Assembly: GCA_965232515.1 (NCBI GenBank)
Contig: CBDDPY010000002.1
Location: 3,392,001-3,456,000 of the forward strand
Length of the DNA: 64,000 nucleotides
Direction: 5' to 3'
Source of the DNA: Alphaproteobacteria bacterium
GTDB taxonomy: Bacteria; Pseudomonadota; Alphaproteobacteria; GCA-2731375
Shown: positions 1-64,000 of the stretch, piece by piece
How the letters are laid out: each line of letters starts with the position of its first letter
Numbering within the stretch: position 1 is the stretch's first letter
The notes under the pieces: generated by a model
The model's input: only the letters and a program-made list of their open reading frames with translations
Told to the model about the DNA's origin: nothing
Databases searched by the model: none
Program-made: the position numbers and the translations under genes

Positions 1-102
1 ACGTTCCAGGTGGAGTATTTCGGCGAGACCTACCCGGTCGCGGTGGCCGGCGTCGGATATGCGCCGCTTTACGACCCGGACAACCTGAAGCCACGCTCAT
101 AG
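1..102 (+). CDS. 3' end of a GcvT-family / dimethylglycine dehydrogenase-like protein (partial)
   Basis: Frame 1 reads TFQVEYFGETYPVAVAGVGYAPLYDPDNLKPRS*, the typical PLYDP.N.+.R. C-terminus of GcvT-domain oxidoreductases. Confidence 0.7.
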   Translation, partial: TFQVEYFGETYPVAVAGVGYAPLYDPDNLKPRS

Positions 103-236
103 CGCGCCGTCCCTGCCCGCGGCGCCCGCGAAGCCGGCCGCGGCGCGGAAACGACGCAACGGTTCCTGGCATAATGACCGCGGCGATTTCCGAGGTGAGC
201 ATCGCCACGTATCTATGATCCGCTCGAGGAGGCGGT

Positions 237-956
237 GTGCTGGAAGCGATCATCGAGATCCAGCGCGAGATCTATTTTGCGCTCGGCGGGCACATCGGCC
301 TTTTTGCCGAGGACGGCGACTGGACGACGCTCGCCGCCTTTCTGCCGCTCGGCGTCGTGTTCGGCGCCGTGCATGCCCTGACGCCGGGGCACAGCAAGGC
401 GGTGCTCGCCACCTATCTCGCCGGGTCGCCGACAGGTCTCAGCCGGGGCCTGCTCGTGTCCTTGGCGCTGTCCTTCACCCATGTCACGTCGGCCATCGTC
501 ATCGCGCTGCTGTCGCTGCCCCTGCTGACGCGCACGCTCGGCGGGGTCGGCGAGGCGCCGCTGCTGGAGGACCTGAGCCGCGGCCTGCTCGGTCTGATCG
601 GGCTGTGGATGCTGTTTCAGGCCATGCGCCACCGGCCGCATGCCGTCGATGCCAGGACCGGCGTCGCCGCGGGCGTGACGGCGGGTCTGATCCCCTGCCC
701 GCTGACGCTGTTCGTGATGACCTTCGCCATGGCGCGCGGGGTGCCGGAGGCGGGCCTCGCCTTCGCCGTGACCATGGTGGCGGGCGTGGCGCTGACGCTG
801 TCGGGCGTCGCCGTGGCAACCGTGCTGTTCCGGCAATCGGTGATCCGCCTCATTCAGGAACGGCCGGCGGTTCTCGAACGCGTTGTCCGTGGGGTACAGG
901 CGGCGGCGGGGCTGCTGCTCGTCGCCATCGCCATCGGCGAGCTCCTGTCGGGATGA
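237..956 (+). CDS. Nickel/cobalt transporter, RcnA/NicO-like
   Basis: HALTPGHSK and GLIPCP motifs; several hydrophobic helices. Confidence 0.8.
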   Translation: MLEAIIEIQREIYFALGGHIGLFAEDGDWTTLAAFLPLGVVFGAVHALTPGHSKAVLATYLAGSPTGLSRGLLVSLALSFTHVTSAIVIALLSLPLLTRTLGGVGEAPLLEDLSRGLLGLIGLWMLFQAMRHRPHAVDARTGVAAGVTAGLIPCPLTLFVMTFAMARGVPEAGLAFAVTMVAGVALTLSGVAVATVLFRQSVIRLIQERPAVLERVVRGVQAAAGLLLVAIAIGELLSG

Positions 957-1008
957 CAGCTTCCGGCGCAGCCGAATTTGGACGTGGGCGCGCCATGACC
1001 AAGCGTGC

Positions 1009-1899
1009 TCACGCCTTGCTCAGTTCCTCGGCCAGCAGGTCGTAGACGACGCGGATGCGGCGGCTGGTGTGGAGCTCGCGGTGGGTGACCAGCCAGATCG
1101 GCACCGGGATCGACACGACGTCGGGCAGAATGGGTTCGAGGCCGGGCATCTGGGCCGCATCGTATTTGAACAGGATGCCGATGCCGAGGCCCTGCTGCAT
1201 CAGCGCCAGCATCACGGTGCCGCTCTCGGTGAGGAGCTTGACGTTCCGCACGGTCAGCGACAGGCCGAACGGGTTCAGGACCGGCGGCAGCCGCTCGGGA
1301 TGCTCGAAGCCGATGAAGTCGGCGTCCGACAGGTCGGCCGGCGTGTCGGGCCGACCGTAGCGGTCGAGATAGTCGGGCGATGCGTAGAGGTGGGCGGTGG
1401 TCTCGCCGACCAGTTTGGCGATCAGGTCCGGCTGTTCGGGCCGCCCGTGCCGGATGGCGATATCGGCCTCGCGCCGGGTCAGGTCACGGACCTCGTTCAC
1501 GGCGAGAATGTCGATCTGGATGCCCGGCGCGATCGCACGCAGCCGTTTCAGCATGGCCGGCAGATGATATGTCGCCAGCATGTTGGTCGCGGTGATGCGG
1601 ACCAGGCCCTCGACGGCCTGCGACCGGCCGGACGCCGCCAGCGAAATGCGGCCGGCGGCATCGCCCATGGACCGGAAATGATCGAGCAGCGCGAGCCCGG
1701 CCTCGGTCAGCGCCAGCGAGCGGCCGACCCGCTCGAACAGCGTCACGCCGAGGTCGGCCTCAAGCGCCGCGACCTGCCGGCTGAGCGTCGGCTGGGTCTG
1801 GCCGAGGGCCCGGGCGGCCGCCGATAGCGAGCCCGCCTCGGCGGTGGCGAGGAAGGCCCGGGCCTGGTTCCAGTCGAAGGCGGCGATCACTCGATCCAT
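1009..1899 (-). CDS. LysR family transcriptional regulator
   Basis: N-terminal HTH (FLATAEAGSLSAAARALGQTQPTLSRQVAALE); start placed at MDRVIAAFDW. Confidence 0.92.
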   Translation of the reverse strand: MDRVIAAFDWNQARAFLATAEAGSLSAAARALGQTQPTLSRQVAALEADLGVTLFERVGRSLALTEAGLALLDHFRSMGDAAGRISLAASGRSQAVEGLVRITATNMLATYHLPAMLKRLRAIAPGIQIDILAVNEVRDLTRREADIAIRHGRPEQPDLIAKLVGETTAHLYASPDYLDRYGRPDTPADLSDADFIGFEHPERLPPVLNPFGLSLTVRNVKLLTESGTVMLALMQQGLGIGILFKYDAAQMPGLEPILPDVVSIPVPIWLVTHRELHTSRRIRVVYDLLAEELSKA

Positions 1900-1984
1900 G
1901 CATATTCGTATAACGAAAATCGAAATTTCGGCAATTTCTATTTGATCGATGCATGGATAGGTAGGCCGCGAAAGGAGCCACCCC

Positions 1985-2740
1985 ATGCATTCCCTTGGTC
2001 ACCCCGCCACGTCCGCCGTTGTCCGCGCCGAGGACGACACGATTCCCGTGCTGGCCCGCTGGATCGGCTCGTGGCAGATCTCGCTGCGGCGCCGACCGCT
2101 GAGCGCGGTCGAGCTTAGCCGCAACTACGACCGGGCCGCGCCGGACTGGGGCCGAACGATTGACCGGCTCGGCGTGCCGCATGCCTACGAGGCAATGCTC
2201 CGTCGCGTTCTGTCCGAGGACGCGCCGGTCGTTCGCAAGACGCGGCGTCGCGTCCTCGATTGCGGCGTCGGCACCGGCGCCCTTGCCTGCGCGCTTGCCC
2301 GCGTCCTGCCGGATCCGTTCAGGCTGGACGCCATCGACATCTCGCCGCGCATGCTGGCGCTGGCTCACGGCCAGTTCCGCGATCTCGGCATCGAGGCGAC
2401 ATTGCGGCAAGGCGACGTCTGCCGCCTGCCCTACGACAATGCCGCGTTCGATCTGGTGATCACCGGCCATGTGCTGGAACACCTCGCCGATCCGGGCGCG
2501 GCGCTCGCGGAGATGGTCCGGGTGTTGAAGCCGGGCGGCCGGCTGATCGCCTGCCTGACCCGCCGCAGCGCCCTCGGCATCTATGTGCAGCTGAAATGGC
2601 GCACGCACCGGGTGACCCCGGCCGAGGCCGAGCGCTGGCTCCGCGCCGCGGGCCTGCGCGATGTCGACTGCCCGCCGGTCGACGCCCATGCCGTCAGCCG
2701 GCAGCTCAGCCTTGCCTGCATCGGCCGGAAGCCGTTCTAA
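1985..2740 (+). CDS. Class I SAM-dependent methyltransferase
   Basis: VLDCGVGTG motif I, DIS, FDLV, RVLKPGG; AGGAG RBS upstream. Confidence 0.9.
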   Translation: MHSLGHPATSAVVRAEDDTIPVLARWIGSWQISLRRRPLSAVELSRNYDRAAPDWGRTIDRLGVPHAYEAMLRRVLSEDAPVVRKTRRRVLDCGVGTGALACALARVLPDPFRLDAIDISPRMLALAHGQFRDLGIEATLRQGDVCRLPYDNAAFDLVITGHVLEHLADPGAALAEMVRVLKPGGRLIACLTRRSALGIYVQLKWRTHRVTPAEAERWLRAAGLRDVDCPPVDAHAVSRQLSLACIGRKPF

Positions 2741-2762
2741 GATGTCTGCAACGGAGAAAAAC

Positions 2763-3386
2763 ATGCAGCCGGACATCCGCTTCTACGACCGCGTTGCCGA
2801 ACGCTATGCCAAGAAGCCGATCGCCGACCAAGACGCCTACCAGCGGAAGCTGCGGACCACGCGCCAATACCTGCGGTCCGATATGGAAGTCCTGGAGTTC
2901 GGCTGTGGCACCGGCGGGACCGCCATCGCGCATACGCCGTTCGTGAAGCACATCCTGGCGATCGATTTCTCGGCCGCGATGATCGACATCGCCCGGCGCA
3001 AGGCCGCAGCGGCCGATGTCAAGAACGTGACCTTCGAACAGGCCGACATCGACGACTTCCAGGCGCCCGACGGCAGTTTCGATGCGGTCATGGGCCACAG
3101 CGTCCTGCATCTGCTGGACGACAGGGACGCCACCATCGCCAAGGTGCATCGCCTGCTGAAGCCCGGCGGCGTATTCGTCAGCAGCACGACATGCGTGGGC
3201 GATACCATGAAGATCTTCAAGATCATCGGGCCCATCGGCCGGCGCCTGGGCCTGCTGCCCCTGCTCCGGGTCTTCACCACGACGGACCTGACGGACAGCC
3301 TGACCGCCGCCGGCTTCGCCATCGACCACCAATGGCAGCCGGCCCGCGGCAAGGCCGTGTTCATCGTCGCCAGGAAGGCGGCCTAG
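2763..3386 (+). CDS. Class I SAM-dependent methyltransferase
   Basis: VLEFGCGTG, DFS, FDAV, LLKPGG; GGAGA RBS before ATG 2763 (alternative start 2742). Confidence 0.9.
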   Translation: MQPDIRFYDRVAERYAKKPIADQDAYQRKLRTTRQYLRSDMEVLEFGCGTGGTAIAHTPFVKHILAIDFSAAMIDIARRKAAAADVKNVTFEQADIDDFQAPDGSFDAVMGHSVLHLLDDRDATIAKVHRLLKPGGVFVSSTTCVGDTMKIFKIIGPIGRRLGLLPLLRVFTTTDLTDSLTAAGFAIDHQWQPARGKAVFIVARKAA

Positions 3387-3405
3387 CCCTCGCCCTGTCG
3401 GCCGG

Positions 3406-4041
3406 CTACCGTTCCGGCGCGGTGAGGGCCGCGGCGCCAGGCGTCTGGTGCGCCTCGCGCAAGCGGCGCAGGTGGGCTTCGTAGAGCACAAAGCCGATTT
3501 GCCGGTCGACGGCGAAGAGCCAGGCGATCAGCCAGCCGGGAAAGCGCCGCCAGCGGGCGAGCCCGAGCGCGCGCAGGAAACCGTCCACGCCCTCCTCGCA
3601 GAGCGGCGAGGCATAGGCGTCGGCCACCGTCACCTCGTGGCGCACGCGCAGCCAGCGCAGGTCGCGCACGATCCGCCGAACCTCGGGCTTCAGGCGCTTC
3701 ATTTCCTGCCGCCGCCGCCAGGCGGTCAATGCCTCGTCCACGGCATCGGCCGGCCGCACGGCGCGGGCGTGATAGGGCCGCCGGTAGGCGGGGTTCCTGA
3801 CCAGCCAGATCAACCGCCCTTCGGTGGTGATCGCGCGCGTGGCGGTGATCTCCGTCCCCGGCGCCGTGTAGCAGTTCCGCGGATCGAGCCAGGTCGACAC
3901 CCAGTCCGCGCGCAGGAACTGAAGTCCGTCCGCGAGCCGGTCCAGGCAAACGGCCTGCCCCGTCACACCGGGCCGCACCGTCAACAGCCGCCGCTTCAGC
4001 ACCGCCGAAGGAATTTTTACGTAGTGTCGATACCGCGCCAT
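3406..4041 (-). CDS. Hypothetical Arg/Trp-rich protein
   Basis: Fills the gap between called genes; GGAG RBS before MARYRHYVK; no recognised motif. Confidence 0.65.
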   Translation of the reverse strand: MARYRHYVKIPSAVLKRRLLTVRPGVTGQAVCLDRLADGLQFLRADWVSTWLDPRNCYTAPGTEITATRAITTEGRLIWLVRNPAYRRPYHARAVRPADAVDEALTAWRRRQEMKRLKPEVRRIVRDLRWLRVRHEVTVADAYASPLCEEGVDGFLRALGLARWRRFPGWLIAWLFAVDRQIGFVLYEAHLRRLREAHQTPGAAALTAPER

Positions 4042-4307
4042 GCCTGCAACTCCGATTGTTCCGTCCCGCATGGCGCAGGTGCGGTTGGCCATGCCGTCGG
4101 GCCATCCTGTCCGCTGGCGGCAGCGCGCGAAATCCAACCTTCGCCGGCTTTATCCGATTTTGGCAGGAAAACCGGGGCGCATCGGAAGCAGCGAACCGGA
4201 TTCGCAGCAGACACCGCCGGCGGGGCAAGGCGCGGCGCGTTGCCGCTTTATCCGCGTCGTGCTACTGCATCGCAACATAGGTTGCTGCGCCGCGGTGGAG
4301 GGCACGG

Positions 4308-5522
4308 ATGCGCAGAATACTGTTGCGGACGGTCCTGCTCGTTCTGACGCTCGCGGGCACCGCCGAAGCGCAGCCGCTGCCCGAACTGACGCTCGCCCAA
4401 GACGCGACGACCGTATCGGGCCTGTCGAGCGGCGCCCACATGGCCGTGCAGATGCATGTGGCGTTTTCCGAGCGTATCGCCGGCGCCGGCGTCGTTGCCG
4501 GCGGGCCCTATTACTGCGCGCGCGGCGATGTGCTGACCGCGCTGAACCAGTGCATGCGGACGGCGCCGGGCGGCCCCGACGCGGCGGCCCTGCGGACGGC
4601 CGCGGAAGGCTTCGCGGCGGCCGGGCGGATCGATCCGTTGCGCGGCCTTGCCGGCGACCGGGTCTACCTGTTCAGCGGCAGCAAGGATCGGACGGTGCGG
4701 CGGCCGGCGATGGACGCGGCGCGGGACTTCTATCTCGCCGCCGGGGTCGCGGCGGCGGATATCCGATACGTGACGGACGTGCCGGCCGGCCATGCCTTCC
4801 TGGCGCCCGACGGCCCCAACGCCTGCGCGGCGACCCGGCCGCCCTTCGTCAACGATTGCGGCATCGACCAGGCCGGCGACATCTTGACCTGGCTGTACGG
4901 CGACCTGTCAGCGCCGGCGGCGGCCGAACCGGCGCGTCTGCGCGCCTTCGACCAAAGCGCCTTTCTCGCCGATCCGGAAGCGCACGGCATGGCCGCGACC
5001 GGGTTCGTCTATGTGCCGGCGGCCTGCGAGGCCGGCGAGACCTGCCGGCTGCACATCGCCTTTCACGGCTGCGAACAGACGCCGGACCGGATCGGCGACC
5101 TCTACGCGCGGACGACGGGCTATAACGGCTGGGCGGAAGCCAACGATATCGTCGTGCTGTATCCGCAGGCGCAGATCATACCTTCGCCGCTCACCAATCC
5201 GTTCGGCGGCAACCCGAAGGGCTGCTGGGACTGGTGGGGCTATGACGACGCCGTCTATTACGCGCGCGAGGGCCGGCAGATGGCGGCGGTCGCCAAGATG
5301 GCGGCGCGGCTCGGCGCACCGGTCGGCGCCGTTGGCGACGATCGGTTCTGCGCCCGCCACCAAGCCGCCAACTGGACCCACTGGCTGGAAGACCGGGTCA
5401 CGTTCTGCGGCTTCTACTGGGTCTGCGCGGTCGGCTCGGGCGACGCGGTCGGGTCCGTCTATGCGCCGTCGACGCTGTTCGAGAGCCCCGAGGGCGTCTT
5501 CTCGACCACCTCGTGCGAGTAG
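4308..5522 (+). CDS. phaZ: Secreted poly(3-hydroxybutyrate) depolymerase-like esterase (type 2 catalytic domain) with a short C-terminal binding-like domain
   Basis: Signal peptide; N-terminal lipase box SGLSSGA; AGGPYYCA, HGC.Q, LYPQ and NPKGCWDWWGY motifs. Confidence 0.82.
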   Translation: MRRILLRTVLLVLTLAGTAEAQPLPELTLAQDATTVSGLSSGAHMAVQMHVAFSERIAGAGVVAGGPYYCARGDVLTALNQCMRTAPGGPDAAALRTAAEGFAAAGRIDPLRGLAGDRVYLFSGSKDRTVRRPAMDAARDFYLAAGVAAADIRYVTDVPAGHAFLAPDGPNACAATRPPFVNDCGIDQAGDILTWLYGDLSAPAAAEPARLRAFDQSAFLADPEAHGMAATGFVYVPAACEAGETCRLHIAFHGCEQTPDRIGDLYARTTGYNGWAEANDIVVLYPQAQIIPSPLTNPFGGNPKGCWDWWGYDDAVYYAREGRQMAAVAKMAARLGAPVGAVGDDRFCARHQAANWTHWLEDRVTFCGFYWVCAVGSGDAVGSVYAPSTLFESPEGVFSTTSCE

Positions 5523-5548
5523 CGCCAGCGCCGAACGTCCGGGCGCGC

Positions 5549-5998
5549 TCACTGCCCTTCGAAGTGGAAAACGATCTCCCGCGGCCGGGGCGTGCGCCGG
5601 TTTTCGAACATGAAGATGCCCTGGTAGCGGCCGAGCAGCAGTTCGCCGTCGGCGATGGGAACGGCCAGGTGCGTCTGGGTCAGCGCGCCCTTGATATGAG
5701 CCGGCATGTCGTCAGGGCCTTCGGCGTCATGGCGATAATGGGTCGCGCCTTCCGGCGCCTGCGCGGCGAAGAAATCCTCGAGATCGCGCAACACGTCGGA
5801 GTCCACGTTTTCCTGGATGAGCAGCGAGGCCGAGGTATGGCGCATAAAGAGCGTCAACAGCCCCGCCGCCAAGGCATTCGCGTCGATCCAATTCCGGACA
5901 TCACCAGTGATCTCGAACAGGCCCTGACGCGGCGCCGTCACGGTGTGACGCGCCTGGACGAACTTTTTCACGGAGAGCGGCGTGGCTATGGCATCCAT
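5549..5998 (-). CDS. yjbQ: YjbQ/UPF0047 family protein
   Basis: HTSASLLIQEN, YRHDAEGPDDMPAHIK, LGRYQGIFMFE.R motifs. Confidence 0.9.
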   Translation of the reverse strand: MDAIATPLSVKKFVQARHTVTAPRQGLFEITGDVRNWIDANALAAGLLTLFMRHTSASLLIQENVDSDVLRDLEDFFAAQAPEGATHYRHDAEGPDDMPAHIKGALTQTHLAVPIADGELLLGRYQGIFMFENRRTPRPREIVFHFEGQ

Positions 5999-6009
5999 AA
6001 CGATCCTTT

Positions 6010-6339
6010 CTAGTAGCGCGGCATGTCCGGCGCGATCAGCCGGGACCAGGCGTCGATCCCGCCGGCCAGGTTCCAGGCATTGTCGAAGCCGTTGTCGCGT
6101 AGAAACGCCGTGACCATGGCGCTGCGCACCCCGTGATGGCAGACCACGACCAGCGGCCGGGCGCGGGGCAGCGTTTCGATCTGTCGCGGCACCTGCTGCA
6201 TGGGAATGGTGACACTGCCGTCGATGACGCAAATCGCCACCTCGGCCGGTTCGCGAATATCGAGCACGGTGTGGGCGGCGCCGTCGGCACGCATCCCGGC
6301 CAGGATCTGAACGTCGATATCGTGGTCTGGGCGTTGCAT
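6010..6339 (-). CDS. Single-domain rhodanese/sulfurtransferase
   Basis: LDIREPAE, VCHHGVRS active loop, NLAGGIDAW. Confidence 0.9.
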   Translation of the reverse strand: MQRPDHDIDVQILAGMRADGAAHTVLDIREPAEVAICVIDGSVTIPMQQVPRQIETLPRARPLVVVCHHGVRSAMVTAFLRDNGFDNAWNLAGGIDAWSRLIAPDMPRY

Positions 6340-6390
6340 GCGGTGCGCCCCGCCTAGGCGCAAGCGCACGAGATGCGCACGCCCACAAGC

Positions 6391-6633
6391 CTAGCCCGCG
6401 TCGGAAAACACGCAGTCCGGCGGATCGGCCTCGCGCCGGCCGAGACGCGGGTCGTAGCGAAACAGCGTCGCGCAGTAGGAACAGCGGATCGTGTCCGCCG
6501 CGCCCATCTCGAGAAAGATATGCGGATGGTCGTGGGGCGTGGATGCGCCGGCGCACTTGAATTCCTTGACGCCGATGCGGATCTCCGGAATGCCCCGATC
6601 GTTCTTGAACTTCGCATAGCCGTCACCCGCCAT
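6391..6633 (-). CDS. zf-CHCC zinc-finger protein
   Basis: C.GASTPHDHPHIFLEMG and CSYCATLF motifs (C-H-CxxC). Confidence 0.85.
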   Translation of the reverse strand: MAGDGYAKFKNDRGIPEIRIGVKEFKCAGASTPHDHPHIFLEMGAADTIRCSYCATLFRYDPRLGRREADPPDCVFSDAG

Positions 6634-6835
6634 CGCGTCTCGCCAGCTCACGCTCGATGAGCGCGATTTCGGTGAACTGCTGATCCAGCGAACGGTCGCT
6701 CAGCCGGCCGCCGTCGATCAGCCCGCGGAGTTCCGCGCGCTTCGTTTCGAGCTCGCCGCGCGTGAATCCGGCCCAGGCGTTCGCCACCGGCGTCGGCGCG
6801 GACCGTTGCCGGCGCGCGGGCGGTCGTTGCGTCAT
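6623..6835 (-). CDS. Small hypothetical protein (70 aa, helical)
   Basis: ATG overlaps the nfuA stop (ATGA) and the stop overlaps the zf-CHCC start; MTQRPPARR...ELETKRAELRGLIDGGRLSDRSLDQQFTEIALIERELARRDGG. Confidence 0.55.
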   Translation of the reverse strand: MTQRPPARRQRSAPTPVANAWAGFTRGELETKRAELRGLIDGGRLSDRSLDQQFTEIALIERELARRDGG

Positions 6836-7386
6836 GCCGGCCGCACCTCGACGACTTCGGGGATGTAGTGGCGCAGCATGTTCTCGATCCCCGCCTTCAG
6901 GGTCGCCGTCGAACTGGGGCAGCCGGCGCAGGAGCCCTGCATGTGCAGGTAGACGACGCCCTGCTCGAAGCCGTGAAACAGGATGTCGCCGCCGTCCTGG
7001 GCCACGGCCGGCCGGACGCGCGTGTCCAGAAGCTCCTTGATCTGGACGACGATCTCGTCGTCCTCGTCGGCGCCGGCATGCGCCGACACCGCACCGCCGC
7101 CGCCGCTGAACAGCGGCGCGCCGGACGTGAAGTGCTCCATGATCAGACCCAGGATCGAGGGCTTGAGCCGGGCCCAATCGCGATCGTCGGACTTCGTCAC
7201 GGTGATGAAGTCGGCCCCGAAGAACACGCCGGCGACGCCGTCGATCTCGTAGAGACCGGCCGCCAGCGGCGAGACCGCCGCATCCTCGCGCGTCGGAAAG
7301 TTGGCCGTGCCGCCGGGCATCACCGCCTGGCCCGGCAGGAACTTGAGCGTCGCCGGATTGGGGGTCGCTTCGGTTTGAATGAACAT
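6832..7386 (-). CDS. nfuA: Nfu-type Fe-S cluster carrier
   Basis: MFIQTEATPNPATLKFLPG start; RVRPAVAQDGGDI and GSCAGCPSS CxxC motifs. Confidence 0.95.
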   Translation of the reverse strand: MFIQTEATPNPATLKFLPGQAVMPGGTANFPTREDAAVSPLAAGLYEIDGVAGVFFGADFITVTKSDDRDWARLKPSILGLIMEHFTSGAPLFSGGGGAVSAHAGADEDDEIVVQIKELLDTRVRPAVAQDGGDILFHGFEQGVVYLHMQGSCAGCPSSTATLKAGIENMLRHYIPEVVEVRPA

Positions 7387-7431
7387 CCTTTGGATCTCCT
7401 GCTTCGACCGGTCCTGCGCCGTCGGTCCGGG

Positions 7432-7830
7432 TCAGGCGGCGCGATCCGCTTCCGGACCGTCCGGCGGACGCCGCCAGAATTCGACCGCCGCGGCGAATGC
7501 CGCGGCATGAAACGCCGACGCCCCGGTGTCCGAGCCGTCGTCGGTAAAGCGGCCGAGCCGCTGCGCGGCATCGAAGAAGCCCGGCGCCGGCAACCCCCCG
7601 CGGGCCTTGCTGACGACCAGCGCGGCAATGAACGGATGGCCGTTCGCCGCGTCATCCCGCATCGACTGTTCGAGCGCCGACGTGACCCGGTGGATCGTCA
7701 GCGGCGGCGCGAGCGCCAGGGCCTGGACCAGTGCCTGATAGGTAATCGGGGCGGCCGCCGCGGCGACGTTCCGCAGATGCGTCCGTACCCGCCGGGCCAA
7801 TGCCCGCGTTGCCGCCGCGGAATCCGGCAT
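7432..7830 (-). CDS. Hypothetical protein, possible winged-helix-like fold
   Basis: ATG 2 nt after the MarR stop; PITYQAL and PFIAALVVSKARGGLPAPGFF segments. Confidence 0.7.
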   Translation of the reverse strand: MPDSAAATRALARRVRTHLRNVAAAAAPITYQALVQALALAPPLTIHRVTSALEQSMRDDAANGHPFIAALVVSKARGGLPAPGFFDAAQRLGRFTDDGSDTGASAFHAAAFAAAVEFWRRPPDGPEADRAA

Positions 7831-7832
7831 CG

Positions 7833-8435
7833 CTACGCCGTGCCGACGCCGGTCGGTCGCGGCGGCGCCGTGCCGTCGGCCGCGAAGTTGATGCAGAGCT
7901 CGTCCAGTTCCGCCGCGAGCAGCGGTTCGTTCATAAAGCCGCAGGCATAGGTCGCCGGCCCGGCGCGACAGCAGCCGTCGCCTTCGAAATGCACGCAGTT
8001 TTCGCAAGTGCCGAACAGCGGCCTGTCCGTCTCGGCGGCGACGCGGCCAAGCATGCGCTGAAGGACCTGGGCAAAGTTGCCGCGCAGGCCGGGCGGCAGC
8101 GCGTCGGCCGCCCGCACCAGGGCCTCGATGGGATCGTCGGCGATCATGTCCCGGGCCCTGTCGGTCAGGTCCAGCCGCACGCTTCGGCCATCGGATTCGG
8201 ACCGGCTCTGCCGCAGGAAACCCTGCGCGACCAGGCTCTTGATCGCCTGGGAGGCGGTGCCGCGCGTGGTGCCGTGAAAGGCCGCGAACGCCGAGGGCGT
8301 GCGGGAAAAGCGGTTGGCGCGGGCGAAATACCTCAAAACGGCCCACTGGCCCGGCGTCAGACCGCCGACCAGGCCCTCGCCCGACGCGATCCGTCCGAGA
8401 TGCAGGATCAGCTCGGCGATGACTCGGCTGTCCAT
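7833..8435 (-). CDS. MarR family regulator with a Cys-rich C-terminal tail
   Basis: LTPGQWAVLRY, TASQAIKSL, DGRSVRLDLT wHTH; tail CENCVHF...CC...C...C. Confidence 0.88.
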   Translation of the reverse strand: MDSRVIAELILHLGRIASGEGLVGGLTPGQWAVLRYFARANRFSRTPSAFAAFHGTTRGTASQAIKSLVAQGFLRQSRSESDGRSVRLDLTDRARDMIADDPIEALVRAADALPPGLRGNFAQVLQRMLGRVAAETDRPLFGTCENCVHFEGDGCCRAGPATYACGFMNEPLLAAELDELCINFAADGTAPPRPTGVGTA

Positions 8436-8482
8436 GTGGCGCTCCCTCTGCCCGTCCTATCCACGCAAGATAGTAGCGCTTT

Positions 8483-8532
8483 CAAACTAACTTGACAAGA
8501 TTATGATTTCGATTTCATACTAAATTAGTTTG
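8483..8532 (+). promoter_or_regulatory. Probable sigma70 promoter for Rrf2-grxD-fdxA, bracketed by an inverted repeat
   Basis: TTGACA at 8492-8497 and CATACT at 8516-8521; CAAACTAA (8483-8490) and TTAGTTTG (8525-8532) form an inverted repeat in an AT-rich spacer. Confidence 0.55.
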
Positions 8533-8575
8533 GTTTCGCTATCAGTTTGGCGATAGCAGCAAAGGGTGATACGAC

Positions 8576-9091
8576 ATGCAAATCAGCCCCAGCGCCTATA
8601 TGGGCGTCGAAACGCTGGTCCGTCTGGCGTCGCAGAACGCGGACAAACCCTGCACGACCCGTGGCCTTGCCGAATGGATCAATCGTTCGGTCTCGTATAC
8701 GGAGGGCCTGATGGCGCGGTTGCGCGACGCCGGCCTTGTCGTCGCCCGACATGGCCCCGGCGGCGGCTATCTGCTGGCCAGACCCGCCGATCGGATCACC
8801 GTGGCGGAAATCCTGCAGGCCGTCGACGCGCCGGCAAGCCCGTCCGAGCGGCCCCTGAATGCGACGACGCTGGAAGCGGTCGAGATCCACAATTTGCACG
8901 GCACCGACTTTCTCTGGGCAGCGCTGAAGAGCAACGTCCTGCTGTTCCTGAACCGCGTCTCGCTGGCCGAGCTCGCGCCGGAGACGGCCGCGCTGGTCAA
9001 CGATCGCCAGCCCGACGGCGCGCCGTCTTCCGCGGCGGACGGGCGCAGGACGGCGCCGCGCCGGCCGGATTCCGAACACCCATCCGCATGA
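8576..9091 (+). CDS. Rrf2 family transcriptional regulator lacking the IscR-type Cys ligands
   Basis: SVSYTEGLMARLRDAGLV and GPGGGYLLARPADRITVAEILQAVD motifs. Confidence 0.9.
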   Translation: MQISPSAYMGVETLVRLASQNADKPCTTRGLAEWINRSVSYTEGLMARLRDAGLVVARHGPGGGYLLARPADRITVAEILQAVDAPASPSERPLNATTLEAVEIHNLHGTDFLWAALKSNVLLFLNRVSLAELAPETAALVNDRQPDGAPSSAADGRRTAPRRPDSEHPSA

Positions 9092-9109
9092 TCACGGGAG
9101 ATGCGCTGA

Positions 9110-9445
9110 ATGAACCAGTCTCAGGCTTTGCAGCAGATCGGCACGGCGGTTTCGCAGAACGACGTCGTGCTGTTCATGAAGGGCACGCCGCGGTTTCCGC
9201 AATGCGGCTTCTCGGCCATGGTCGCCGCGACCCTGTCTCAGCTCCAAGTGCCGTTCGTCGGCATGAATGTGCTCGATGACGATGCGCTGCGCCAGGGCGT
9301 CAAGGCGTATGCGAACTGGCCGACGATCCCGCAGCTCTATGTGAAAGGCGAGTTTGTCGGCGGCTGCGATATCGTCCGGGAGATGCACGAAAGCGGTGAG
9401 CTCGAACAGCTCCTGCGGGACAAGGGCCTGCTGCCGGCGGCGTGA
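9110..9445 (+). CDS. grxD: Monothiol glutaredoxin (CGFS type)
   Basis: [15 protein letters not shown] and [19 protein letters not shown]. Confidence 0.95.
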
Positions 9446-9491
9446 CGTCGCGCGACGCCGTTCGCCCGGGAACGCCGTTCGGAGATGCATC

Positions 9492-9821
9492 ATGACCTAT
9501 GTGGTGACGGAAGCCTGCATCAAGTGCAAGTACATGGACTGTGTCGAGGTCTGTCCGGTCGATTGCTTCTACGAAGGCGAGAACATGCTCGTCATTCACC
9601 CCGACGAATGCATCGACTGCGGCGTCTGCGAGCCGGAATGCCCGGCCGAGGCCATCCTGCCGGATACCGATCAAGGCGCCGAGGCCTGGCTCGAACTCAA
9701 CCGCGACTATTCGGCCCAATGGCCGAACATCGCCCAGAAAGGCGACACCCCGCCGGACGCCGATGCCTATCAGGGCGTCGCCGACAAGTTCGAGCGATAT
9801 TTCAGCCCGAAGCCCGGGTGA
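9492..9821 (+). CDS. fdxA: FdxA-type dicluster ferredoxin
   Basis: [29 protein letters not shown] and [12 protein letters not shown]; GGAG RBS. Confidence 0.95.
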
Positions 9822-9840
9822 CGGCGTTTCTCCGACGGCG

Positions 9841-10221
9841 TCAGCGCTTGTTGTTCTGCGCGGCTTTCCAGGCGGCAAAGCCGCCGGCGAGCGAGGCCGC
9901 GTCGCGGTAGCCCATGTCGAGCAGGGTCTTGGCCGCCAGCGCCGAGCGGCCGCCGGTGCCGCAATAGCAGATGATCCGGCATTCCGGCTTCAGCTCCGGG
10001 TTGTAGGCCGGGCTCTCGGGATCGGCCTGGAACTCGAGCAGCCCGCGCGAGGCGTGGATCGAGCCCGGGATCACGCCGTGCTCCTCGCGCTCCCAGGCGT
10101 CGCGCACGTCGACCAGGATGGTGTCGGGATCTTCCTGGTGATAAGGCAGGTCCGGCACCGAGACCGTCTCGATGGCGGCATTCGCCTCGGCCAGCAAGGC
10201 CTTGAATCCCTTTTTCAGCAT
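9841..10221 (-). CDS. Rhodanese-like protein
   Basis: LVDVRD..E, RGLLEF.ADP.SP, YCGTGGRSAL, LAGGFAAW. Confidence 0.9.
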   Translation of the reverse strand: MLKKGFKALLAEANAAIETVSVPDLPYHQEDPDTILVDVRDAWEREEHGVIPGSIHASRGLLEFQADPESPAYNPELKPECRIICYCGTGGRSALAAKTLLDMGYRDAASLAGGFAAWKAAQNNKR

Positions 10222-10500
10222 GCACGCCTCCCCGTTCCAGTCCATCACGATACGCGGACCCATATCGGCCAAACTTGATTTCGGTCAAGCCGTCGCTGGC
10301 CGCAGACGCCAGCGCTGTCGCGCGTCGTTGAGGGGATACAAGATCAGGACTCGCTCCTGCACAACCATGGTGTGTTAACGTCTCAAGAAGTCTGCCGAAA
10401 ACTGGGGATCGGTTGATGGACCGTATTGCAGGTGAGTTGGCGAACCCACGCCCGGACTCACGACGCTTTCGTCGTTCTAACGTCCCGTGAAAGCGAATTC

Positions 10501-11241
10501 ATGGCTGGCGGTTCTGGCGACGTTTTTTATCCAAGCATTTATCGTCGAATTCAGGCGGCCCTCGTCGACAGCATCATCTTCGCCACGGCGTTCTTCGGTA
10601 GCGCCATCGCAATTGCATCCGTCGACCTCCACGGGATCGTGAAGGCTGGCATCGTCGCCTTCCTGATATTTCTGCTGGAGCCTGTGCTGGTTTCGACCAC
10701 AGGCGCCACGATCGGACATCGGATTTTCGGCATTCGGGTTCAAAACGCGCGGCACGGCGGCAACCTCGACATCTTTCGTGCCACGCTGCGTTTCGTGGTC
10801 AAAGCGCTGTTTGGCCTACCCTCATTCCTTTGGGTCTTGATGACGAAACGTCATCAAGCCTTCCATGACCTGATGTCCCATTCCGTGGTGACGTTCAAAG
10901 ATGCCGGGAACATCGACGAACGACATCTGCGCAGAGACCGTTCCATCGAAGAGAGCGACTATCTCTATCCATCAAGAACGCGGCGGGTGGTCGTCATCGT
11001 TCTTTACGTCGTGCTTAGCCGAATTGTCATGGGTGCCGGTATCGGCGCGTTCGTTTCCGGTGCTTGTGTCAGGTTGAGCAATTGCGATCCAACGGACAAC
11101 GCCATCCTTATCGGGTCGGAGTTGGCCTGGCTCGTTCTGCTTGTGGTTTTCCTCGTCGCCGGCTGGCGTGGAAGATTGATTGGCGCCAGGCGGCGATTGA
11201 GAGACGATGGTCCGGCCGCTTCGAATTCAGGCAGCGAATGA
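10501..11241 (+). CDS. RDD family membrane protein
   Basis: RRIQAALVD, GATIGHRIFGIRV, QAFHDLM motifs. Confidence 0.85.
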   Translation: MAGGSGDVFYPSIYRRIQAALVDSIIFATAFFGSAIAIASVDLHGIVKAGIVAFLIFLLEPVLVSTTGATIGHRIFGIRVQNARHGGNLDIFRATLRFVVKALFGLPSFLWVLMTKRHQAFHDLMSHSVVTFKDAGNIDERHLRRDRSIEESDYLYPSRTRRVVVIVLYVVLSRIVMGAGIGAFVSGACVRLSNCDPTDNAILIGSELAWLVLLVVFLVAGWRGRLIGARRRLRDDGPAASNSGSE

Positions 11242-11290
11242 CCTTCGCCTAACTGGATCGTCGGCGAAAAACGTCGCGACGATCGGACAA

Positions 11291-11326
11291 AGCACCCGCC
11301 AATGCGCCTGAGCCGTGGCGGGTGCT
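11291..11326. terminator. Hairpin between convergent genes
   Basis: AGCACCCGCCA ... TGGCGGGTGCT, an 11-bp inverted repeat; no clear U-tract. Confidence 0.4.
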
Positions 11327-11366
11327 GGTCAGCACCATCCGGATTCAGATACCGCCCAACGACGGC

Positions 11367-12158
11367 TCAACGGAAGTCGAAGCCGAGTTCGTGGAGCTGG
11401 GCGCGCAAGCTGTCGCGAAGCTGGGGCACGAATTTCTTGTCCATTTCGTCGCTCCAGGAGTCGGGCGTGGTCGGCTTGCCGACAGACCCGTAGTGCGCGG
11501 CGAGCGCGGCGTCGTAATCGGCCACCTCCTCTACCATGGTGCGGTTGCCGCGGAGCGCACCGTAGCGGTCTTCGTGCACCATGGCGCCGTATTCCATGCG
11601 CGGCTTCTGCTTCGGCGCCTCCGCGGGCCAGCCGAGGCACATGCCGAAAACGCAATAAACCCGGTGCGGCAGGCCGAGCGCGCGCGCGGTGGCGACGGCG
11701 TCGTTGCGCACGGCGCCGATCATCACGCCCTTGAGGCCCAGTGAGTCCGCGGCGAGATAGGCCGACATGCCGACGAGCGCCGCGTCGATGCTGGACACGA
11801 GGCCGATCTCGAGGTTGTTGTCGGCGATGTCGTGGCCGTGCCGCTTGGTCGCATATTCAATCCGGGTCAGATCGGCACAGAACGCAAGAAACACGGGTGC
11901 TTCAAGAATATGCGGCTGATTTCCGGTAATTGGATGGATTTGCCGTTTTATTTCCGGATCGCGAACCACAATCACGCTGTAGGCCTGGATGTTCGACGAG
12001 GTCGGCGCGCGGAAGGCGGCGCCGAGAATGGCGTCGACCGTTTCGGGCGCCACCGGCCGGTCGGTGAACTTGCGCACGCTGACGCGGTTCAGCAGCGTTT
12101 CGATGGTGTCGCTGGTTGTCGGGGCGTCGGCGGACGGGACGGCTTGTTGCTCTTGCAT
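11367..12158 (-). CDS. NfsA/Frp-type flavin reductase / nitroreductase
   Basis: RVSVRKF, APTSSNIQAYS, FCADL.R, IDAALVG, IGAVRN, KPR motifs. Confidence 0.9.
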   Translation of the reverse strand: MQEQQAVPSADAPTTSDTIETLLNRVSVRKFTDRPVAPETVDAILGAAFRAPTSSNIQAYSVIVVRDPEIKRQIHPITGNQPHILEAPVFLAFCADLTRIEYATKRHGHDIADNNLEIGLVSSIDAALVGMSAYLAADSLGLKGVMIGAVRNDAVATARALGLPHRVYCVFGMCLGWPAEAPKQKPRMEYGAMVHEDRYGALRGNRTMVEEVADYDAALAAHYGSVGKPTTPDSWSDEMDKKFVPQLRDSLRAQLHELGFDFR

Positions 12159-12438
12159 ACCGGGGACGGTCTCCTGGCAAAATGTCTGGGGGTGTCAGAG
12201 ATTGGCGCATCTGCGAGGTTAGATGACCCTTACATGTACTGCTAACCGTATGTCGACGACGTCGGCATGGAACTTCGTTTGTCGCCGAGGCGGCCACCTC
12301 CACGGAAAGCGTTGTTGTTCGGCTGATTTTTTCGATCGGCAGGCGCAGAATTCGCGAATTCAAATTCTACAAGCGACAATCCGCAGATGTTAGACAGCTG
12401 GATCTGAAAAGCCCGTCGGTGATGGGTAGGGTGTATCC

Positions 12439-13380
12439 TTGAGCTTCGATCTATTGCTTCATGCGCGAAACGGCGAACGCACAACGCCGGAAGCTCTGGA
12501 GCTATGGTTTTCCGCGCAACCGAACTATGACGTTGGGCATGGTCAGGCGGTCTATGAGAATGAGTGGACGGATGTCCATTTCATTTTCGAATTCACACAA
12601 GAAACCTACCTGGAAGACCAGCCACCACCTGATCTGATCCTGTTGCTCAATTTCGCCCGCCCGTCGCCGTTCGCTCGCGAGGCCGCGATCGAGGTGAGTA
12701 AGGTTGTCGAGCAGTTCGACTTCGACGTCACCGATCCTCAACTAAATGACCCGACACGCGCCACGTGGAATCCGGAGGACTTCATTTCCTCATATCACCG
12801 TCACGCGGCAGGCGCCGCTCGCATGCTCATTCAACAATCGGACACCCTGGGGCAGGTGGGCCATTTGCGGCTGCCGCAACGTGTCCTGAACGACATTTGG
12901 TCATGGAACCACAAAGCACCGGAACGCCAGTCATGGCTCAGACGGACCGGCCGCGATTTGTTCTTGCCAACCCAGATGATCTTTTCGGTTGGCGGCAATC
13001 TATATGATGCGGTGGTTTGGACGGACGTCATTCCCTCGTTGCTACCGCCGGCGAGCCACATTCTGCTCCACCGGTCCGAACTCGCTCCAAGACGCCTACC
13101 GCTGCTCAAAAGACGCGAGACGTATGAGTTGATCCCAAGATCGATGCTCAACGGTCTGCTCTCGGAATTCTACGATCCGGTACCGGAGATCCCCGGCGCA
13201 ATCTGGCCGCCAAATGACAACCGAAATGGTTCGCTCGAAGCGGCGCTGAAGAGCCGTGCCGTCGGGTCCGGGGCGCTGAACAAGACGCTGTATGCCGACG
13301 AACTGGACGGTGTGCCGGAGGACGATCGTCTCAACATCGTCCCGTTCAGTTCAGTCTTGGATGAGGCGTTTTTCGACTAG
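12439..13380 (+). CDS. Hypothetical protein (313 aa, AT-richer codon usage)
   Basis: Long ORF with a TTG start and globular composition; no recognised motif. Confidence 0.7.
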   Translation: MSFDLLLHARNGERTTPEALELWFSAQPNYDVGHGQAVYENEWTDVHFIFEFTQETYLEDQPPPDLILLLNFARPSPFAREAAIEVSKVVEQFDFDVTDPQLNDPTRATWNPEDFISSYHRHAAGAARMLIQQSDTLGQVGHLRLPQRVLNDIWSWNHKAPERQSWLRRTGRDLFLPTQMIFSVGGNLYDAVVWTDVIPSLLPPASHILLHRSELAPRRLPLLKRRETYELIPRSMLNGLLSEFYDPVPEIPGAIWPPNDNRNGSLEAALKSRAVGSGALNKTLYADELDGVPEDDRLNIVPFSSVLDEAFFD

Positions 13381-13569
13381 GGCATCCGGACGGCAAGGAG
13401 CTTCCGTACACCGGACGGGAGGGTTGCCGCCATGACGGTCCGGGACCTGCAAAGAAATCGGGGTCAGGCGCTGCAATCAAGCAACGCGCAATTTTAATGT
13501 CATCGAGCCTTCGCCTGGACTTTATGCGCACAAGACCTGACACCATTTCGTGAAGCGTGGCGGATCAGA

Positions 13570-14217
13570 TCAGGCCGGCGCGACGCGGCGCATGGTGACG
13601 CGGGGCGTCCAGGTGCGCGGCAGGTCGGCGGGGGGTTTGCGGATCACCTTGAAGCCGGCGCGGCGGAACATGGGCTCGGTGCCGAAATAGGCGTTGTCAT
13701 CGCCGGTACGGGCGGCCCCCGCGCGCGGATAGGCTTCGACCGCGGGCGCGCCCTTCTCGAAGGCATAGTCGGCCGCCGCGCGAATCAGCGCCACGGCGAT
13801 GCCGCGGCCGCGTTCGGCCTTGCGCACGGTGACGCAGGGGATGACCCAGACGTCGACGTCGTCGACCCGCGGCGTCGCCCGCGAGCGGTCGACGCGCCCG
13901 AGCTCGCCCCGCGGCGCAACGGCGATCCAGCCCACAGGGTCGTCGCCGTAGAAGGCGATGAGTCCCGGTGCCCGACTACGACGGCGGGCGAGGCTGGTCA
14001 GGGCATCGCGCCGGCGCTGGTTTAGCGACCCCTCGCCCGGCAGGTCGCGCGTCTCGGCGTCGCTAAGGCGCGGATACATGCACCAGCACCCCCGCCCCCA
14101 ACTGCCAGCAAGCACCGTGCCTAAGGCATCCATCAGCCGCGGCGTCAGCGGTCGCATGTCGAGTGGCGGTGGTGATGTCGTCTCGCGGTTCTTCGCCTTC
14201 CGCGATGTCGTCGGCAT
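13570..14217 (-). CDS. GNAT family N-acetyltransferase
   Basis: CWCMY, VRKAERGRGIA motif A, VEAYP, FRRAGF. Confidence 0.85.
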   Translation of the reverse strand: MPTTSRKAKNRETTSPPPLDMRPLTPRLMDALGTVLAGSWGRGCWCMYPRLSDAETRDLPGEGSLNQRRRDALTSLARRRSRAPGLIAFYGDDPVGWIAVAPRGELGRVDRSRATPRVDDVDVWVIPCVTVRKAERGRGIAVALIRAAADYAFEKGAPAVEAYPRAGAARTGDDNAYFGTEPMFRRAGFKVIRKPPADLPRTWTPRVTMRRVAPA

Positions 14218-14368
14218 TATTCCCTCCAGGTGACCCCTTCATCGCCAGATCGGCGATTGAACGTAAACCGGATTGTCTGAGCGCAGCGCTGGCCAGGCTT
14301 GAATTGCTGCGGCTGACTATATCCAGGTCATTGACACCCAATCATACCCATGATCACTTCGCCGGATC

Positions 14369-14665
14369 ATGAAGGAGAAGCTGGAAACAGTGCTCGAAAA
14401 CATCTGCGATGAAGCCTCGTTCATTGCATTCCTGTCGGCACTTTCGGAGGACTGGAACGAAGAGCAGCGAATTGAAGCCACTCAACCGAGTTCGCCTTAT
14501 GGCCGGGGCGCGAATGGCTGGGAGAACGGATCAATTGGTTCGTTTCTCGAAGCCGCGAGCGCATACGGCCAGGCTCACCTGAGCAATCCGGCTTCTCGGC
14601 TTAAGCACAACAATCCCTGGCGACAGGCGGCAGAAATTATCTATTCGGGGAAGTTCTACGAATAA
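14369..14665 (+). CDS. Small acidic hypothetical protein
   Basis: 98 aa; WEN.SI..FLEA and W...A.IIY.GK.YE pattern seen in small immunity-like proteins. Confidence 0.7.
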   Translation: MKEKLETVLENICDEASFIAFLSALSEDWNEEQRIEATQPSSPYGRGANGWENGSIGSFLEAASAYGQAHLSNPASRLKHNNPWRQAAEIIYSGKFYE

Positions 14666-14772
14666 CGGTCTTATGCAGCCGGCAAGGAATCAAAGAGCCA
14701 AACAAGCTGTCGAAGCGACAGTTCTGAAGATATTGCAGTTGCTTTCGAACGCATCTCGGCGAAATCTAGAAA

Positions 14773-15147
14773 ATGGCCCGGACGTTGTACAGCTTCAAAC
14801 TCAGGAGGCACGTGCCTCTGCTCACCGACGAAGAATACGAGAGGGTGTCGGTTCATCTGCAAGGGCGCATCTCCGCCGTGATGCGGTACCGGAAGGTACA
14901 TGGCTGCTCGTTGGAAGAAGCGCTATTGCGCGTACCCGAAAGCGTCCGGGCTCTTGATGCGTACGAGGACATAACGGGCCACAGATTGGATCATCCCGAT
15001 CAACTGTATGCCGTGCGCCTCTCAGAGTATGGCCGCCCCTGCCCGGCGTGCGAGCGACCGTACAGGACGCCAAGAGCGAAATTATGCGCTGAGTGCGGGT
15101 TTCGGTTGCCGAAAAACGAAGTCGCCGGACCGGCCACTCAACAGTAG
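14773..15147 (+). CDS. Hypothetical protein with a C-terminal zinc ribbon
   Basis: YGRPCPACERPYRTPRAKLCAECG. Confidence 0.75.
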   Translation: MARTLYSFKLRRHVPLLTDEEYERVSVHLQGRISAVMRYRKVHGCSLEEALLRVPESVRALDAYEDITGHRLDHPDQLYAVRLSEYGRPCPACERPYRTPRAKLCAECGFRLPKNEVAGPATQQ

Positions 15148-15160
15148 AGCATGCCGGCTC

Positions 15161-16675
15161 TCAACCTTCGTCCATGAAGTCGACGGTTGCCGGTGTCGGG
15201 TCGGGTGGGGGGCGGCGGATTCTTGTGGTCTGTTCGTAGGCGTGGGCGAGCCGGAACAGAGTGGCTTCCTGGAAGGCCGAGGCGAAGAAGGAGAGGCCGA
15301 CGGGGAGGCCGTGGAGGTAGCCGGCGGGAACGGTGATGTGGGGATAGCCGGCGACGGCGGGGACCTGGGCGGCGGCGATCGAGCGATTGTCGCCGTTGAC
15401 CCAGTCGATGAGCCACGGCGCCGAGGTGGTGGGCGCCACCAGCGCGTCGAGGCCGTGGGCGGCTAGCGCGGCGTCGATGCCCTCCTCCCGGCTGAGGCGC
15501 CGGGCGGTGGCGACGGCCTCGCGGTAGGCGGGCTCGGTGAGCGGGCCCTTGGCGGCGGCGCGGTGCATGCGGTCCTGGCCGAAATAGGGCATAGCGCGCT
15601 CGGCGTTGGCTTCGTTGAAGGCGATGACGTCGTCGAGCGAGCGCACCGGCACATCGCCGCCGCGGCCGGCCAGGTAGGCGTCGAGGTCGGCCTTGAACTC
15701 GTAGCTCATGAGCTCGGCCTCGGCGACCGTCAGCCGGGGCAGGTCGGCATAGTCGACCGGGTCGATCAGCTCGGCCCCGGCCTCGCGCAAGGCGGCGAGT
15801 GACGTTTCGAAAATGCGGTCGACGCCGGCCTGCAGGCTGCAGTAGGCGCGGACGACGCCGATGCGCGCGCCCTGAAGGCCGCCCGACGTCAGCGCGGCCA
15901 TGTAGTCGACCGGCCAGCCGCTGGCGGCCTCGGTCGCCGGGTCGGCCGGATCGGGGCCGGCGATGGCGGCGAGCAGCACGGCCGCATCGGCGACCGAGCG
16001 CGTCATCGGGCCCGCCGTGTCCTGGCTGTGGGCGATGGGCACGATGCCGCTGCGGCTGACCAGACCGATGGTGGGCTTCATGCCGACGATGCCGTTCATG
16101 GCCGCGGGACCGACGACCGAGCCGTCGGTCTCGGTGCCGATGGCGGCGGCGCAGAAGCCGCAGGCCGTGGCGACGGCCGAGCCCGAGCTGGAACCGCCCG
16201 GCGTGCGGTCGAGCGCGTAGGCGTTGCGGGTCTGCCCGCCCCGGCTGCTCCAGCCGCTGGACGATTGCATGCTGCGGAAGTTGGCCCATTCGCTCAAGTT
16301 GCTCTTGGCGATAATGACGGCGCCGGCTTCGCGCAGGCGCTCGACCACGTAGGCGTCAGCCGCCGCACGCGTGCCCTCCAGCGCGATGGAGCCGGCCGTG
16401 GTGGTCATTCGATCCGATGTGTCGATGTTGTCCTTCACGACGATCGGCAGGCCGTGCAGCGGGCCGCGCACCCGGCCGTCGGCGCGCTCGGCATCGAGAC
16501 CGGCGGCGATCGCCAGCGCATCCGGATTGCGCTCGATGATGGCGTTGACGCCGCCGTCGCGCGCGTCCATGCGCGCGAAACACAGCTCGGCCAGCGCGAC
16601 GGCGGTGAGGTCGCCGCCGGTGAGGTGCGCCTGCAGCTCGGCGAGCGTGGCGGTGTCGAGGGCGATGTCGGGCAT
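15161..16675 (-). CDS. Amidase (amidase-signature family)
   Basis: [29 protein letters not shown] catalytic K-S-S motifs. Confidence 0.95.
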
Positions 16676-16678
16676 AGT

Positions 16679-17575
16679 TCAGGTCACGTCCTTGGTTTCG
16701 CGAACGTCCAGTAGATCACGCAGGCTGTCGCCAAGGAAATTGATGCTGAGCACGGTGAGCATGATGGCGACGCCGGGGAACACGCCGAGCCACCAGGCAC
16801 GCGAAATGAAGCTGCGGGATTCGGCCAGGATCAGGCCCCAGGTCGGGGTCGAGGCCTCGACGCCGAGGCCGAGGAACGACAGCCCGGCCTCGGCCAGGAT
16901 GGCGTAGGACACGCTGACCGTCGCCTGGACGATGATCGGCGCCGTGGCGTTCGGCAGGATGTGCCGCCACATGATGCGGACGTCGGACGCGCCGACCGTG
17001 CGCGCGGCATCGACATACTGCTCGGCCTTGATGGTCAGCACCATGCCGCGGGCGATGCGGGCGAAATCGTCGACGAACGCGAGCGCAATGGCGACGATCA
17101 CGTTGGCAAGGCCGGTGCCGAACACGGCGACCAGATAGACCGCGATGATGAAGTTCGGAAACGCCCATTGCAGGTCGATGTAGCGCATGATGATGGTGTC
17201 GATGAAACCGCCGTAATAGCCGGCGGCAACACCCAGGATCAGGCCGGCGACGAGCGCGATCAGCACCGTCGAGACGCCCACGAAGAGCGACACCTGCGCG
17301 CCATAAATCAGCCGGCTGAGCAGGTCGCGGCCGAGATCGTCCGTACCCAGCGGGTGCGCCAGCGACGGCGCGCCGATCATGTCGTATTCCATGTCGTTGG
17401 GATCGAACGGCGCGATCAGCGGCGCGGCGATCGCCGCAAACGTGAACAGGCCGAGGATGATCAGGCCGACGAGCGCCTTCTTGTCGCGCAGGATGTAGCG
17501 CCACCAGAGCTGGCCGCGGCTCAAAGGTTTGGGCGCGGCGAAATCGGCGGCGGCGATTGTGTCGGTCTTGCTCAT
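16679..17575 (-). CDS. Peptide/nickel ABC transporter permease (DppC-like)
   Basis: HPLGTDDLGRD, EAA loop, HILPNA, LGDSLRD. Confidence 0.93.
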   Translation of the reverse strand: MSKTDTIAAADFAAPKPLSRGQLWWRYILRDKKALVGLIILGLFTFAAIAAPLIAPFDPNDMEYDMIGAPSLAHPLGTDDLGRDLLSRLIYGAQVSLFVGVSTVLIALVAGLILGVAAGYYGGFIDTIIMRYIDLQWAFPNFIIAVYLVAVFGTGLANVIVAIALAFVDDFARIARGMVLTIKAEQYVDAARTVGASDVRIMWRHILPNATAPIIVQATVSVSYAILAEAGLSFLGLGVEASTPTWGLILAESRSFISRAWWLGVFPGVAIMLTVLSINFLGDSLRDLLDVRETKDVT

Positions 17576-17581
17576 GGCCGC

Positions 17582-18529
17582 CTACTCGTACCGGATGCGG
17601 GGGTCGATGACGGTGTAGAGCATGTCGACCACCAGGTTCGAGAAGACGAAGATCGCCGAGACCACCAGGATCGCGCCCTGCACCACGGGATAGTCGCGGT
17701 TCAGGATGCCCTGGATCAGCACGCGGCCCAGGCCCTTGATGGCGAAGACGTTCTCGACCACGACCGCGCCTGCCATCAACAGCGCCAGCGCGATGCCCAT
17801 CACCGTGACGACGGGGATGAGGGCGTTCGGCAGGGCGTGCACGAAGACGAGCTGCGGCTTCAGCAGGCCCTTGGAGCGGGCGACGCGGATGAAGTCGGTC
17901 TTCAACACCTCGAGCATGGACGAGCGGATCATGCGGGCCATGATCGCCGCGAACGGCGTGCCGACGGCGATCGCCGGCATGATCAGGTGCGAGAACCAGG
18001 GCCAAAAGCCTTCGGCCAGCGGCACGTAGCCGATGGCCGGCAACCATTGCAGCTGGGCCGCGAAGACGATGATCAACAGGATCGCCAGCCAGAAGTCCGG
18101 CATGCTGAGCCCGAGGAAGGCGACCACCGTGACGCCGTGGTCGAGCGCAGAGTGTTTTCGGAGCGCCGAGATCAGGCCGGCCGGCACGGCGATGATGAGC
18201 GCCAGAAAGAAGGCGAGCACCGTGAGCGAGATGGTGCGCGGGAAGGCCTCGGCGATGATCTGCGAGACCGGCACGCGGCTGCCGTAGATCGAGGCGCCGA
18301 GATTGCCCTGCAGCACCTGAACGAAGTATTTGCCGTACTGCACGTAGGTCGGCTGATCGAGGCCGAAGTCCTCGCGCATCTGCTCGGCCGCGGCCGGATC
18401 GCCGGTGTCGAAGACCATGGCCAAGAGTGGGTCGCCCGGCACGGCGCGCAGCATGAAGAAGACCAAGGTCGCCACCGCCCACATGACGACGATGGCGCCG
18501 AGCGTGCGTCGCAAAAGGTATTTCGTCAT
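17582..18529 (-). CDS. Peptide/nickel ABC transporter permease (DppB-like)
   Basis: PGDP, ARSKGL, HALPNALIP, RDYPVVQG, DPRIRY. Confidence 0.93.
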   Translation of the reverse strand: MTKYLLRRTLGAIVVMWAVATLVFFMLRAVPGDPLLAMVFDTGDPAAAEQMREDFGLDQPTYVQYGKYFVQVLQGNLGASIYGSRVPVSQIIAEAFPRTISLTVLAFFLALIIAVPAGLISALRKHSALDHGVTVVAFLGLSMPDFWLAILLIIVFAAQLQWLPAIGYVPLAEGFWPWFSHLIMPAIAVGTPFAAIMARMIRSSMLEVLKTDFIRVARSKGLLKPQLVFVHALPNALIPVVTVMGIALALLMAGAVVVENVFAIKGLGRVLIQGILNRDYPVVQGAILVVSAIFVFSNLVVDMLYTVIDPRIRYE

Positions 18530-18564
18530 GGCGTTAGCGTCCGATCTGTCGCACGGCCGCGCCT

Positions 18565-18649
18565 GTCATCCCGGCGAAGGCCGGGATCCATGGGGCGGCG
18601 GGCGTGTCGGCGGCGAATGCAGATGGATCCTGGCCTGCGCCAGGATGAC
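18565..18649. repeat. REP-like double-hairpin intergenic element
   Basis: GTCATCCCGGCGAAGGCCGGGATCCAT ... ATGGATCCTGGCCTGCGCCAGGATGAC, an inverted pair with an internal hairpin in each arm. Confidence 0.8.
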
Positions 18650-18804
18650 GAGGGTGGCGCGCTGGACGCGTGTTCTGCTCGCGCGCACGCGGCGGGCTGA
18701 CGGTTCGGTTGCTGTCAGTGTTCGTCACGGTGTCACCGTTTGGCTGTCGAAGTGGGGCGGCGGCGCACCGGGGTGCCGATGCGCCGCTGTGGTGTCCCCT
18801 TCGG

Positions 18805-20595
18805 TCAGGCCATGGTGACGCGGTCGAGCTCGACGAGGCCGGGAATGCGGCTGATCGCCGGATAGTCGACCGATTTGCTGTGCACCAGGATCGAGATCGG
18901 GTGGAACAGGAAGGCGCAGGCAACCTTCTCAGACGTGATGCGGTTCGCCTCCTGCACCATCGCCTTGCGCTTCTCGGGATTGGTCTCGAGCCGCTGCTTA
19001 TCGATCAGCTCGTCGGCCCGCCTTTCGGAGAAATAGCCGAAGGCCATCTTTTCCTTGTCGCGCTTCAGGCCATTGAACTTGGAGTCCGTCTGCATCCAGT
19101 CGACGATGGCGTCGTCGGGATCGAAATCGCCGCCGCTGCCGAGCCGCGCGAGATCGAAGTTCATCTTCAGATAGTCGTCGAGCACGACCGGGCCATCCTT
19201 GGTTTCGAGCTCGACCTCGATGTTGAGGTTGCGCCTGAGGATGCCGGCGACGACCTGGGACTCGCGCCGGTTCGGCGGCGAGTGCAGCAGCTTCAGCTTG
19301 GGGAAGCCCTCGCCGTTCGGATAACCGGCGTCGGCCAGCAGCTGCTTCGCCACTTCGAGCTCGTAGCGTTGCGGGCTGTCTTTCTCGAGGTCCGGATCGA
19401 AATAGAAGCCCATGGCCGGGTTGACGGAACCGAAGGCCGGGATGCCGCGGCCGAACCGGGCCTGCTTGATATAGCGGTCGCGGTCGAGCGCCTTGGCGAT
19501 GGCGAGCCGCACCTTGAAGCCCTTCTCCTTCATCAGCTCCGCGACCGGCTTGTTGAAGTCAGGCACGCGGAACGGATCGCGCCAGGGATTCATCCACACG
19601 GCCTGGAAGCCGGGATCGGGCGTATCGTTGACGACGAGGTCGGGATTGGCCTCGAAGCGGTCGATCAGTTCGGGCGCCGGCGCGTTGCCGCCGATCAGCT
19701 GCACGTCGCCGGCCTCGATCGCGGCCGCCAAGGGCTCGGGGTCGGAGATCGGCGTGATCGTAACCTTGTCGAGCATTGGCCGTTCGGGGTCGTAGTAGTT
19801 CTCGTTGCGCTCGAGCACGACGCCCTGGCCAAGCTGATGGAACGTGATCTTGAACGGCCCGGTGCCGACCGGCGTGAGGCCATATTGCGGATCGCCCATG
19901 GCCTTCAGCGCGCCGCGGCTGACGATGGTCATGGCGCGGCCACTGGAGCGTTCCAGCGTCTTCACCAGGAACGAGGCCTGCGGCGCTTTCAGCGCGATCT
20001 TCACCTTGTAGTCGCCCATCGCCTCGATGCCGGCGACGTTGGCGACGACGCGGGAATGGATCGACTGTTTCGGATCGCTGGAGCGGTTGTAGGTGAAGAC
20101 CACGTCCTCGGCGGTAAACGGATCGCCGTTGTGGAAGGTGACGCCTTCGCGCAGGTTGAAGGTCCATTCCTTGCCGTCGTCGGACACCGACCATTCGGTG
20201 GCAAGATCGCCTTCCGCGACGAGATCGGCGTTGATGTGCGTGAGTCCGCTCAACGCATTCGAGGTGATCTGGAACTGCAGCACCTGGTTCATGCGGGCCG
20301 GATCCAGCGTGACAATCTCGTTGGCGCCGGCCCAGGCCGCACGCAGATGGCCGCCGCGCTTCGCGGCCATGGCCGGCCGGGCGCCGATGCCAGTCATGAG
20401 ATGAGCGGCGGTGAGCGTGCCCGCCGCCGCCATCAGCCGCAGCACGGTCCGGCGCTCGAGGCGCGGGCCGGAAAGCGCGGCCCGGTCGAGGCCGAACAGC
20501 GGGTCCCGCGGGTCGAAGTCGTAGGCCTGTTCAAGCTCACGACGTACGCGGTCCTCAGACGATACAGGTAAGGGTGTCGTTGTTTTCCTGGTCAT
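18805..20595 (-). CDS. Peptide ABC transporter substrate-binding protein (family 5), probable Tat substrate
   Basis: ERRTVL twin-arginine-like motif; LREGVTFHNGDPFTAEDV, PVGTGPF. Confidence 0.93.
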   Translation of the reverse strand: MTRKTTTPLPVSSEDRVRRELEQAYDFDPRDPLFGLDRAALSGPRLERRTVLRLMAAAGTLTAAHLMTGIGARPAMAAKRGGHLRAAWAGANEIVTLDPARMNQVLQFQITSNALSGLTHINADLVAEGDLATEWSVSDDGKEWTFNLREGVTFHNGDPFTAEDVVFTYNRSSDPKQSIHSRVVANVAGIEAMGDYKVKIALKAPQASFLVKTLERSSGRAMTIVSRGALKAMGDPQYGLTPVGTGPFKITFHQLGQGVVLERNENYYDPERPMLDKVTITPISDPEPLAAAIEAGDVQLIGGNAPAPELIDRFEANPDLVVNDTPDPGFQAVWMNPWRDPFRVPDFNKPVAELMKEKGFKVRLAIAKALDRDRYIKQARFGRGIPAFGSVNPAMGFYFDPDLEKDSPQRYELEVAKQLLADAGYPNGEGFPKLKLLHSPPNRRESQVVAGILRRNLNIEVELETKDGPVVLDDYLKMNFDLARLGSGGDFDPDDAIVDWMQTDSKFNGLKRDKEKMAFGYFSERRADELIDKQRLETNPEKRKAMVQEANRITSEKVACAFLFHPISILVHSKSVDYPAISRIPGLVELDRVTMA

Positions 20596-20666
20596 CTTTC
20601 GCCTCCCATCGGCAATTGTGGTTGCAGGATCGTTGCGGGTTCTGGCGCCCCCCGGCGCCGGTACTG

Positions 20667-21677
20667 TCAGGAACCAATCTCCGTGCAGGCGGCCCAGTGG
20701 CCGTCGGCGACCTCGCGCAGCGGCGGCGGGTCGCGCCGGCAGCCGGCGACGGCGATCGGGCAGCGCGGGTTAAAGACGCAACCCGGCGGCGGATCCATCG
20801 GGCTCGGCACCTCGCCGCCGATGACCTGCTGCGGCCGGGTCGCCTCGATGTCGGGATCGGGCACCGGCACGGCGGCCAGCAGGGCTTTCGTATAGGGATG
20901 CTGGGGGTTGTCGAACAGCGCGTCGCATTCGGCGATCTCGACGACTTTGCCGAGATACATGACCGCGACCCGATGACAGAGATGGCGGATCACGCTGAGG
21001 TCGTGTCCGATGAACAAGTACGTCAGGCCGAACTCGGCGCGCAGCGCCTCCAGCAAGCTGATGATCTGGGCCTGGATCGAGACGTCGAGCGCCGAGACCG
21101 CCTCATCGCAGACGATGAAGTCCGGGTTCAATGCCAGCGCCCGGGCGATGCCGACCCGCTGCCGCTGGCCGCCGCTGAGCTCGTGCGGGTAGCGCTCGGC
21201 GAAGCCGGCGGCGAGACCGCAGACGTCGAGCAGCTCGCGCACGCGGCCATCGATGGCGCCGCGCTCACTCGCGTCCCAATGGATGTAGAGCGGCTCGCCG
21301 ATGATCTCGCCCACCTTCATGCGCGGGTTCAGCGAGCTGTAGGGGTCCTGGAAGATCGCCTGGACGCGGCGGCGGAAGCCCCTGACGCCGTCGCCGTCGA
21401 GCGCGGCGATGTCGTCACCGGCGAACCGGATCACGCCGCCGGTCGGTTCTTCGAGCTTGAGGATGCAGCGGCTGATCGTCGTCTTGCCGCAGCCGGATTC
21501 GCCAACGAGCCCCAGCGTCTCGCCGCGCGCGATGGTAAAGCTGACACCATCGACGGCCTTGACCTGTCCGACGACGCGCTCGAACAGCATACCCTTGGTG
21601 ACGGGGAAGTATTTCTGCAGCCCGTCCAGTTCGAGGAGGGACTCGGCGGAACCGGATGCATGTGTCGACTGCAGCAT
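20667..21677 (-). CDS. Peptide ABC transporter ATP-binding protein (DppF-like)
   Basis: [38 protein letters not shown]. Confidence 0.95.
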
Positions 21678-21691
21678 GGTTCCGCGCGCCC

Positions 21692-22726
21692 TCAGGCCGG
21701 CGTTACCGACGGCAGCGCCGCGATCTGCCAGCAGGCGGAATCGTGACCGCCGCCGACATGGTGCAGGGGCGGCACCTCTTCGCCGCACTGCGCGGTGGCG
21801 AACCGACAGCGCGGCCGAAAGGCGCAGCCGACAATGTCCGCGGTCAGATCCGGCGGATTGCCCGGGATCGGATCGAGCGCAGCGCCGCGCGGGCGGTCAA
21901 GCCGCGGCACCGATTCCAAAAGACCGATCGTGTAGGGGTGGCTGGGGTGGCGGTAGATCTCGCGCGCCGGCCCCTGCTCGATGATGCGGCCGGCATACAT
22001 CACGTTCACCCGGTGGGTGTAGCGGGCGACGATGCCGAGATTGTGCGTGATGATGATCAGCGCAACGCCGAGCCGCCGGCAGAGGTCCTGCATCAGCGCC
22101 AGGATCTGCGCCTGGATTGTCACATCCAACGCAGTGGTCGGCTCGTCGGCGATGATCAGCGCCGGCTCGCAGCTCAGGGCCATGGCGATCATCACCCGCT
22201 GGCGCATGCCGCCGCTGAGGTGATGCGGATATTGCGTCAGCCGCCGCGCGGGATCGGAGATCCCGACCATGGTCAGCAGCTCGATCGCACGCTCGCGGGC
22301 CGCCGATGCCGAGAGGCCCAGATGCAGGCGCATGGTTTCGGTGAGCTGCCGGCCGATCGACAGCACCGGGTTCAACGAGGTCATCGGCTCCTGGAAGATC
22401 ATGGCAATCTGCCGGCCGCGGATGTGGCGGATGCCGTCCTCGTCGAGCTGCAGGAGATCGGTGCCGCGGAAATGCGCCGTGCCGCCGACGATGCGGCCGG
22501 GCGGCTGCGGCACCAGGCCGAGAGTCGCCAGCGCGCTGACCGATTTGCCGCTGCCGGATTCGCCGACCACGGCGACGATCTCGCCGGGCGAGACGCTGTA
22601 GGAAACGCCGTTGACGGCGCGAACGATGCCGATCGGCGTGCGGAACTCGACCGTCAGGTCGCGGATCTGCAGCAGCTCGTGCCGCGCCGCGTCGTCGACG
22701 GGCTGGACGACCCCCGGTTCGGCCAT
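21692..22726 (-). CDS. Peptide ABC transporter ATP-binding protein (DppD-like)
   Basis: [25 protein letters not shown]. Confidence 0.95.
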
Positions 22727-22850
22727 CCGTCAGCGCCTCCGGCGATCGCTATCGCGGCGGCGCGTCTGCTCGGCCGCCCGTTCAGGCAATAGGTTCGCGG
22801 TCCCCGACAAGAGGGTCGTTGCCACCTCCACCGTTGCATCGCCTGAGGCG

Positions 22851-22880
22851 ATCATTATCATTATCGATAACGATAATGAT
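22851..22880. promoter_or_regulatory. 30-bp AT-rich palindromic operator between the dpp-amidase operon and GntR
   Basis: ATCATTATCATTATCGATAACGATAATGAT is a near-perfect palindrome centred on TTATCGATAA. Confidence 0.7.
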
Positions 22881-22905
22881 TCGTGGTCTGGAAGCGCCTG
22901 TCAAT

Positions 22906-23655
22906 ATGTTGAAGCTATCGCCAGCCCTGGCGGAGGCTCAAACGCCGCTGCTGCGCGTGCGCAAGAGCAACGCCGTCTACCACGCGCTGAAGCGGTCGAT
23001 CCTGCTGCGCGAAGCGCTGCCGGGTGCGGCGATCGTCGAGCAGCACATCGCCCAACAGATGGGCTGCAGCCAGGGCACGGTGCGCGAGGCGCTGCTGCGC
23101 CTGCAGGAGGACGGCCTGGTGGCGCGGCGCGGCTATCAGGGCACTGTTGTGTCGACGACCTCGCCGGCCGAGGCGGCGCAGATGGCCCGCATCCGTATCG
23201 ATCTGGAGACGGACGGCATCCGCCTCGCCGCGGCGGCGATGCCGGTGGCCGATATCGAGGCGCTCAACGATCTGATCGCGCGCATGGAAGCGGCGCAGGC
23301 GATCGGCGATCACTATCAGTCGAGCGAGCTCGATCGGGAGTTCCACCTGACGATCTTCCAGGCCTCGGGACTGACGGCGCTGGAACCGATCCTGACGCGC
23401 TGCGCGCTGCACATGCACCGCTACACCTTCGGCAACGAGGACAAGGAGGAGACCGGCGCCACGGCTGGCGATCAGCACCGCGACATCCTGAAAGCGTTGG
23501 AGAACCGCGACGCCGACGCCGCCGCGCAGATCCTGGAAGCCCATATCATGGCGGTGATCGATTTCTGGTCACCGACCCTGCGCCGCGCCATGGACGGCGA
23601 CGGCGCGCAGGTTCCGGTCGCGCCAGCGTCGGAGATCCGGACGACGGCCGACTAG
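22906..23655 (+). CDS. GntR/FCD family transcriptional regulator
   Basis: IAQQMGCSQGTVREALLRLQEDGLV HTH; DREFH, QH..IL.AL and HI FCD motifs. Confidence 0.92.
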   Translation: MLKLSPALAEAQTPLLRVRKSNAVYHALKRSILLREALPGAAIVEQHIAQQMGCSQGTVREALLRLQEDGLVARRGYQGTVVSTTSPAEAAQMARIRIDLETDGIRLAAAAMPVADIEALNDLIARMEAAQAIGDHYQSSELDREFHLTIFQASGLTALEPILTRCALHMHRYTFGNEDKEETGATAGDQHRDILKALENRDADAAAQILEAHIMAVIDFWSPTLRRAMDGDGAQVPVAPASEIRTTAD

Positions 23656-23758
23656 CAAGCACCGACAGTTCGGGCACGGCGGCGCAGTACGACGGGCGCG
23701 ACTTGTACGGCGCCCGCGCGACGCGATCGCCCCCGGCCACTTCGTGCAGCCGGCGATC

Positions 23759-23856
23759 TAGGGGTCAGGCCATCTAGGGGTCAGGGAAATGAGGTTGGTT
23801 GCCAGCCATGATATGGAACCGCGGCCGTCCTCATTTGGTCCATGACCTGACCCCTA
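23759..23856. repeat. Palindromic REP/MITE-like element, copy 1 (degenerate, duplicated left end)
   Basis: TAGGGGTCAG occurs twice, then AAATGAGGTTGGTTGCCAGCC ... CCTCATTT ... GACCTGACCCCTA. Confidence 0.75.
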
Positions 23857-23945
23857 ATCCTTTGATCTTGAAGATTGTTTTATTTTGGCCCTATTCTTGC
23901 GCCAGTTTTCATCGGCAGATGGGCCTTATTCCAACAGGGGGGACT

Positions 23946-24536
23946 ATGCTCAGGACACTCATCATCGCGGCGGCACTGACGCTCGTTTTGCCGCAGACGG
24001 CGAAAGCCGCGCCCGTGCTCGACGTCAGCCCATCGGGCTTCTTGCTCGGCGCCACTGGGGTCGATGTTGGCGGCACACTGTTCGACGTCGAGTTTATCGG
24101 TGGAACCTGCATTTCCCGGTTCAGCGGTTGCGACAATGCGGCCGATGATTTCGCCTTCACGACGGAAGCGGACGCCGTGGTGGCGGCCTCGGCCTTGCTC
24201 GACAGCGTGCTGTTAGACGGCCCGCTCGGTGACTTCGACAGCGACGCGGGGCTGACAAGAAGCTGTGGACCCTCCTGCGACATTTTCGTGCCGTTCGCAA
24301 CCGACGGCATCGAGTTTACCGCCATCGTCGCGTCGAACGACGATGACGAGGCCGATGATGAAGTCAGCTCGTCGCCCGCGTCTTTGCCGATTGACTTGAA
24401 CCTGGACCTTATTGAGATCGCCACCTTTGCCGTCTTCACCCCTAGCGAAGCCGTAGAGGTGCCCGCGCCGGCGTCCTTGGGTCTGCTTGCCGTCGGCCTC
24501 GCCGGTCTCGGCCTCGCCCGGCGGCGGCGCGGCTGA
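23946..24536 (+). CDS. Secreted acidic protein with a PEP-CTERM-type (VPAP) sorting signal
   Basis: Signal peptide ending AKA; C-terminus VPAPASLGLLAVGLAGLGLARRRRG (motif, TM helix, Arg cluster). Confidence 0.88.
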   Translation: MLRTLIIAAALTLVLPQTAKAAPVLDVSPSGFLLGATGVDVGGTLFDVEFIGGTCISRFSGCDNAADDFAFTTEADAVVAASALLDSVLLDGPLGDFDSDAGLTRSCGPSCDIFVPFATDGIEFTAIVASNDDDEADDEVSSSPASLPIDLNLDLIEIATFAVFTPSEAVEVPAPASLGLLAVGLAGLGLARRRRG

Positions 24537-24550
24537 GAGGTTTTTGCATA

Positions 24551-24640
24551 TAGGAGTCAGGTCTTGGATTAAATGAGGTTGGTTGCCAGCCGCGATATGG
24601 AATCGCGGCCAACCTCATTTAATCCAAGACATGACTCCTA
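24551..24640. repeat. Palindromic REP/MITE-like element, copy 2 (near-perfect long hairpin)
   Basis: TAGGAGTCAGGTCTTGGATTAAATGAGGTTGG ... CCAACCTCATTTAATCCAAGACATGACTCCTA with an inner CCGCGAT/ATCGCGG stem. Confidence 0.85.
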
Positions 24641-26233
24641 ATCCTTCAAGGCGAAGATGGTCACCTTGGCCGTGCTTGCACGGAGCCACCAGAATCGCGC
24701 CGCCGCGCCCGAGGTCACGGCCAGGTACTGCCGGCCGTCGATCGCATAGGTAACGACGCCGCCGGCGAGCGGCGCGCCAAGGTCGTGCCGATAGAGCACC
24801 CTGCCGTCACGGGCGTCGAGCGCCAGAACATGACCCGTCAGTTCGCCGGTGAAGATCAGGTCGGCCGAGGTGGCGACGATACCGGCCAGCATCGGGCGAT
24901 CCGAGCGATAGCGCCAGCGGATGGCGCCGGTCGCGGCGTCGATCGCGGTGAGCCAGCCATGCGCATCCGCCAAGGGATCGGGGCGGAAGCCGCCGCCCAT
25001 ATAAACCTCGCCCGGCCGGTAGAAGACATCGACATGCTTGTTATAGGTGCCGCACCAATCGACCGACGACACGAACAGCGCATCAAGGCCGGGATTGTAG
25101 GCGGGGCCGTTCCACTGCACGCCACCGAGCACGCCGGGACAGGCATGCACGCCCTCGTGCGTCAGCGCCGCGTCGACATTCTTCTGCGTCGCGACGGGGA
25201 CCTCGTAGACCAGCGCGCCCGATCCGCGGTCGAGCACGCGCAGCACGCCCTCCTTGCCGACGCTGGTCACGAGGTCGCGCGCCTGCCCGTCGATCACGGT
25301 CGAAAACAACGGACTGGCCTGGGTCAGATCCCAGTTATGGATGTCGTGCGGCACGGTCTGATGATGCCAGCGGCGTTCGCCGGTCCGGGCGTCGAGCGCC
25401 AACACGGAATCGGTATAGAGGTTGTCGCCGGGCCGGACCTCGCCGAGGAAATACGGCGCCGGATTGCCGACCGGCACGAAAACCGTGCCCGTGGCGACGT
25501 CGAGCGACAGCGGCGTCCAGATGCCGCCGCCGCCGACAACCCGGTCGGGCGCGTTGCGCCAGGTCTCGGCGCCAGGCTCGCCGGCCGCCGGCACGGTGTT
25601 GAAACGCCAGACCGGTTCGCCGTCGCGCAAACGAAAGGCGCCGACCCAGCCCTTGACGGCGTTCTCGCCGCCGGCCGGGCCGATGATGACCAGATCCTCG
25701 AAGATCACTGGCGCCATGGTCACCCTGGCGCCGGCCGCGACGTCGACGATCTGCCGGTCCCAGATCGGCGCTCCACTCGCCGCGTCGAGCGCCAGCAGGT
25801 AACCGTCGGCGGTGCCGCGCACGAGCCGACCGGCCTTCAAGGCGGCGCCCCGATTCGACGCCCAGCGCCTGTCGGCCTTCAGCGTCCAGAGATGCCGCCA
25901 GCGCTCGGTGCAGGTCGCGGCGTCGAGCGCGACGGTCTCGACAGTCGTCGTCAAGTACATGACGCCGCGGTCGACCAACGGACTGGGGTAGAAGGGATCA
26001 GTGCCGCCGATGTCGATGCGGCAAACCGGCGCCAGGCCGGCGACGTTGTCGCGGTTGACGAGATCGAGAGCGACGAACCGCCGGCCGCCGTAGTCGTGGT
26101 TCGTCAGCAGCCAGTCGGACGAACGGTCGGCCGCGTTCAACTCCGCCTGCGTCGGCCGCGGTTGCGACCAGGCGCCGTTGCAGATCAGCGCACCGAACAA
26201 GCCGGCCAGTACCAACCTCCGCGAACCGTTCAT
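24638..26233 (-). CDS. Periplasmic PQQ-binding beta-propeller dehydrogenase-like protein
   Basis: Signal peptide; repeated ALDA.TG...W docking motifs; GGGGIW, VGNP, GDNLYTDS, CPGVLGGVQW, Y.IDGRQY. Confidence 0.9.
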   Translation of the reverse strand: MNGSRRLVLAGLFGALICNGAWSQPRPTQAELNAADRSSDWLLTNHDYGGRRFVALDLVNRDNVAGLAPVCRIDIGGTDPFYPSPLVDRGVMYLTTTVETVALDAATCTERWRHLWTLKADRRWASNRGAALKAGRLVRGTADGYLLALDAASGAPIWDRQIVDVAAGARVTMAPVIFEDLVIIGPAGGENAVKGWVGAFRLRDGEPVWRFNTVPAAGEPGAETWRNAPDRVVGGGGIWTPLSLDVATGTVFVPVGNPAPYFLGEVRPGDNLYTDSVLALDARTGERRWHHQTVPHDIHNWDLTQASPLFSTVIDGQARDLVTSVGKEGVLRVLDRGSGALVYEVPVATQKNVDAALTHEGVHACPGVLGGVQWNGPAYNPGLDALFVSSVDWCGTYNKHVDVFYRPGEVYMGGGFRPDPLADAHGWLTAIDAATGAIRWRYRSDRPMLAGIVATSADLIFTGELTGHVLALDARDGRVLYRHDLGAPLAGGVVTYAIDGRQYLAVTSGAAARFWWLRASTAKVTIFALKD

Positions 26234-26327
26234 GCATCGCCCTCCCGTCGATCGTGAACGAACCCAATCGTGACATTGGCGCGGTTCAGGTCAATCAGGA
26301 TTGGCAGAACCGAACGGCTCTCGGCCA

Positions 26328-26669
26328 TCACGCATTCTCCAGGTGCAGGGCGAGCCAGAGCGTGGGTCCGTCCGGAGCCGTCATTTCGACGCGATGGCGG
26401 CAATGGGCCGGCAGCAGCAGGCTGTCGCCGGGTGCGAGGTCATGGTCGTGGTGGTCGCCGTCGGCGGCCTCGATACGCAGGCGCGCCGCGCCGGCCAGCA
26501 GCAGGATCCATTCGTCCTGGGTCTGGTCGTACCATTCGCCGGGTGGCGTCGCCTGCCCGCGCGAGACGATGCGTTCGAGGCGCAGGCCCCGGCGCTGCAA
26601 CAACGGCTCGAATACCTCCGCGCCGTCGTCCGGCGGCAGATTGCGCAGGAGGTTGCGGATCTCCGTCAT
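26328..26669 (-). CDS. Cupin domain protein
   Basis: LERIVS.GQATPPGEWYDQ..DEW and PAHCRHRVE. Confidence 0.85.
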   Translation of the reverse strand: MTEIRNLLRNLPPDDGAEVFEPLLQRRGLRLERIVSRGQATPPGEWYDQTQDEWILLLAGAARLRIEAADGDHHDHDLAPGDSLLLPAHCRHRVEMTAPDGPTLWLALHLENA

Positions 26670-26689
26670 GGCGCGACCCGGCGGCGTGC

Positions 26690-27742
26690 CTAGTCTTCCA
26701 GCACATCGTGGGCGTAGGCGAACAGCGCAGGCGTGCCGCCGGTGTGCAGGAAGATCACGGTGTCGTCCTTTGTCAGACGGCCGGTCTTCACATGGTCGAT
26801 CAGGCCGGCCATGGCCTTGGACGAATAGACCGGATCGAGGAAGACGCCCTCGGTCCGGGCCAGCAGGCGCAACGCCGCTCGCGATTCCGGCGTGACGATG
26901 CCGTAGCCCGGGCCGATATAGCCGTCATGATTGTCGATATCGCCGGGCTCGACGGTCAGATCGAGGCCGAGGCGGTCGGCGCAGCCCCGGGCGATGCGGG
27001 CGATGTCGACGGCGCGGTCTTCGTCCCACTTGATCGGCGCGACATTGACCAGGCGCGCGGACGGGCGCAACGCCTTCAGGCCCAGCGCCAGGCCGGCAGG
27101 CGTCATGTTGGCGCCGGATGTATAGACATGGGTCGGGTCGATGCCGGCGGCCGCGCATTGCCCGTCAAGTTCGACCGCGGCGTTGACATAGCCGACGGCG
27201 GACAGCGACAGCATCGGCAGGTCGAAGGGCGCGACGACATAGGGCTTGGCGCCGGCGGCGGCCAGGATCTCGGCCTTCTCGGCGAGCCGCAGCGGCAGCT
27301 TCTGGATGTCGTCCTCGTCGACGACCTCGACCGAAGCGCCCATCAGGTGGTCGAGCAGCAGGTTGCCCTGCAGCACGCCGCCCTTCTGTCCGTGCAGCAG
27401 CACCAATGACGCCTTCAGGCCGAGCTTGCAGGCCGCCGCCGTCATCTGCCGGCACCAGTTCGATTGCGTATAGGCACCGGCGACGATGGTGTCGGCGCCC
27501 TTGGCCTTGATGTCGGCGAACAGGAATTCGAGCTGGCGCGTCTTGTTGCCGCCAAAAGCGAGACCGGTGAGGTCGTCGCGCTTGAGCCAGATCTGCGGGC
27601 CGCCCAGTTCCGCCGTGAAGCGCGAGCAGTGATCGAGCGGCGTCGGCAGGTGCGCCAACGGAATGCGCTCGATCGTGGCGATACGGGCCGCCACGTCGTC
27701 GGCGGTGAAGGTTGGCTCGTTGCGGGTCTCGGCGATGGTCAT
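26690..27742 (-). CDS. D-cysteine desulfhydrase / cysteate sulfo-lyase family PLP enzyme
   Basis: KRDDLTGLAFGGNKTRQLE, QSN, LDPVYSSK, HTGG. Confidence 0.88.
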   Translation of the reverse strand: MTIAETRNEPTFTADDVAARIATIERIPLAHLPTPLDHCSRFTAELGGPQIWLKRDDLTGLAFGGNKTRQLEFLFADIKAKGADTIVAGAYTQSNWCRQMTAAACKLGLKASLVLLHGQKGGVLQGNLLLDHLMGASVEVVDEDDIQKLPLRLAEKAEILAAAGAKPYVVAPFDLPMLSLSAVGYVNAAVELDGQCAAAGIDPTHVYTSGANMTPAGLALGLKALRPSARLVNVAPIKWDEDRAVDIARIARGCADRLGLDLTVEPGDIDNHDGYIGPGYGIVTPESRAALRLLARTEGVFLDPVYSSKAMAGLIDHVKTGRLTKDDTVIFLHTGGTPALFAYAHDVLED

Positions 27743-27746
27743 GGCG

Positions 27747-28535
27747 TCACTCCGAAAGGCGGTATTGCGTGGGCGTGCCCTGGTCGGGGCCGGTGATGGC
27801 GTAGCCGCCGTCGACGGGCAGGTCGATGCCGGTGACGAAGCGGGCGTTGTCGGACAACAGGAACAGCACGGCCGCCGCCACTTCCTCGGCATCGGCGACG
27901 CGGCCGAGCGGGTGGTAGTCGGCCGCGATCCGGTCGGCCTTGGCGCGGTCGCCGCCGGCGGCGTCGATGATCGGCGTGGTCCAGGTCCAGGCCGGTGAGA
28001 CCAGGTTCACGCGGATCCGGTCGGCCGAATAATGCATGGCCTGATTGCGGGTGACCTGGCGGATCGCGGCCTTGGTGGCAGGATAGATGCCGCGGCCGCG
28101 CTGGCCGAACTTGGCGGCGATGGAGCTGAAGTTCACTACCGCGCCGCCGCCCCGCTGACGCATGGCCGGGGCCGCGGCCTCGACCATGTGGGCCGGGCCG
28201 ACGATGTTGCAGTCGAAGCCGGCGAGCCAGCGCTCGCGCGTGGAGTCGAGGCCGTCGTCCTTGAACACAACGGCGCCGTTCACCAGGCCGTCGATGCCGC
28301 CGAAGGCGGCCTCGGCGCGGCCGACGCAGGCGGCGATGGCGGCATCGTCGGTGACATCCGTCGCCATAAACTCGCCGGCGTCGGCGAGCTCGGTCGCGAG
28401 CGCCTCGCCGGCCTCCACGTCAATATCGGCGATCAGCGCCCGGCCGCCGGCGGCCACCAGGCCGCGCGCCGTCGCCGCGCCGATGCCCTTGGCGCCGCCG
28501 GTGATGATCGCGACCTTGCCGGTCAAGCCGTCCAT
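27747..28535 (-). CDS. SDR family oxidoreductase
   Basis: TGGAKGIG, YPATK (YxxxK), VTG..LPVDGG; GAGG RBS. Confidence 0.93.
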   Translation of the reverse strand: MDGLTGKVAIITGGAKGIGAATARGLVAAGGRALIADIDVEAGEALATELADAGEFMATDVTDDAAIAACVGRAEAAFGGIDGLVNGAVVFKDDGLDSTRERWLAGFDCNIVGPAHMVEAAAPAMRQRGGGAVVNFSSIAAKFGQRGRGIYPATKAAIRQVTRNQAMHYSADRIRVNLVSPAWTWTTPIIDAAGGDRAKADRIAADYHPLGRVADAEEVAAAVLFLLSDNARFVTGIDLPVDGGYAITGPDQGTPTQYRLSE

Positions 28536-28589
28536 ATCCGTTCCCTCCTCCCGTGTAGCGCTCGGCGCGAAAAGCATACACAATTTCAG

Positions 28590-28637
28590 ACGCGCGGCCG
28601 CTTCCCATGAAGTGGAAAGCGGCCGCGCGTTTGTTTT
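28590..28637 (+). terminator. Strong hairpin with a T-rich tail in a divergent intergenic region
   Basis: ACGCGCGGCCGCTT (28590-28603) and AAGCGGCCGCGCGT (28617-28630), followed by TTGTTTT. Confidence 0.45.
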
Positions 28638-28711
28638 CGCTCACGGCAGCGGACCTAACGGTCCGCGCCTGCGCGGGCGCGCCGGACGACCGGCGGGCCG
28701 CAGTCGCGGCC
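28638..28711 (+). repeat. Dispersed multi-hairpin repeat, copy A
   Basis: CGCTCACGGCAG-GGACC/GGTCC-...-GCCGG/CCGGC-GGCCGC/GCGGCC; second copy at 61988-62062. Confidence 0.8.
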
Positions 28712-28771
28712 TGGTATAGTTTTGTTTGGGCGCGCTACGGCGACGAAGAACGACGAGTGGGAGGAATTCGC

Positions 28772-30463
28772 ATGCATGACCTGGTGATCACCAACGCCTC
28801 GATCTGCGACGGCCTGGGCAACCCCGCTTTCGAGGGCAGCCTGGCCGTGAAAGACGGCCGCATCGCGATGATCGGCGCCAAGGGCGACGACCTGGGCGCG
28901 GCGGCCGAGACCGTGGACGCCCAAGGCCTGACGCTGGCGCCGGGGATCATCGACATCCACACGCATTACGACGCGCAGCTGACCTGGGACGCTTACGCGA
29001 CGCCGTCGAGCGGGCTTGGCGTCACCACCGTGGTGATCGGCAATTGCGGCTTCACCATCGCGCCCTGCAAGCGGGGCGACCGCGATATCACCATGCGCAA
29101 CCTGACCCATGTGGAAGGCATGTCGCTGGAGGCCATGCGGGCCGGCATCGAATGGGACTTCGAGAGCTACGCCGATTATATGGACTCGCTGACGCGGCGC
29201 GGCGTGGTGCCGAACGTGGCGGCGTTCGTGGGCCATTCCTCGGTGCGGACGTTCGTGCTGGGCGCGGACGCGTCGAAACGCGCGGCGACGCCGGACGAGG
29301 TGGCGCGGATGAAGCAGATCGTGCGCGAGGCGATTGCGGCCGGCGCCGTCGGCTTCGCGACCTCGACGCTGGAACAGCATAACGGCGAAGGCGGCGTGCC
29401 GATGCCGTCGCGGCTGGCCGACGATCACGAGATGCTGGAGCTGACCGGGGCGCTGGGCGAGGCCGGGCGCGGCGTCTTCATGCTGACCAAGGGCACGCGG
29501 TCGGATATTCCGTGGCTCGAGAACATCGCCGCCAACAACGGCCGGCCGGTGATGATCGCCGCCATGTTCATCGATCCGGGCGACCCGGAGCGGGTGTTCC
29601 GCGAGCTCGGTGAGATTGCCGAGGCCAATGGGCGCGGCCGCGAGCTGATCGGCCAAGTCGGCTGCTTCCCGCTGGGCATGGAGTTCACCATGCGCCACCC
29701 CTACCCGCTGGAAGCGCTGATCGCCTGGCGGCCGGCGATGGAGGCGGAAGGTACCGACGACTACAAGCGCGTGCTGGCCGATCCCGCCTTCCGCCAGGGC
29801 CTGCGCGACGAGGTCGCGGTGCCGGGCGTGCCGAACCGCTTCACCAACCAGTGGGACACCATGTTCATTGCCGAGGTCGGCAAGCCCGAGCACCAGCACC
29901 TCGTCGGCAAATCGGTGGGCGAAATGGCGCGCGCCGAGGGCAAGGACAATTTCGACTGGTTCCTGGACTTCGGCCTCGCCGACGACCTCGACACGCTGTT
30001 CCAGGTCAGCCTGTTCAACATCGACGAGGACAACGTCATCCACCTGCTGAAGCATCCGAACGCGGCGGTGGCGCTGTCGGACGCGGGCGCGCACCTGTCG
30101 TTCCTGTGCGACGCCGGTTTCGGACTGCACCTGATGGGCCACTGGGCGCGCGAGCGCGGCGACCTGAGCCTGGAGGAAGCGGTACGGATGGTCACCAGCC
30201 GGGCGGCCGATGTGTATCGCATCAAGGACCGCGGGCGCCTCGTGCCCGGCGCCTGGGCCGACCTGATGCTGTTCGACCCGGCCACCGTCGGCCGCGGCGA
30301 GAAGCGGAAGGTGAACGACCTGCCGACCGGCGCCGTGCGCCTGGACACGCCGGCTGTCGGCCTGCACGGCGTCTGGATCAACGGCGTCCGCACCTTCGAT
30401 GCCGACGGCGTGATCCAGGACTGCGGCCGGCCGGGTCAGGTGTTGCGGGACTTCGCGGCCTAG
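28772..30463 (+). CDS. N-acyl-D-amino acid deacylase family amidohydrolase
   Basis: PGIIDIHTHYDAQ, GNCGF..AP, SDAGAH, DRGRL.PG..AD; GGAGG RBS. Confidence 0.92.
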   Translation: MHDLVITNASICDGLGNPAFEGSLAVKDGRIAMIGAKGDDLGAAAETVDAQGLTLAPGIIDIHTHYDAQLTWDAYATPSSGLGVTTVVIGNCGFTIAPCKRGDRDITMRNLTHVEGMSLEAMRAGIEWDFESYADYMDSLTRRGVVPNVAAFVGHSSVRTFVLGADASKRAATPDEVARMKQIVREAIAAGAVGFATSTLEQHNGEGGVPMPSRLADDHEMLELTGALGEAGRGVFMLTKGTRSDIPWLENIAANNGRPVMIAAMFIDPGDPERVFRELGEIAEANGRGRELIGQVGCFPLGMEFTMRHPYPLEALIAWRPAMEAEGTDDYKRVLADPAFRQGLRDEVAVPGVPNRFTNQWDTMFIAEVGKPEHQHLVGKSVGEMARAEGKDNFDWFLDFGLADDLDTLFQVSLFNIDEDNVIHLLKHPNAAVALSDAGAHLSFLCDAGFGLHLMGHWARERGDLSLEEAVRMVTSRAADVYRIKDRGRLVPGAWADLMLFDPATVGRGEKRKVNDLPTGAVRLDTPAVGLHGVWINGVRTFDADGVIQDCGRPGQVLRDFAA

Positions 30464-30493
30464 CGCGGGCTGCCCTTCGACATTCGATGGCCG

Positions 30494-30600
30494 ATCCTTC
30501 GAGACGCGCCCTTACGGGCGCTCCTCAGGATGAGGTTTGCATTTTATATCAACGCCTTACCTCATGCTGAGGAGGTCCCGGAGGGACCGTCTCGAAGCAT
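30494..30600. repeat. REP/RIME-like inverted-pair element between convergent genes
   Basis: CTTCGAGACG...CTCCTCAGGATGAGG paired with CCTCATGCTGAGGAG...CGTCTCGAAG. Confidence 0.8.
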
Positions 30601-30613
30601 GCGATATCGCCCG

Positions 30614-30949
30614 CTAGACCAGCGGCACGAAGTCGTAGTCGCCGACGCCCTGCAGGATCAGGAAGGTGGCCGACGTGTCGCCGGCATTGGTGACGAGGTG
30701 CGGCCGGCGGGGTTCGACGGCATAGCTCTCGCCCGGCTCGAGCGTCAGCTCGGCCTTGGGGTTCTGCAGGAAGATACGCAGGCGGCCCTCGAGGACGTAG
30801 AAGGTATCGCTGATCTGGCTGTGATAGTGCCAGGGCACCTTCTGGGTCGGCGAGAGGCGGATTTCGTTGATACGGAAGCCGGGGCGTTCGGCATGCCGCG
30901 CACGGTATTCGACCTCGTAGAGATGGCTGGCGTCCGTTACCGCTTCCAT
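30614..30949 (-). CDS. Cupin domain protein
   Basis: PWHYHSQISDTFYVLEG and PRRPHLVTN; GGAG RBS before MEAVTDAS. Confidence 0.85.
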   Translation of the reverse strand: MEAVTDASHLYEVEYRARHAERPGFRINEIRLSPTQKVPWHYHSQISDTFYVLEGRLRIFLQNPKAELTLEPGESYAVEPRRPHLVTNAGDTSATFLILQGVGDYDFVPLV

Positions 30950-31016
30950 GGTCGATGCTCCTGTTCCGTTCGGATCAGGATCGGTCGAAACGCCGGCGAC
31001 GGCAATAGATGCGCGG

Positions 31017-31808
31017 TCAGCGGCCGGCATAGGCGGGCGCGCGGCGGGCCTGCCAGGCGTCGAGGCCCTCGCGCAGGTCGTGGCTCGGAACCAGGCGGGC
31101 GAACTGTTCGCTCTCCGTCTGCAGGCCTTCGGCGATGCCCATGTTGAGGCCGCGCGTGACCGCGGTGATGATGCCAGCGATGGCCAGCGGCGAATGCCGC
31201 AGGATGCGTTCGGCGAGCGCGCGGGCAGCGGGCAGCAGGTCGTCGTGCGGCACGACCTGGTTGACGAGGCCGAGGTCCAGCGCCGTCTCGGGCGAAAAGC
31301 TGTCGCCGGTGAGCAGCCGTTCGAGCGCCCGCTTGCGGCCGGCGAGGCGGGGCAGGCGTTGCGTGCCGCCGAAGGTCGGCGGCATGCCGAGCGCGATCTC
31401 CGGCTTGGCGAACGACGCGCGGTCGCTGGCAATGGCGAGATGCACGGCCTCGGTGATCTCGCAGCCGCCGCCATAGGCGAGGCCGTTGACGGCGGCGATC
31501 ACCGGCTTGACGAAGGCTTCGAGCCGCGCGGTCATGGCCTGACCGCGGCGGACGAAGTCGCGCACCGCGGCATTCGGGCCGGCCGCGACGCTCTGCGAGA
31601 ACTCGGCGATGTCGGCGCCGGCGGAAAACGCGCGATCGCCGGCGCCGGTGACGATGATGACGCCAACGTTGGGGTCCGTCTCCAGGCGGTCGAGCGCCGC
31701 CATCAACGCATCGGCCATGGCGTAGTTGATGGCGTTCAGCTTCGCCGGACGGTTCAGGGTGAGGGTGGCGATGCCGTCGGCGATCTCGCAGAGAACGGGG
31801 CTCGACAT
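31017..31808 (-). CDS. Enoyl-CoA hydratase/crotonase family protein
   Basis: LNRPAKLNA, AFSAGADI, GGGCE, PEI.LG..P.FGGTQRLPR. Confidence 0.93.
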   Translation of the reverse strand: MSSPVLCEIADGIATLTLNRPAKLNAINYAMADALMAALDRLETDPNVGVIIVTGAGDRAFSAGADIAEFSQSVAAGPNAAVRDFVRRGQAMTARLEAFVKPVIAAVNGLAYGGGCEITEAVHLAIASDRASFAKPEIALGMPPTFGGTQRLPRLAGRKRALERLLTGDSFSPETALDLGLVNQVVPHDDLLPAARALAERILRHSPLAIAGIITAVTRGLNMGIAEGLQTESEQFARLVPSHDLREGLDAWQARRAPAYAGR

Positions 31809-31901
31809 GGGTGACGCTCCTTGATTACGGAAGGAGCGTCACCCTCGCGCCGGATGCCCCGCCCGGCAATCGCCGAATATTCAACCGACGATGACGCGTT
31901 T

Positions 31902-32792
31902 TCATGCCCGACGCCGCTTCATCTCGGCGGCGAGGCGGTCGGCGAGACCGGGGCTGACCTCGGTCATCGGCAGGCGGACCTCGGGCGACGCGATCAGGCC
32001 GGCGCGCCAGAGGCAGTGCTTGATCGGCGCCGGGCTGGGCTCGGCGAACAGCAGGCGGGCGAGATCGACGAGGTCGCGCCACAGGCGCAGCGCGCCCGGC
32101 TGATCGCCGGCGATCAACGCGTCGCGGACGGCGGCGAAGGCCGCGGTCTCGATATGGGCCGAGGCGAGAATGCCACCGTCGGCGCCCTGGGTGAGCGCCG
32201 TATAGAACAGGGCGTCCTCGCCGGTCAGCACGCTGAATCCGGGCGGCCGGTCGCGCAGCAGGTCGAAGGACTGCGCCGCGTTCACGCAGCAGTCCTTGAC
32301 GCCGACGATATTCGGGAGCTCGGCCAGGCGCAGCAGTGTCTCGTTCGCGAGGTTGACGCCGGTGCGGTAGGGGATGTTGTAGAGCACGACCGGACGGTCG
32401 GTGCGGCCGGCGAGCGTGGCGAAGTGGCGGTAGAGGCCTTCCTGCGGCGGCCGGCTGTAGTAGGGACAGGTGATGAGATAGCCGTCGACCGGCCAGGTCT
32501 CGGCGCGGTCGAGCGCCGCGGTCAGCCGGCGGGTATCGCTGCCGGAGAGGCCGAGGAACACCGGCCGCCGGCCGTTCACCGTCTCCGTTGCGATGGCGGC
32601 CAGGCGCTCGGTCTCGGCGTCGTCGATGGTGAGGCCCTCGCCCGTGGTCGCGGCCATGATGAAACCGTCGACCGGCTGGTCGAGGTAGTGCGCGATCAGG
32701 CGCGTGAGCGAGGTTTCGTCAAGACGTCCGTCGTTGAACGGCGTGATCAGCGGCAGCCAGAGGCCCTGTATCGGTGTGGTTTGCTGTTGCAT
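31902..32792 (-). CDS. dapA: 4-hydroxy-tetrahydrodipicolinate synthase
   Basis: ATTGE, PYY.RP, LYNIPYRTG and GVKD (Schiff-base Lys) catalytic motifs all present. Confidence 0.85.
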   Translation of the reverse strand: MQQQTTPIQGLWLPLITPFNDGRLDETSLTRLIAHYLDQPVDGFIMAATTGEGLTIDDAETERLAAIATETVNGRRPVFLGLSGSDTRRLTAALDRAETWPVDGYLITCPYYSRPPQEGLYRHFATLAGRTDRPVVLYNIPYRTGVNLANETLLRLAELPNIVGVKDCCVNAAQSFDLLRDRPPGFSVLTGEDALFYTALTQGADGGILASAHIETAAFAAVRDALIAGDQPGALRLWRDLVDLARLLFAEPSPAPIKHCLWRAGLIASPEVRLPMTEVSPGLADRLAAEMKRRRA

Positions 32793-32836
32793 GTGTCTGC
32801 TCCGGTTTGCGGCGCTGCCGGCGGAACGGACACTCG

Positions 32837-32871
32837 AAAAAAGAAACGGCCCCGTCCGGTCCGGCGGGGCC
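32837..32871 (-). terminator. Intrinsic terminator in the dapA 5' leader
   Basis: Minus strand reads GGCCCCG-CCGGACCGGA-CGGGGCC-G-TTTCTTTTTT, ending about 45 nt before the dapA ATG. Confidence 0.85.
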
Positions 32872-32897
32872 TGTCGATGGTCGATGCGCCTATCGGC

Positions 32898-32975
32898 TTA
32901 GCGCGCGCAGAAACCTTCCGTCCCCGGGATGAGGAACGTTTTCAGTTTCAACGTCGTGGCGGGCCGATACCGCAT
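32898..32975 (-). CDS. Putative dapA leader peptide MRYRPATTLKLKTFLIPGTEGFCAR
   Basis: 26 codons from ATG to TAA, between the promoter and the terminator; Lys codons AAA at positions 10 and 12. Confidence 0.7.
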   Translation of the reverse strand: MRYRPATTLKLKTFLIPGTEGFCAR

Positions 32976-32981
32976 GGCCGC

Positions 32982-33009
32982 ATTCTCGCGGCATGCCGTG
33001 GAAAGTCAA
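32982..33009 (-). promoter_or_regulatory. Putative sigma70 promoter of the dapA leader
   Basis: Minus strand TTGACT-N16-GAGAAT, with the leader ATG after a 6-nt gap, consistent with a leaderless start. Confidence 0.55.
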
Positions 33010-33013
33010 TCGA

Positions 33014-34120
33014 CTAGACGGTGGCGCCGTAATCCGCCGGCAGGGCGACGTGCAGCAGCTCCAGATCGCCGCTGTCGCTGTTGAGCGCGTAAGTCATGTC
33101 GGCGGGAATCACAAAGGCGTCGCCGGGCGCCAACGCCTGCGGGTCGTCGCCGTCAGCGCTGAGCGTCGCGGCGCCGGTCAACACGAAGCCGAACAGGAAT
33201 TCAGCCGCGTGGCGGTGCGGCGGCAAGCCGCCGCCGGACGGGAAGCGGACCACACGCACATCGGCGAGGCCGTCGGTCGCGGCCGAGATGCCGATGTCGC
33301 GGGTTTCCGTGCCGTCGAAGCGCCAGGGACGCCACGTGGCGGTCGCGGCCTGGTGGCGGACGAAGCGCTGTCCGCCGAAGTCGCGGTCGGGCTTGACCAA
33401 AGATGTCGGCAGTTCGAGCGCGTGGTCGGCGCAGGTCAGGTGCTCGGCCGGGCAGCCGATCTCGACCACTTCCAGGCCGGGGGAGCATTCGACGACGCGG
33501 TGGCGGATCTCGGGCGGCTGCAGCACGCAGTCGCCGGCGAACATGCGGAACAGCGGCCCCTGATCCTCGTAGAGCAGATCGACCCAGCCCTTGTAGCAGT
33601 AGATCATCTGAAAGCGGATCTTGTGGAAGTGCACCATGTCGGGCACCGGGCCGCCGTCGGGGATGCGGATATGCGAGGCGATGAAGCGCCCGCCCTGACG
33701 GTCGGGAATGAGATCGCGGTACTGCATGCCGGCGCGACCGACGCCCCAGGCATCGGCGCCGTCGGTCATGCGGGTGACCACAAGGGATGGCGCCGGCGGC
33801 GGCAGGTCGAGCGGCGGGTCGGCGGCGACCAGCTCGATGCGCGTGCCGTTCGGCGCGGTCAGCGTCGGCGCGCCGTCAGCGAGATCGGACGGATTACCGC
33901 AATGCAGGCGGATCACGCCCGGCGCGCATTCGGCATCGCGGTCGAGACGCAGGCGCAAACCGTGGCCGGACAGCACGGCGACAGCCGGATCGTCGGCCGG
34001 AAAGACCACGTCGAGACGGAAGCCGAGACGCTCGCGGAAAAAGGCCAGCGTCTCGTCAAGGACGACGCACGGCAGCACGACTTCGGCCGCCGCGATTCCT
34101 CGGTCATCGGTTTCCGTCAC
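33014..34120 (-). CDS. Multi-domain protein: VOC-like N-terminus plus two cupin domains
   Basis: GRAGMQYRDLIP, VHFH...FQMIYC.KGW, QPPEIRHRV; second cupin H.H..EF.FGFVL.G. Confidence 0.82.
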   Translation of the reverse strand: MTETDDRGIAAAEVVLPCVVLDETLAFFRERLGFRLDVVFPADDPAVAVLSGHGLRLRLDRDAECAPGVIRLHCGNPSDLADGAPTLTAPNGTRIELVAADPPLDLPPPAPSLVVTRMTDGADAWGVGRAGMQYRDLIPDRQGGRFIASHIRIPDGGPVPDMVHFHKIRFQMIYCYKGWVDLLYEDQGPLFRMFAGDCVLQPPEIRHRVVECSPGLEVVEIGCPAEHLTCADHALELPTSLVKPDRDFGGQRFVRHQAATATWRPWRFDGTETRDIGISAATDGLADVRVVRFPSGGGLPPHRHAAEFLFGFVLTGAATLSADGDDPQALAPGDAFVIPADMTYALNSDSGDLELLHVALPADYGATV

Positions 34121-34148
34121 GTCAGTCCGGTCTCCTGCGCCGTTTCAA

Positions 34149-34589
34149 CTAACAGGTAACAACACTGTCCGCCGGCGTCACGCCGGCCGCCGCCCGGCGC
34201 ATGATACCGGAAATCGTGCCGTAGGCCGCGGTCCAAGCGGCTTCCGTTTCCGACGTCCAGGAGTCGCCCAGCCCGCGCTTCAGCGTCCAGAGCAGCGCGG
34301 CGCCGACCGTGTCGTAGTGCGCGCCGGTCACGCCGTAGCCGACATGGCGGCGGCCCAGATCCTCGATGGTCGGCACCAGGATCTCAAGATAGTCCAGGTT
34401 CTGCACGACGTGGGCGAGCGTCGCCACCAGCTTGTCGCGCTGCGCCGCCATGTCGGTCTCGCGGAACAGATCGCGGAGATCCGGATCGATCTCGAACAGC
34501 CGGTCGTAAAACAGCATGGCCGCGGTATCGGCGATGGGGGTCACCTGGTCCCAGGTCTCGCGTACGAGGCGTTTCTGATCGGGGGTCAT
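34149..34589 (-). CDS. Single-domain globin (copy 1)
   Basis: LFYDRLFEIDP..R.LF (TyrB10, PheCD1), Q..KL (GlnE7), LGRRHVGYGV (HisF8), Y..VG.ALLWTL. Confidence 0.93.
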   Translation of the reverse strand: MTPDQKRLVRETWDQVTPIADTAAMLFYDRLFEIDPDLRDLFRETDMAAQRDKLVATLAHVVQNLDYLEILVPTIEDLGRRHVGYGVTGAHYDTVGAALLWTLKRGLGDSWTSETEAAWTAAYGTISGIMRRAAAGVTPADSVVTC

Positions 34590-34617
34590 GTCGAAGCCCT
34601 CCTCTTATCGGCTGATG

Positions 34618-34836
34618 TCAGCGTTCGGCCTGCGCCTGAGCCGGCGCGTCGAGCCAGAAAAACTGCTTCACGGCGCGTTTGAGCCGGCGGAACAGACCGC
34701 CAAACAGGTCGTGCGCGGCGCGCGAGCGTTCGACGCGGGCCCGGCGATCGCCGTCGCGCAACAGCGCATCCCATTGCGCCGGGTTAAGCGATCGGACGTC
34801 GATCTTCCCGAGATCGAACTCATCATCGGCTTGCAT
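34618..34836 (-). CDS. Small hypothetical protein (72 aa), RSP_7527-like
   Basis: AGGAGG RBS; RRARVERSRA...LF..L amphipathic helix; lies between the LysR promoter and globin 1. Confidence 0.6.
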   Translation of the reverse strand: MQADDEFDLGKIDVRSLNPAQWDALLRDGDRRARVERSRAAHDLFGGLFRRLKRAVKQFFWLDAPAQAQAER

Positions 34837-34905
34837 CCCAGATCCTCCTTCTTGGGTTGTCCGTGGCCTCGCCAGCGGATGGGGAGGATTTAGCGGTTGC
34901 CGAAC

Positions 34906-34952
34906 TTCATGAAAAATGAATAATTAAGATGATTTCGTTCTCTTGGAGAGAT
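34906..34952. promoter_or_regulatory. LysR-type T-N11-A boxes in the divergent promoter
   Basis: TTCA-N7-TGAA at 34906-34920 and TTCTC-N5-GAGAT at 34938-34952. Confidence 0.55.
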
Positions 34953-34954
34953 TT

Positions 34955-35848
34955 ATGGACCTGTCGGATCTGCGCATCTTCCGCGCCGTCGTCGAGGCCG
35001 GCGGCATCACCGCCGCCGCGCGCCAGCTGCATCGCGTGCAGTCGAACGTCACGACGCGGGTGCGACAGCTGGAAGAGAACCTGGGCGTCGAGCTGTTCAT
35101 CCGCGAGGGCAAGAAGCTGCATTTGTCACCGGCGGGTCAGGTGCTGCTCGATTATGCCGACCGGCTGCTGACGCTGGCCGAGGAGGCCCGCAACGCGGTG
35201 CAGGACCCGAGCCCGCGCGGCCTGTTTCGGCTGGGCGGCATGGAGAGCACGGCCGCGGTGCGGCTGCCGGGGCCGCTCAGCACCTATCACCAGCGCTATC
35301 CGGAGGTGGAGCTGGAATTCCGCGACAGCAACCCGGTGCAGCTCGCAACCTGGGTTTTGGCGGGCGAACTCGATGCCGCATTCGTGGCGGAGCCCGTCCC
35401 CGATGCACCGTTCGAGAAGGCGCATGCGTTCGATGAGGAACTGGTGATCGTCGCATCGGCGCAGCAACAGCCAATCGACGTGGCCGATGACACGCCGCAG
35501 ACGATCGTCGCCTTCGAAAACGGTTGTCCCTATCGCAAGCGGTTGGAGACCTGGTACGAGGGACGCGGCGATATGCCGGTGCGCACCATCGAGATCTCGT
35601 CCTATCACGTGATGCTCGGCTGCGTCGCCGCCGGCATGGGCATGTCGATGTTGCCGCGCAGCGTGCTGAGCGCCTTTCCCGGACGAGACCGTCTCAGCGT
35701 CCACGCGCTGCCGTCGGGGCAGGAACGCGCGGAAATCGTGCTGATCTGGCGCAAGGGCGCCAATTCGCCGAAGATCGCCGCCCTGCTCGATATCCTGAAA
35801 GAGAACCAGGGCGACGATAAATCCAGCCTGGCCGTGACGGCCGCGTGA
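34955..35848 (+). CDS. LysR family regulator (YneJ/PtrR-like)
   Basis: GGITAAARQLHRVQSNVTTRVRQLE, MESTAAVRLP, GCPYR. Confidence 0.93.
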   Translation: MDLSDLRIFRAVVEAGGITAAARQLHRVQSNVTTRVRQLEENLGVELFIREGKKLHLSPAGQVLLDYADRLLTLAEEARNAVQDPSPRGLFRLGGMESTAAVRLPGPLSTYHQRYPEVELEFRDSNPVQLATWVLAGELDAAFVAEPVPDAPFEKAHAFDEELVIVASAQQQPIDVADDTPQTIVAFENGCPYRKRLETWYEGRGDMPVRTIEISSYHVMLGCVAAGMGMSMLPRSVLSAFPGRDRLSVHALPSGQERAEIVLIWRKGANSPKIAALLDILKENQGDDKSSLAVTAA

Positions 35849-35849
35849 C

Positions 35850-36296
35850 TTAAGGCCGGTTGTCGTTCGACGTTTCGTAGACGGGTTCGGCCGACGCCGC
35901 GTCGCGCATGATGTCGGCAACCGTCGTGTAGGCGTCCGTCCAGGCCAATTCCGCTTCCGGTGTCCAGGCCGCGCCCAAGCCCTGCGCCAAGGTCCAAAGC
36001 AGCGCCTGGCCAACGGTGTCGTACTGCGCATCGGTGACGCCGTAGCCCACATGTCGGCGACCAAGGTCCTCGATCGCCGGCACCATCGACTCGAGGTCGT
36101 CCAGATTGTCGACGACGGCGCTGAGCGTCGCCATCAGCTTTTCGCGCTGCGCCGCCATGTCCGTGTCTTTGAACAGCGGCCGTGCGCTGGGATCGACTTC
36201 GAACAAGCGGTCATAAAACAGCCGGGCCGCCGTATCGGCGATCGGCGTCACCAGCGCCCAGGTCTCGCGCAGAATGCGTTTCTGCTCTGGCGTCAT
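35850..36296 (-). CDS. Single-domain globin (copy 2)
   Basis: Same globin motifs as copy 1; long identical blocks such as VTPIADTAA, LFYDRLFE, TDMAAQR and IEDLGRRHVGYGVT. Confidence 0.93.
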   Translation of the reverse strand: MTPEQKRILRETWALVTPIADTAARLFYDRLFEVDPSARPLFKDTDMAAQREKLMATLSAVVDNLDDLESMVPAIEDLGRRHVGYGVTDAQYDTVGQALLWTLAQGLGAAWTPEAELAWTDAYTTVADIMRDAASAEPVYETSNDNRP

Positions 36297-36459
36297 GTCG
36301 GATCACTCCATGTCTTGTGCGGTGCGTCCGCACAGGGAACGCGATCAGACGTGCACGGGTCGTGCACCAACGATGGGACGCTTCGATGGCAACCGCCCAG
36401 CACATCGACAACGCATGTTCGAGACTAAGCTTCGGCGCTCGGACGGCTTGTGAACGGCG

Positions 36460-37056
36460 TCACGCCGCCCGCGTGCAGAAATAACGGCCGTTCGACCGGT
36501 CGGCCGCGGTGGTTGTCGTGGCCTCGGCGAAGCCCGCGGCCAGAGCCTGCGCCTCGATCTCGGCCGGCCGGTAATGGCGTGCGCCGTCGGGTGGGGTTTC
36601 GTTGTAGCACAGCACCAAGCGGCCGCCGGCGGCCAGCACTCGACGGCATTCGCGCAACACGGCCGGCGTGTCGGGCCAAAAGTAGATGACGTTGACGGCA
36701 CAGACATGACTGAAGGCGCCATCCGCGAAGGGCATGACGGCGGCGTCACCCCGGTGCAGTTCCACGGCGCCGGCGTCGATGGCGCGGCGAAACCGCCGGC
36801 GGCCCGCGACGACGGCGGTGGCCGAATGTTCCAGGCCGACGATGCGCGGCGGCGCGGCCTGCGCCAGCAGGCGCTTGATCAGATCGCCGCCGCCGAAGCC
36901 GATCTCGAGTACGCGGTCGTCTGGCCTGGCCTGCAGAGTCTGCAGCGCCAGCCGGTTCATGCCGGCGTTGGACCAGTTCAGCATGTGCAGCAACAACCGG
37001 CCGCCGAAGCCGCTGGGATGGCCGAGCTGCCGGACGATACCCCGGCCCTGACTCAT
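36460..37056 (-). CDS. Class I SAM-dependent methyltransferase
   Basis: QLGHPSG, VLEIGFGGG, VNVIYFW, RVL..GG. Confidence 0.88.
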   Translation of the reverse strand: MSQGRGIVRQLGHPSGFGGRLLLHMLNWSNAGMNRLALQTLQARPDDRVLEIGFGGGDLIKRLLAQAAPPRIVGLEHSATAVVAGRRRFRRAIDAGAVELHRGDAAVMPFADGAFSHVCAVNVIYFWPDTPAVLRECRRVLAAGGRLVLCYNETPPDGARHYRPAEIEAQALAAGFAEATTTTAADRSNGRYFCTRAA

Positions 37057-37084
37057 GCCGCGAAATGGACTGAATGCGAGGCGA

Positions 37085-38053
37085 TCAGTCCAGGTGCCGC
37101 AGGTATTGCTGCACGAAGTCGACGCCGACGCGGGCGATGAAGGCGTCGGTCAGGCGCCTGGTGACGGGGCCGGGCACGCCACCGCTGTCCATCGCGACGC
37201 CGGAGACGCTGCGCACCGGGCAGATGCAGAAGCTGGTGGACGTGATGAAAGCCTCGTCGGCGTTGTAGGCATCGTAGGGCGCGATGTCGGCCTGCTCGTA
37301 CGGAATGCCGAGATCGTCGGCCAGCTCGAACACCGTGTCGCGGGTGACGCCGGCGAGCACGTAGTCGTCGCGTGGCGTGACCAGCGCGCCGTCGATCACG
37401 AAGAAGATGTTCGAGCCCATGCCTTCGGCGAAATGGCCGTTCTCGTCGAGCAGGATGGCCCAGGGATGGCGGCCGTCGCCGGCTTGGTGCTGGCGGCGGA
37501 TCTCCTCGTCGCCGAGGATCAGGTTCAGATAGTTGTGGGTCTTGGCGCGCGGCGAGAAGGCCTCGGGGCTGGCCCGGCGCACGGACGGCACCATCACGTC
37601 GATACCGTCGCGGAACAGCGGCGCACGTGGTTTGAACGGCAGCGGCGTGCATTCGACGATGACGGTCGGCCCGGTCGATTCATGGATGTCGCCGGCCGGG
37701 ATGTCGGTCCCGCGGGAGATGCGCTGCGAGACCCAGTAATCCTCGTGATCGTCGATCAGGTGCAGATTGCGCTCCAGCACGTCCAGCGTGATGTCGCGGA
37801 ACGCGTCCTTGCTCATGGGCGGCGGGATCTGCAGGTAGCGCAGGGTGCGGTAGAAACGGTCGAGATGCTCGTCGAGCTTGAACAGCTTGTGCGCGAAGGT
37901 GCGGCTGGTGTCGAAGGCGCCGTCGCCGAACTTGAAGCTGCGGTCGCGAAACGACACCACGGCGCGGCTCTCGGGCACGATCTCGCCGTTGAAGTAAGCG
38001 ACACGTTCGTTCGCGCGGCTCTCGGATGCAGTGTTCGTCGACGCGGCCATCAC
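37085..38053 (-). CDS. Aminotransferase class IV (BCAT/D-amino acid transaminase-like)
   Basis: DRSFKFGDGAFD, HLDRF, AKTHNY (PLP Lys), EG.GSNIF, LAGVTR, ADEAFITST. Confidence 0.92.
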   Translation of the reverse strand: MMAASTNTASESRANERVAYFNGEIVPESRAVVSFRDRSFKFGDGAFDTSRTFAHKLFKLDEHLDRFYRTLRYLQIPPPMSKDAFRDITLDVLERNLHLIDDHEDYWVSQRISRGTDIPAGDIHESTGPTVIVECTPLPFKPRAPLFRDGIDVMVPSVRRASPEAFSPRAKTHNYLNLILGDEEIRRQHQAGDGRHPWAILLDENGHFAEGMGSNIFFVIDGALVTPRDDYVLAGVTRDTVFELADDLGIPYEQADIAPYDAYNADEAFITSTSFCICPVRSVSGVAMDSGGVPGPVTRRLTDAFIARVGVDFVQQYLRHLD

Positions 38054-38184
38054 CAGTCCTTTCCCGTTGTCGTGTCAGCCTGACACGACGCGTGAAACCG
38101 CCGCAAGGGCACAACGCCAACGGGAACGAAACAATTGTTGGCGGTGGCCGGCCGGCACCTCTAAACCAGACGGCATGACTGTTC

Positions 38185-39072
38185 ATGCCGGCAGTATTGA
38201 GCGCGATGAGTGACGCCGCGTGGCTGTTGGCGCTCGGGTCTGCCGGGTTTTTCGGGCTGGCCCTGGTGCTGACGCAGTTCGGATTGCGCCATCTGCCGCC
38301 GCTCGCCGGCACCATGGTCAGCATTCCGACGTCGGCATTGCTGTTCTGGGCCGCGGCGCCGTGGCTGTTGGATACGGCCGGCTGGCGGGTCGATGCCGCC
38401 GCCGTTTTCGCGGCCGTCGGACTGCTGTTCCCGGCGGCGGTGACGCTGCTGACCTTCGAGGCCAACCGGCGCATGGGCCCGAACGTCGCCGGCGCGCTCG
38501 GCAACCTGGCGCCCTTGTTCGCCGTGCTGTTCGCGGTGATCGCGCTCGGCGAACGGCCGGGACCGCTGCAGCTCGCCGGCATCGCCGCCATCGTCCTGGC
38601 CGTCACCGCGCTGTCGGCCGACCGGACCTGGCTGGCGGCGCGCTGGCCGATCTGGGCGGTCGCCCTGCCGCTCGCCGCCGCCGGCATCCGCGGCGCCATC
38701 CAGCCGACGGTCAAGCTCGGCCTGGCGCTGTGGCCATGCGCGTTTGCCGCCACGCTGATCGGCTACACCATCTCGGCCATGGTCATCGCCGGCGCGGTGA
38801 CGTTGCGCGCCAACGGCCGAACGCCGCAACTGGGCCGCGCCGGCGCCGCCTGGTTCGCCGCCGTGGGTCTGAGTAATGGCCTTGCCGTGCTGACCATGTA
38901 TGCCGCGCTGTCCCGCGGCTCCGTGACGCTGGTCTCGCCGCTGGTCGCGACCTACCCGCTCGTGACGCTGGCGCTGAGCGCCCTGCTCCTGCACGCGGCC
39001 CGCTTCAATCTGCAACTTTGCCTCGGCGTCGCCGTCACGGTCGCCGGTGTCGCGCTCCTGCTCGCCGGCTGA
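38185..39072 (+). CDS. EamA/DMT family transporter
   Basis: About ten TM helices in two repeats; GERPG and VSPL..TYPL; start may be 38206. Confidence 0.87.
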   Translation: MPAVLSAMSDAAWLLALGSAGFFGLALVLTQFGLRHLPPLAGTMVSIPTSALLFWAAAPWLLDTAGWRVDAAAVFAAVGLLFPAAVTLLTFEANRRMGPNVAGALGNLAPLFAVLFAVIALGERPGPLQLAGIAAIVLAVTALSADRTWLAARWPIWAVALPLAAAGIRGAIQPTVKLGLALWPCAFAATLIGYTISAMVIAGAVTLRANGRTPQLGRAGAAWFAAVGLSNGLAVLTMYAALSRGSVTLVSPLVATYPLVTLALSALLLHAARFNLQLCLGVAVTVAGVALLLAG

Positions 39073-39177
39073 GCTTGAGGTTGGCGTGCATCGGCGTTGC
39101 GCCGATCCGTTGCTTGTGCTGAAAACCCGGTGCGTAATCTGCAATCCCGAAGCCAGGGCGTTTGTCGCGCATTGCCG

Positions 39178-39801
39178 ATGGTCGAGTTGCGAACCTTTCA
39201 GGACCGGGACCTGGACAGTCTCTATGCCATATCGCTCGCCACCGGCCATATCGGCGGAGACGCCAGCGCGCTCTACGCGGACGGCCGAATGATGGGGCAC
39301 ATCTACTCGGCACCCTACGCGAAGCTGCGCCCGCACACCTGTTTCGTGGCCGAGGACGCGGCCGGCGTCGCCGGATTCATCGTCGGCGCCGTTGACACGC
39401 GGGCGTTCGAAGCCGAGCTGGAACGCGCTTGGTGGCCGCATCTGCGCGCCATCTATCCGGATCCGAGCGGCACGCCGCCATCGATCCGGACCGCCGACGA
39501 GCGCCGCTTTTTCATGATCCATCACCCGCGACGCACGCCCGATGAGATCACGGCGGCGTTCCCCGCGCATCTGCACATGAACCTGCTGCCGCGATTGCAG
39601 GGCCAGGGCGTCGGCCCGTCATTGCTCGAATTGTGGTTCGCAGAGGCGCGGGAACTCGGCGCGACCGGCGTGCATGTCGGATCGAACGCGCACAACCACG
39701 GTGCGGTGCGGTTCTGGCAGAAATGTGGCTTCGAACGCCTGCCGTCGCTGGCCTCGGATGGCAGGACGGCATGGCTCGGGCGACACCTCGATCAAGCCTG
39801 A
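39178..39801 (+). CDS. GNAT family N-acetyltransferase
   Basis: YSAPY, PAHLHMNLLPRLQGQGVG, N..A..FW...GF. Confidence 0.88.
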   Translation: MVELRTFQDRDLDSLYAISLATGHIGGDASALYADGRMMGHIYSAPYAKLRPHTCFVAEDAAGVAGFIVGAVDTRAFEAELERAWWPHLRAIYPDPSGTPPSIRTADERRFFMIHHPRRTPDEITAAFPAHLHMNLLPRLQGQGVGPSLLELWFAEARELGATGVHVGSNAHNHGAVRFWQKCGFERLPSLASDGRTAWLGRHLDQA

Positions 39802-39942
39802 ACGGTTAACCGAACGATCCGCTGACGTTTTGCAGGTCTGTCGCGTCGGCATGATCGTGATCGTCGCCCTGTAACTGACAAACTGGCAGACTGTTGGTTT
39901 GGAAATACATGCCTGCCAGCAGGGATCGTGGGGAGATCAGCG

Positions 39943-40791
39943 ATGTTCGAGGTCAATGCGGAGAAGAAATCGTTCACCACTTCGGACGGCGCGCGGCTCA
40001 GCTACCTGGAGGCGGGGTCGGGACAGCCTTTCGTCATGATCCCGGGCTGGTCGCAGACAGCCGAACAGTGGCATCACCAGGTCAATCACTTCTCGAACAC
40101 GCACCGGGTGCTGGCGCTGGACATGCGCGGGCATGGCGACAGCGACAAGCCCGACCACGGCTATCGCGTCTACCGGCTGGCGAAGGATGTGCGCGACGTC
40201 ATCGAGGGCCTTGACCTACACGATGTGGTGCTGATGGGGCATTCGATGGGCTGCTCGGTGATCTGGGCGCTCTACGACCTCTATGGCGCCGACCGGATCG
40301 CCAAGATCGTCTTCGTCGACGAGCCGCCCTCGCTCTCGGACAACCCGACGCTCGACGACCAGACGCGGCCGCAGGCGGGCGCCATCTTCACGCCCGAGGC
40401 CACGTTCGAGACCGCGATCGCGCTCGCGAACGATGCAAACGGCGAGGTCACGACCGGGTTCGTCACCGGCATGTTCACGCCGGACTGCCCGAAAGACATC
40501 GTCGAGGGCAGCATCGCGCTGAACCTGAAATTCCCGCGCGACAAGGCGGCGGCGCTGGTGGTCGACCATGTCCACAACGACTGGCGCGACGTGATGGGCC
40601 GGATCGCGGTGCCGGCGCTCTGCATCGGCGGCCGGATCAGCCTGGTGCCCTGGACGTCCGTGGTCTGGCAGGCCGAACAGATGCCTCACGGCGAGGTCGA
40701 GATCTTCGAAGCCGACGAAGGCGGCGCGCACTTCATGTTCATGGAGAACCCGGAAAAATTTGATGCCCGCGTCGCCGAATTTCTGGGCTGA
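39943..40791 (+). CDS. Alpha/beta hydrolase (non-heme haloperoxidase-like)
   Basis: PGWSQ, D.RGHG.S, GHSMG nucleophile elbow, AHFMF.ENP. Confidence 0.92.
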   Translation: MFEVNAEKKSFTTSDGARLSYLEAGSGQPFVMIPGWSQTAEQWHHQVNHFSNTHRVLALDMRGHGDSDKPDHGYRVYRLAKDVRDVIEGLDLHDVVLMGHSMGCSVIWALYDLYGADRIAKIVFVDEPPSLSDNPTLDDQTRPQAGAIFTPEATFETAIALANDANGEVTTGFVTGMFTPDCPKDIVEGSIALNLKFPRDKAAALVVDHVHNDWRDVMGRIAVPALCIGGRISLVPWTSVVWQAEQMPHGEVEIFEADEGGAHFMFMENPEKFDARVAEFLG

Positions 40792-40951
40792 CGGCCACAG
40801 ATTTGTTGGCCAGCAAGCGGCCAGGCGCCCCTTGCCGGCCACGGCCTGAACCGATCTCAACCCGAATTAACGCATTTGGGCGCACATCCAATGCGATAAA
40901 TGCTCTAGACTGTTGCCATTGAGGGCTCAGCGATTGGCCAGGAGTCGGGCT

Positions 40952-41503
40952 ATGTTCGGGCTTGCGAACTACATAATGATCGCCCTCTTCGTCCTCGTCG
41001 CGGTTGGTCTGCCGACCCCTCCGGCTTGGGCGCAAGACGCCAAGCAATCCAAGCCATTGTTCAGCGTGGACGGATTTGACTACCAGTTCATCCCTCGCGG
41101 GCGAATACACATGAATGTCTGCCAGCAAACGAGCTGTGTTCCCGGGTCCCGGGTCAGCTACACGCTCTATGCGCCGGAACCCAATCCCAGCTTCGAGCAG
41201 TACAAACTTTCACAGGACCGAGTTGCAACACAACTCAGGGCCCGCGCGCCGCAGGGTACGAAGTTTGTATTTGGTACGCCGGAGCAAACGCGGGACGACG
41301 TCTTCACGACCTTCACCAACACAAGGGAGATTCACAATCCCAACGGCACCAAGATGTTCACGAAGTCAACATTGCTGCATGCCGAGGCAGCGACGATCTC
41401 TCTCGTGAGTTCGTCGGAAGATAAAGAAGCGGTCGAAACAAACCGCGCGCTGTTCATGCTCCAACTCATGATCTTGACCGAGCTTGCAAACAAGCAGAAT
41501 TAG
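40952..41503 (+). CDS. Exported hypothetical protein
   Basis: AGGAG RBS; signal peptide ending AWA; AT-richer codons. Confidence 0.7.
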   Translation: MFGLANYIMIALFVLVAVGLPTPPAWAQDAKQSKPLFSVDGFDYQFIPRGRIHMNVCQQTSCVPGSRVSYTLYAPEPNPSFEQYKLSQDRVATQLRARAPQGTKFVFGTPEQTRDDVFTTFTNTREIHNPNGTKMFTKSTLLHAEAATISLVSSSEDKEAVETNRALFMLQLMILTELANKQN

Positions 41504-41527
41504 CGCTGGCACCGTCATGCCAGTTGC

Positions 41528-42313
41528 TCAATCCCTGTCCATGCCGCCGGACGCGTTGAGGCGTTCGGCGGTGATGTAGTCGGGGGCGTCGAGGGCGAGC
41601 CAGCAGACGGCGTCAGCCATCTCGTCCGGCGTCATGCGACGGCCGAGGGGGATGCGGGCAGTGCGCTCGGCCTTGAAGGCGTCGAGGTCGTCGCGGCCCT
41701 CGAGTTCGGCCATCAGGCGTTCGGTACGGTCCTGCAATTCGGTGTCCATCATGCCAGGGCCGATGCTGTTGACCTGGATGTTGTGTGGCGCGAGCGCGAC
41801 GGCGGCCGTGCGGGTGAGCGAATCCACCGCGGCCTTGCTGGCGGCATAGGCCGCGTAGGTCGGGAGCGCCATGCGCGAGGCCGCCGAGGTGACGTTGACG
41901 ATGCGGCCCCTGCCCTGCGCCCGCATCTGCGCGCCGGCCGCGGCGATCGCCAGCGCCACGCCCCGCACGTTGACGAGCAGGCTGCGCTCCCAGGCGGCCG
42001 GCGTCATCTCGAGAAACGCCTCGATCGTGGCGTAAGCCGCTGCGTTGACCAGCACGTCGAGCCGGCCAAATTGCGCCACGGTCGCCGTGACCATGGCCGC
42101 CGGTCCATCGGCGGAACCGAGATCGTAGGTCAGCGCCTGTGCGTCCGTGGCGGCCGAGCGGCAGCGCGCGGCGACCGACTGGGCGCCATCCGAATCCACG
42201 TCCGCGATGGCGATGTTCAGCCCGCGCGCCGCCAGCGCGACGGCGACCGCCGCGCCGAAGCCGTTGGCGCCGCCCGTGACGAGCGCCGTTTGTTTTGTCG
42301 CCTGATCGGTCAT
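41528..42313 (-). CDS. SDR family oxidoreductase
   Basis: TGGANGFG, YAASK, VN.IGPG...T. Confidence 0.92.
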   Translation of the reverse strand: MTDQATKQTALVTGGANGFGAAVAVALAARGLNIAIADVDSDGAQSVAARCRSAATDAQALTYDLGSADGPAAMVTATVAQFGRLDVLVNAAAYATIEAFLEMTPAAWERSLLVNVRGVALAIAAAGAQMRAQGRGRIVNVTSAASRMALPTYAAYAASKAAVDSLTRTAAVALAPHNIQVNSIGPGMMDTELQDRTERLMAELEGRDDLDAFKAERTARIPLGRRMTPDEMADAVCWLALDAPDYITAERLNASGGMDRD

Positions 42314-42446
42314 GGCTTCCTCCGCTGCCGACTGCTGTCGCACAAGAGGATGTTACTTGGTCGACGGCGTTCGCGCCGCCTAGGCTGACAGACGTCAAGT
42401 CCAGTGGCGTTTATCGGAAAACAAGAAGACAGCGGAGGACGTCATC

Positions 42447-43211
42447 ATGACCGCACCTGTACGCCTTTTGCACCACCCGACATCACAGCCCTGTCGGGCC
42501 GTGCATCAGTTCCTGCTGGAGGTTGGCATTCCGTTCGAGCAGGAGGTCGTCAACATCCTGGACGGCAGCAACGAGGCGCAAGACTTCAAGGACAACTACA
42601 ACCCGACGGGGCAGATCCCGATCCTCTGCGACGGCGACTTCGTCGTCTGGGAGAGCGCGGCGATCGCCTTCTACCTGAACGAAAAATACGACGCGCCGGC
42701 GCATTGGTTCGGCGCCACGATGCAACAGCGCGCCCTGATCCAGCAGTATCTGCACTGGCATTCGACGTCGCTCCGCCGCGGCGCCGGGGCGTTTTTCTAT
42801 TCGCACTTCGCGGAATGCATCTGGGGCAAGCACGACTATTCCCGGGAGATCGAGAAAGGCCGGCACGTACTCTACGAGTCGATGGGAATCCTGGACCGCT
42901 GGCTTGGCCACAGCAACTACGTCTGCGGCGACGAGATCAGCTTCGCCGACCTGCAAGGCTATCATGAGTTCGTGTCGCACGCGGCCGGCGAAATCATTCC
43001 CGAGGCGGAATGGCGCAAGCATCCCAACATCAAACGCTGGTTCGACGCCATCTCCGAACGCCCGCATTCGGCTGTTGTTAGCGAGATGATCATGGAGGTC
43101 GGCCGGATGCGGCTTGCGGGCGAGCTCATTCCCATGACGCGCAAGACGTCTCTCGCGAAGGGGACGGAGATTGCCGGCAGCGGGACGACCGGAATCCCGT
43201 ATCTGAACTAG
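42447..43211 (+). CDS. Theta-class glutathione S-transferase, dichloromethane dehalogenase (DcmA)-like
   Basis: HPTSQPCR, YNPTGQIPIL, VWES.AI, YVCGDEISFADL, HEFVSH.AG.IIP, ERPH and C-terminal RKT...KGTE...GIPYLN. Confidence 0.88.
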   Translation: MTAPVRLLHHPTSQPCRAVHQFLLEVGIPFEQEVVNILDGSNEAQDFKDNYNPTGQIPILCDGDFVVWESAAIAFYLNEKYDAPAHWFGATMQQRALIQQYLHWHSTSLRRGAGAFFYSHFAECIWGKHDYSREIEKGRHVLYESMGILDRWLGHSNYVCGDEISFADLQGYHEFVSHAAGEIIPEAEWRKHPNIKRWFDAISERPHSAVVSEMIMEVGRMRLAGELIPMTRKTSLAKGTEIAGSGTTGIPYLN

Positions 43212-43319
43212 CGTCTGCCCGAACATTTGCGTTTGTCGCGCCGGCATCGATTTGCCGGACGTCGCGCCATGCGGGATTATAGGCAGGCGATAAAGCAGCC
43301 AAACGGGGGCAAAGCGGCG

Positions 43320-44297
43320 ATGAAACGCAAACACGCGAGCGGCAACGCCGGCAGGCGATCGAAATCGGACCAGCAAATCGCCATTGCGGCCTACGAACAT
43401 CGCCGTGGCGAGGGCAAAGGCGACCAACGGTTTCCGTCGGATCGGGAGATCTCGCTGGATGCCTATGAGCAGCGGCACAGCGAGGCGTCGCGGCCGAAGC
43501 CGGCGCGGCTGAAGGGTAAGATCTATAAGCGCGAACTGACGCGTCTGCAGATCGAGCTGGTGAAGCTGCAGGAATGGATCAAAGACCAGGGTCTGAAGGT
43601 GGTCGTGGTCTTCGAGGGCCGCGACGCGGCCGGCAAGGGCGGCACGATCAAGCGCATCCTGCAGAGCCTGAACCCGCGCATCTGCGACGTGGTGGCCCTG
43701 GGCACGCCGACCGACCGCGAAAAGACGCAATGGTACTTCCAGCGCTATGTGGCGCATCTGCCGGCGGCGGGCCAGATGGTGCTGTTCGACCGCTCCTGGT
43801 ACAACCGCGCCGGCGTCGAGCGCGTCATGGGTTTCTGCACCGAGGAGGAGTATCGCGACTTCCTGCGCTCGGCGCCGGAGTTCGAGCGCATGCTGGTGCG
43901 CTCGGGCATTGTCCTGATCAAATACTGGTTCTCGGTCAGCGACGAAGAGCAGGAACGCCGCTTCAGCGACCGCATCAAAACGCCGACCAAACGCTGGAAG
44001 CTGAGCCCCATGGACCTGGAGTCGCGCAAACGCTGGGTCGAGTATTCGAAGGCCAAGGACGAGATGTTCCAGCACACCGATATCAAGCAGGCGCCCTGGT
44101 ATGTGGTCGAATCCGACGACAAACGGCGGGCGCGGCTGAACTGTATCCGTCACCTGTTGAGCGTCATTCCCTATAAGGATCTGACGCCGGAGCCGGTCAA
44201 GCTGCCGCGGCGGCAACGGGCCGGCGGCTACGTGCGGCCGCCGATGAGCGAGCAGACCATCATCCCCGACCACTATCCGGCGGACGGCGGCCGATGA
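43320..44297 (+). CDS. ppk2: Polyphosphate kinase 2
   Basis: FEGRDAAGKGG Walker A, WYFQRY, FDRSWYNRAGVE, WKLSPMD. Confidence 0.96.
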   Translation: MKRKHASGNAGRRSKSDQQIAIAAYEHRRGEGKGDQRFPSDREISLDAYEQRHSEASRPKPARLKGKIYKRELTRLQIELVKLQEWIKDQGLKVVVVFEGRDAAGKGGTIKRILQSLNPRICDVVALGTPTDREKTQWYFQRYVAHLPAAGQMVLFDRSWYNRAGVERVMGFCTEEEYRDFLRSAPEFERMLVRSGIVLIKYWFSVSDEEQERRFSDRIKTPTKRWKLSPMDLESRKRWVEYSKAKDEMFQHTDIKQAPWYVVESDDKRRARLNCIRHLLSVIPYKDLTPEPVKLPRRQRAGGYVRPPMSEQTIIPDHYPADGGR

Positions 44298-44698
44298 GCC
44301 GGATCGGGGTAAGGGCGCTGGCCGACGCGGCGGCGGCCGAGATCGAGACCTGGACGCTGGACGAAGCGCTGGCCCGGCATGGCGACGACGACATTGTGTT
44401 CGTCGATGTGCGCGACATCCGCGAGGTCTGGCGCGACGGCACCATTGCCGGGGCCTATCATGCGCCGCGCGACATGCTGGAGTTCTGGGTCGACCCCGAC
44501 AGCCCGTACGCCAAGGAGATCTTCCAGAGCGGCAAACGCTTCGCCTTCTTCTGCGCCTCGGGCGACGGCATGCGCTCGGCGCTGTCGGCCAAGGCCGTGC
44601 AGGACATGGGCCTGAAACCTGTCTGCCGCATTCATGGCGGCTTTGCCGGCTGGCGCGGCGCCGGCGGTCCGGTCGAACAGCGCAAGCCGAAAAGCTGA
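44294..44698 (+). CDS. Rhodanese-like protein
   Basis: VDVRDIRE, MLEFWVDPDSPY, FCASG..MRSAL, GGFAGW; ATGA overlap with ppk2. Confidence 0.88.
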   Translation: MSRIGVRALADAAAAEIETWTLDEALARHGDDDIVFVDVRDIREVWRDGTIAGAYHAPRDMLEFWVDPDSPYAKEIFQSGKRFAFFCASGDGMRSALSAKAVQDMGLKPVCRIHGGFAGWRGAGGPVEQRKPKS

Positions 44699-44789
44699 AT
44701 TCCGATAGCGCGCATCGGCCGCGCTTAATGCTAATATTCCGGACAAGTGTTTGGGGCGTGGGGCACGCAAGACCAACCGGGAGACGACA

Positions 44790-46031
44790 ATGCGTAAGAC
44801 GACTAGTTCCCTGACCAACCTTTGGATCACGACGGCGGTCGGCGCCGCCGTGCTGGCGCTGGCGGCGGCCGGACCCGCGGCGGCGCAGGACGTGAAGATC
44901 GGCACGCTGAACGGCATGACCGGCGGCCTCGCCGCCTATGCGCCGCCGATCATCGACGGCCAGAAGCTGGCCGTGACGCATGTGAACGAGCAGGGCGGGA
45001 TCCTGGGCGGCCGCAAGCTGGTGCTGGTGACCGGCGACACCCAGAGCAATCCGACCGGCGCCGTCGACGCGGCGCAGAAGCTGGTTTCCGTCGACGGCGT
45101 GGCCGGCATCGTCGGCGCGCTGGCCAGCAGCGCCACCATCTCGTCGGCGACCAGCGTCACCGTGCCGGCCGGCATTCCGCAGATCTCGCCGGCCTCGACC
45201 TCGCCGGCGATCACGACGCTGGACGACAAGGACCTGCTCTACCGCACCACCGTCAGCGACGCCTATCAGGGCGTGGTGCTGGCCCGCGTCGTGCACAAGC
45301 GCGGCATCAAGCGGGTGGCGATGACGTATATCAACAACGATTACGGCAAGGGGTTGGCCGAGGCTTTCCGCGAGGCCTACACCAAGCTCGGCGGCACCAT
45401 CACCGGCGATCAGCCGCACGAGGAGAACAAGGCCTCCTACCGGGCCGAGCTGGCGACGCTGGCGTCGGGCGATCCCGAGGGGCTGGTGACCATCGCCTAC
45501 CCCGACAGCGGCGGCAAGATCATCATGCGGCAGTCGCTGGAGAACGGCTTCTTCGATCAGTTCATCATGACCGACGGCATGCGCCAGACCGAAGTGGTCG
45601 AAGAGATCGGCGCCGACAACCTGAAGGGCTCGTTCGGCACCGGCGCCGAGGCGCCGGGCGACACGTCTGCCTCGATGGCGTTCGAGAAGGCCTATTCGGC
45701 GGCCTTCGAGACCACCAAGGAGAAGTTCTATATCCGCGAAGCCTATGACGCGGCGTTCATGATGGCGCTCGCCATCGAGAAGGCCGGCTCCACCGACGGC
45801 ATGAAGATCCGCGACGCCCTGCGGCAGGTCTGCTGCGCGCCGGGCGAAAAGGTCGAGCCGGGCCAGTGGGAGAAGGCCCGCAAGCTGATCGCCGACGGCA
45901 AGGACATCGACTATGTCGGCGCCGCCGGCGACCAGGAGTTCGACGGCTCAGGCGACGTCGCCGGCACCATCGGCCACTGGGAAGTCCAGGCCAACGGCGA
46001 CCTGAAGGTGCTGGAGATTTATTCGGACTGA
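44790..46031 (+). CDS. Branched-chain amino acid-type ABC substrate-binding protein
   Basis: Signal peptide; ISPASTSP.IT, RT..SDAYQG, NNDYG.GL, AYDA, DY.GAAG. Confidence 0.92.
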   Translation: MRKTTSSLTNLWITTAVGAAVLALAAAGPAAAQDVKIGTLNGMTGGLAAYAPPIIDGQKLAVTHVNEQGGILGGRKLVLVTGDTQSNPTGAVDAAQKLVSVDGVAGIVGALASSATISSATSVTVPAGIPQISPASTSPAITTLDDKDLLYRTTVSDAYQGVVLARVVHKRGIKRVAMTYINNDYGKGLAEAFREAYTKLGGTITGDQPHEENKASYRAELATLASGDPEGLVTIAYPDSGGKIIMRQSLENGFFDQFIMTDGMRQTEVVEEIGADNLKGSFGTGAEAPGDTSASMAFEKAYSAAFETTKEKFYIREAYDAAFMMALAIEKAGSTDGMKIRDALRQVCCAPGEKVEPGQWEKARKLIADGKDIDYVGAAGDQEFDGSGDVAGTIGHWEVQANGDLKVLEIYSD

Positions 46032-46070
46032 CCCCATGTAACGACCCTCTCCCTGTTTGTTCGTAGGGTC

Positions 46071-47291
46071 ATGCGTATGTGTTCTTTGTTCAGGGAGGGG
46101 GTCGTCTATCTCGCCGTTGTTCTCTTGCTCGTCGCGACCCAGATAGGGGTGGTGAGCGAGTCGGCGGCGGACGAACCCCCAATCAGCGAAAGCGCGGCGG
46201 TCGAGCGTCTGCTGACCGCCGAGAGCATCGATCCGGACTGGTTCGATCCGGCGTTTCTGGCGCAGATACCGCTGGCGCAGATCGAGGCGATCATTGCCTC
46301 GCTGAATCAACAATATGGCGCCTTCGTTTCAATTGGCATGGAGCGGGGCGGCGGCACGCTGCGGCTGGCCGGCGCGGAGATGCCGGTGCGCGCAGCGTTG
46401 AACGCGCAAGGCCAGTTCATCGGGTTGTTCTTCGGCGTACCGTCGTTGACGGATGCCGGCCCCTCTGAGCTGATCGCGCAGTTCGTCGAGCTCGCCGACG
46501 ACGTATCGGCCTTTGTCCGGCGCGGCGACACGGTGCTGGGCGAACGTGAGCCCGACCGGCCGCTCGCCGTCGGCTCCGCCTTCAAGCTGGCGATCCTGAA
46601 GGCCTATGAGGACCGGGTCGCGGCCGGCGACCTCGCGCGCGATCGCGTTGTCGCCCTGCGGCACACCTGGCGCTCGATCCCGTCGGGCATGCTGCAGGAC
46701 TGGCCCGCGGGCGCGCCAGTGACGCTGGAAACGCTCGCCGGTCTGATGATCGCGATCAGCGACAACACCGCCACCGACGCGATGATCGGCATCCTCGGGC
46801 GCGATGCCGTCGAGGCGGTGTCGCCGCGCAACCGGCCGTTCCTGACCACGCGGGAAGCCGCCCTGATCAAGACCGACGCCCTGCCCGACCTGCGGCGACG
46901 CTACCAAGACGCAGACATGGACGGGCGCCGGCGCCTGCTGGCCGAACTCGCCGCGCGCGATCTCGGCGAGACCAAGGATTTCGGCGCGACGCCGACCGTC
47001 GGGATCGAATGGTTCTTCACGGCGCGCGAGCTCTGCGGCCTGATCGACAATCTGTTCGCGGCGCCGGCCGTGACGATCAATCCCGGGCCGATCGACGCCG
47101 CCGACTGGGTCCGCGTCGCCTACAAGGGCGGCTCGGAGCTCGGCGTGCTCAACTTCACCGCCGCCGCCGAAGGCGCCGACGGCGAGCGCGTCTGCGCCGC
47201 GGTCACGCTCAACACCGACCGCGCCATCGACGAACGGCGCGCCACGGTCCTTTTCGCCAGCCTGTTCGAGGCGCTGCGGTCCGCGGATTAA
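46071..47291 (+). CDS. Exported serine hydrolase with class A beta-lactamase-like fold and an N-terminal extension (Cpe/LpqF-like)
   Basis: GSAFKL (SxxK), ISDNTATD (SDN), YKGGS (KTG-like). Confidence 0.85.
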   Translation: MRMCSLFREGVVYLAVVLLLVATQIGVVSESAADEPPISESAAVERLLTAESIDPDWFDPAFLAQIPLAQIEAIIASLNQQYGAFVSIGMERGGGTLRLAGAEMPVRAALNAQGQFIGLFFGVPSLTDAGPSELIAQFVELADDVSAFVRRGDTVLGEREPDRPLAVGSAFKLAILKAYEDRVAAGDLARDRVVALRHTWRSIPSGMLQDWPAGAPVTLETLAGLMIAISDNTATDAMIGILGRDAVEAVSPRNRPFLTTREAALIKTDALPDLRRRYQDADMDGRRRLLAELAARDLGETKDFGATPTVGIEWFFTARELCGLIDNLFAAPAVTINPGPIDAADWVRVAYKGGSELGVLNFTAAAEGADGERVCAAVTLNTDRAIDERRATVLFASLFEALRSAD

Positions 47292-47359
47292 TTCCGGTGA
47301 CAGTAACTGTAACTCACGAGCGAATTAAGGTTACTGTCACCGGAACTTCACCGGAACTT
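47292..47359. repeat. REP-like palindrome with a duplicated right end, between convergent genes
   Basis: TTCCGGTGACAGTAAC (47292-47307) and GTTACTGTCACCGGAA (47330-47345) form a 16-bp perfect inverted repeat; CACCGGAACTT occurs twice in tandem. Confidence 0.75.
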
Positions 47360-48332
47360 AGCGATCTGCCGAAGGCCGATCGCCGTCATCCAGGGGGATC
47401 GGTTCGGGCGGGCGCTCGGCGAGGATGCCGCGGCTGAAGCGTTGCAGGATGATCTGCAGAGCGAGGCCGATCAGAAAGACACGGATATAGGCCGAGCGCA
47501 GGGCCCAGTCGCTGGGAAGCTGGCGGGTGACGAGCTCGGTCAGCGACCAGATCGCCCAGATCAGCATCGGCCCGAGGATGGCGCCGCGGTTGTTGCCGCT
47601 GCCGCCGGCGATCAGCATGACCCAGACCAGGAAGGTGACCAGCAGCGGCTCGGTCGATTCCGGTCCGATGAAGCGAATCGAATGCGCCATCAGCGCGCCG
47701 CCGAGGCCCATGATCATGGAGCCGAGCACGAACGCCTCGAGCCGGCGGGCCATGATGTTCTTGCCGGCCGCGCGGGCCGACAGCTCGTTCTCGCGGATCG
47801 CCCGCATGACCCGACCCCAGGGCGAGTTCAGGCCGCGCTGCATGGCGACGTAAATGACGGCGACGATGGCCAGCACCATGAGCAGGAAGGCGAGGTTGTT
47901 CTGGAAGGGCGGCAGGCTCTCGAACGGGCGCGGAATGCCGGGAATGCCGCGCGGGCCGTTGGTCAGCCAGTCCTCGTTCTTGACGATCAGCCGCAGGATT
48001 TCGGCGATGCCGATGGTGGCGATCGCCAGATAGTCGCTGCGCAGCGTCAGGGTCAGCCAGCCGATGAAGGCGGCGACCACGCCCGCGGTCAGCATCGCCG
48101 CGACCAGGCCGACCGGCACCGGCAGCGCGAAGCCGCCGAGATAGTCGGCATGCGCCGGCGTGGTCAGGATCGCGGATGTATAGGCGCCGACGGCGAAGAA
48201 GCCGGCGATGCCGGCGTTGAACAGGCCGGTAAAGCCCCATTGCACGTTGAGGCCGAGACACATCACCGCGTAGATGCCGCCGATGGTCAGCAGGCTGACG
48301 GGATAGGCGAGAAAGGTCGCGAGATCGGCCAT
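47358..48332 (-). CDS. livM: Branched-chain amino acid ABC permease
   Basis: GLNVQWGFTGLFN.G, LRSDYLAIAT, SPWGRVMRAIRENE, GGSGNN.GA. Confidence 0.88.
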   Translation of the reverse strand: MADLATFLAYPVSLLTIGGIYAVMCLGLNVQWGFTGLFNAGIAGFFAVGAYTSAILTTPAHADYLGGFALPVPVGLVAAMLTAGVVAAFIGWLTLTLRSDYLAIATIGIAEILRLIVKNEDWLTNGPRGIPGIPRPFESLPPFQNNLAFLLMVLAIVAVIYVAMQRGLNSPWGRVMRAIRENELSARAAGKNIMARRLEAFVLGSMIMGLGGALMAHSIRFIGPESTEPLLVTFLVWVMLIAGGSGNNRGAILGPMLIWAIWSLTELVTRQLPSDWALRSAYIRVFLIGLALQIILQRFSRGILAERPPEPIPLDDGDRPSADR

Positions 48333-49219
48333 CAATAAACCCTTCCCTTGAACAGGCCGCTCGGCCGCCAGAGCAGCATCGCCACCATGATGGCAAACGC
48401 GACGGCCGACTTGTAGGTCGGATCCAAGAGCGGCGTGGTGCCGACCCAGGGATAGGCCGACAGCTCCTCGGCGATGCCGATGACGAGGCCGCCGGCGATG
48501 GCGCCATAAGGCTTGCCGATGCCGCCCAGGATCGCCGCCGCGAACACCGGCAGCAGCATGTTCCAGCCGATCAGCGTGGTGATCTGGGTGTCCATGCCGA
48601 GGAAGACGCCGGCCGCGCCCGCGAGGCAGCCGCCCAGCACCCAAGTCCAGGCGACGATGCGCTCGGTGTTGATGCCGGTGATGCGGGCGAGATCGGGATC
48701 GTCGCTGAGCGCGCGCATGGCCTTGCCGGTCTTGGTCCGGGTCAGGAAGAGATGCAAGGCGACAACGAGCGCGATCGACAGCAGCACGATCCAGATATGC
48801 CGCTCGGCGATGCGCAGGCCATCGAACACGATTGGCTTGCGAAAGCCCTTTTCGTAGACATGGCTGTGCGGGCCCCAGACGAACTGAATGAACGCGCGCA
48901 GCATGAGCGCAACGCCGAAGGACGCGACCAGCACGATGATCGTCGGCCGGTCGCGGAGCGGCCTGTAGAACAGCCGGTCGATCAGGATCGCCATCAGCAC
49001 GACGCCCGCCATGGCGACCGGCAGCGCGGCGTAGACGGTGAAGCCGAGGCCGACGACCAGCGGCAGCGCGACGTAGGCGCCCAGCGTCATCATGTCGCCG
49101 TGGGCGAAATGGGCGAAGCGCAGGATGCCGAAGATCAGCGACACGCCGATGGCGCCCAGCGCATAGATGCTGCCGAGGACGATGCCGGGGATCAGGTAGA
49201 AGTTGATGAATTCGAGCAA
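48332..49219 (-). CDS. livH: Branched-chain amino acid ABC permease
   Basis: GSIYALGAIG, FAHGD, TKTGKAMRA, GGIG.P.GA, RPSGLF. Confidence 0.88.
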   Translation of the reverse strand: MLEFINFYLIPGIVLGSIYALGAIGVSLIFGILRFAHFAHGDMMTLGAYVALPLVVGLGFTVYAALPVAMAGVVLMAILIDRLFYRPLRDRPTIIVLVASFGVALMLRAFIQFVWGPHSHVYEKGFRKPIVFDGLRIAERHIWIVLLSIALVVALHLFLTRTKTGKAMRALSDDPDLARITGINTERIVAWTWVLGGCLAGAAGVFLGMDTQITTLIGWNMLLPVFAAAILGGIGKPYGAIAGGLVIGIAEELSAYPWVGTTPLLDPTYKSAVAFAIMVAMLLWRPSGLFKGRVY

Positions 49220-49269
49220 GGGGGTGGATCCTTATCCTGCTCGAGGTGTTTGCGATAGCGACGTCAGAT

Positions 49270-49397
49270 AGCCCTCACCCCAACCCTCTCCCGCAAGCGG
49301 GAGAGGGGGCCGCTGCCGCTGCTGTTTGTTTCCCCTCTCCCGCCTGCGGGAGAGGGAGGGACCCGCGCGACGGTAGTCGCGTGGGAGGGTGAGGGCT
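49270..49397. repeat. CCCTCTCCC-type intergenic palindromic element
   Basis: AGCCCTCACCC ... GGGTGAGGGCT termini enclosing two CCCTCTCCC/GGGAGAGGG hairpins. Confidence 0.8.
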
Positions 49398-49416
49398 GGT
49401 ATTTGTGCTCGCACCA

Positions 49417-50127
49417 TCATCCCCCCAAAAACGCTTCCGCGACCTCGCGGTTGGCGAGGAGGTTGGGGCCGGTGTCGGTGAAGCTGTTCTGGCCGTTGAC
49501 GAGGACGTAGCCGCGGTCGGCGAGCTCAAGCGCGTGGCGGGCATTCTGCTCGACCATGAGGATGGCGATGCCGGCGCGGTTGATCTCGACGATGCGCTCG
49601 AAGATCTGCTCGACGAAGGCCGGCGCCAGCCCGGCCGTCGGCTCGTCGAGCAGCAGGAGGCGCGGGTCGAGCATCATGGCGCGGCCCATGGCGACCATCT
49701 GCCGCTGGCCGCCGGAGAGCAGGCCCGCCGCCTGGCGGCGCTTGTCGCGGAGCGGCGGGAACACCTCGTAGACACGGGCGAGCTGTTCGGAAATGTCGCC
49801 CGCGCGGATATAGGCGCCCATCTCCAGGTTCTCGTGCACGGTCAGGTTGGGAAAGACATTGCGCTCCTGCGGCACGTAGGCGAGGCCGAGGCGGGCGACG
49901 CGGTCCGGCGACAGGTTGGTGATGTCCTGGCCGTCCCAGGTGACGGCGCCCTCGCGGATCTGCACCAGGCCGAAGACGGCCTTCATGGCCGTCGACTTGC
50001 CGGCGCCGTTGGGGCCAATGATGACGACGATCTCGTCCGGGTTCACGGCGAGGTCGATGCCATTCAGGATGTCGGCGCCGCCATAGCCGCCGTAGACGTC
50101 GCTCGCCTGCAACAGCGCCGCCGTCAT
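49417..50127 (-). CDS. livF: Branched-chain amino acid ABC ATP-binding protein
   Basis: GPNGAGKST, LSGGQRQM, LDEPTAGLAP, VEQN. Confidence 0.9.
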   Translation of the reverse strand: MTAALLQASDVYGGYGGADILNGIDLAVNPDEIVVIIGPNGAGKSTAMKAVFGLVQIREGAVTWDGQDITNLSPDRVARLGLAYVPQERNVFPNLTVHENLEMGAYIRAGDISEQLARVYEVFPPLRDKRRQAAGLLSGGQRQMVAMGRAMMLDPRLLLLDEPTAGLAPAFVEQIFERIVEINRAGIAILMVEQNARHALELADRGYVLVNGQNSFTDTGPNLLANREVAEAFLGG

Positions 50128-50909
50128 GCGCTGGCCCGCCGGTCGGCCGCGCCGCCGAAATAGGCCTCGATCACGGCGGGGTCCTTGCGGATGTCGGCCA
50201 TATGGCCCTGGGTCAGCACGCTGCCGTGCGCCATCACCACGACGGGATCGCACAACTCGGCAATCAGGTCCATGTCGTGCTCGATGATGCAGAAGGTATA
50301 GCCGTGCTCGCGGTTGAGGCGCTGGATGTCGGCGCAGAGCTTGGCCAGGAGGGTTCGATTGACGCCGGCGCCGGGCTCGTCCAGCAGAACCGTGCTGGCG
50401 CCGGACATCATGGCGCGGCCGAGCTCGAGCAGCTTCTTCTGGCCGCCCGAGAGCTCGCCGGCGAGCGCATCGCGGACATGCGAGAGATTGAGGAAATCGA
50501 GCACGTCCTCGGCCCGCCGGCGCACGTCCGCCTCCTCGCGCCTGATGCGGCCCCAGGCGAACCAGGACTGGACCAGGCTCTCGCCGGTCTGGCCGCCGGG
50601 CACGACGAGCAGGTTCTCCAGCACGGTCATGGCCGAGAACTCGTGCGGAATCTGGAAGGTGCGCACCAGGCCCAGGTCGAACAGGCGCTCCGGCGCCATG
50701 CCGGTGATGTCGCGGTCATCGAGCCGGATGCGCCCGGCTTCGGGCCGGAAAACGCCGGCGATGGTGTTGAACAATGTGGTCTTGCCGGCGCCGTTTGGGC
50801 CGATCAGGCCGGTGATACTGCCCTTCTCGACCCGGAACGAGCAGTCGTTAACGGCCTGGATGCCGCCGAAGCTTTTCGAGACATGCTCGATGGCGATCGA
50901 CGCGCCCAT
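50124..50909 (-). CDS. livG: Branched-chain amino acid ABC ATP-binding protein
   Basis: GPNGAGKTT, RTFQ, LSGGQKK, LDEPGAG, IEHDM, VIEAY. Confidence 0.9.
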   Translation of the reverse strand: MGASIAIEHVSKSFGGIQAVNDCSFRVEKGSITGLIGPNGAGKTTLFNTIAGVFRPEAGRIRLDDRDITGMAPERLFDLGLVRTFQIPHEFSAMTVLENLLVVPGGQTGESLVQSWFAWGRIRREEADVRRRAEDVLDFLNLSHVRDALAGELSGGQKKLLELGRAMMSGASTVLLDEPGAGVNRTLLAKLCADIQRLNREHGYTFCIIEHDMDLIAELCDPVVVMAHGSVLTQGHMADIRKDPAVIEAYFGGAADRRASA

Positions 50910-50910
50910 T

Positions 50911-52011
50911 TCAGACCAAGAACCCGGTCAGCGCCGCGATTACCGCGTCGTTGTCAGCCGGCAAGCCGATGGTGATGCGAAGGTAATCCTCGAGGCCGTA
51001 ATCGTCGACGCCCCGAACGCGTATGCCGTTGTCGGCGAGATGCGCCTTGGCGGCACCGGCGCGGTGGTTGCCGGTCTGCGGGAAGCGGACCATAACGAAG
51101 TTGGTGACGCTGGGCACGGTCTCGAGACCGAGGCCGGCGAGCGCGGCACAGAGCCTATCACGCTCGACCGCGGTGTCGGCGGCGACGCGCTTGACGAAGT
51201 CAGGATCCGCCAGCGCGGCGACCGCGGCGGCCTGGGCCAGCGCGTTGATGTTGCCGATGGCGCGCATGCGGTTGATGGTGGCCGCCATGGACGGCGCGCA
51301 ATGTCCCCAGCCAACCCGGAGCGCGGCCAGGCCCCAGGCCTTGGAGAAGGTGCGGGTGACGATGACGTTCTCATGGCCGGCGACGAACTCGTGACCGGCG
51401 GTATAGTCCGGCAGGTCGACGAAGTCGGCATAGGCCGAGTCGATTACCAACACCACGTCGGCCGGCAGGCCGTCGCGCAGGCGCTCGACCTCGGCGGCGG
51501 GCACGTATCGGCCACACGGATTATTGGGGTTGTCGAGGAAGACGATTTTCGTGCGCGGCGTGACGCGGGCGAGCAACGCGTCGACATCGACCCTGAGATC
51601 GCGCATGGGCGCGGTGACGGGCGTGGCGCCGACCCGCTTGGCGACGATGGGGAATTGCAGAAAGCCGTAATCGGCGAACAGGATCTCGTCGCCAGGCCGG
51701 GCGTAGAGGCGGCCGACGAGATCGAGGATCTCCTCGGAGCCGTTGCCGCAGACGAGCGTGTCGGGGTCGAGATCGAAGGCGCGGCCGATGGCGGCGCGCA
51801 GGTCGGTGCTGGCGGGATCGGGATAGCGGTGCAGGCGCTCGGCCCGGGTCTGCGCCGCGGCGACGGCCAGTGGGCTGACGCCGAAGGCGGATTCGTTCAG
51901 CGACAGGTCGATGACCGGCGGCGCGCCGGTGGCGGCGCCGACGACGGTGAGGCCCGAGTCGGGGATGTAAGGCTGCGGACGCGTTTGTTCGCGGCGGGCT
52001 TTCAGCGGCAT
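50911..52011 (-). CDS. hisC: Histidinol-phosphate aminotransferase-like enzyme (class I/II)
   Basis: LSLNES, YPD, GNGSEE, NPNNP, DSAY, RTFSKAWGLAALRVGW. Confidence 0.8.
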   Translation of the reverse strand: MPLKARREQTRPQPYIPDSGLTVVGAATGAPPVIDLSLNESAFGVSPLAVAAAQTRAERLHRYPDPASTDLRAAIGRAFDLDPDTLVCGNGSEEILDLVGRLYARPGDEILFADYGFLQFPIVAKRVGATPVTAPMRDLRVDVDALLARVTPRTKIVFLDNPNNPCGRYVPAAEVERLRDGLPADVVLVIDSAYADFVDLPDYTAGHEFVAGHENVIVTRTFSKAWGLAALRVGWGHCAPSMAATINRMRAIGNINALAQAAAVAALADPDFVKRVAADTAVERDRLCAALAGLGLETVPSVTNFVMVRFPQTGNHRAGAAKAHLADNGIRVRGVDDYGLEDYLRITIGLPADNDAVIAALTGFLV

Positions 52012-52029
52012 CGTTCGGACATCGTTACC

Positions 52030-53535
52030 TTACGCGGCGGACGTACCGGGCGGCGCGTTCCAATCGAGGGGATAGATCGGGCGACGCAGGTTCTTGAACG
52101 GGAACAGGCTGTAGTCGGAGCTGCAGACGCCGGGGCCGGCGATCAGCACGATGTGCTTGGCGATCGGTTCGAAGCCGGCGCGAAAATGCTGCCGCGACTT
52201 GATCAACACGTATTTCTTTTTTGCTGGATCGATGCCGGCGTGGGTGAAGCAGCCCGTGTCGAACGGCTCGAAGCGGTCTTCCGAGACGACGATCTGGACC
52301 GGGCCTGTGTCGAGAACGGCGGTGCGGCCCATGTTGATCATGGTGCCGGTGGCCATGGGACCGGTGATGCGGAAACGGCCGTCGGTGATGCAGCGCACCC
52401 GGCCGGTCACGTCCAGCGGCCGACCCTGCAGTTCCAGCGCCGGCATATCGGTCTTGCCGCCGAGCTGCAGCGTCACCTCGGCGCCGACGCCGGCCTCGAT
52501 CATTTGCGCCACCGACGCCGGGTCCCAGATCGGGCCGGCGGCGACGTCCTCGAGACCCTGGCGCATGACCTCTTCCAGCACCTCCATGACGTCCTGGTTA
52601 CCGCCGGCGCCGCAATTGTCGCCGTGGTCGACGAGGATCACCGGGCCGTCGTCCAGCGCCTTCGCCTTGGCGATGGAGTCGGCCATGGGCTCGATCTCGA
52701 AGATGAAGTCTTCGCGGCGCTGCCAGGCGAGCTCCATCATGCGGTCGATCAGATGCTCGGCCGAATCGCCGGCGCCGTCGGCGACGACCACGGCGCTGAC
52801 GCCCACGTGCGGAATGTCGGCGAGCGGGAAACCGCCGAAGACGGATGCGTTCAATACCTGACGACCGGCTTCCGCCGCCATGGCCATGTCCATGATGTCC
52901 TTCATGGGCTGGCTCGCCGGGGTCTGGCGCAGCATGTGCGTCAGCATCGGCCGCGAGCGCCAGAGCGTGACCGGCTTGATCTCGCCCTTGAGCATCCGCA
53001 TCAACGTGCGGCCGGCGCGCTTGCCGGTCTCGTACATGTCGACATGCGGATAGGTGCAATAGCCCGTGATCACGTCGGCATTGTCGACCATGGTCTGGGT
53101 CAGATTGGTGTGGAAATCGAGCGCCACGGCGACCGGCAGGCCGGGCGCGATCTCGCGGATGCGGCGCAGCAGCTCGCCCTCGCCGTCGTCATATTCCTCG
53201 GCCACCATGGCGCCGTGCAGATCAAGCAGCACAGCGTCGCAGCCGGCGGCCACGGCCTCGCAGATCGCCGTCGCCATGGTCTCGAAGGCCTCGGATGTCA
53301 CCGGGCCGCTGGGCGAGGCGTTCGCCGCCATGGGCAGCACGATCTCGGCATTTTCCGCTTCGGCGATGTCGATGAAGGCGGCGATCGGGTTGTTGGTGCC
53401 GCGATAGGCCGCGATGGCGCGGTCGCCGCTGACCGGTCCGCCGCCGGGTCCGCCGCGGCCGAACGACGTCAACGGCGTGGGCAGCGGCGAAAACGTGTTG
53501 GTTTCGTGCCGCATCATGGCAATGACGAAACGCAT
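52030..53535 (-). CDS. M81 family metallopeptidase (MlrC-like)
   Basis: HETNTFS, LDLHGAM, DGEG, LDFHTN, YPHVD, D..DN.G.G, KS..HFRA.F. Confidence 0.92.
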   Translation of the reverse strand: MRFVIAMMRHETNTFSPLPTPLTSFGRGGPGGGPVSGDRAIAAYRGTNNPIAAFIDIAEAENAEIVLPMAANASPSGPVTSEAFETMATAICEAVAAGCDAVLLDLHGAMVAEEYDDGEGELLRRIREIAPGLPVAVALDFHTNLTQTMVDNADVITGYCTYPHVDMYETGKRAGRTLMRMLKGEIKPVTLWRSRPMLTHMLRQTPASQPMKDIMDMAMAAEAGRQVLNASVFGGFPLADIPHVGVSAVVVADGAGDSAEHLIDRMMELAWQRREDFIFEIEPMADSIAKAKALDDGPVILVDHGDNCGAGGNQDVMEVLEEVMRQGLEDVAAGPIWDPASVAQMIEAGVGAEVTLQLGGKTDMPALELQGRPLDVTGRVRCITDGRFRITGPMATGTMINMGRTAVLDTGPVQIVVSEDRFEPFDTGCFTHAGIDPAKKKYVLIKSRQHFRAGFEPIAKHIVLIAGPGVCSSDYSLFPFKNLRRPIYPLDWNAPPGTSAA

Positions 53536-53572
53536 TCGGAAGCAATCCCCTGTCGTTGGCGTTCTTGTTCGT

Positions 53573-54598
53573 TTACTCGGCCGCGGCCATGCGCTGGTGC
53601 GGTGCGACGCCATCATCGCCGACCAGATGGCAGGCGACCGTATGGCCAGTGTCGATTTCGCGCAAGGGTGGCGTTTGGGCGAGACACTGGGCCTCCGCGA
53701 ACGGGCACCGCGAGGCGAAGCGGCAGCCCTCGGGTGGATCGATGGGGCTGGGCGGATCGCCCGTCAACCGGATACGGTCTTCCCGAGCTTCGCTGGAGAT
53801 TCGCGCCGACGGCACGGCCGAGAGCAACGCCCAGGTATAGGGATGCAGCGGCCGCTTGAAGAGCGAGATCCGGTCCGCGCGCTCGACGATGCGGCCGAGA
53901 TACATCACCGCGACCTCGTCGCACATGTACTGCACGACGCCGAGATCGTGCGAGATGAACAGATACGTCAAGCCGAACTCGCCTTGCAGGCGACGCAGCA
54001 GGTTCAGGATCTGGGCCTGGATCGCCACGTCGAGCGCCGAGACCGGTTCGTCGCAGACGATCAGCTCGGGCTGGCTGGCGAGCGCACGGGCAATGCCGAT
54101 GCGCTGGCGTTGACCGCCGGAGAACTGGTGCGGGAACAGCGCCCGCTGCTCGGGCCTGAGTCCGACGTGCCGGAACAGTTCGGCCACCCGGTCGTCGCGC
54201 TCGGCCGGCTTGCCGACGCGCATCAGGTCGAGCGGCGCGCGGACGATGGCACCGGCCCGCTCGCGCGGGTTCAGCGACGAGTACGGGTCCTGGAAGATGA
54301 TCTGCATGCGTCGGCGCAACAGGCGCAGCGTTTCGCCCTCGGCCGCCGTCACGTCGTCGTCGCCGAGCGCGATGTCGCCCTCGGTGACCGGCACCAGGCG
54401 CATGACGGCGAGCGCCGTCGTGGTCTTGCCGGAGCCGCTCTCGCCAACAAGGCCGAAGGTGGTGCCGCGCCGGACGTCGAAGCTGACGCCATCGACGGCG
54501 TGCACCCGGGGCTGCGCGGCGAGCGGATGCGGGCGGCGCTGGCTGAAATGCACCTTGAGGTCGCGCACTTGCAGCAGCGCGCCGTCCGTCGTTGTCAT
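53573..54598 (-). CDS. Peptide ABC transporter ATP-binding protein (DppF-like)
   Basis: [25 protein letters not shown]. Confidence 0.95.
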
Positions 54599-55602
54599 GC
54601 CGGCACCGCCTGGTCCTGGTGCAGCAGCCAGCAGGCCGCGTGATGGCCGGCGGCCACGGTGGCTTGCCCCGGCATCGCCTCGCCGCAGCGCGGTATGGCA
54701 TGGGCGCAACGCGGGGCGAACGGACAGCCGGCGCCGAGCTGGGTCATGGCCGGCACGACGCCGGGGATCTCCATCAGCGGCGGGCGCTCGATGGGGGGGT
54801 CGGCCATGAGATGCGGCACGCAGGCAATCAGGCCTTGCGTATAGGGATGGCCGGGGTTGGAGAGAATTTCGGCGACGGGGCCGTCCTCGACCTTCCGTCC
54901 GGCATACATGACGACGACCCGGTCGGCCATCTCGGCGATCGCGCCCATGTCGTGGGTGATCAGGATGATCGCCGTGCCGGTCCGTTCCTGCAGCGCGCGC
55001 AGGAGATCGAAGATCTGCGCCTGCACGGTGACGTCAAGCGCCGTCGTCGGCTCGTCGGCGATCAGCAGCTTGGGCCGGCAGGCGAGCGCCATGGCGATCA
55101 TCACCCGCTGACGCATGCCGCCCGAAAGCTGGTGCGGGTATTCGCGCACGCGGGTCTCCGGCGCCGGGATGGAGACGGCGCGCAGCATCTCGACCGCCCG
55201 CGCCTCGGCCTCGCGGCGGCCCAGGCCCTCGTGCAGGCGCACGGTTTCGGCGATCTGCTCGCCGACGGTGAAGACCGGGTTCAGCGAGGTCATCGGCTCC
55301 TGAAAGATCATCGAGATGTCGTTGCCGCGGATCTCGCGCATGCGGACGATGTCGGCCGCGGTCAGGTCCTCGCCATCGAGCGCCACCCGGCCGCCGGCGA
55401 TGCGGCCCGGCGGCTCGGGCACCAGGCGCATGATGGCGAGCGCCGTCATGCTCTTGCCGCAGCCGGATTCGCCGACGATGCCCAGCGTCTCGCCGGCCTT
55501 GATGTCGAAGGCGAGGTCGTCGATCACGCGGGCGATGCCATCGCGGGTGTCGAACTCGACCCGCAGGTCGGAGACCGAGAGCAACGGCGCGCCGGTGCTC
55601 AT
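54595..55602 (-). CDS. Peptide ABC transporter ATP-binding protein (DppD-like)
   Basis: [25 protein letters not shown]. Confidence 0.95.
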
Positions 55603-56507
55603 CGCTGCCTCAGCTTGGGGTTCAGCGCGTCGTTCAGGCCGTCGCCGATCAGGCTGACCGACAGCACGGTGAAGAAGATCGCCACGCCCGGCCAGGTGAC
55701 GGCCCACCAGGCGTCGAGGATGAACGGTCGGTTCGAGCCGATGAGATAGCCCCAGCTCATGACATTGGGGTCGCTGAGGCCGAGAAAGCTCAAGCCCGCC
55801 TCGAACAGGATGGCGACGCCGACCGACAGCGCCGCCGTGACGATCAGCGGCGGCGCGGCGTTCGGCAGGATCACCAGCCAGATGATGCGGCTGTGCCGGG
55901 CGCCGATGGCGCGGGCCGACTTGACGTATTCCAGCTCGCGGATGCGCAGGAACTCGGCCCGGGCGAGGCGCGCAACGCCGGTCCAGGAGACGACGCCGAT
56001 GGCGATGGCGATGGTCGTTAGCGACGGCGAGAACAGCATCACCAGCACCATCGCCAGCAGCAGCGGCGGCAGCACCTGGAAGAATTCGGTGATGCGCATC
56101 AGCACGCTCTCGACCCAGCCGCGGTAGTAGCCGGCAAGCGCGCCGATGGTGAGGCCGATGACCAGCGTGATCAGCGCCGCCGCGGCGCCGACGGCAAGCG
56201 TCGCCCGGCCGCCATAGATGATGCCGGCGACGAGATCGCGCCCGAGATAGTCGGTACCGAGCAGGAAGCCCTCGGTGCCCGGCGGCGACAGCGGCGCCCA
56301 GACGATGTCGAAGGGGTCGACCTGGTAAATCAACGGACCGAGTAGGCTGGTGGCGACGACCAGGCCGAGGATCACCAGGCCGACGATGGCGGCGCCGTTC
56401 TTGATGAACATGCGCCAGGCCTCGCGGGCCGGGCTTTCGACCTTGAGGCTGAAATCGAGGCCGTCGTCCGTGGTCACGCCGCCGTCGCTGAGCGCCTTGT
56501 CCGTCAT
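55599..56507 (-). CDS. Peptide ABC transporter permease (DppC-like)
   Basis: [26 protein letters not shown]. Confidence 0.93.
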
Positions 56508-57490
56508 CCCTGCGCCCCCGTCTTGATGCGCGGATCGATCAGCCGGTAGGAGAGATCGGTCAGGATGTTGGCGACGATCACGATCAGCGCCGAGAAGAAC
56601 AGAATGCCCAGCAGCGTCGGCGAATCCCGGCGCAGGATGGAATCGAAGGCAAGGCTGCCAAGGCCTGGCCAGTTGAACACGGTTTCGACCAGCACCGCGC
56701 CGGAGAAGAGCTGGCTGAACTGCAGGCCCGCGAAGGTCACGACCGGCAGCACGGCGTTTCGCAGCGCGTGCTTGTAGACGACCAGGAACTCGCTCAGGCC
56801 CTTGGCGCGGGCGGTGCGGATATAGTCGCTGCCGAGCACGTCGAGCATGCTCGCCCGCGCGAGCCGGCTGTAGATCGCCAGGTAAATCGTCGACAGCGTC
56901 ACCACCGGCAGCACCAGATGGTGCAGCACGTCGAGGAAATAGGCCCAGCCGCCACGGCCCAGACTGCTGACGTCATACATGCCGGAGACCGGGAAGAGCG
57001 GAATCCAGGACGCGAACAGGATCAGCAGCATGATGCCGGTCCAGAACACCGGCGCGGCATAGCCGAACAACGCCAGCACCGTGACGATGTGGCTGAGCAG
57101 GCCGTTCGGCTTGCGCGCGGCGATGACGCCCAAAAGCGTGCCGACCAGCACCGCCAGCAGCAGCGAGGTCGCGACCAGGATGATGGTCGGCATGATGCGG
57201 CCGACGATCAGCTCGGTCACCGGCCGGTCGAAGAAGAAGGAGTAGCCGAGGTCGCCCTGCACGACGCGGCCGAGATAGACCAGGAGCTGCTCGTGGAACG
57301 GCTTGTCCAACCCGTAGGTGGCCCGGATCGAGGCCATCATCTCCTCGGTGGCGCCGCCCATCTCGCCGGCGATGACCTCGGCCGGATCGCCGGGCGCCAT
57401 GTGGATCAGGCTGAAATTCAGCACGATCACGGCGAGCAGCAGGATCACGCCCCACATGATCCGCTGGCCGACGCCGCTCAGCGTCTGCAT
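56504..57490 (-). CDS. Peptide ABC transporter permease (DppB-like)
   Basis: PGDPA, TARAKGL, HALRNA.LP, DPRI. Confidence 0.93.
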
Positions 57491-57588
57491 GACGTCCTGC
57501 CGCTAGCGCCTTCTCCCCCCAACGCGTTGGAGGGAGAAGGATAAGTGAACTGGCGGCCCACCCGCGCCCGCATCGCCGGCGGCCGGCG

Positions 57589-59184
57589 TCAGTTCGGCTG
57601 CTTCTTCCAGTAGACCTCGTCGAGCGGCGACATGGCGCCCCAGATCGTCGTCGGCGCGTTGCCGATGTCCTGGCTGTAGACCGTGCGGTAGGGCAGCGTG
57701 TTGAGCCAGTAGATCGGCAGGTCCTCGGCCACCTGTTTCTGGAAAGCGACGTAGTGCGCCCGGCGGGTGTCGAGATCGCTCTCGAGCCCGGCCTTTTCGA
57801 GCAGCGCGTCGATATCCGGATTGCTGTAGCTCTGGGTGTTCGACCAGATCACGCCCTTGCGGATGTTGCTGCTGAGATAGGTGCGGTGCACGCCGATCAC
57901 CGGATCGCCCCAGTTGAAGACGATGTCCATGGTCATGTCGAACTCGTGACTGGAGACGCGCTTGGCCCAGGTCGGGAAGTCCGGCGAGTTGCGCACCTGC
58001 ACGTCGATGCCGACCTTCTTGAGCTGCGGCTTCAAATACTCGGCAATCGCCTTCTGCTGCTCGGGCACGGCCGGGATGTGATCGACCTCGAGCGTGAAGC
58101 GGATACCGTCCGAATTGGCCGGATGGCCGGCCTCGTCCAAGAGCGCCTTCGCTTTGTCGAGGTCGACGTCGTAGCGCGCGACCTCGTCGGTATAGAACGG
58201 GCTGCCCGGCGCGATCGGACCGGTCGCCGCCTTCGACATGCCGCGGTGCAGGGCGTTGATGATGAAGTTGCGGTCGACGGCATAGGCGATGGCCTGGCGC
58301 ACGCGCACGTCGTCGAGCGGCGGCTTTTGCGTGTTGAAGGCGAGCCAGGTGATGGCGCCGACGGCGGCGTAGCCATCTTCCTCGACGACCAGGTCCTTGG
58401 CCTTCTCGAAGCGCAGGATGTCGCGCGAGTCGATGACGAAGGGATACATGTGGCCCTCGCCCTGCTCCATCGCGATCACGCGGCTGCTGGCGTCCTTGAC
58501 GATCTTGATGATGATGCGGTCGAGATAGGGCCGGTCTTTGATGAAGTAGTCGTCGTTGCGCTCGAGGATGATGTATTCGCCCTGCTTGTACTCGACGAAC
58601 TTGAAGGCGCCCGAGCCGACCACGTCCTGGCCGTTGCGGGGATGCGACTTCGGGTCCTGGCCGTCACCGTAAACATGCTTCGGAATGATCGGCAGCAGCG
58701 CCGACGACATCGCCAGCAGCGCGGCGGGATGCGGCTGCGTGAAATGCAGCACGGCGGTGTGCGGATCCGGCGTATCGACGCGGTCGATGCTGCCGTACAT
58801 GGACTTGAAGGGATGGTTCGCCTTCACGGTCTCGACGGAAAACGCGACGTCTTCCGAGGTCACCGGCTTGCCGTCGTGGAAGCGCGCATCCTCGACCAGA
58901 TTGAGGGTAATGGAGAGGCCATCGTCGGCGACCGACCAGCTCTTGGCGAGATAGGGCTGCGGCTTCCAGTCGGCATCGAACCGCAATGGCGTCGCGAAGA
59001 TCTGGGTGCCCGGAATGGCCGTCGCGGTGCCCGACTGCACGGCCGGATTGAAGTGCCGCGGCACCTGGCTGGAAATGATCACCATGGTACCGCCGGGCTT
59101 GCCCGGCTCCGCCGCCGAAACGGCACCCGCCGCGACGGAAACGAACGTTAATGCCCCCAACAATGCCGTCGTGAAAGTTTTCAT
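57589..59184 (-). CDS. Peptide ABC transporter substrate-binding protein (family 5)
   Basis: Signal peptide; PYLA.SW, FHDGKPVTSEDV.FS, VRQAIAYA. Confidence 0.93.
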   Translation of the reverse strand: MKTFTTALLGALTFVSVAAGAVSAAEPGKPGGTMVIISSQVPRHFNPAVQSGTATAIPGTQIFATPLRFDADWKPQPYLAKSWSVADDGLSITLNLVEDARFHDGKPVTSEDVAFSVETVKANHPFKSMYGSIDRVDTPDPHTAVLHFTQPHPAALLAMSSALLPIIPKHVYGDGQDPKSHPRNGQDVVGSGAFKFVEYKQGEYIILERNDDYFIKDRPYLDRIIIKIVKDASSRVIAMEQGEGHMYPFVIDSRDILRFEKAKDLVVEEDGYAAVGAITWLAFNTQKPPLDDVRVRQAIAYAVDRNFIINALHRGMSKAATGPIAPGSPFYTDEVARYDVDLDKAKALLDEAGHPANSDGIRFTLEVDHIPAVPEQQKAIAEYLKPQLKKVGIDVQVRNSPDFPTWAKRVSSHEFDMTMDIVFNWGDPVIGVHRTYLSSNIRKGVIWSNTQSYSNPDIDALLEKAGLESDLDTRRAHYVAFQKQVAEDLPIYWLNTLPYRTVYSQDIGNAPTTIWGAMSPLDEVYWKKQPN

Positions 59185-59325
59185 GAGCCTCTCCCCTGTC
59201 TGCCGGCGTCACGACCGATTTGATTTTGATTTGAATGGCTTCGGTACGGCCGACACGGGAAGTCTAGACCAGCCCCGACAACGGCGTCACGCTAAAGCGG
59301 TCCTTGGCGAATTGGGGAGAATGGG

Positions 59326-59556
59326 ATGGCGAAGCGGTATCCGTTGCCGAAACGGTTCAATGCGGCGTTGAGCGAAACGGCCTATGCCCGGCTCAGGGAC
59401 TTGAACGCGAAGTGGCATCTCGGCAACAACTACCTGCTGGTCGTGCTGTTGGAAAACCTCGACAGATATGCCGACGCGGACGCATTGGACCGGGCGTTCG
59501 AAGAATTTATCGCCGAATACGGCGCCCCATCCGGTCCGGCGAAACCCGAGGCGTAA
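59326..59556 (+). CDS. Small hypothetical protein (76 aa), possibly ribbon-helix-helix-like
   Basis: GGGAG upstream; sole plausible ORF in the spacer; RFNAALSETAYARLRDL strand-helix pattern. Confidence 0.6.
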   Translation: MAKRYPLPKRFNAALSETAYARLRDLNAKWHLGNNYLLVVLLENLDRYADADALDRAFEEFIAEYGAPSGPAKPEA

Positions 59557-59689
59557 CATCGGCGGCTCGAACGGCATCAAAGCAGCGATGTGTCGGCGCA
59601 TTTGCCGCACGGCGAATTTGCTCACAGAATAAGCGCACTAGATTCCTGGTATTCGAAAATGAGTCTGTCGTGGATGGGGGCGTCGGACG

Positions 59690-61981
59690 ATGACGATGGA
59701 TCGTTTCAAGGCCGTTTCCACCCGGATTTCGGCAACATTTCTCGCCCTGTGCACGCTGTTCAGCGTTGTCGAGGTGGGCGCGCAAAGCTTAAGGGCAACA
59801 GACGCCGCCGAGCTGGAACGCCTGATCGGCGAGGCGCGCGATCAGGGCGCGAAGGTCGTCGTCATCGAGACGCCGGCCGGCACAGGCGACGCCCAAGGCG
59901 ACGCGGCCGAGCCGAACAAGTCGGCCGTGATCGAGGATCAGGCGCTGCAAGTCCGCTCGCGGTTTCGCGAGATCCTGGCCGGCGCCAGCCAGTTCGCCGA
60001 CCGGGCCGGCGAGACCGTGCGGCAATACGATCCGGGCGGGTCGATGTACTGGCCGCTGCCGGCGGCGCTGATGGCCGTTCTGTTCCTGGTGGTCGGCTAC
60101 GGCGCGGAAACGCTGCTCAACCGGTGGGGCCGGTCGCATTTCCAGCACCTGTTCAACCCGACGCCCGAAAGCGAGGTCGAAAAGATCTCCTACCTGCTGC
60201 TGCGGGGTTTGATGCAGATCGTCGCCATCGCACTCGGTCTCGCCCTCGCGCTGCTGGTTGGCCTCGCCTTCGATCAGGGCGAGACGCATGTCCGCAACAC
60301 GCAGCTGATCGTCATCTTTGGCGTGACCATCGTGCGCGCCATGTCGGTGTTCTTCCAAAACCTGTTCGCCTACGACACGCCCAGCCACCGCCTGCTGCAC
60401 CTGTCCGACGCGGACGCCGTACGCATGCATCGCGGCCTGATGGGCATCCTGATCATCGGCGCGATATCGATCGGCACGTGCTTGTGGATGGAGGCCCTGG
60501 CGCTCAACCGGGACGCCCATGTCCTGGCATTGATGGTGACGACTCTGCTGGCGACGGTGCTGCTGTCGGGTTTCGCCATCGTCGAGCGGCGCACGGTGGC
60601 CGGTATGATCCTGGGCGCCGGCGCGGCCGATGCGAAGCCCGGATTAATGCGGCTCGTCGCGGCCGTCTGGCACATTCTGGCGGTGCTCTACTTCGTCGTC
60701 GCCTGGATGGTGAGCAGCGTGCGCCTGGTCCTCGACCTGCCGAACGCGCTGGGTCTTGTGGGGGATCCGGTACTGATCATCCTGTTCGCCATCGCCGGTT
60801 ACGGCGCGGCGCTGCTGCTGATCGAGTGGCTCTTTACGCGTCGCGCGGCGCAACGCGGGCAGGCGACCGCCGACGACGATACCGACACGGAGGTCGCGGA
60901 CGAGACGGCGAGCGAGGACGCATTGACGGAAGCGCCGGTTCGCGGCTTCAAGGAGCTGGCGGAGCATGCCGCCGCGGTGATGACCGTCGCGATCTCGATC
61001 TGGCTGATCTTCGACCTCTGGGGCGTCAACCTGACCGAGGACGGCGGCATCCTGCACTCGTTGTGGGAAATCCTGCTGATCGGCTTCCTGGCCTATCTCG
61101 CCTTCGCCGGCGTGCGGATCGCCATCGACCGCCGGATCGCCGAGGAAGGCGGCTTCGACGAGGAGCCGGAGCCGGGCGAGGAAGGCGGCGCGCAAGGCAC
61201 CTCGCGGCTGGCGACGCTGTTGCCGCTGTTCCGCAACTTCCTGTTCATCGTCATTGCCGTGATCGGCGGCATGATCGCCCTGTCGGAGCTGGGCGTCGAC
61301 ATCGCGCCGCTGTTCGCCGGCGCCGGCGTCGTCGGTCTCGCCATCGGCTTCGGTGCGCAGGCGCTGATCCGCGACATTTTTTCCGGCGCCTTCTTCCTGA
61401 TGGACGACGCCTTCCGCAAGGGCGAGTACATCGACCTCGGCGACGTCAAAGGCACGGTCGAGAAGATCTCGATCCGGTCGATGCAGCTACGCCATCACAT
61501 GGGACCGCTGCACACGATTCCGTTCGGCGAGGTCCGACACCTGACGAACTATTCGCGCGACTGGGTGATGATGAAGCTGCCGCTGCGGCTGACCTACGAC
61601 ACCGACGTTGAGAAGGTGCGCAAGCTGATCAAAAAACTGGGCCAGGAGCTGCTGGAGCATCCTGAGCTGGGCGAAAAGTTCATGCAGCCGCTGAAGTCGC
61701 AGGGCGTCTATCAGATGGAAGACTCGGCGATGATCATCCGGGTCAAGTTCATGACCAGGCCGGGCGACCAGTTCCAGGTGCGGAAAGAGGTCTATGCCCG
61801 CATCCGCGCGCTGTTCGAGAGCGAGGGCATTCGTTTCGCCCACCGCGAGGTGACGGTGCGCGTCGCCGAAACGCCGAACGGCGAGCCGCTGACGCACGCG
61901 CAGAAGGAAGCCGTCGCCGGCGCTGTCCGTCCGTCGATCGAGGCCGACCAGCCTCCAAAGACCGGTAGCGACGACCGCTAG
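59690..61981 (+). CDS. Large mechanosensitive channel, MscS family
   Basis: Many TM helices, then PL.AGAGV.GLAIGFGAQ.L..D..SG and GTVE.I.IRS. Confidence 0.92.
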   Translation: MTMDRFKAVSTRISATFLALCTLFSVVEVGAQSLRATDAAELERLIGEARDQGAKVVVIETPAGTGDAQGDAAEPNKSAVIEDQALQVRSRFREILAGASQFADRAGETVRQYDPGGSMYWPLPAALMAVLFLVVGYGAETLLNRWGRSHFQHLFNPTPESEVEKISYLLLRGLMQIVAIALGLALALLVGLAFDQGETHVRNTQLIVIFGVTIVRAMSVFFQNLFAYDTPSHRLLHLSDADAVRMHRGLMGILIIGAISIGTCLWMEALALNRDAHVLALMVTTLLATVLLSGFAIVERRTVAGMILGAGAADAKPGLMRLVAAVWHILAVLYFVVAWMVSSVRLVLDLPNALGLVGDPVLIILFAIAGYGAALLLIEWLFTRRAAQRGQATADDDTDTEVADETASEDALTEAPVRGFKELAEHAAAVMTVAISIWLIFDLWGVNLTEDGGILHSLWEILLIGFLAYLAFAGVRIAIDRRIAEEGGFDEEPEPGEEGGAQGTSRLATLLPLFRNFLFIVIAVIGGMIALSELGVDIAPLFAGAGVVGLAIGFGAQALIRDIFSGAFFLMDDAFRKGEYIDLGDVKGTVEKISIRSMQLRHHMGPLHTIPFGEVRHLTNYSRDWVMMKLPLRLTYDTDVEKVRKLIKKLGQELLEHPELGEKFMQPLKSQGVYQMEDSAMIIRVKFMTRPGDQFQVRKEVYARIRALFESEGIRFAHREVTVRVAETPNGEPLTHAQKEAVAGAVRPSIEADQPPKTGSDDR

Positions 61982-61987
61982 TTTTTG

Positions 61988-62062
61988 CGCTCACGGCAGT
62001 GGACCTGAAGGTGGGCGCCTGCGCGGGCGGGCCGGATAAGCCGGCGGGCCGTAGTCGCGGCC
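61988..62062 (+). repeat. Dispersed multi-hairpin repeat, copy B
   Basis: Aligns end to end with 28638-28711. Confidence 0.8.
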
Positions 62063-62131
62063 CGTTGGCGCCGCCTTTCGCAAACTTGTGGCGCCCGGTA
62101 AGGTCGAGGCGTCACATCGAACCGGTTCCCC

Positions 62132-63601
62132 ATGCTCGACAGCGCCGTGGCGGCCAGCCCGATCCTGCTGGCGGTCGTCCTTATTCTTGGTTTCCGCCAA
62201 CCGGCCGGACCGGCGGCGCTGGGCTGCGCCACCTATGCGGCATTGCTGGCGTTGTTCTGGCCAGCCTTCGCCGGGCCGCTGGATGCCGTGCTGGCCAGCG
62301 TCGCCAAGGGCAGCCTGACCAGCCTGACGCTGGCTTACGTGTTGCTGGGCGGCATCGCCCTGCACCAGGTGCTGACGGTGACGGGCGCGCTGGACGTGCT
62401 GGCCGACGCGCTGCGGCAATTGCTGCCGGCGGCGGGCGACCGGCTGCTGGTGATGCTGTTCGGCGTCTCGGTGTTCTTCGAGTCCGCCACCGGCTTCGGC
62501 GTCGGCATCATCGTCACGGCGCCGCTGCTGGAGCGCTTCGGTCAGCCGCCGCTGCGCGCCGCCTTTCTGGCGCTTCTGGGGCAATGCGCGGTGCCCTGGG
62601 GCGCGCTCGGCGTCGGCACCTATCTGGGCGCCGAGCTGTCGGGGCTACCGACGGACGAGATCGCCGCGATGTCGGCGCTGCTGAGTTGGCCGTTCGTCCT
62701 GCTCTGCGGCGGCATCGCCGCCCATGTCGGCGGCCTGCCGCGTAACGCTGCGACCGTCGTCCGGGTGATCGTCTGGTCGACCGTGCTGACGGCGGCGTTG
62801 GCCGGCCTGTCGCTGCTGCTCGGCACCGAGCTCGGCGGCTGCCTCGCCGGTCTCGCGGTGGTGCTGCTGGGCATCGCGCGCGGTCGCCGCGACGGGCCGC
62901 TGCCGGCGGGTCTGTCGAAGGCGCTGGCGCCGCTCGCCGCACTGCTGGCGGCGCTGTTGCTGACGCGGCTGGTGCCTGATATCGGCGCCTGGACGACATC
63001 GTTGCTGCGCTGGGAGCTGCCGGCGCTCGGCTATGTGCTGTCGCCGGTGCATCATCCCGGCTTCTGGATGCTGACGGCCGCGGCGGCCGGCATCGCCCTG
63101 CACGGCCTGCCGGCCGGCCAGGCCGGCGTCATGATGCGCACCGGGGCCAGTCGGTGGGTGCTGGCGAACCTGCCCGTGCTCGGCTTTCTCGCCATGGCGC
63201 AGGTGATGCTGAACGCCGGCATGATCGAGACGATCGCCGGCGCCATGTCGCGGGGATTGGGCCCGTTCGCGGTGCTGTCGGTCACGATGCTGGGGGCGCT
63301 CGGCGGCTTCCTCACCGCCAGCAACGTCGGCTCGAACGCGATTTTCATGCCCCTGCAGATGGCGCTCGCCGAGCAGCTGGGGCTCGACCGGTTGAGCACG
63401 GCGGCGGCGCAGAACTCGGCCGGCTCGAACCTGAGCTTCGCCTCGCCGGCCCGCGTGGTGCTGGCCGCGGCGATCTGCGGCGCGCCGGAACAGCAACACC
63501 TGCTGATGCGCCAGGCGCTGGCCGCCGGCCTTGCCGGCACGGCCGTGCTGACGCTCGCTTACCTCGTTTCGATCCGCCTCGAAGCATTCGCGCTGCCCTG
63601 A
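62132..63601 (+). CDS. L-lactate permease family transporter
   Basis: FFESATGFG, VPWGALG, GGFLTASN..SN..F, Q...G...SP motifs. Confidence 0.85.
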   Translation: MLDSAVAASPILLAVVLILGFRQPAGPAALGCATYAALLALFWPAFAGPLDAVLASVAKGSLTSLTLAYVLLGGIALHQVLTVTGALDVLADALRQLLPAAGDRLLVMLFGVSVFFESATGFGVGIIVTAPLLERFGQPPLRAAFLALLGQCAVPWGALGVGTYLGAELSGLPTDEIAAMSALLSWPFVLLCGGIAAHVGGLPRNAATVVRVIVWSTVLTAALAGLSLLLGTELGGCLAGLAVVLLGIARGRRDGPLPAGLSKALAPLAALLAALLLTRLVPDIGAWTTSLLRWELPALGYVLSPVHHPGFWMLTAAAAGIALHGLPAGQAGVMMRTGASRWVLANLPVLGFLAMAQVMLNAGMIETIAGAMSRGLGPFAVLSVTMLGALGGFLTASNVGSNAIFMPLQMALAEQLGLDRLSTAAAQNSAGSNLSFASPARVVLAAAICGAPEQQHLLMRQALAAGLAGTAVLTLAYLVSIRLEAFALP

Positions 63602-63648
63602 GCGTTAGCCTTGCCGCCGTTCGCCATGAACGGGCCGAGGGGACGCGG

Positions 63649-64000
63649 ATGATCGCCAGACACGATATCGCCGGACGGGACCTGCCCGATCTGTCATTCC
63701 CCGTTTCCAACATTGCGCTTTGGGAGCGGCGGCCAGTCATCGCGGACGCCCCGCCCGTTCTCTACGTGCATGGCGCCACGTTTCCGACCGAGCTCGCCTT
63801 TACCTTCGCCTTCGACGGCGTGTCCTGGGCCGATCATCTGGCAGGCCAGGGCTTCTGGCCATGGGGCCTCGACTTCACCGGCTTCGGCGCATCGGCGATC
63901 GATTGGGATGCGGTCGTTGCGGAGGCAGGACCCATCGGCAAGGCTGCGGATGCGGCACAACAGATCGCGGCGGCCTGCGCGCTCGTGCACGGCCGCACCG
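63649..64000 (+). CDS. Alpha/beta hydrolase, 5' part (runs off the window)
   Basis: MIARHD...VLYVHGATFP...SWADHLA.QGF..WGLDFTGFGAS; GAGGGG RBS; absent from the ORF track because it has no stop in the window. Confidence 0.8.
   Translation, partial: MIARHDIAGRDLPDLSFPVSNIALWERRPVIADAPPVLYVHGATFPTELAFTFAFDGVSWADHLAGQGFWPWGLDFTGFGASAIDWDAVVAEAGPIGKAADAAQQIAAACALVHGRT

Follow-up and report, generated by a model that had tools for sequence, protein, structure and literature searches.

A candidate leaderless attenuator with lysine codons upstream of a second DHDPS-family gene in Alphaproteobacteria

In the 64,000-nucleotide stretch of alphaproteobacterial DNA analysed here (the window), a leader on the minus strand precedes a second DHDPS (dapA-like) gene and probably controls it by ribosome-mediated attenuation, as a leaderless element in which lysine codons act as the sensor. 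Most likely, it lets a stalling ribosome switch on a spare first enzyme of the lysine pathway when lysine is short. The evidence is comparative and was taken from sequence: the conservation of the leader's parts, its reading frame, the position of its lysine codons, the complementarities among its segments, and the exchange of these codons in sister leaders upstream of other genes. The mechanism is classical; of interest are the lysine specificity, the use of very few, rare sensor codons, and a family of leaders in which one scaffold is re-coded. A previous annotation of the same DNA (the sequence-only reading) had suggested a lysine-codon attenuator at this site, and the suggestion gains support from the open frame, its fixed stop, the lysine codons adjoining the first hairpin, and the sister leaders with threonine or threonine and lysine codons.

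The leader and its gene in the window

All described leader elements are present on the minus strand of the window at the positions listed in Table 1, including each part that the sequence-only reading had named, i.e. TTGACT-N16-GAGAAT, an ATG, a 25-aa ORF, two AAA codons, and a GC stem with a U-tract. The GAGAAT hexamer is separated from the leader ATG (32975) by 6 nt, with the last T of the -10 box 7 nt before the A of the ATG. A scan with the promoter consensus returned this site as the sole match in 3 kb, with 0.3 matches expected from shuffles. An intrinsic terminator lies between the leader ORF and the gene, the ATG of which (32792, minus strand) follows 44 nt past the U-tract. In four RNA runs compared with the region, one RNA-library contig (97% alike) matches positions 32557-32784, inside the coding sequence of the gene only; no match falls on the leader, and two raw-read runs yielded no reads, which is uninformative on leader expression either way.

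Table 1. Positions of the leader elements and of the downstream gene in the window
Feature	Position	Strand	Basis
-35 box TTGACT	33004..33009	-	Direct strand reading and promoter scan
-10 box GAGAAT	32982..32987	-	Strand reading and promoter scan; 16 nt after TTGACT
Leader ORF, 25 codons and TAA stop, MRYRPATTLKLKTFLIPGTEGFCAR	32898..32975	-	Strand reading; TAA at 32900-32898
Putative regulatory Lys codons AAA (codon 10, 32948-32946), CUG, AAA (codon 12, 32942-32940)	32940..32948	-	Strand reading
Long-range helix, 5' end (32974-32963) with post-stop region (32897-32885), enclosing the leader	32885..32974	-	MFE
Hairpin 1:2, segment 1 CGUUCCU, segment 2 GGGGACG	32919..32938	-	MFE, -7.5 kcal/mol
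Predicted antiterminator span, segment 2 UCCCGGGG (32929-32922) with segment 3 CCCCGCCGGA (32869-32860)	32860..32929	-	Masked nascent MFE
Intrinsic terminator, segments 3 and 4, GGCCCCG...CGGGGCC stem-loop (32871-32848), G, then UUUCUUUUUU	32837..32871	-	-19.1 kcal/mol; strand reading gives the stem-loop, the next G and TTTCTTTTTT ending at 32837
Hairpin 5:6, SD GGAG (32803-32800) with upstream anti-SD	32793..32833	-	MFE fold
Putatively regulated gene, 296-aa DHDPS-family paralogue (dapA2)	31902..32792	-	PF00701, E 1.6e-61

On the dapA equivalog model TIGR00674 (4-hydroxy-tetrahydrodipicolinate synthase), the product of the downstream gene, dapA2, scores 228.6 bits, just over the cut-off of 206.15. 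The same genome holds 8 matches to this model, the best of which, the canonical dapA, is located in another part of the chromosome. The target had been named as dapA in the sequence-only reading; its placement in the DHDPS family, above the TIGR00674 cut-off, stands, but it is a second paralogue and not the housekeeping dapA, which scores 324.7 bits. The same division recurs in five other carrier genomes, with 316-342 bits for canonical DapA and 207-225 bits for the leader-associated gene. dapA2 is 33% identical to the canonical DapA of its genome and falls into a clearly separate clade. The active-site motifs TTGE, YY, YNIPxR and GVKD are common to dapA2, canonical DapA and solved DHDPS structures, to which dapA2 aligns best. 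On its score and active-site residues, dapA2 is assigned to TIGR00674 with a predicted activity; family scores and motifs suggest that it makes dihydrodipicolinate. Its distribution is patchy, with one carrier among 32 other genomes of the same family searched.

Conservation of the leader, its reading frame and its lysine codons

Orthologous loci were collected in a scan with one genome per species. This yielded 60 loci, of which 57 (L013-L069) include the gene start, and the upstream DNA of these was examined. The terminator core is found in 53 of the 57, all except L015, L038, L065 and L068, and is accompanied in 52 by a leader ORF of standard length (19-29 codons). In many loci, BLASTN with the window leader also matched just upstream of the gene. 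An alignment of the regions upstream of the orthologues, which had been proposed as a check on the attenuator, gave the same ordered leader features in 53/57 loci; the arrangement is therefore more than chance. The carriers are nearly all Alphaproteobacteria, among them Rhodopseudomonas, Tardiphaga, Bradyrhizobium, Neoroseomonas, Inquilinus, Vineibacter and Acetobacteraceae; two carrier contigs are binned as Acidobacteriota.

Leader statistics were derived from 54 leaders, i.e. the window leader and 53 others. TTGAC was found in all 54 aligned leaders, 35-36 nt before the ATG in 50 of them, and a -10-like motif, cATaaT, terminates 7 nt upstream of the A in this codon; counted from the ATG, A stands at -11 in 39/54, T at -7 in 39/54 and C at -1 in 41/54. 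As the spacing of -35 and -10 elements to the ATG is conserved, transcription is predicted to start at the A of this codon, where the +1 position had also been expected before, and the mRNA would thus be leaderless.

The reading frame is conserved along with the promoter. Leaders start with ATG (50) or GTG (4), and in all 54 of them frame 0 runs for 19 codons or more without a stop. The first stop in this frame lies 20-45 nt before the terminator core, within the same 25-nt zone, in 53/54 leaders, as compared with 2/54 and 8/54 for the other two frames. The stops at this place are TAG (23), TAA (16) and TGA (14), and the frame is broken in one leader; L069, the ORF of which has the broken frame, and L115 have no stop at the usual place. 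The MAFFT alignment was made without regard to coding, and in 52/54 of its rows the 5' ends are offset by 0, 3 or 6 nt. There is thus a conserved short ORF between promoter and gene, the translation of which is predicted from this conservation. Common to the peptides are a Gly past the hairpin and, ahead of the stop, a C-terminal (C/R)-A-R; the conserved residues other than Lys coincide with conserved RNA elements (GGGG, and GCGCGCG before the stop).

At least one Lys is found in codons 6-16 of all 56 distinct dapA2 leader peptides. When the leaders are anchored on the GGGG of the first hairpin, Lys falls within codons -7 to -3 in 54/54 and at codon -5 in 39/54, which bears out the conserved lysine codons that the attenuator reading had called for in orthologous leaders. 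Upstream of the hairpin, Lys is the sole conserved residue in these 54 leaders, with 0-3 nt between the last Lys codon and the hairpin in 52 of them. Cognate codons, one to three per leader and a single one in 20/54, are therefore placed where a stalled ribosome would be expected to mask segment 1. The leader Lys codons are AAA in 83 and AAG in 24 cases (78% of the rare AAA), the two alternating at the Lys position, as against AAA:AAG ratios of 32:215 in the dapA2 genes of the same loci and 56:220 in the long ORFs of the window. Alternatively, the excess of AAA might stem from a requirement for a run of A-rich RNA. Genes for one tRNA-Lys(UUU) and one tRNA-Lys(CUU) are present in the genome.

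The Thr codons of the window leader, which the sequence-only reading had offered as a possible second input, were dismissed as such: they are not kept, a congener being without two of them, and at least three Thr in codons 6-20 occur in just 3/56 dapA2 leaders. With regard to the number of sensor codons, one to three Lys codons are fewer than in most classical attenuators.

RNA pairings and the proposed switch

The 183-nt leader of the window folds with a z-score of -2.9 against shuffles. Its MFE structure holds hairpin 1:2, the terminator and the SD hairpin, and contains two pairings that had been drawn by hand before, namely CGUUCCU with GGGGACG (1:2) and GGCCCCG with CGGGGCC (3:4), at the energies given in Table 1. 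The fold with nt 1-46 held unpaired gave a divided result. For the nascent RNA (nt 1-118), the masked MFE structure is the antiterminator at -25.2 kcal/mol, in which UCCCGGGG pairs with CCCCG..GGA and an inner UGCGC/GCGCA helix forms, precisely as drawn for 2:3 in the sequence-only reading (the 2:3 duplex alone amounts to -12.5 kcal/mol); the masked full-length RNA of the window, however, retains the terminator.

Run on the MAFFT alignment of the leaders, RNAalifold returned no helix but the terminator, because the variable helices are misaligned; the hairpins were therefore analysed sequence by sequence. The hairpin after the last Lys codon has a median of -10 kcal/mol. Its outer pairs covary in these per-sequence predictions around a constant GGGG, the first position past GGGG being UA in 14, GC in 19 and CG in 6 leaders. 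In 46/54 leaders, no upstream stretch pairs better with the terminator 5' arm than the 3' arm of hairpin 1:2 does (median about -11.5 kcal/mol); the window is an exception, where a 5'-proximal stretch beats this arm (-12.9 vs -10.2 kcal/mol). With GGGG and CCCC the same in every leader, covariation is absent for the 2:3 pairing. The terminator core CCCCGCCGG..GGACGGGG is nearly invariant including its loop side, and its basal pairs covary (AU 32, GC 11, GU 7). The long-range helix between the 5' end and the post-stop region was discarded as a general element, as it beats 95% of shuffles in 16/54 leaders, the window leader not being one of them (fraction 0.115).

In full-length equilibrium folds, the terminator is lost in 14/54 leaders with a stalled-ribosome mask (and kept in 40/54), in 4/54 unmasked and in 6/54 with the ribosome at the stop. 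Since equilibrium folds thus mostly keep the terminator, the proposed switch would have to be kinetic, and the masked full-length folds were not counted in its favour. The switch of the trp attenuator is kinetic.

A U-tract of at least 6 U in the 10 nt following the terminator is present in 41/54 leaders, and 9/54 have 3 or fewer; termination can therefore not be the output everywhere. The nine leaders without a U-tract belong to Xanthobacteraceae and Neoroseomonas-type clades. Past the terminator, the leaders have a conserved anti-SD with the consensus CCGUCUCCGGC, which forms the 5:6 duplex with the SD region (median -11.5 kcal/mol). This anti-SD is also complementary to CCGG..GACGGGG, which makes up the loop side and 3' arm of the terminator (median -15.4 kcal/mol), and in 48/54 leaders it is the best downstream partner of that terminator segment. 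Set against shuffles, no more than 21/54 leaders exceed 95% with their 4:5 pairing, the window leader (-15.5 kcal/mol, fraction 0.245) not being among them. Four of the nine leaders without a U-tract (L050, L060, L066, L067) are among those with the strongest 4:5 complementarity. A relay in which 1:2, 3:4 and 5:6 make up the off state, and 2:3 and 4:5 with a free SD the on state, is plausible but unproven; within this model, control would be purely translational in leaders that have no U-tract.

From these features we infer the following course of events. Transcription would start at the A of the leader AUG, and a ribosome would load on the 5' end. With charged tRNA-Lys plentiful, it would run on to the stop, which lies 28 nt upstream of the terminator core, 1:2 would form behind it, the terminator 3:4 would form, and the gene would be off; any read-through mRNA made in this lysine-replete state would keep its SD paired (5:6). 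With charged tRNA-Lys scarce, the ribosome would stall with a Lys codon, mostly the rare AAA, in the A site and cover segment 1, and, while segment 4 is still to be transcribed, the GGGG of segment 2 would pair with CCCC in segment 3. This 2:3 pairing would allow RNA polymerase to read through, and the unpaired segment 4 could pair with the anti-SD (segment 5), freeing the ribosome-binding site and leaving the gene on.

Sister leaders, alternative explanations and known systems

The genome of the window was searched with R1, a covariance model of the leader, which gave one further significant copy (E 1.2e-9). This second copy agrees with the dapA2 leader in -35 spacing, terminator core and SD hairpin. 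Its ORF, likewise predicted to be leaderless, contains 9 Thr codons, and the gene that follows is a 399-aa thrS paralogue without the N-terminal part (TIGR00418, 450.9 bits). Weaker R1 matches (E 0.01-0.6) proved to be ends of ordinary genes or to lie inside coding sequence and were not considered further; a third match to the terminator pattern in this genome was rejected, as it is located inside a coding region. In an Inquilinus genome, the terminator motif also occurs before a thrS paralogue with a Thr-rich leader and before asd with a Thr and Lys leader.

For a wider sample, 401 genomes of the class were searched with a stricter terminator motif, which gave 25 matches in 22 genomes and none for the reversed-pattern control. 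By downstream gene, 5 of the 25 belong to dapA2, 7 to thrS paralogues and 9 to asd; the remaining 4 precede a methyltransferase, an acetyltransferase and a gene of unknown kind, or are, in one case, an ordinary terminator. The mean numbers of Lys and Thr per leader are 2.0 and 1.3 for dapA2 (n=56), 0.4 and 5.6 for the thrS paralogues (thrS2, n=7), and 2.4 and 4.7 for asd (n=9), and several asd leaders also contain Met. The scaffold is thus constant, while codon identity follows the pathway of the gene presumed to be regulated. This amounts to a natural codon-swap control and is the strongest support for the attenuator.

Tentatively, and with low confidence, the leader may be taken as one version of a modular leaderless cassette, a six-segment relay with two outputs (terminator bypass and SD release), which Alphaproteobacteria would have copied and re-coded for Lys, Thr, or Thr, Lys and Met to switch on aspartate-family back-ups, i.e. 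a second, possibly feedback-insensitive DHDPS, a ThrRS without the N-terminal part, and asd. In the lysine version, a single rare AAA, read by tRNA-Lys(UUU), might suffice, such that the cell would respond to how far a single minor tRNA is charged (or modified) and not to lysine as such.

That codon identity tracks the downstream pathway is predicted by ribosome-mediated attenuation, and not by a riboswitch or an arrest peptide, and this bears on the alternatives. The leader might be translated and yet respond to something other than tRNA-Lys charging, be it nascent-peptide arrest with or without a small molecule, similar to TnaC or SpeFL, or general translation capacity. The many leaders with a single Lys codon would agree with this, as would the shared Gly after the hairpin, the C-terminal (C/R)-A-R and the equilibrium folds, which do not support the stall model. 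However, the conserved residues other than Lys overlie RNA elements common to the Thr and the Thr and Lys leaders, residues upstream of Lys are not conserved, and the classes differ in codon identity to match the pathway of the downstream gene; we consider this explanation unlikely. A non-coding structured RNA (riboswitch, protein-binding leader or sRNA) with an incidental ORF we hold to be highly improbable. It could account for the very strongly conserved sequence of the terminator hairpin, loop side included, for the A-rich single-stranded stretch and for a fold more stable than shuffles (z -2.9), but not readily for a conserved frame, start and stop with indels in 3-nt steps, for AAA and AAG alternating at the Lys position, or for sister leaders with Thr runs instead; moreover, no Rfam family, the lysine riboswitch included, was matched at E up to 10.

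It is hardly credible, on the same comparative grounds, that the hairpin merely terminates the upstream cupin gene, with the promoter-like site and the ORF arising by chance. The stem-loop does lie about 145 nt downstream of the cupin gene stop. A same-genus relative, though, keeps the leader at 88% identity across 201 nt and has other sequence upstream of it, and a comparison of 37 loci for conserved operon partners found no neighbouring gene family common to them, while the leader is conserved. As the leader is kept where its neighbours differ, it belongs to dapA2 and is not a cupin terminator, the alternative that the sequence-only reading had itself named as fatal to an attenuator.

A search of positions 32000-34000 against Rfam with E up to 10 gave chance-level matches only, and neither a lysine riboswitch nor a leader family. 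The lysine riboswitch (RF00168 in Rfam) binds lysine directly, needs no translation and often acts through a terminator on lysine biosynthesis genes. It shares with the window leader a place at lysine biosynthesis genes; the window leader, in contrast, gives no match to the covariance model. The known controls of lysine biosynthesis are the lysine riboswitch, repressors and feedback on the enzymes.

The enterobacterial trp, his, leu, thr, pheA and ilv attenuators have a leader with cognate codons, mutually exclusive 1:2, 2:3 and 3:4 pairings, and a terminator before the structural gene. The dapA2 leader resembles them in its short ORF with cognate codons and its intrinsic terminator, and exclusive pairings of the same kind are predicted for it. 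It differs in its predicted leaderless mRNA, in a putative lysine sensor of one to three codons, in the extra SD-sequestering hairpin complementary to the 3' half of the terminator, and in having as its target a single paralogous gene and not a pathway operon. For the lysine cluster of Thermus thermophilus, control by a short leader with lysine codons has been reported; that leader, unlike the one before dapA2, belongs to another phylum and to the alpha-aminoadipate pathway, and nothing points to RNA kinship.

If confirmed, the attenuator would extend to lysine the set of amino acids that Proteobacteria sense through stalled ribosomes, account for the regulation of a widespread second DHDPS in Alphaproteobacteria, and reveal a family of related leaders in which codon identity alone changes with the target (dapA paralogue, thrS paralogue, asd). 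As natural codon-swap mutants, these leaders make the mechanism directly testable and offer compact parts for amino-acid-responsive switches. The regulated paralogues would, in that case, be marked as starvation-induced back-up enzymes worth characterising.

Full-text literature searches found no lysine-codon leader before a proteobacterial dapA; a 2004 comparative study of proteobacterial attenuators, cited in PMC10117765, might list an attenuator for asd or Lys. PMC4833913 makes no mention of lysine, dapA, asd or thrS. Among leaderless systems, the polycysteine sORF attenuators of mycobacteria resemble the dapA2 leader, according to the excerpted text of bioRxiv 10.1101/834739, in a leaderless ORF rich in the codons of one amino acid, and differ from it in belonging to Actinobacteria and in sensing cysteine. 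Nearer by phylogeny is trpL/rnTrpL of Sinorhizobium meliloti, which, as far as excerpts of PMC7298713, PMC10117765 and PMC6614838 go, is alphaproteobacterial and leaderless and acts by ribosome-dependent attenuation like the dapA2 leader. The RNA of this trp attenuator begins at the ATG of trpL (excerpt of PMC7298713). It senses Trp and controls trpE(G), unlike the dapA2 leader, and the likeness drawn here is one of mechanism.

A further S. meliloti sORF, SEP5, which is the closest parallel that the searches turned up, has six Thr and three Lys codons and is located, in the excerpts of PMC10117765, in the 5'-UTR of a gene called 'aspartate dehydrogenase' by the authors. It differs from the dapA2 leader in its downstream gene, and the excerpted passages mention no dapA leader (PMC10117765). 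According to these passages, translation of SEP5 was detected by Ribo-seq and Western blot, and a role as leader peptide was suggested by the authors (PMC10117765). The codon composition of SEP5, as given there (PMC10117765), resembles that of the asd leaders of the present scaffold.

Scaffold copies upstream of other genes

The leader scaffold, with a leader ORF predicted to be leaderless, a terminator hairpin and a hairpin sequestering the Shine-Dalgarno sequence (SD), was also found outside the window in the same genome, at locus L074 (Table). The leader ORF of this copy is likewise predicted to be leaderless and comprises 30 codons, nine of them for Thr, and its terminator core and SD hairpin are the same as in the dapA2 leader. 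The gene that follows encodes a ThrRS paralogue from which the N-terminal domains are absent. In the thrS-paralogue leader of another locus (L107), the peptide contains VILTVVTIKV, with Val, Ile and only two Thr, and the Thr run is absent.

In several alphaproteobacterial genomes, the same scaffold lies upstream of asd (L090, L100, L102, L111, L112, L114, L116, L120, L122). Thr and Lys codons are mixed in these leaders, in some together with Met, and the -35 box of most of these loci is TTTACA, not TTGAC. The terminator scaffold also precedes genes outside the aspartate family at four loci (Table), where the make-up of the leader differs, being Arg/Val-rich at L095 and Met/Leu/Ile-rich at L117.

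Genes adjoining or following the leader scaffold
Feature	Location	Strand	Remarks
Protein with C-terminal cupin domain (PF07883)	window 33014-34120	-	368 aa; upstream of dapA2 leader
Single-domain globin (PF00042)	window 34149-34589	-	146 aa; upstream of dapA2 leader
Second scaffold copy	L074:1483-1680 = G000:C2 about 5455591-5455790		same genome, outside window
ThrRS paralogue	L074:1674-2873		399 aa; TIGR00418, 450.9 bits; downstream of L074 leader
Methyltransferase	L095, L109		terminator scaffold upstream
GNAT acetyltransferase	L117		terminator scaffold upstream
Unknown ORF	L123		366 aa; terminator scaffold upstream

Variant dapA2 leaders and their carriers

At nine dapA2 loci (L040, L041, L042, L047, L049, L050, L060, L066, L067) the U-tract after the conserved hairpin is missing (≤3 U in 10 nt). 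These clades without the U-tract do retain the hairpin that sequesters the SD, and complementarity between the 3' half of the terminator and the anti-SD segment is especially strong in L050, L060, L066 and L067. In two further dapA2 leaders (L069, L115), the stop codon at the usual place is out of frame and the ORF continues through the terminator, which could reflect either an assembly error or real variation; the A-run of the L115 leader comprises 7 A, compared to 6 in the others.

The complete leader together with dapA2 was also found on contigs binned as Acidobacteriota (Terriglobales, Sulfotelmatobacter; L032, L033), as a result of either horizontal transfer or mis-binning.

Possible feedback insensitivity of dapA2, and upstream genes

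At residues 80-90, approximately, the dapA2 product (window 31902-32792, minus strand) carries the clade-conserved motif GLSGSDTR(K/R), where canonical DapA has GAGSNNT. In E. coli DHDPS, the lysine allosteric site is formed in part by this segment, and dapA2 may therefore be insensitive to feedback. Upstream of the leader in the window, the globin is similar to the N-terminal part of flavohaemoprotein.

Follow-up and report, generated by a model that had tools for sequence, protein, structure and literature searches.

A DcmA-like theta-class glutathione S-transferase from a sister clade of the dichloromethane dehalogenases

With glutathione, the dichloromethane dehalogenase DcmA (EC 4.5.1.3) turns CH2Cl2 into formaldehyde and 2 HCl, and it is induced by dichloromethane. 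In most accounts, it appears as a near-identical gene that a few enrichment isolates carry on islands rich in IS elements. The locus analysed here raises the question of what a gene resembling dcmA encodes when it is found outside such an island, and which reaction its product may catalyze. As presented in PMC7760279, DcmA is the sole aerobic dichloromethane-degrading system characterised at sequence level, and the dcmR-dcmA-dcmB-dcmC cluster, often flanked by IS elements, is described there and in PMC2680597. Its chemistry, as outlined in PMC4271186, involves S-chloromethylglutathione, formaldehyde and HCl. The window, that is, the whole stretch of 64,000 nucleotides that was analysed, carries the gene with the following features:

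42434..42439, plus strand: Shine-Dalgarno-like GGAGGA, 7 nt 5' of the ATG of the gene (direct sequence reading)
42447..43211, plus strand: coding sequence of a DcmA-like theta-class glutathione S-transferase (GST), clade C, long-tail subtype (open reading frame, Pfam, BLASTP, trees, model)
42483..42485, plus strand: codon of Ser13 in the SQPCR motif, predicted catalytic serine (alignment to Ser11 of GSTT2, conservation)
43116..43208, plus strand: C-terminal tail, residues 224-254, with RKTSLAKGTE and GIPYLN, a family-specific extension (alignment to the DcmA tail, model)

The preliminary description had placed the open reading frame (ORF) at 42447..43211, and ORF calling returned exactly these coordinates, with a translation of 254 amino acids (P0001). 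All the motif blocks quoted in it are present in this translation: RLLHHPTSQPCR at residues 6-17, YNPTGQIPILCDGDFVVWES at 51-70, YVCGDEISFADL at 158-169, HEFVSHAAGEIIP at 173-185 and SERPH at 203-207, closed by the RKTSLAKGTE...GIPYLN tail at residues 232-254. Both GST_N and GST_C score above their Pfam cut-offs. The codon usage is host-like, as had been claimed, with a GC3 of 0.827 at the 36th percentile among 3545 long ORFs and a codon score at the 28th percentile in the same comparison. No sigma-70-like promoter was found by the promoter scan in 42250-43450, and the three terminator-like sites returned by the terminator scan are weak and all lie within the GST ORF.

Regarding its relation to characterised enzymes, BLASTP of the window protein against DcmA from Methylorubrum extorquens DM4 (Swiss-Prot P21161, here P0301) gives 134 identities in 258 positions (52%, E 5e-96), a match well outside the range of chance, spanning residues 5-254 of the former and 14-270 of the latter and aligning all the quoted blocks and the tail, which bears out the colinearity that had been put forward. 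The 90% cluster of P21161 also represents the enzymes of Hyphomicrobium GJ21, H. denitrificans, MC8b and Ancylobacter dichloromethanicus. DcmA from Methylophilus leisingeri DM11 (P0324, 267 aa) is 48% identical to the window protein and colinear with it, including the tail, while the mutual identity of the DM4 and DM11 enzymes is only 59%. Of the 1.84 billion representatives scanned with HMMER, only 18 proteins fell below 1e-30. The next full-length matches from outside the family have about 40% identity and their alignments end near residue 207-213, short of the tail. Compared to DM4 DcmA ('type A'), the window protein shares SQPCR, YNPTGQxPIL, VSHxAG, the tail R-K-T-x3-KGTE...GIPYLN and a common superclade, but it is shorter (254 aa versus 288 aa), being without 9 N-terminal residues, a 4-residue insertion after 127 and the final 18 residues.

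The AlphaFold model has a pLDDT of 95.5 and shows the tail as an ordered coil whose blocks average pLDDT 90, 80 and 79. Its best fold matches are human GSTT2 (TM 0.80) and GSTT1 (TM 0.75), which are also the closest by sequence among solved structures (E 1.2e-27 and 2.5e-24, respectively). Ser13 aligns with Ser11 of GSTT2, and R110 with the arginine of its 'CIRG' motif. The catalytic role of this serine is established in DcmA and theta GSTs, and human GSTT1 itself acts on dichloromethane. Both human enzymes, GSTT2-2 and GSTT1-1 (PDB 1LJR, 4MPF/4MPG, 2C3N/2C3Q), thus resemble the window protein in the catalytic serine and in the arginine matching R110; however, the structural alignments reach only 26-29% identity, and the DcmA-like tail has no aligned counterpart, the sequence alignments ending at residues 180-199. 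The assignment to the theta-class Ser-type GSTs is based on GST_N/GST_C, the N-terminal Ser, Pro58, E-S at 69-70 and theta structures as the nearest ones, and that to the DcmA type on the theta-type fold with an N-terminal Ser in H-P-x-S-Q-P-C-R, followed by the C-terminal extension R-[KR]-T-x3-K-G-T-E and G-I-P-Y. A protein that keeps the GST fold without catalysis, e.g., an FtsZ-binding protein such as FzlA or a regulatory one, would be in line with the best NCBIfam match, which is FzlA (NF050814) at 62.7 bits. This score, however, lies far under the 300-bit equivalog cut-off, and the conservation of the catalytic Ser, Pro58, E69-S70 and Arg110, together with the identity to a characterised enzyme (52%), makes a non-catalytic role very improbable.

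In maximum likelihood trees, the window protein falls into a DcmA-like superclade with a support of 100/99, grouping with the DM4 and DM11 enzymes and not with generic GSTs. Within it, the A+B clade (100/99) holds both characterised enzymes, with DM11 DcmA ('type B') in subclade B1 beside locus L051 (100/97), and excludes clade C, which contains the window protein, is the sister of A+B and is monophyletic in 89% of bootstrap trees. From these sequence comparisons, the homology to DcmA and the placement of the window protein in clade C can be regarded as practically certain. The sister relationship to DcmA foreseen in the preliminary description was therefore recovered in the trees, while a position inside the bracket spanned by DM4 and DM11 was not; since clade C lies outside this bracket, function is not transferred to it by bracketing. 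Forcing the window protein into A+B costs 13.05 lnL (p-AU 0.039, for a group named after the tree had been seen). The term 'ancestral' does not follow from this topology, as a sister position is silent on direction and the root lies on long outgroup branches.

The term 'orphan' had to be abandoned as well, because clade C comprises 30 loci in a collection of 185,579 species genomes and at least 119 clusters at 90% identity in the protein database; the records in which it occurs bear the labels of six phyla or more. None of 40 relatives carries a clade-C gene, indicating a patchy distribution. Cultured carriers are Roseovarius nitratireducens, R. ramblicola and Albidovulum sediminis. The plasmid collection had no match to the window protein (tblastn, E <= 1e-20), and the metagenome contigs, searched with this protein alone, gave 39 pattern matches, the one confirmed locus being an unrelated GST of 28% identity. 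Group B, which belongs to the same superclade, counts 47 loci from Binatia, Alpha- and Gammaproteobacteria, Myxococcota and other MAGs, at 47-55% identity to the window protein. In contrast to clade C, it lies within the characterised bracket, with 58-68% identity to DM4 DcmA (73% in one truncated match, L084), and a DcmR-like gene occurs in 16/47 and a DcmB-like gene in 19/47 of its loci, at canonical positions.

The surroundings of the gene in the window are as follows:

41528-42343, minus strand: SDR, flanking the GST gene (neighbour ORF annotation)
43227..44297, plus strand: ppk2, 15 nt 3' of the GST gene (PPK2 match, E 1.7e-108)
43212..43236, no strand: synteny breakpoint relative to the same-genus genome G001, which aligns from 43237 on and not before
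37824..43236, no strand: segment of about 5.4 kb not found in G001, with the GST gene as its right-hand end (DNA comparison with G001)

The gene does lie between the SDR and ppk2, as originally described. It is possibly co-transcribed with ppk2: the terminator scan places no terminator-like site between them, and RNA-library contigs X7 record 16 and X10 record 1 span 43211/43227, which is a hint only; positions 42336-42543 were without RNA-library contig cover in four runs. No tRNA was found in the window, nor any transposase or integrase family among the 32 ORFs scanned in 26.7-59.2 kb. The claim that no mobile element is present consequently holds for these ORFs of the window genome but not for G001, whose flank upstream of the break carries a DDE_Tnp_1-associated transposase fragment and two FitA-RHH/PIN toxin-antitoxin pairs. 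Downstream, 43237-47281 and 47377-49407 match G001 C643:1876-7998 with 86-93% DNA identity. On the other side, G001 C148 matches the window up to 37823 only, at its contig end, and 37866-43236 has no match anywhere in G001. The intervening segment comprises the rest of an aminotransferase gene, EamA, GNAT, alpha/beta hydrolase, hyp196, SDR and GST, and it is called 'not found' rather than 'absent' because G001 is 81% complete and split into 700 contigs.

The gene also stands outside any dcm island, as had been stated: dcmR, dcmB, dcmC and IS elements adjoin the gene at the DM4 DcmA-type loci L009 and L010, whereas none of them adjoins the window gene, and across the window genome neither DcmR nor DcmC was found by tblastn, nor any MEDS domain. 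The sole DcmB-like gene of the genome (60% identity) is 2.5 Mb from the GST gene; it was rejected as a remote dcm partner, as its neighbours are an adenylate-cyclase-domain gene and a DASS transporter and no GST adjoins it. The search for formaldehyde oxidation genes was successful in part, yielding an unlinked AdhC (class III alcohol dehydrogenase) above cut-off at G000 C2:870916-872016, but no fghA above cut-off and no Fae in the window genome. These data bear on the proposal that the protein is a true DcmA orthologue, enabling growth on dichloromethane as carbon source. Its degree of identity to DcmA and the AdhC in the genome would fit such an enzyme, as would the depositor's label 'dichloromethane dehalogenase' for P0073, a MAG protein of the same clade. 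However, that label is an automatic name, and the position outside A+B, the failure of the searches to find DcmR, DcmC, Fae or an above-cut-off fghA and the distant DcmB-like gene among unrelated genes all argue against it; moreover, dcmA alone is given in PMC2680597 as insufficient for growth of AM1 on dichloromethane. An orthologue in this strict sense is accordingly improbable.

More can be learned from the relatives, for which a context sample of 31 clade-C and 49 A/B loci was used. A gene above the equivalog cut-off of TIGR02818, taken as adhC, directly adjoins the clade-C gene in 4/31 loci, in three gene orders: dcmR-GST-adhC in L072, dcmR(partial)-GST-adhC in L074, dcmR/adhC-GST in L076 and adhC-fghA-GST in L055, where the fghA score of 408 bits exceeds the cut-off of 281.7. 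Three of these four loci have a DcmR-type regulator. By Pfam, MEDS/DcmR-type regulators stand beside the C genes of L072 and L086. In L076 and L074, such regulators are broken or incomplete. The same tblastn search found adhC within 8 kb in none of the 49 A/B loci. The linked loci are non-independent, with L072 and L074 as sisters in the tree and L076 near them. This arrangement points to a product at the level of a formaldehyde-glutathione adduct, as in dihalomethane dehalogenation; the adhC linkage could also reflect some other formaldehyde- or nitrosoglutathione-related role. In the other 27/31 C loci, adhC is absent within 8 kb and the neighbourhoods are heterogeneous, including nitrile hydratase or nitrilase, luciferase-like monooxygenases and SDRs. 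ORF clustering over all 80 loci revealed no neighbour family in more than 6/31 C loci, and the SDRs, at scattered positions near C genes, are probably there by chance. The locus of the window itself has none of the informative neighbours (adhC, fghA, dcmR).

The conservation of residues was compared between 28 rows of clade C and 50 rows of A+B, in addition to an alignment (A2) of 59 rows including 13 outgroups. As many as 66 positions reach >=90% conservation in C as well as in A+B, among them S13, Q14, P15, C16, R17, R110 and the tail residues R232, T234, K238, G239 and T240, and S13, P15, P58, E69, A72 and R110 are invariant in all 59 family and outgroup rows of A2. SQPCR is present in 29/30 C loci and in 43/43 B loci examined; R[KR][TS]SLAKGT occurs in 27/27 full-length C proteins and GIPY in 9/27. 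Meanwhile, 17 positions separate clade C, with the window protein, from the dehalogenase clade A+B, DM4 DcmA included, and they concentrate in the tail and in the following segment:

42753..42824, plus strand: residues 103-126, with 8/17 discriminating positions and the invariant Arg110 (alignment; model helices 92-107 and 109-126)

The differences in this segment (C/A+B) are H103/Q, H105/Y, R111/L, A113/G, F117/H, Y118/W, E123/P and W126/Y. The DcmA signature Q-W-Y-A-Y-T-L-R-L-G-G-G-A-F-H-W (>=90% at the A+B discriminating positions) is replaced by HWHSTSLRRGAGAFFY in the window protein. The differences in 103-126 fit an altered electrophile pocket and weaken the case for the suggested action on natural dihalomethanes. 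The protein may be an active theta-type GST that has kept the DcmA-like scaffold and tail with a pocket remodelled for another small electrophile, such as other alkyl halides, epoxides, sulfate esters, hydroperoxides or an endogenous metabolite, dihalomethanes being side substrates at best. The concentration of changes in the tail and in 103-126, which holds the arginine aligned with that of the GSTT2 'CIRG', the position outside the clade spanned by DM4 and DM11, the varied contexts and a window locus of SDR and PPK2 only all speak for such a change. On the other hand, the identity to both dehalogenases nearly equals their mutual identity, the family tail motif is conserved, and adhC, fghA and DcmR in four C loci indicate a formaldehyde-level product and specifically a dichloromethane-type sensor. 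A remodelled pocket is a real possibility, although we would not favour it.

Conversion of dihalomethanes or similar halomethyl compounds to formaldehyde is the reading that we cautiously prefer, at somewhat better than even confidence. For substrate, product and physiological role, we infer the following scheme from homology and gene context. The window protein, a Ser-type theta GST of the DcmA-like superfamily in sister clade C, would be active, with Ser13 and Arg110 activating glutathione. The glutathione thiolate would displace halide from CH2X2 (X = Cl, Br, I) or a similar one-carbon halomethyl electrophile, and the resulting S-(halomethyl)glutathione would hydrolyse to S-(hydroxymethyl)glutathione, which may then be oxidised by the unlinked AdhC or dissociate into formaldehyde and glutathione. 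In the window genome, the gene would act as a solo, unregulated accessory gene, and detoxification or scavenging appears a more likely role than growth on dichloromethane.

According to remarks in the 2021 review PMC8913905, dichloromethane dehalogenases are widespread and divergent, and natural dibromomethane may have been the substrate on which they evolved. The same review states that the enzyme kinetically prefers dibromomethane. The general idea is thus already in print. In the library of non-subscription papers that was searched, neither a description of the sister family nor a gene for degrading dibromomethane came to light. The window thus presents a well-conserved DcmA relative, alone in an ordinary chromosomal setting, behind which stand two larger groups: B, with dcmR-A-B-like clusters in many uncultured bacteria, and C, a sister family sometimes wired to adhC, fghA and DcmR. 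Tentatively, and with doubt prevailing, clade C might represent the missing bacterial catalysts by which natural dihalomethanes (CH2Br2, CH2I2, CH2ClI, CH2Cl2) are turned over in marine settings and beyond, an old and horizontally mobile family, some members of which are wired to a DcmR-type sensor and the glutathione-dependent formaldehyde pathway, with the pollutant-degrading DcmA as a specialised offshoot. If clade C does dehalogenate dihalomethanes, a marker gene would become available for the biological sinks of ozone-relevant halomethanes, both natural and man-made, and the origin of the pollutant-degrading enzyme would be explained.

The gene that the preliminary description had called DcmA-like was recovered at its coordinates, with all the motifs quoted for it present in the translation.

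42447..43211, + strand: DcmA-like GST CDS, 254-aa ORF
7 nt upstream of the ATG of this GST, + strand: GGAGGA motif, read from the sequence

The protein has GST_N and GST_C domains, both exceeding the Pfam cut-offs, and no NCBIfam model reached its cut-off on it, the top one being FzlA with 62.7 of 300 bits. The likeness to methylotroph DcmA that had first been proposed proved accurate: it is 52% identical to the enzyme of Methylorubrum extorquens DM4 (E 5e-96, window residues 5-254 against DcmA 14-270, the tail being covered) and 48% identical to that of Methylophilus leisingeri DM11, these two characterised enzymes sharing 59% identity. The DM4 enzyme was obtained by querying with the first 160 residues of the window protein and requesting longer proteins, which retrieved a 288-aa cluster containing Swiss-Prot P21161 (DCMA_METED) and also the enzymes of Hyphomicrobium GJ21, H. 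denitrificans, MC8b and Ancylobacter dichloromethanicus; DM11 DcmA (P0324) came from a third search seeded with a locus protein. The homology to DcmA is solid.

When a collection of 5.8 billion proteins was queried with the window protein, 220 matches were returned and 120 of them listed. The 119 listed besides the window protein are 66-80% identical to it, 246-275 aa long and mostly without a name, one MAG protein among them bearing the label 'dichloromethane dehalogenase'. When 1.84 billion representatives were scanned exhaustively with HMMER, only 18 proteins fell below 1e-30; beyond the family, full-length matches fall to ~40% identity, with the alignment ending before the tail. Regarding what was already described, the literature searched knows DcmA from a handful of degraders; PMC7760279 names DM11 and MC8b as the most divergent known, and PMC8262859 scores one Binatota genome as dcmA-positive. 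In that literature, no paper was found that delimits or tests the sister family to which the window protein belongs, and none that assigns dibromomethane degradation to a named gene.

A pattern scan was run over one genome per species from 185,579 species, with strict patterns and an alignment led by DcmA, the window's genome being excluded. It gave 119 pattern matches and at least 80 confirmed loci.

Groups of loci confirmed in the pattern scan
Group A, authentic DcmA: at least 2 loci, 97-99% to DcmA; Ancylobacter dichloromethanicus and Hyphomicrobium GJ21
Group B: at least 47 loci, 58-68% to DcmA, with 73% in the truncated match L084; chiefly MAGs labelled Binatia, Alpha- and Gammaproteobacteria, Myxococcota, Thermodesulfobacteriota and others
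Group C, the window's kind: at least 30 loci, 63-80% to the window protein, 46-56% to DcmA
Unrelated GST: 1 locus among those listed (L088), 28% identity

Two mutually consistent maximum-likelihood trees, a quick one of 87 rows and a careful one of 57 rows (LG+C20+F+G4), place all DcmA-like proteins in a single clade separate from theta-like outgroups (100/99), in which clade C (90/91; recovered as monophyletic by 89% of the bootstrap replicates) is the sister of A+B (100/99, branch 0.62). The window protein thus groups with the relatives of DcmA and not with generic GSTs. Subclade B1 (100/98) holds DM11 DcmA; DM4 DcmA belongs to A, itself joined to B2 (96/89). Between them, the characterised enzymes thus enclose the root of A+B, and clade C falls just outside the bracket. 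When the window protein is constrained to fall within A+B, the log-likelihood drops by 13.05 units (p-AU 0.039), a weak test, as the group was named only once the tree had been seen. Of the earlier suggestion of a divergent, possibly ancestral branch, the divergent position outside A+B stands, whereas the ancestral status and the root are not secure because the outgroup branches are long.

Among the members of group C are the cultured Roseovarius nitratireducens, R. ramblicola and Albidovulum sediminis, the cyanobacterium Vacuolonema iberomarrocanum, and MAGs labelled Sandaracinaceae, Planctomycetota, SAR324, Verrucomicrobiae, Nitrosomonas, Methylococcales, Woeseiaceae and Piscirickettsiaceae. 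Overall, gene tree and taxonomy disagree. The proteins of a Planctomycetota MAG (L071) and a Woeseiaceae, gammaproteobacterial MAG (L073) are near-identical, with end branches of 0.042 and 0.035, which implies a very recent transfer or mis-binning. Some family members are shortened or interrupted (L061, 123 aa; L065, 176 aa, with SQPYR replacing SQPCR) or partial (L084, L085, L087), and may be pseudogenes or MAG assembly errors. Among 40 relatives of the window's genome (1 of the same genus, 23 of the same family, 16 of the same class), none has a clade C gene. A same-family genome carries a group B gene (L090, C3:454479-455246) that is 70% identical to protein P0121, 62% to DM4 DcmA and 52% to the window protein, so that one bacterial family has both branches of the superfamily.

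Comparing C (28 rows) and A+B (50 rows), 66 positions are conserved at 90% or more in both, including S13-Q-P-C-R17, R110 and, in the tail, R232, T234, K238, G239 and T240. S13, P15, P58, E69, A72 and R110 stay invariant even with 13 outgroup GSTs. In the alignment to human GSTT2, S13 corresponds to Ser11 and R110 to the Arg of 'CIRG', residues with a catalytic role in theta GSTs and DcmA. The window protein is most likely a catalytically active theta GST of the Ser type, belonging to sister clade C within the DcmA-like superfamily, and a GST-like protein devoid of catalysis is unlikely. C and A+B are separated by 17 positions, 8 of them within residues 103-126, which read HWHSTxLRRGAGAFFY..ECIWG in C versus QWYAYTLRLGGGAFHW..P.IYG in A+B; 4 more lie in the tail, [ST]SLAKGT in C versus TAVLKGT in A+B. 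By analogy with the theta-class literature, the discriminating residues would line the electrophile pocket.

By sequence, the closest solved relatives are two human theta-class enzymes, GSTT2 and GSTT1 (E 1.2e-27 and 2.5e-24); the PDB copy searched contains no DcmA structure. These two are also the nearest folds (TM 0.80 and 0.75) to the AlphaFold model, which has a mean pLDDT of 95.5 and pTM of 0.92 and forms two long helices over residues 92-126. The tail, 224-254, has no regular secondary structure in the model, and its block pLDDT means of 90, 80 and 79 suggest that it is probably packed and not disordered.

Queries for DcmR (HTH plus MEDS domain), DcmB and DcmC were taken from the Hyphomicrobium GJ21 locus, which adjoins a DDE transposase. 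The gene does lie outside any dcm island, as first described: tblastn found neither DcmR nor DcmC in the window's genome, a family search found no MEDS domain, and the DcmB-like gene (C2:5924135-5925088; L089 8022-9092; 60% to the GJ21 DcmB) is 2.5 Mb from the GST, flanked by an adenylate-cyclase-domain gene and a DASS-family transporter. No Pfam family was found for its product, and an IS3-type integrase gene lies ~2 kb away. With two weaker paralogues (39% and 33%) elsewhere in the genome, this indicates that DcmB homologues occur without dcmA. At the group B loci (L011-L053, L083-L085, L087), canonical positions are occupied upstream by a DcmR-like gene in 16 of 47 and downstream by a DcmB-like gene in 19 of 47, with a DcmC-like gene in 2 (L038, L051), the absences being soft because many contigs are short. 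They have the look of genuine dcm-type clusters in bacteria other than enrichment isolates. Passages of bioRxiv 10.1101/2021.08.30.458270 place marine dcmR homologues next to anaerobic mec cassettes.

Within 8 kb of the group C genes, neither DcmB nor DcmC was found in the loci listed, and DcmR-like genes occur in 4 of 30 (intact in L072 and L086, split in L076, partial in L074). No neighbour family is common to more than 6 of 31 loci. A search with the genome's own AdhC found a class III alcohol dehydrogenase directly adjoining the GST in four C loci and in 0 of 49 A/B loci, at 566-639 bits, all above the TIGR02818 equivalog cut-off of 543.95.

C loci with adhC adjoining the GST
L072: dcmR-GST-adhC
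L074: dcmR (partial)-GST-adhC
L076: dcmR in opposite orientation, followed by adhC-GST; IS21 transposase close by
L055: adhC-fghA-GST head to tail, then a nitrilase-family gene; fghA 408 bits against 281.7

At 72% identity, the L055 protein ranks among the window protein's closer relatives. Of the clues to function, the linkage to adhC is the best one, since a DcmA-type reaction gives exactly S-(hydroxymethyl)glutathione (chemistry in PMC4271186). It is confined to 4 of 31 C loci, partly interrelated, and the window's locus is not one of them; the window's copy by itself contributes no contextual evidence of function. The heterogeneous contexts, together with the remodelled 103-126 segment, speak for a different small electrophile as substrate, the main alternative reading, though a less likely one. 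Nitrile-metabolism genes also adjoin clade C GSTs, as a CN_hydrolase/nitrilase-family gene in L055 (8834-9748) and nitrile hydratase subunits in L056 (6493-7155) and L057 (6455-7764). PMC7760279 reports that, in strains MC8b and DM4, a putative nitrilase induced by DCM is encoded close to the dcm genes, a resemblance that may be coincidence.

The neighbour families bear out the placement between an SDR and ppk2, and the codons are host-like, as had been noted (36th and 28th percentiles of the genome).

One side: class IV aminotransferase, EamA transporter, GNAT, alpha/beta hydrolase, 196-aa protein, SDR (- strand)
Other side: PPK2, rhodanese, ABC substrate-binding protein, beta-lactamase-family protein
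40913-41503, + strand: 196-aa ORF, no Pfam family

This 196-aa ORF is the neighbourhood's most atypical gene (GC 0.558 against 0.655 for the genome; codon score at the 0.5th percentile). Synteny with the only congener (G001; 81% complete, 700 contigs) starts at 43237, 26 nt past the GST stop, at 86-93% DNA identity; on the other side the match reaches only ~37823, where the congener's contig ends. Where the GST would lie, upstream of the congener's ppk2 (L111, C643:1-1875), there is instead a transposase fragment associated with DDE_Tnp_1, together with two FitA-like RHH antitoxin/PIN toxin pairs. Thus, the GST lies at the edge of a ~5.4-kb segment not found in the congener, and the junction varies within the genus. 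This fits a segment that was acquired, or that the relative lost, so long ago that its codon usage has come to resemble the host's. Nearby, 34097-37080 (~3 kb) encodes a LysR regulator, a globin and a methyltransferase; the blocks on either side of it are separated by only ~90 nt in the congener (contig C148), which marks a second strain-specific insertion or deletion. The stretches 30485-30609 (~125 nt) and 28634-28714 (~80 nt), repeated on dozens of the congener's contigs at 75-96% identity, are dispersed intergenic repeats, possibly REP- or MITE-like.

RNA-Seq contigs from four runs of one study match the SDR, GST positions 42628-43211 and ppk2 at 95-99.5%, and two of them bridge the GST/ppk2 junction. 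As they stem from a close relative, at least one further strain has GST and ppk2 arranged in this way; they give only a hint of GST expression, since contigs in an RNA library may come from DNA carry-over. At 43068-43079 (GST residues ~208-211), related-strain contigs (runs X5 and X7) differ at 8 of 12 positions, being 95-99% identical elsewhere.

The window's genome encodes an AdhC above cut-off and 16 GFA-domain matches, with no fghA above cut-off and no Fae, and its organism does not look like a dedicated methylotroph; a true growth-supporting DcmA is an unlikely identity for the protein. Although homologous to DcmA and likened to it in action, the window gene lies outside the DcmA clade, carries another signature segment and lacks the gene cluster, and on these three counts it should be filed as 'DcmA-like, clade C' and not as DcmA. 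With moderate confidence, the enzyme is predicted to dehalogenate dihalomethanes or similar halomethyl electrophiles, giving the adduct of formaldehyde with glutathione. Its role in this genome would be solo detoxification or scavenging, with the unlinked AdhC taking over the product.
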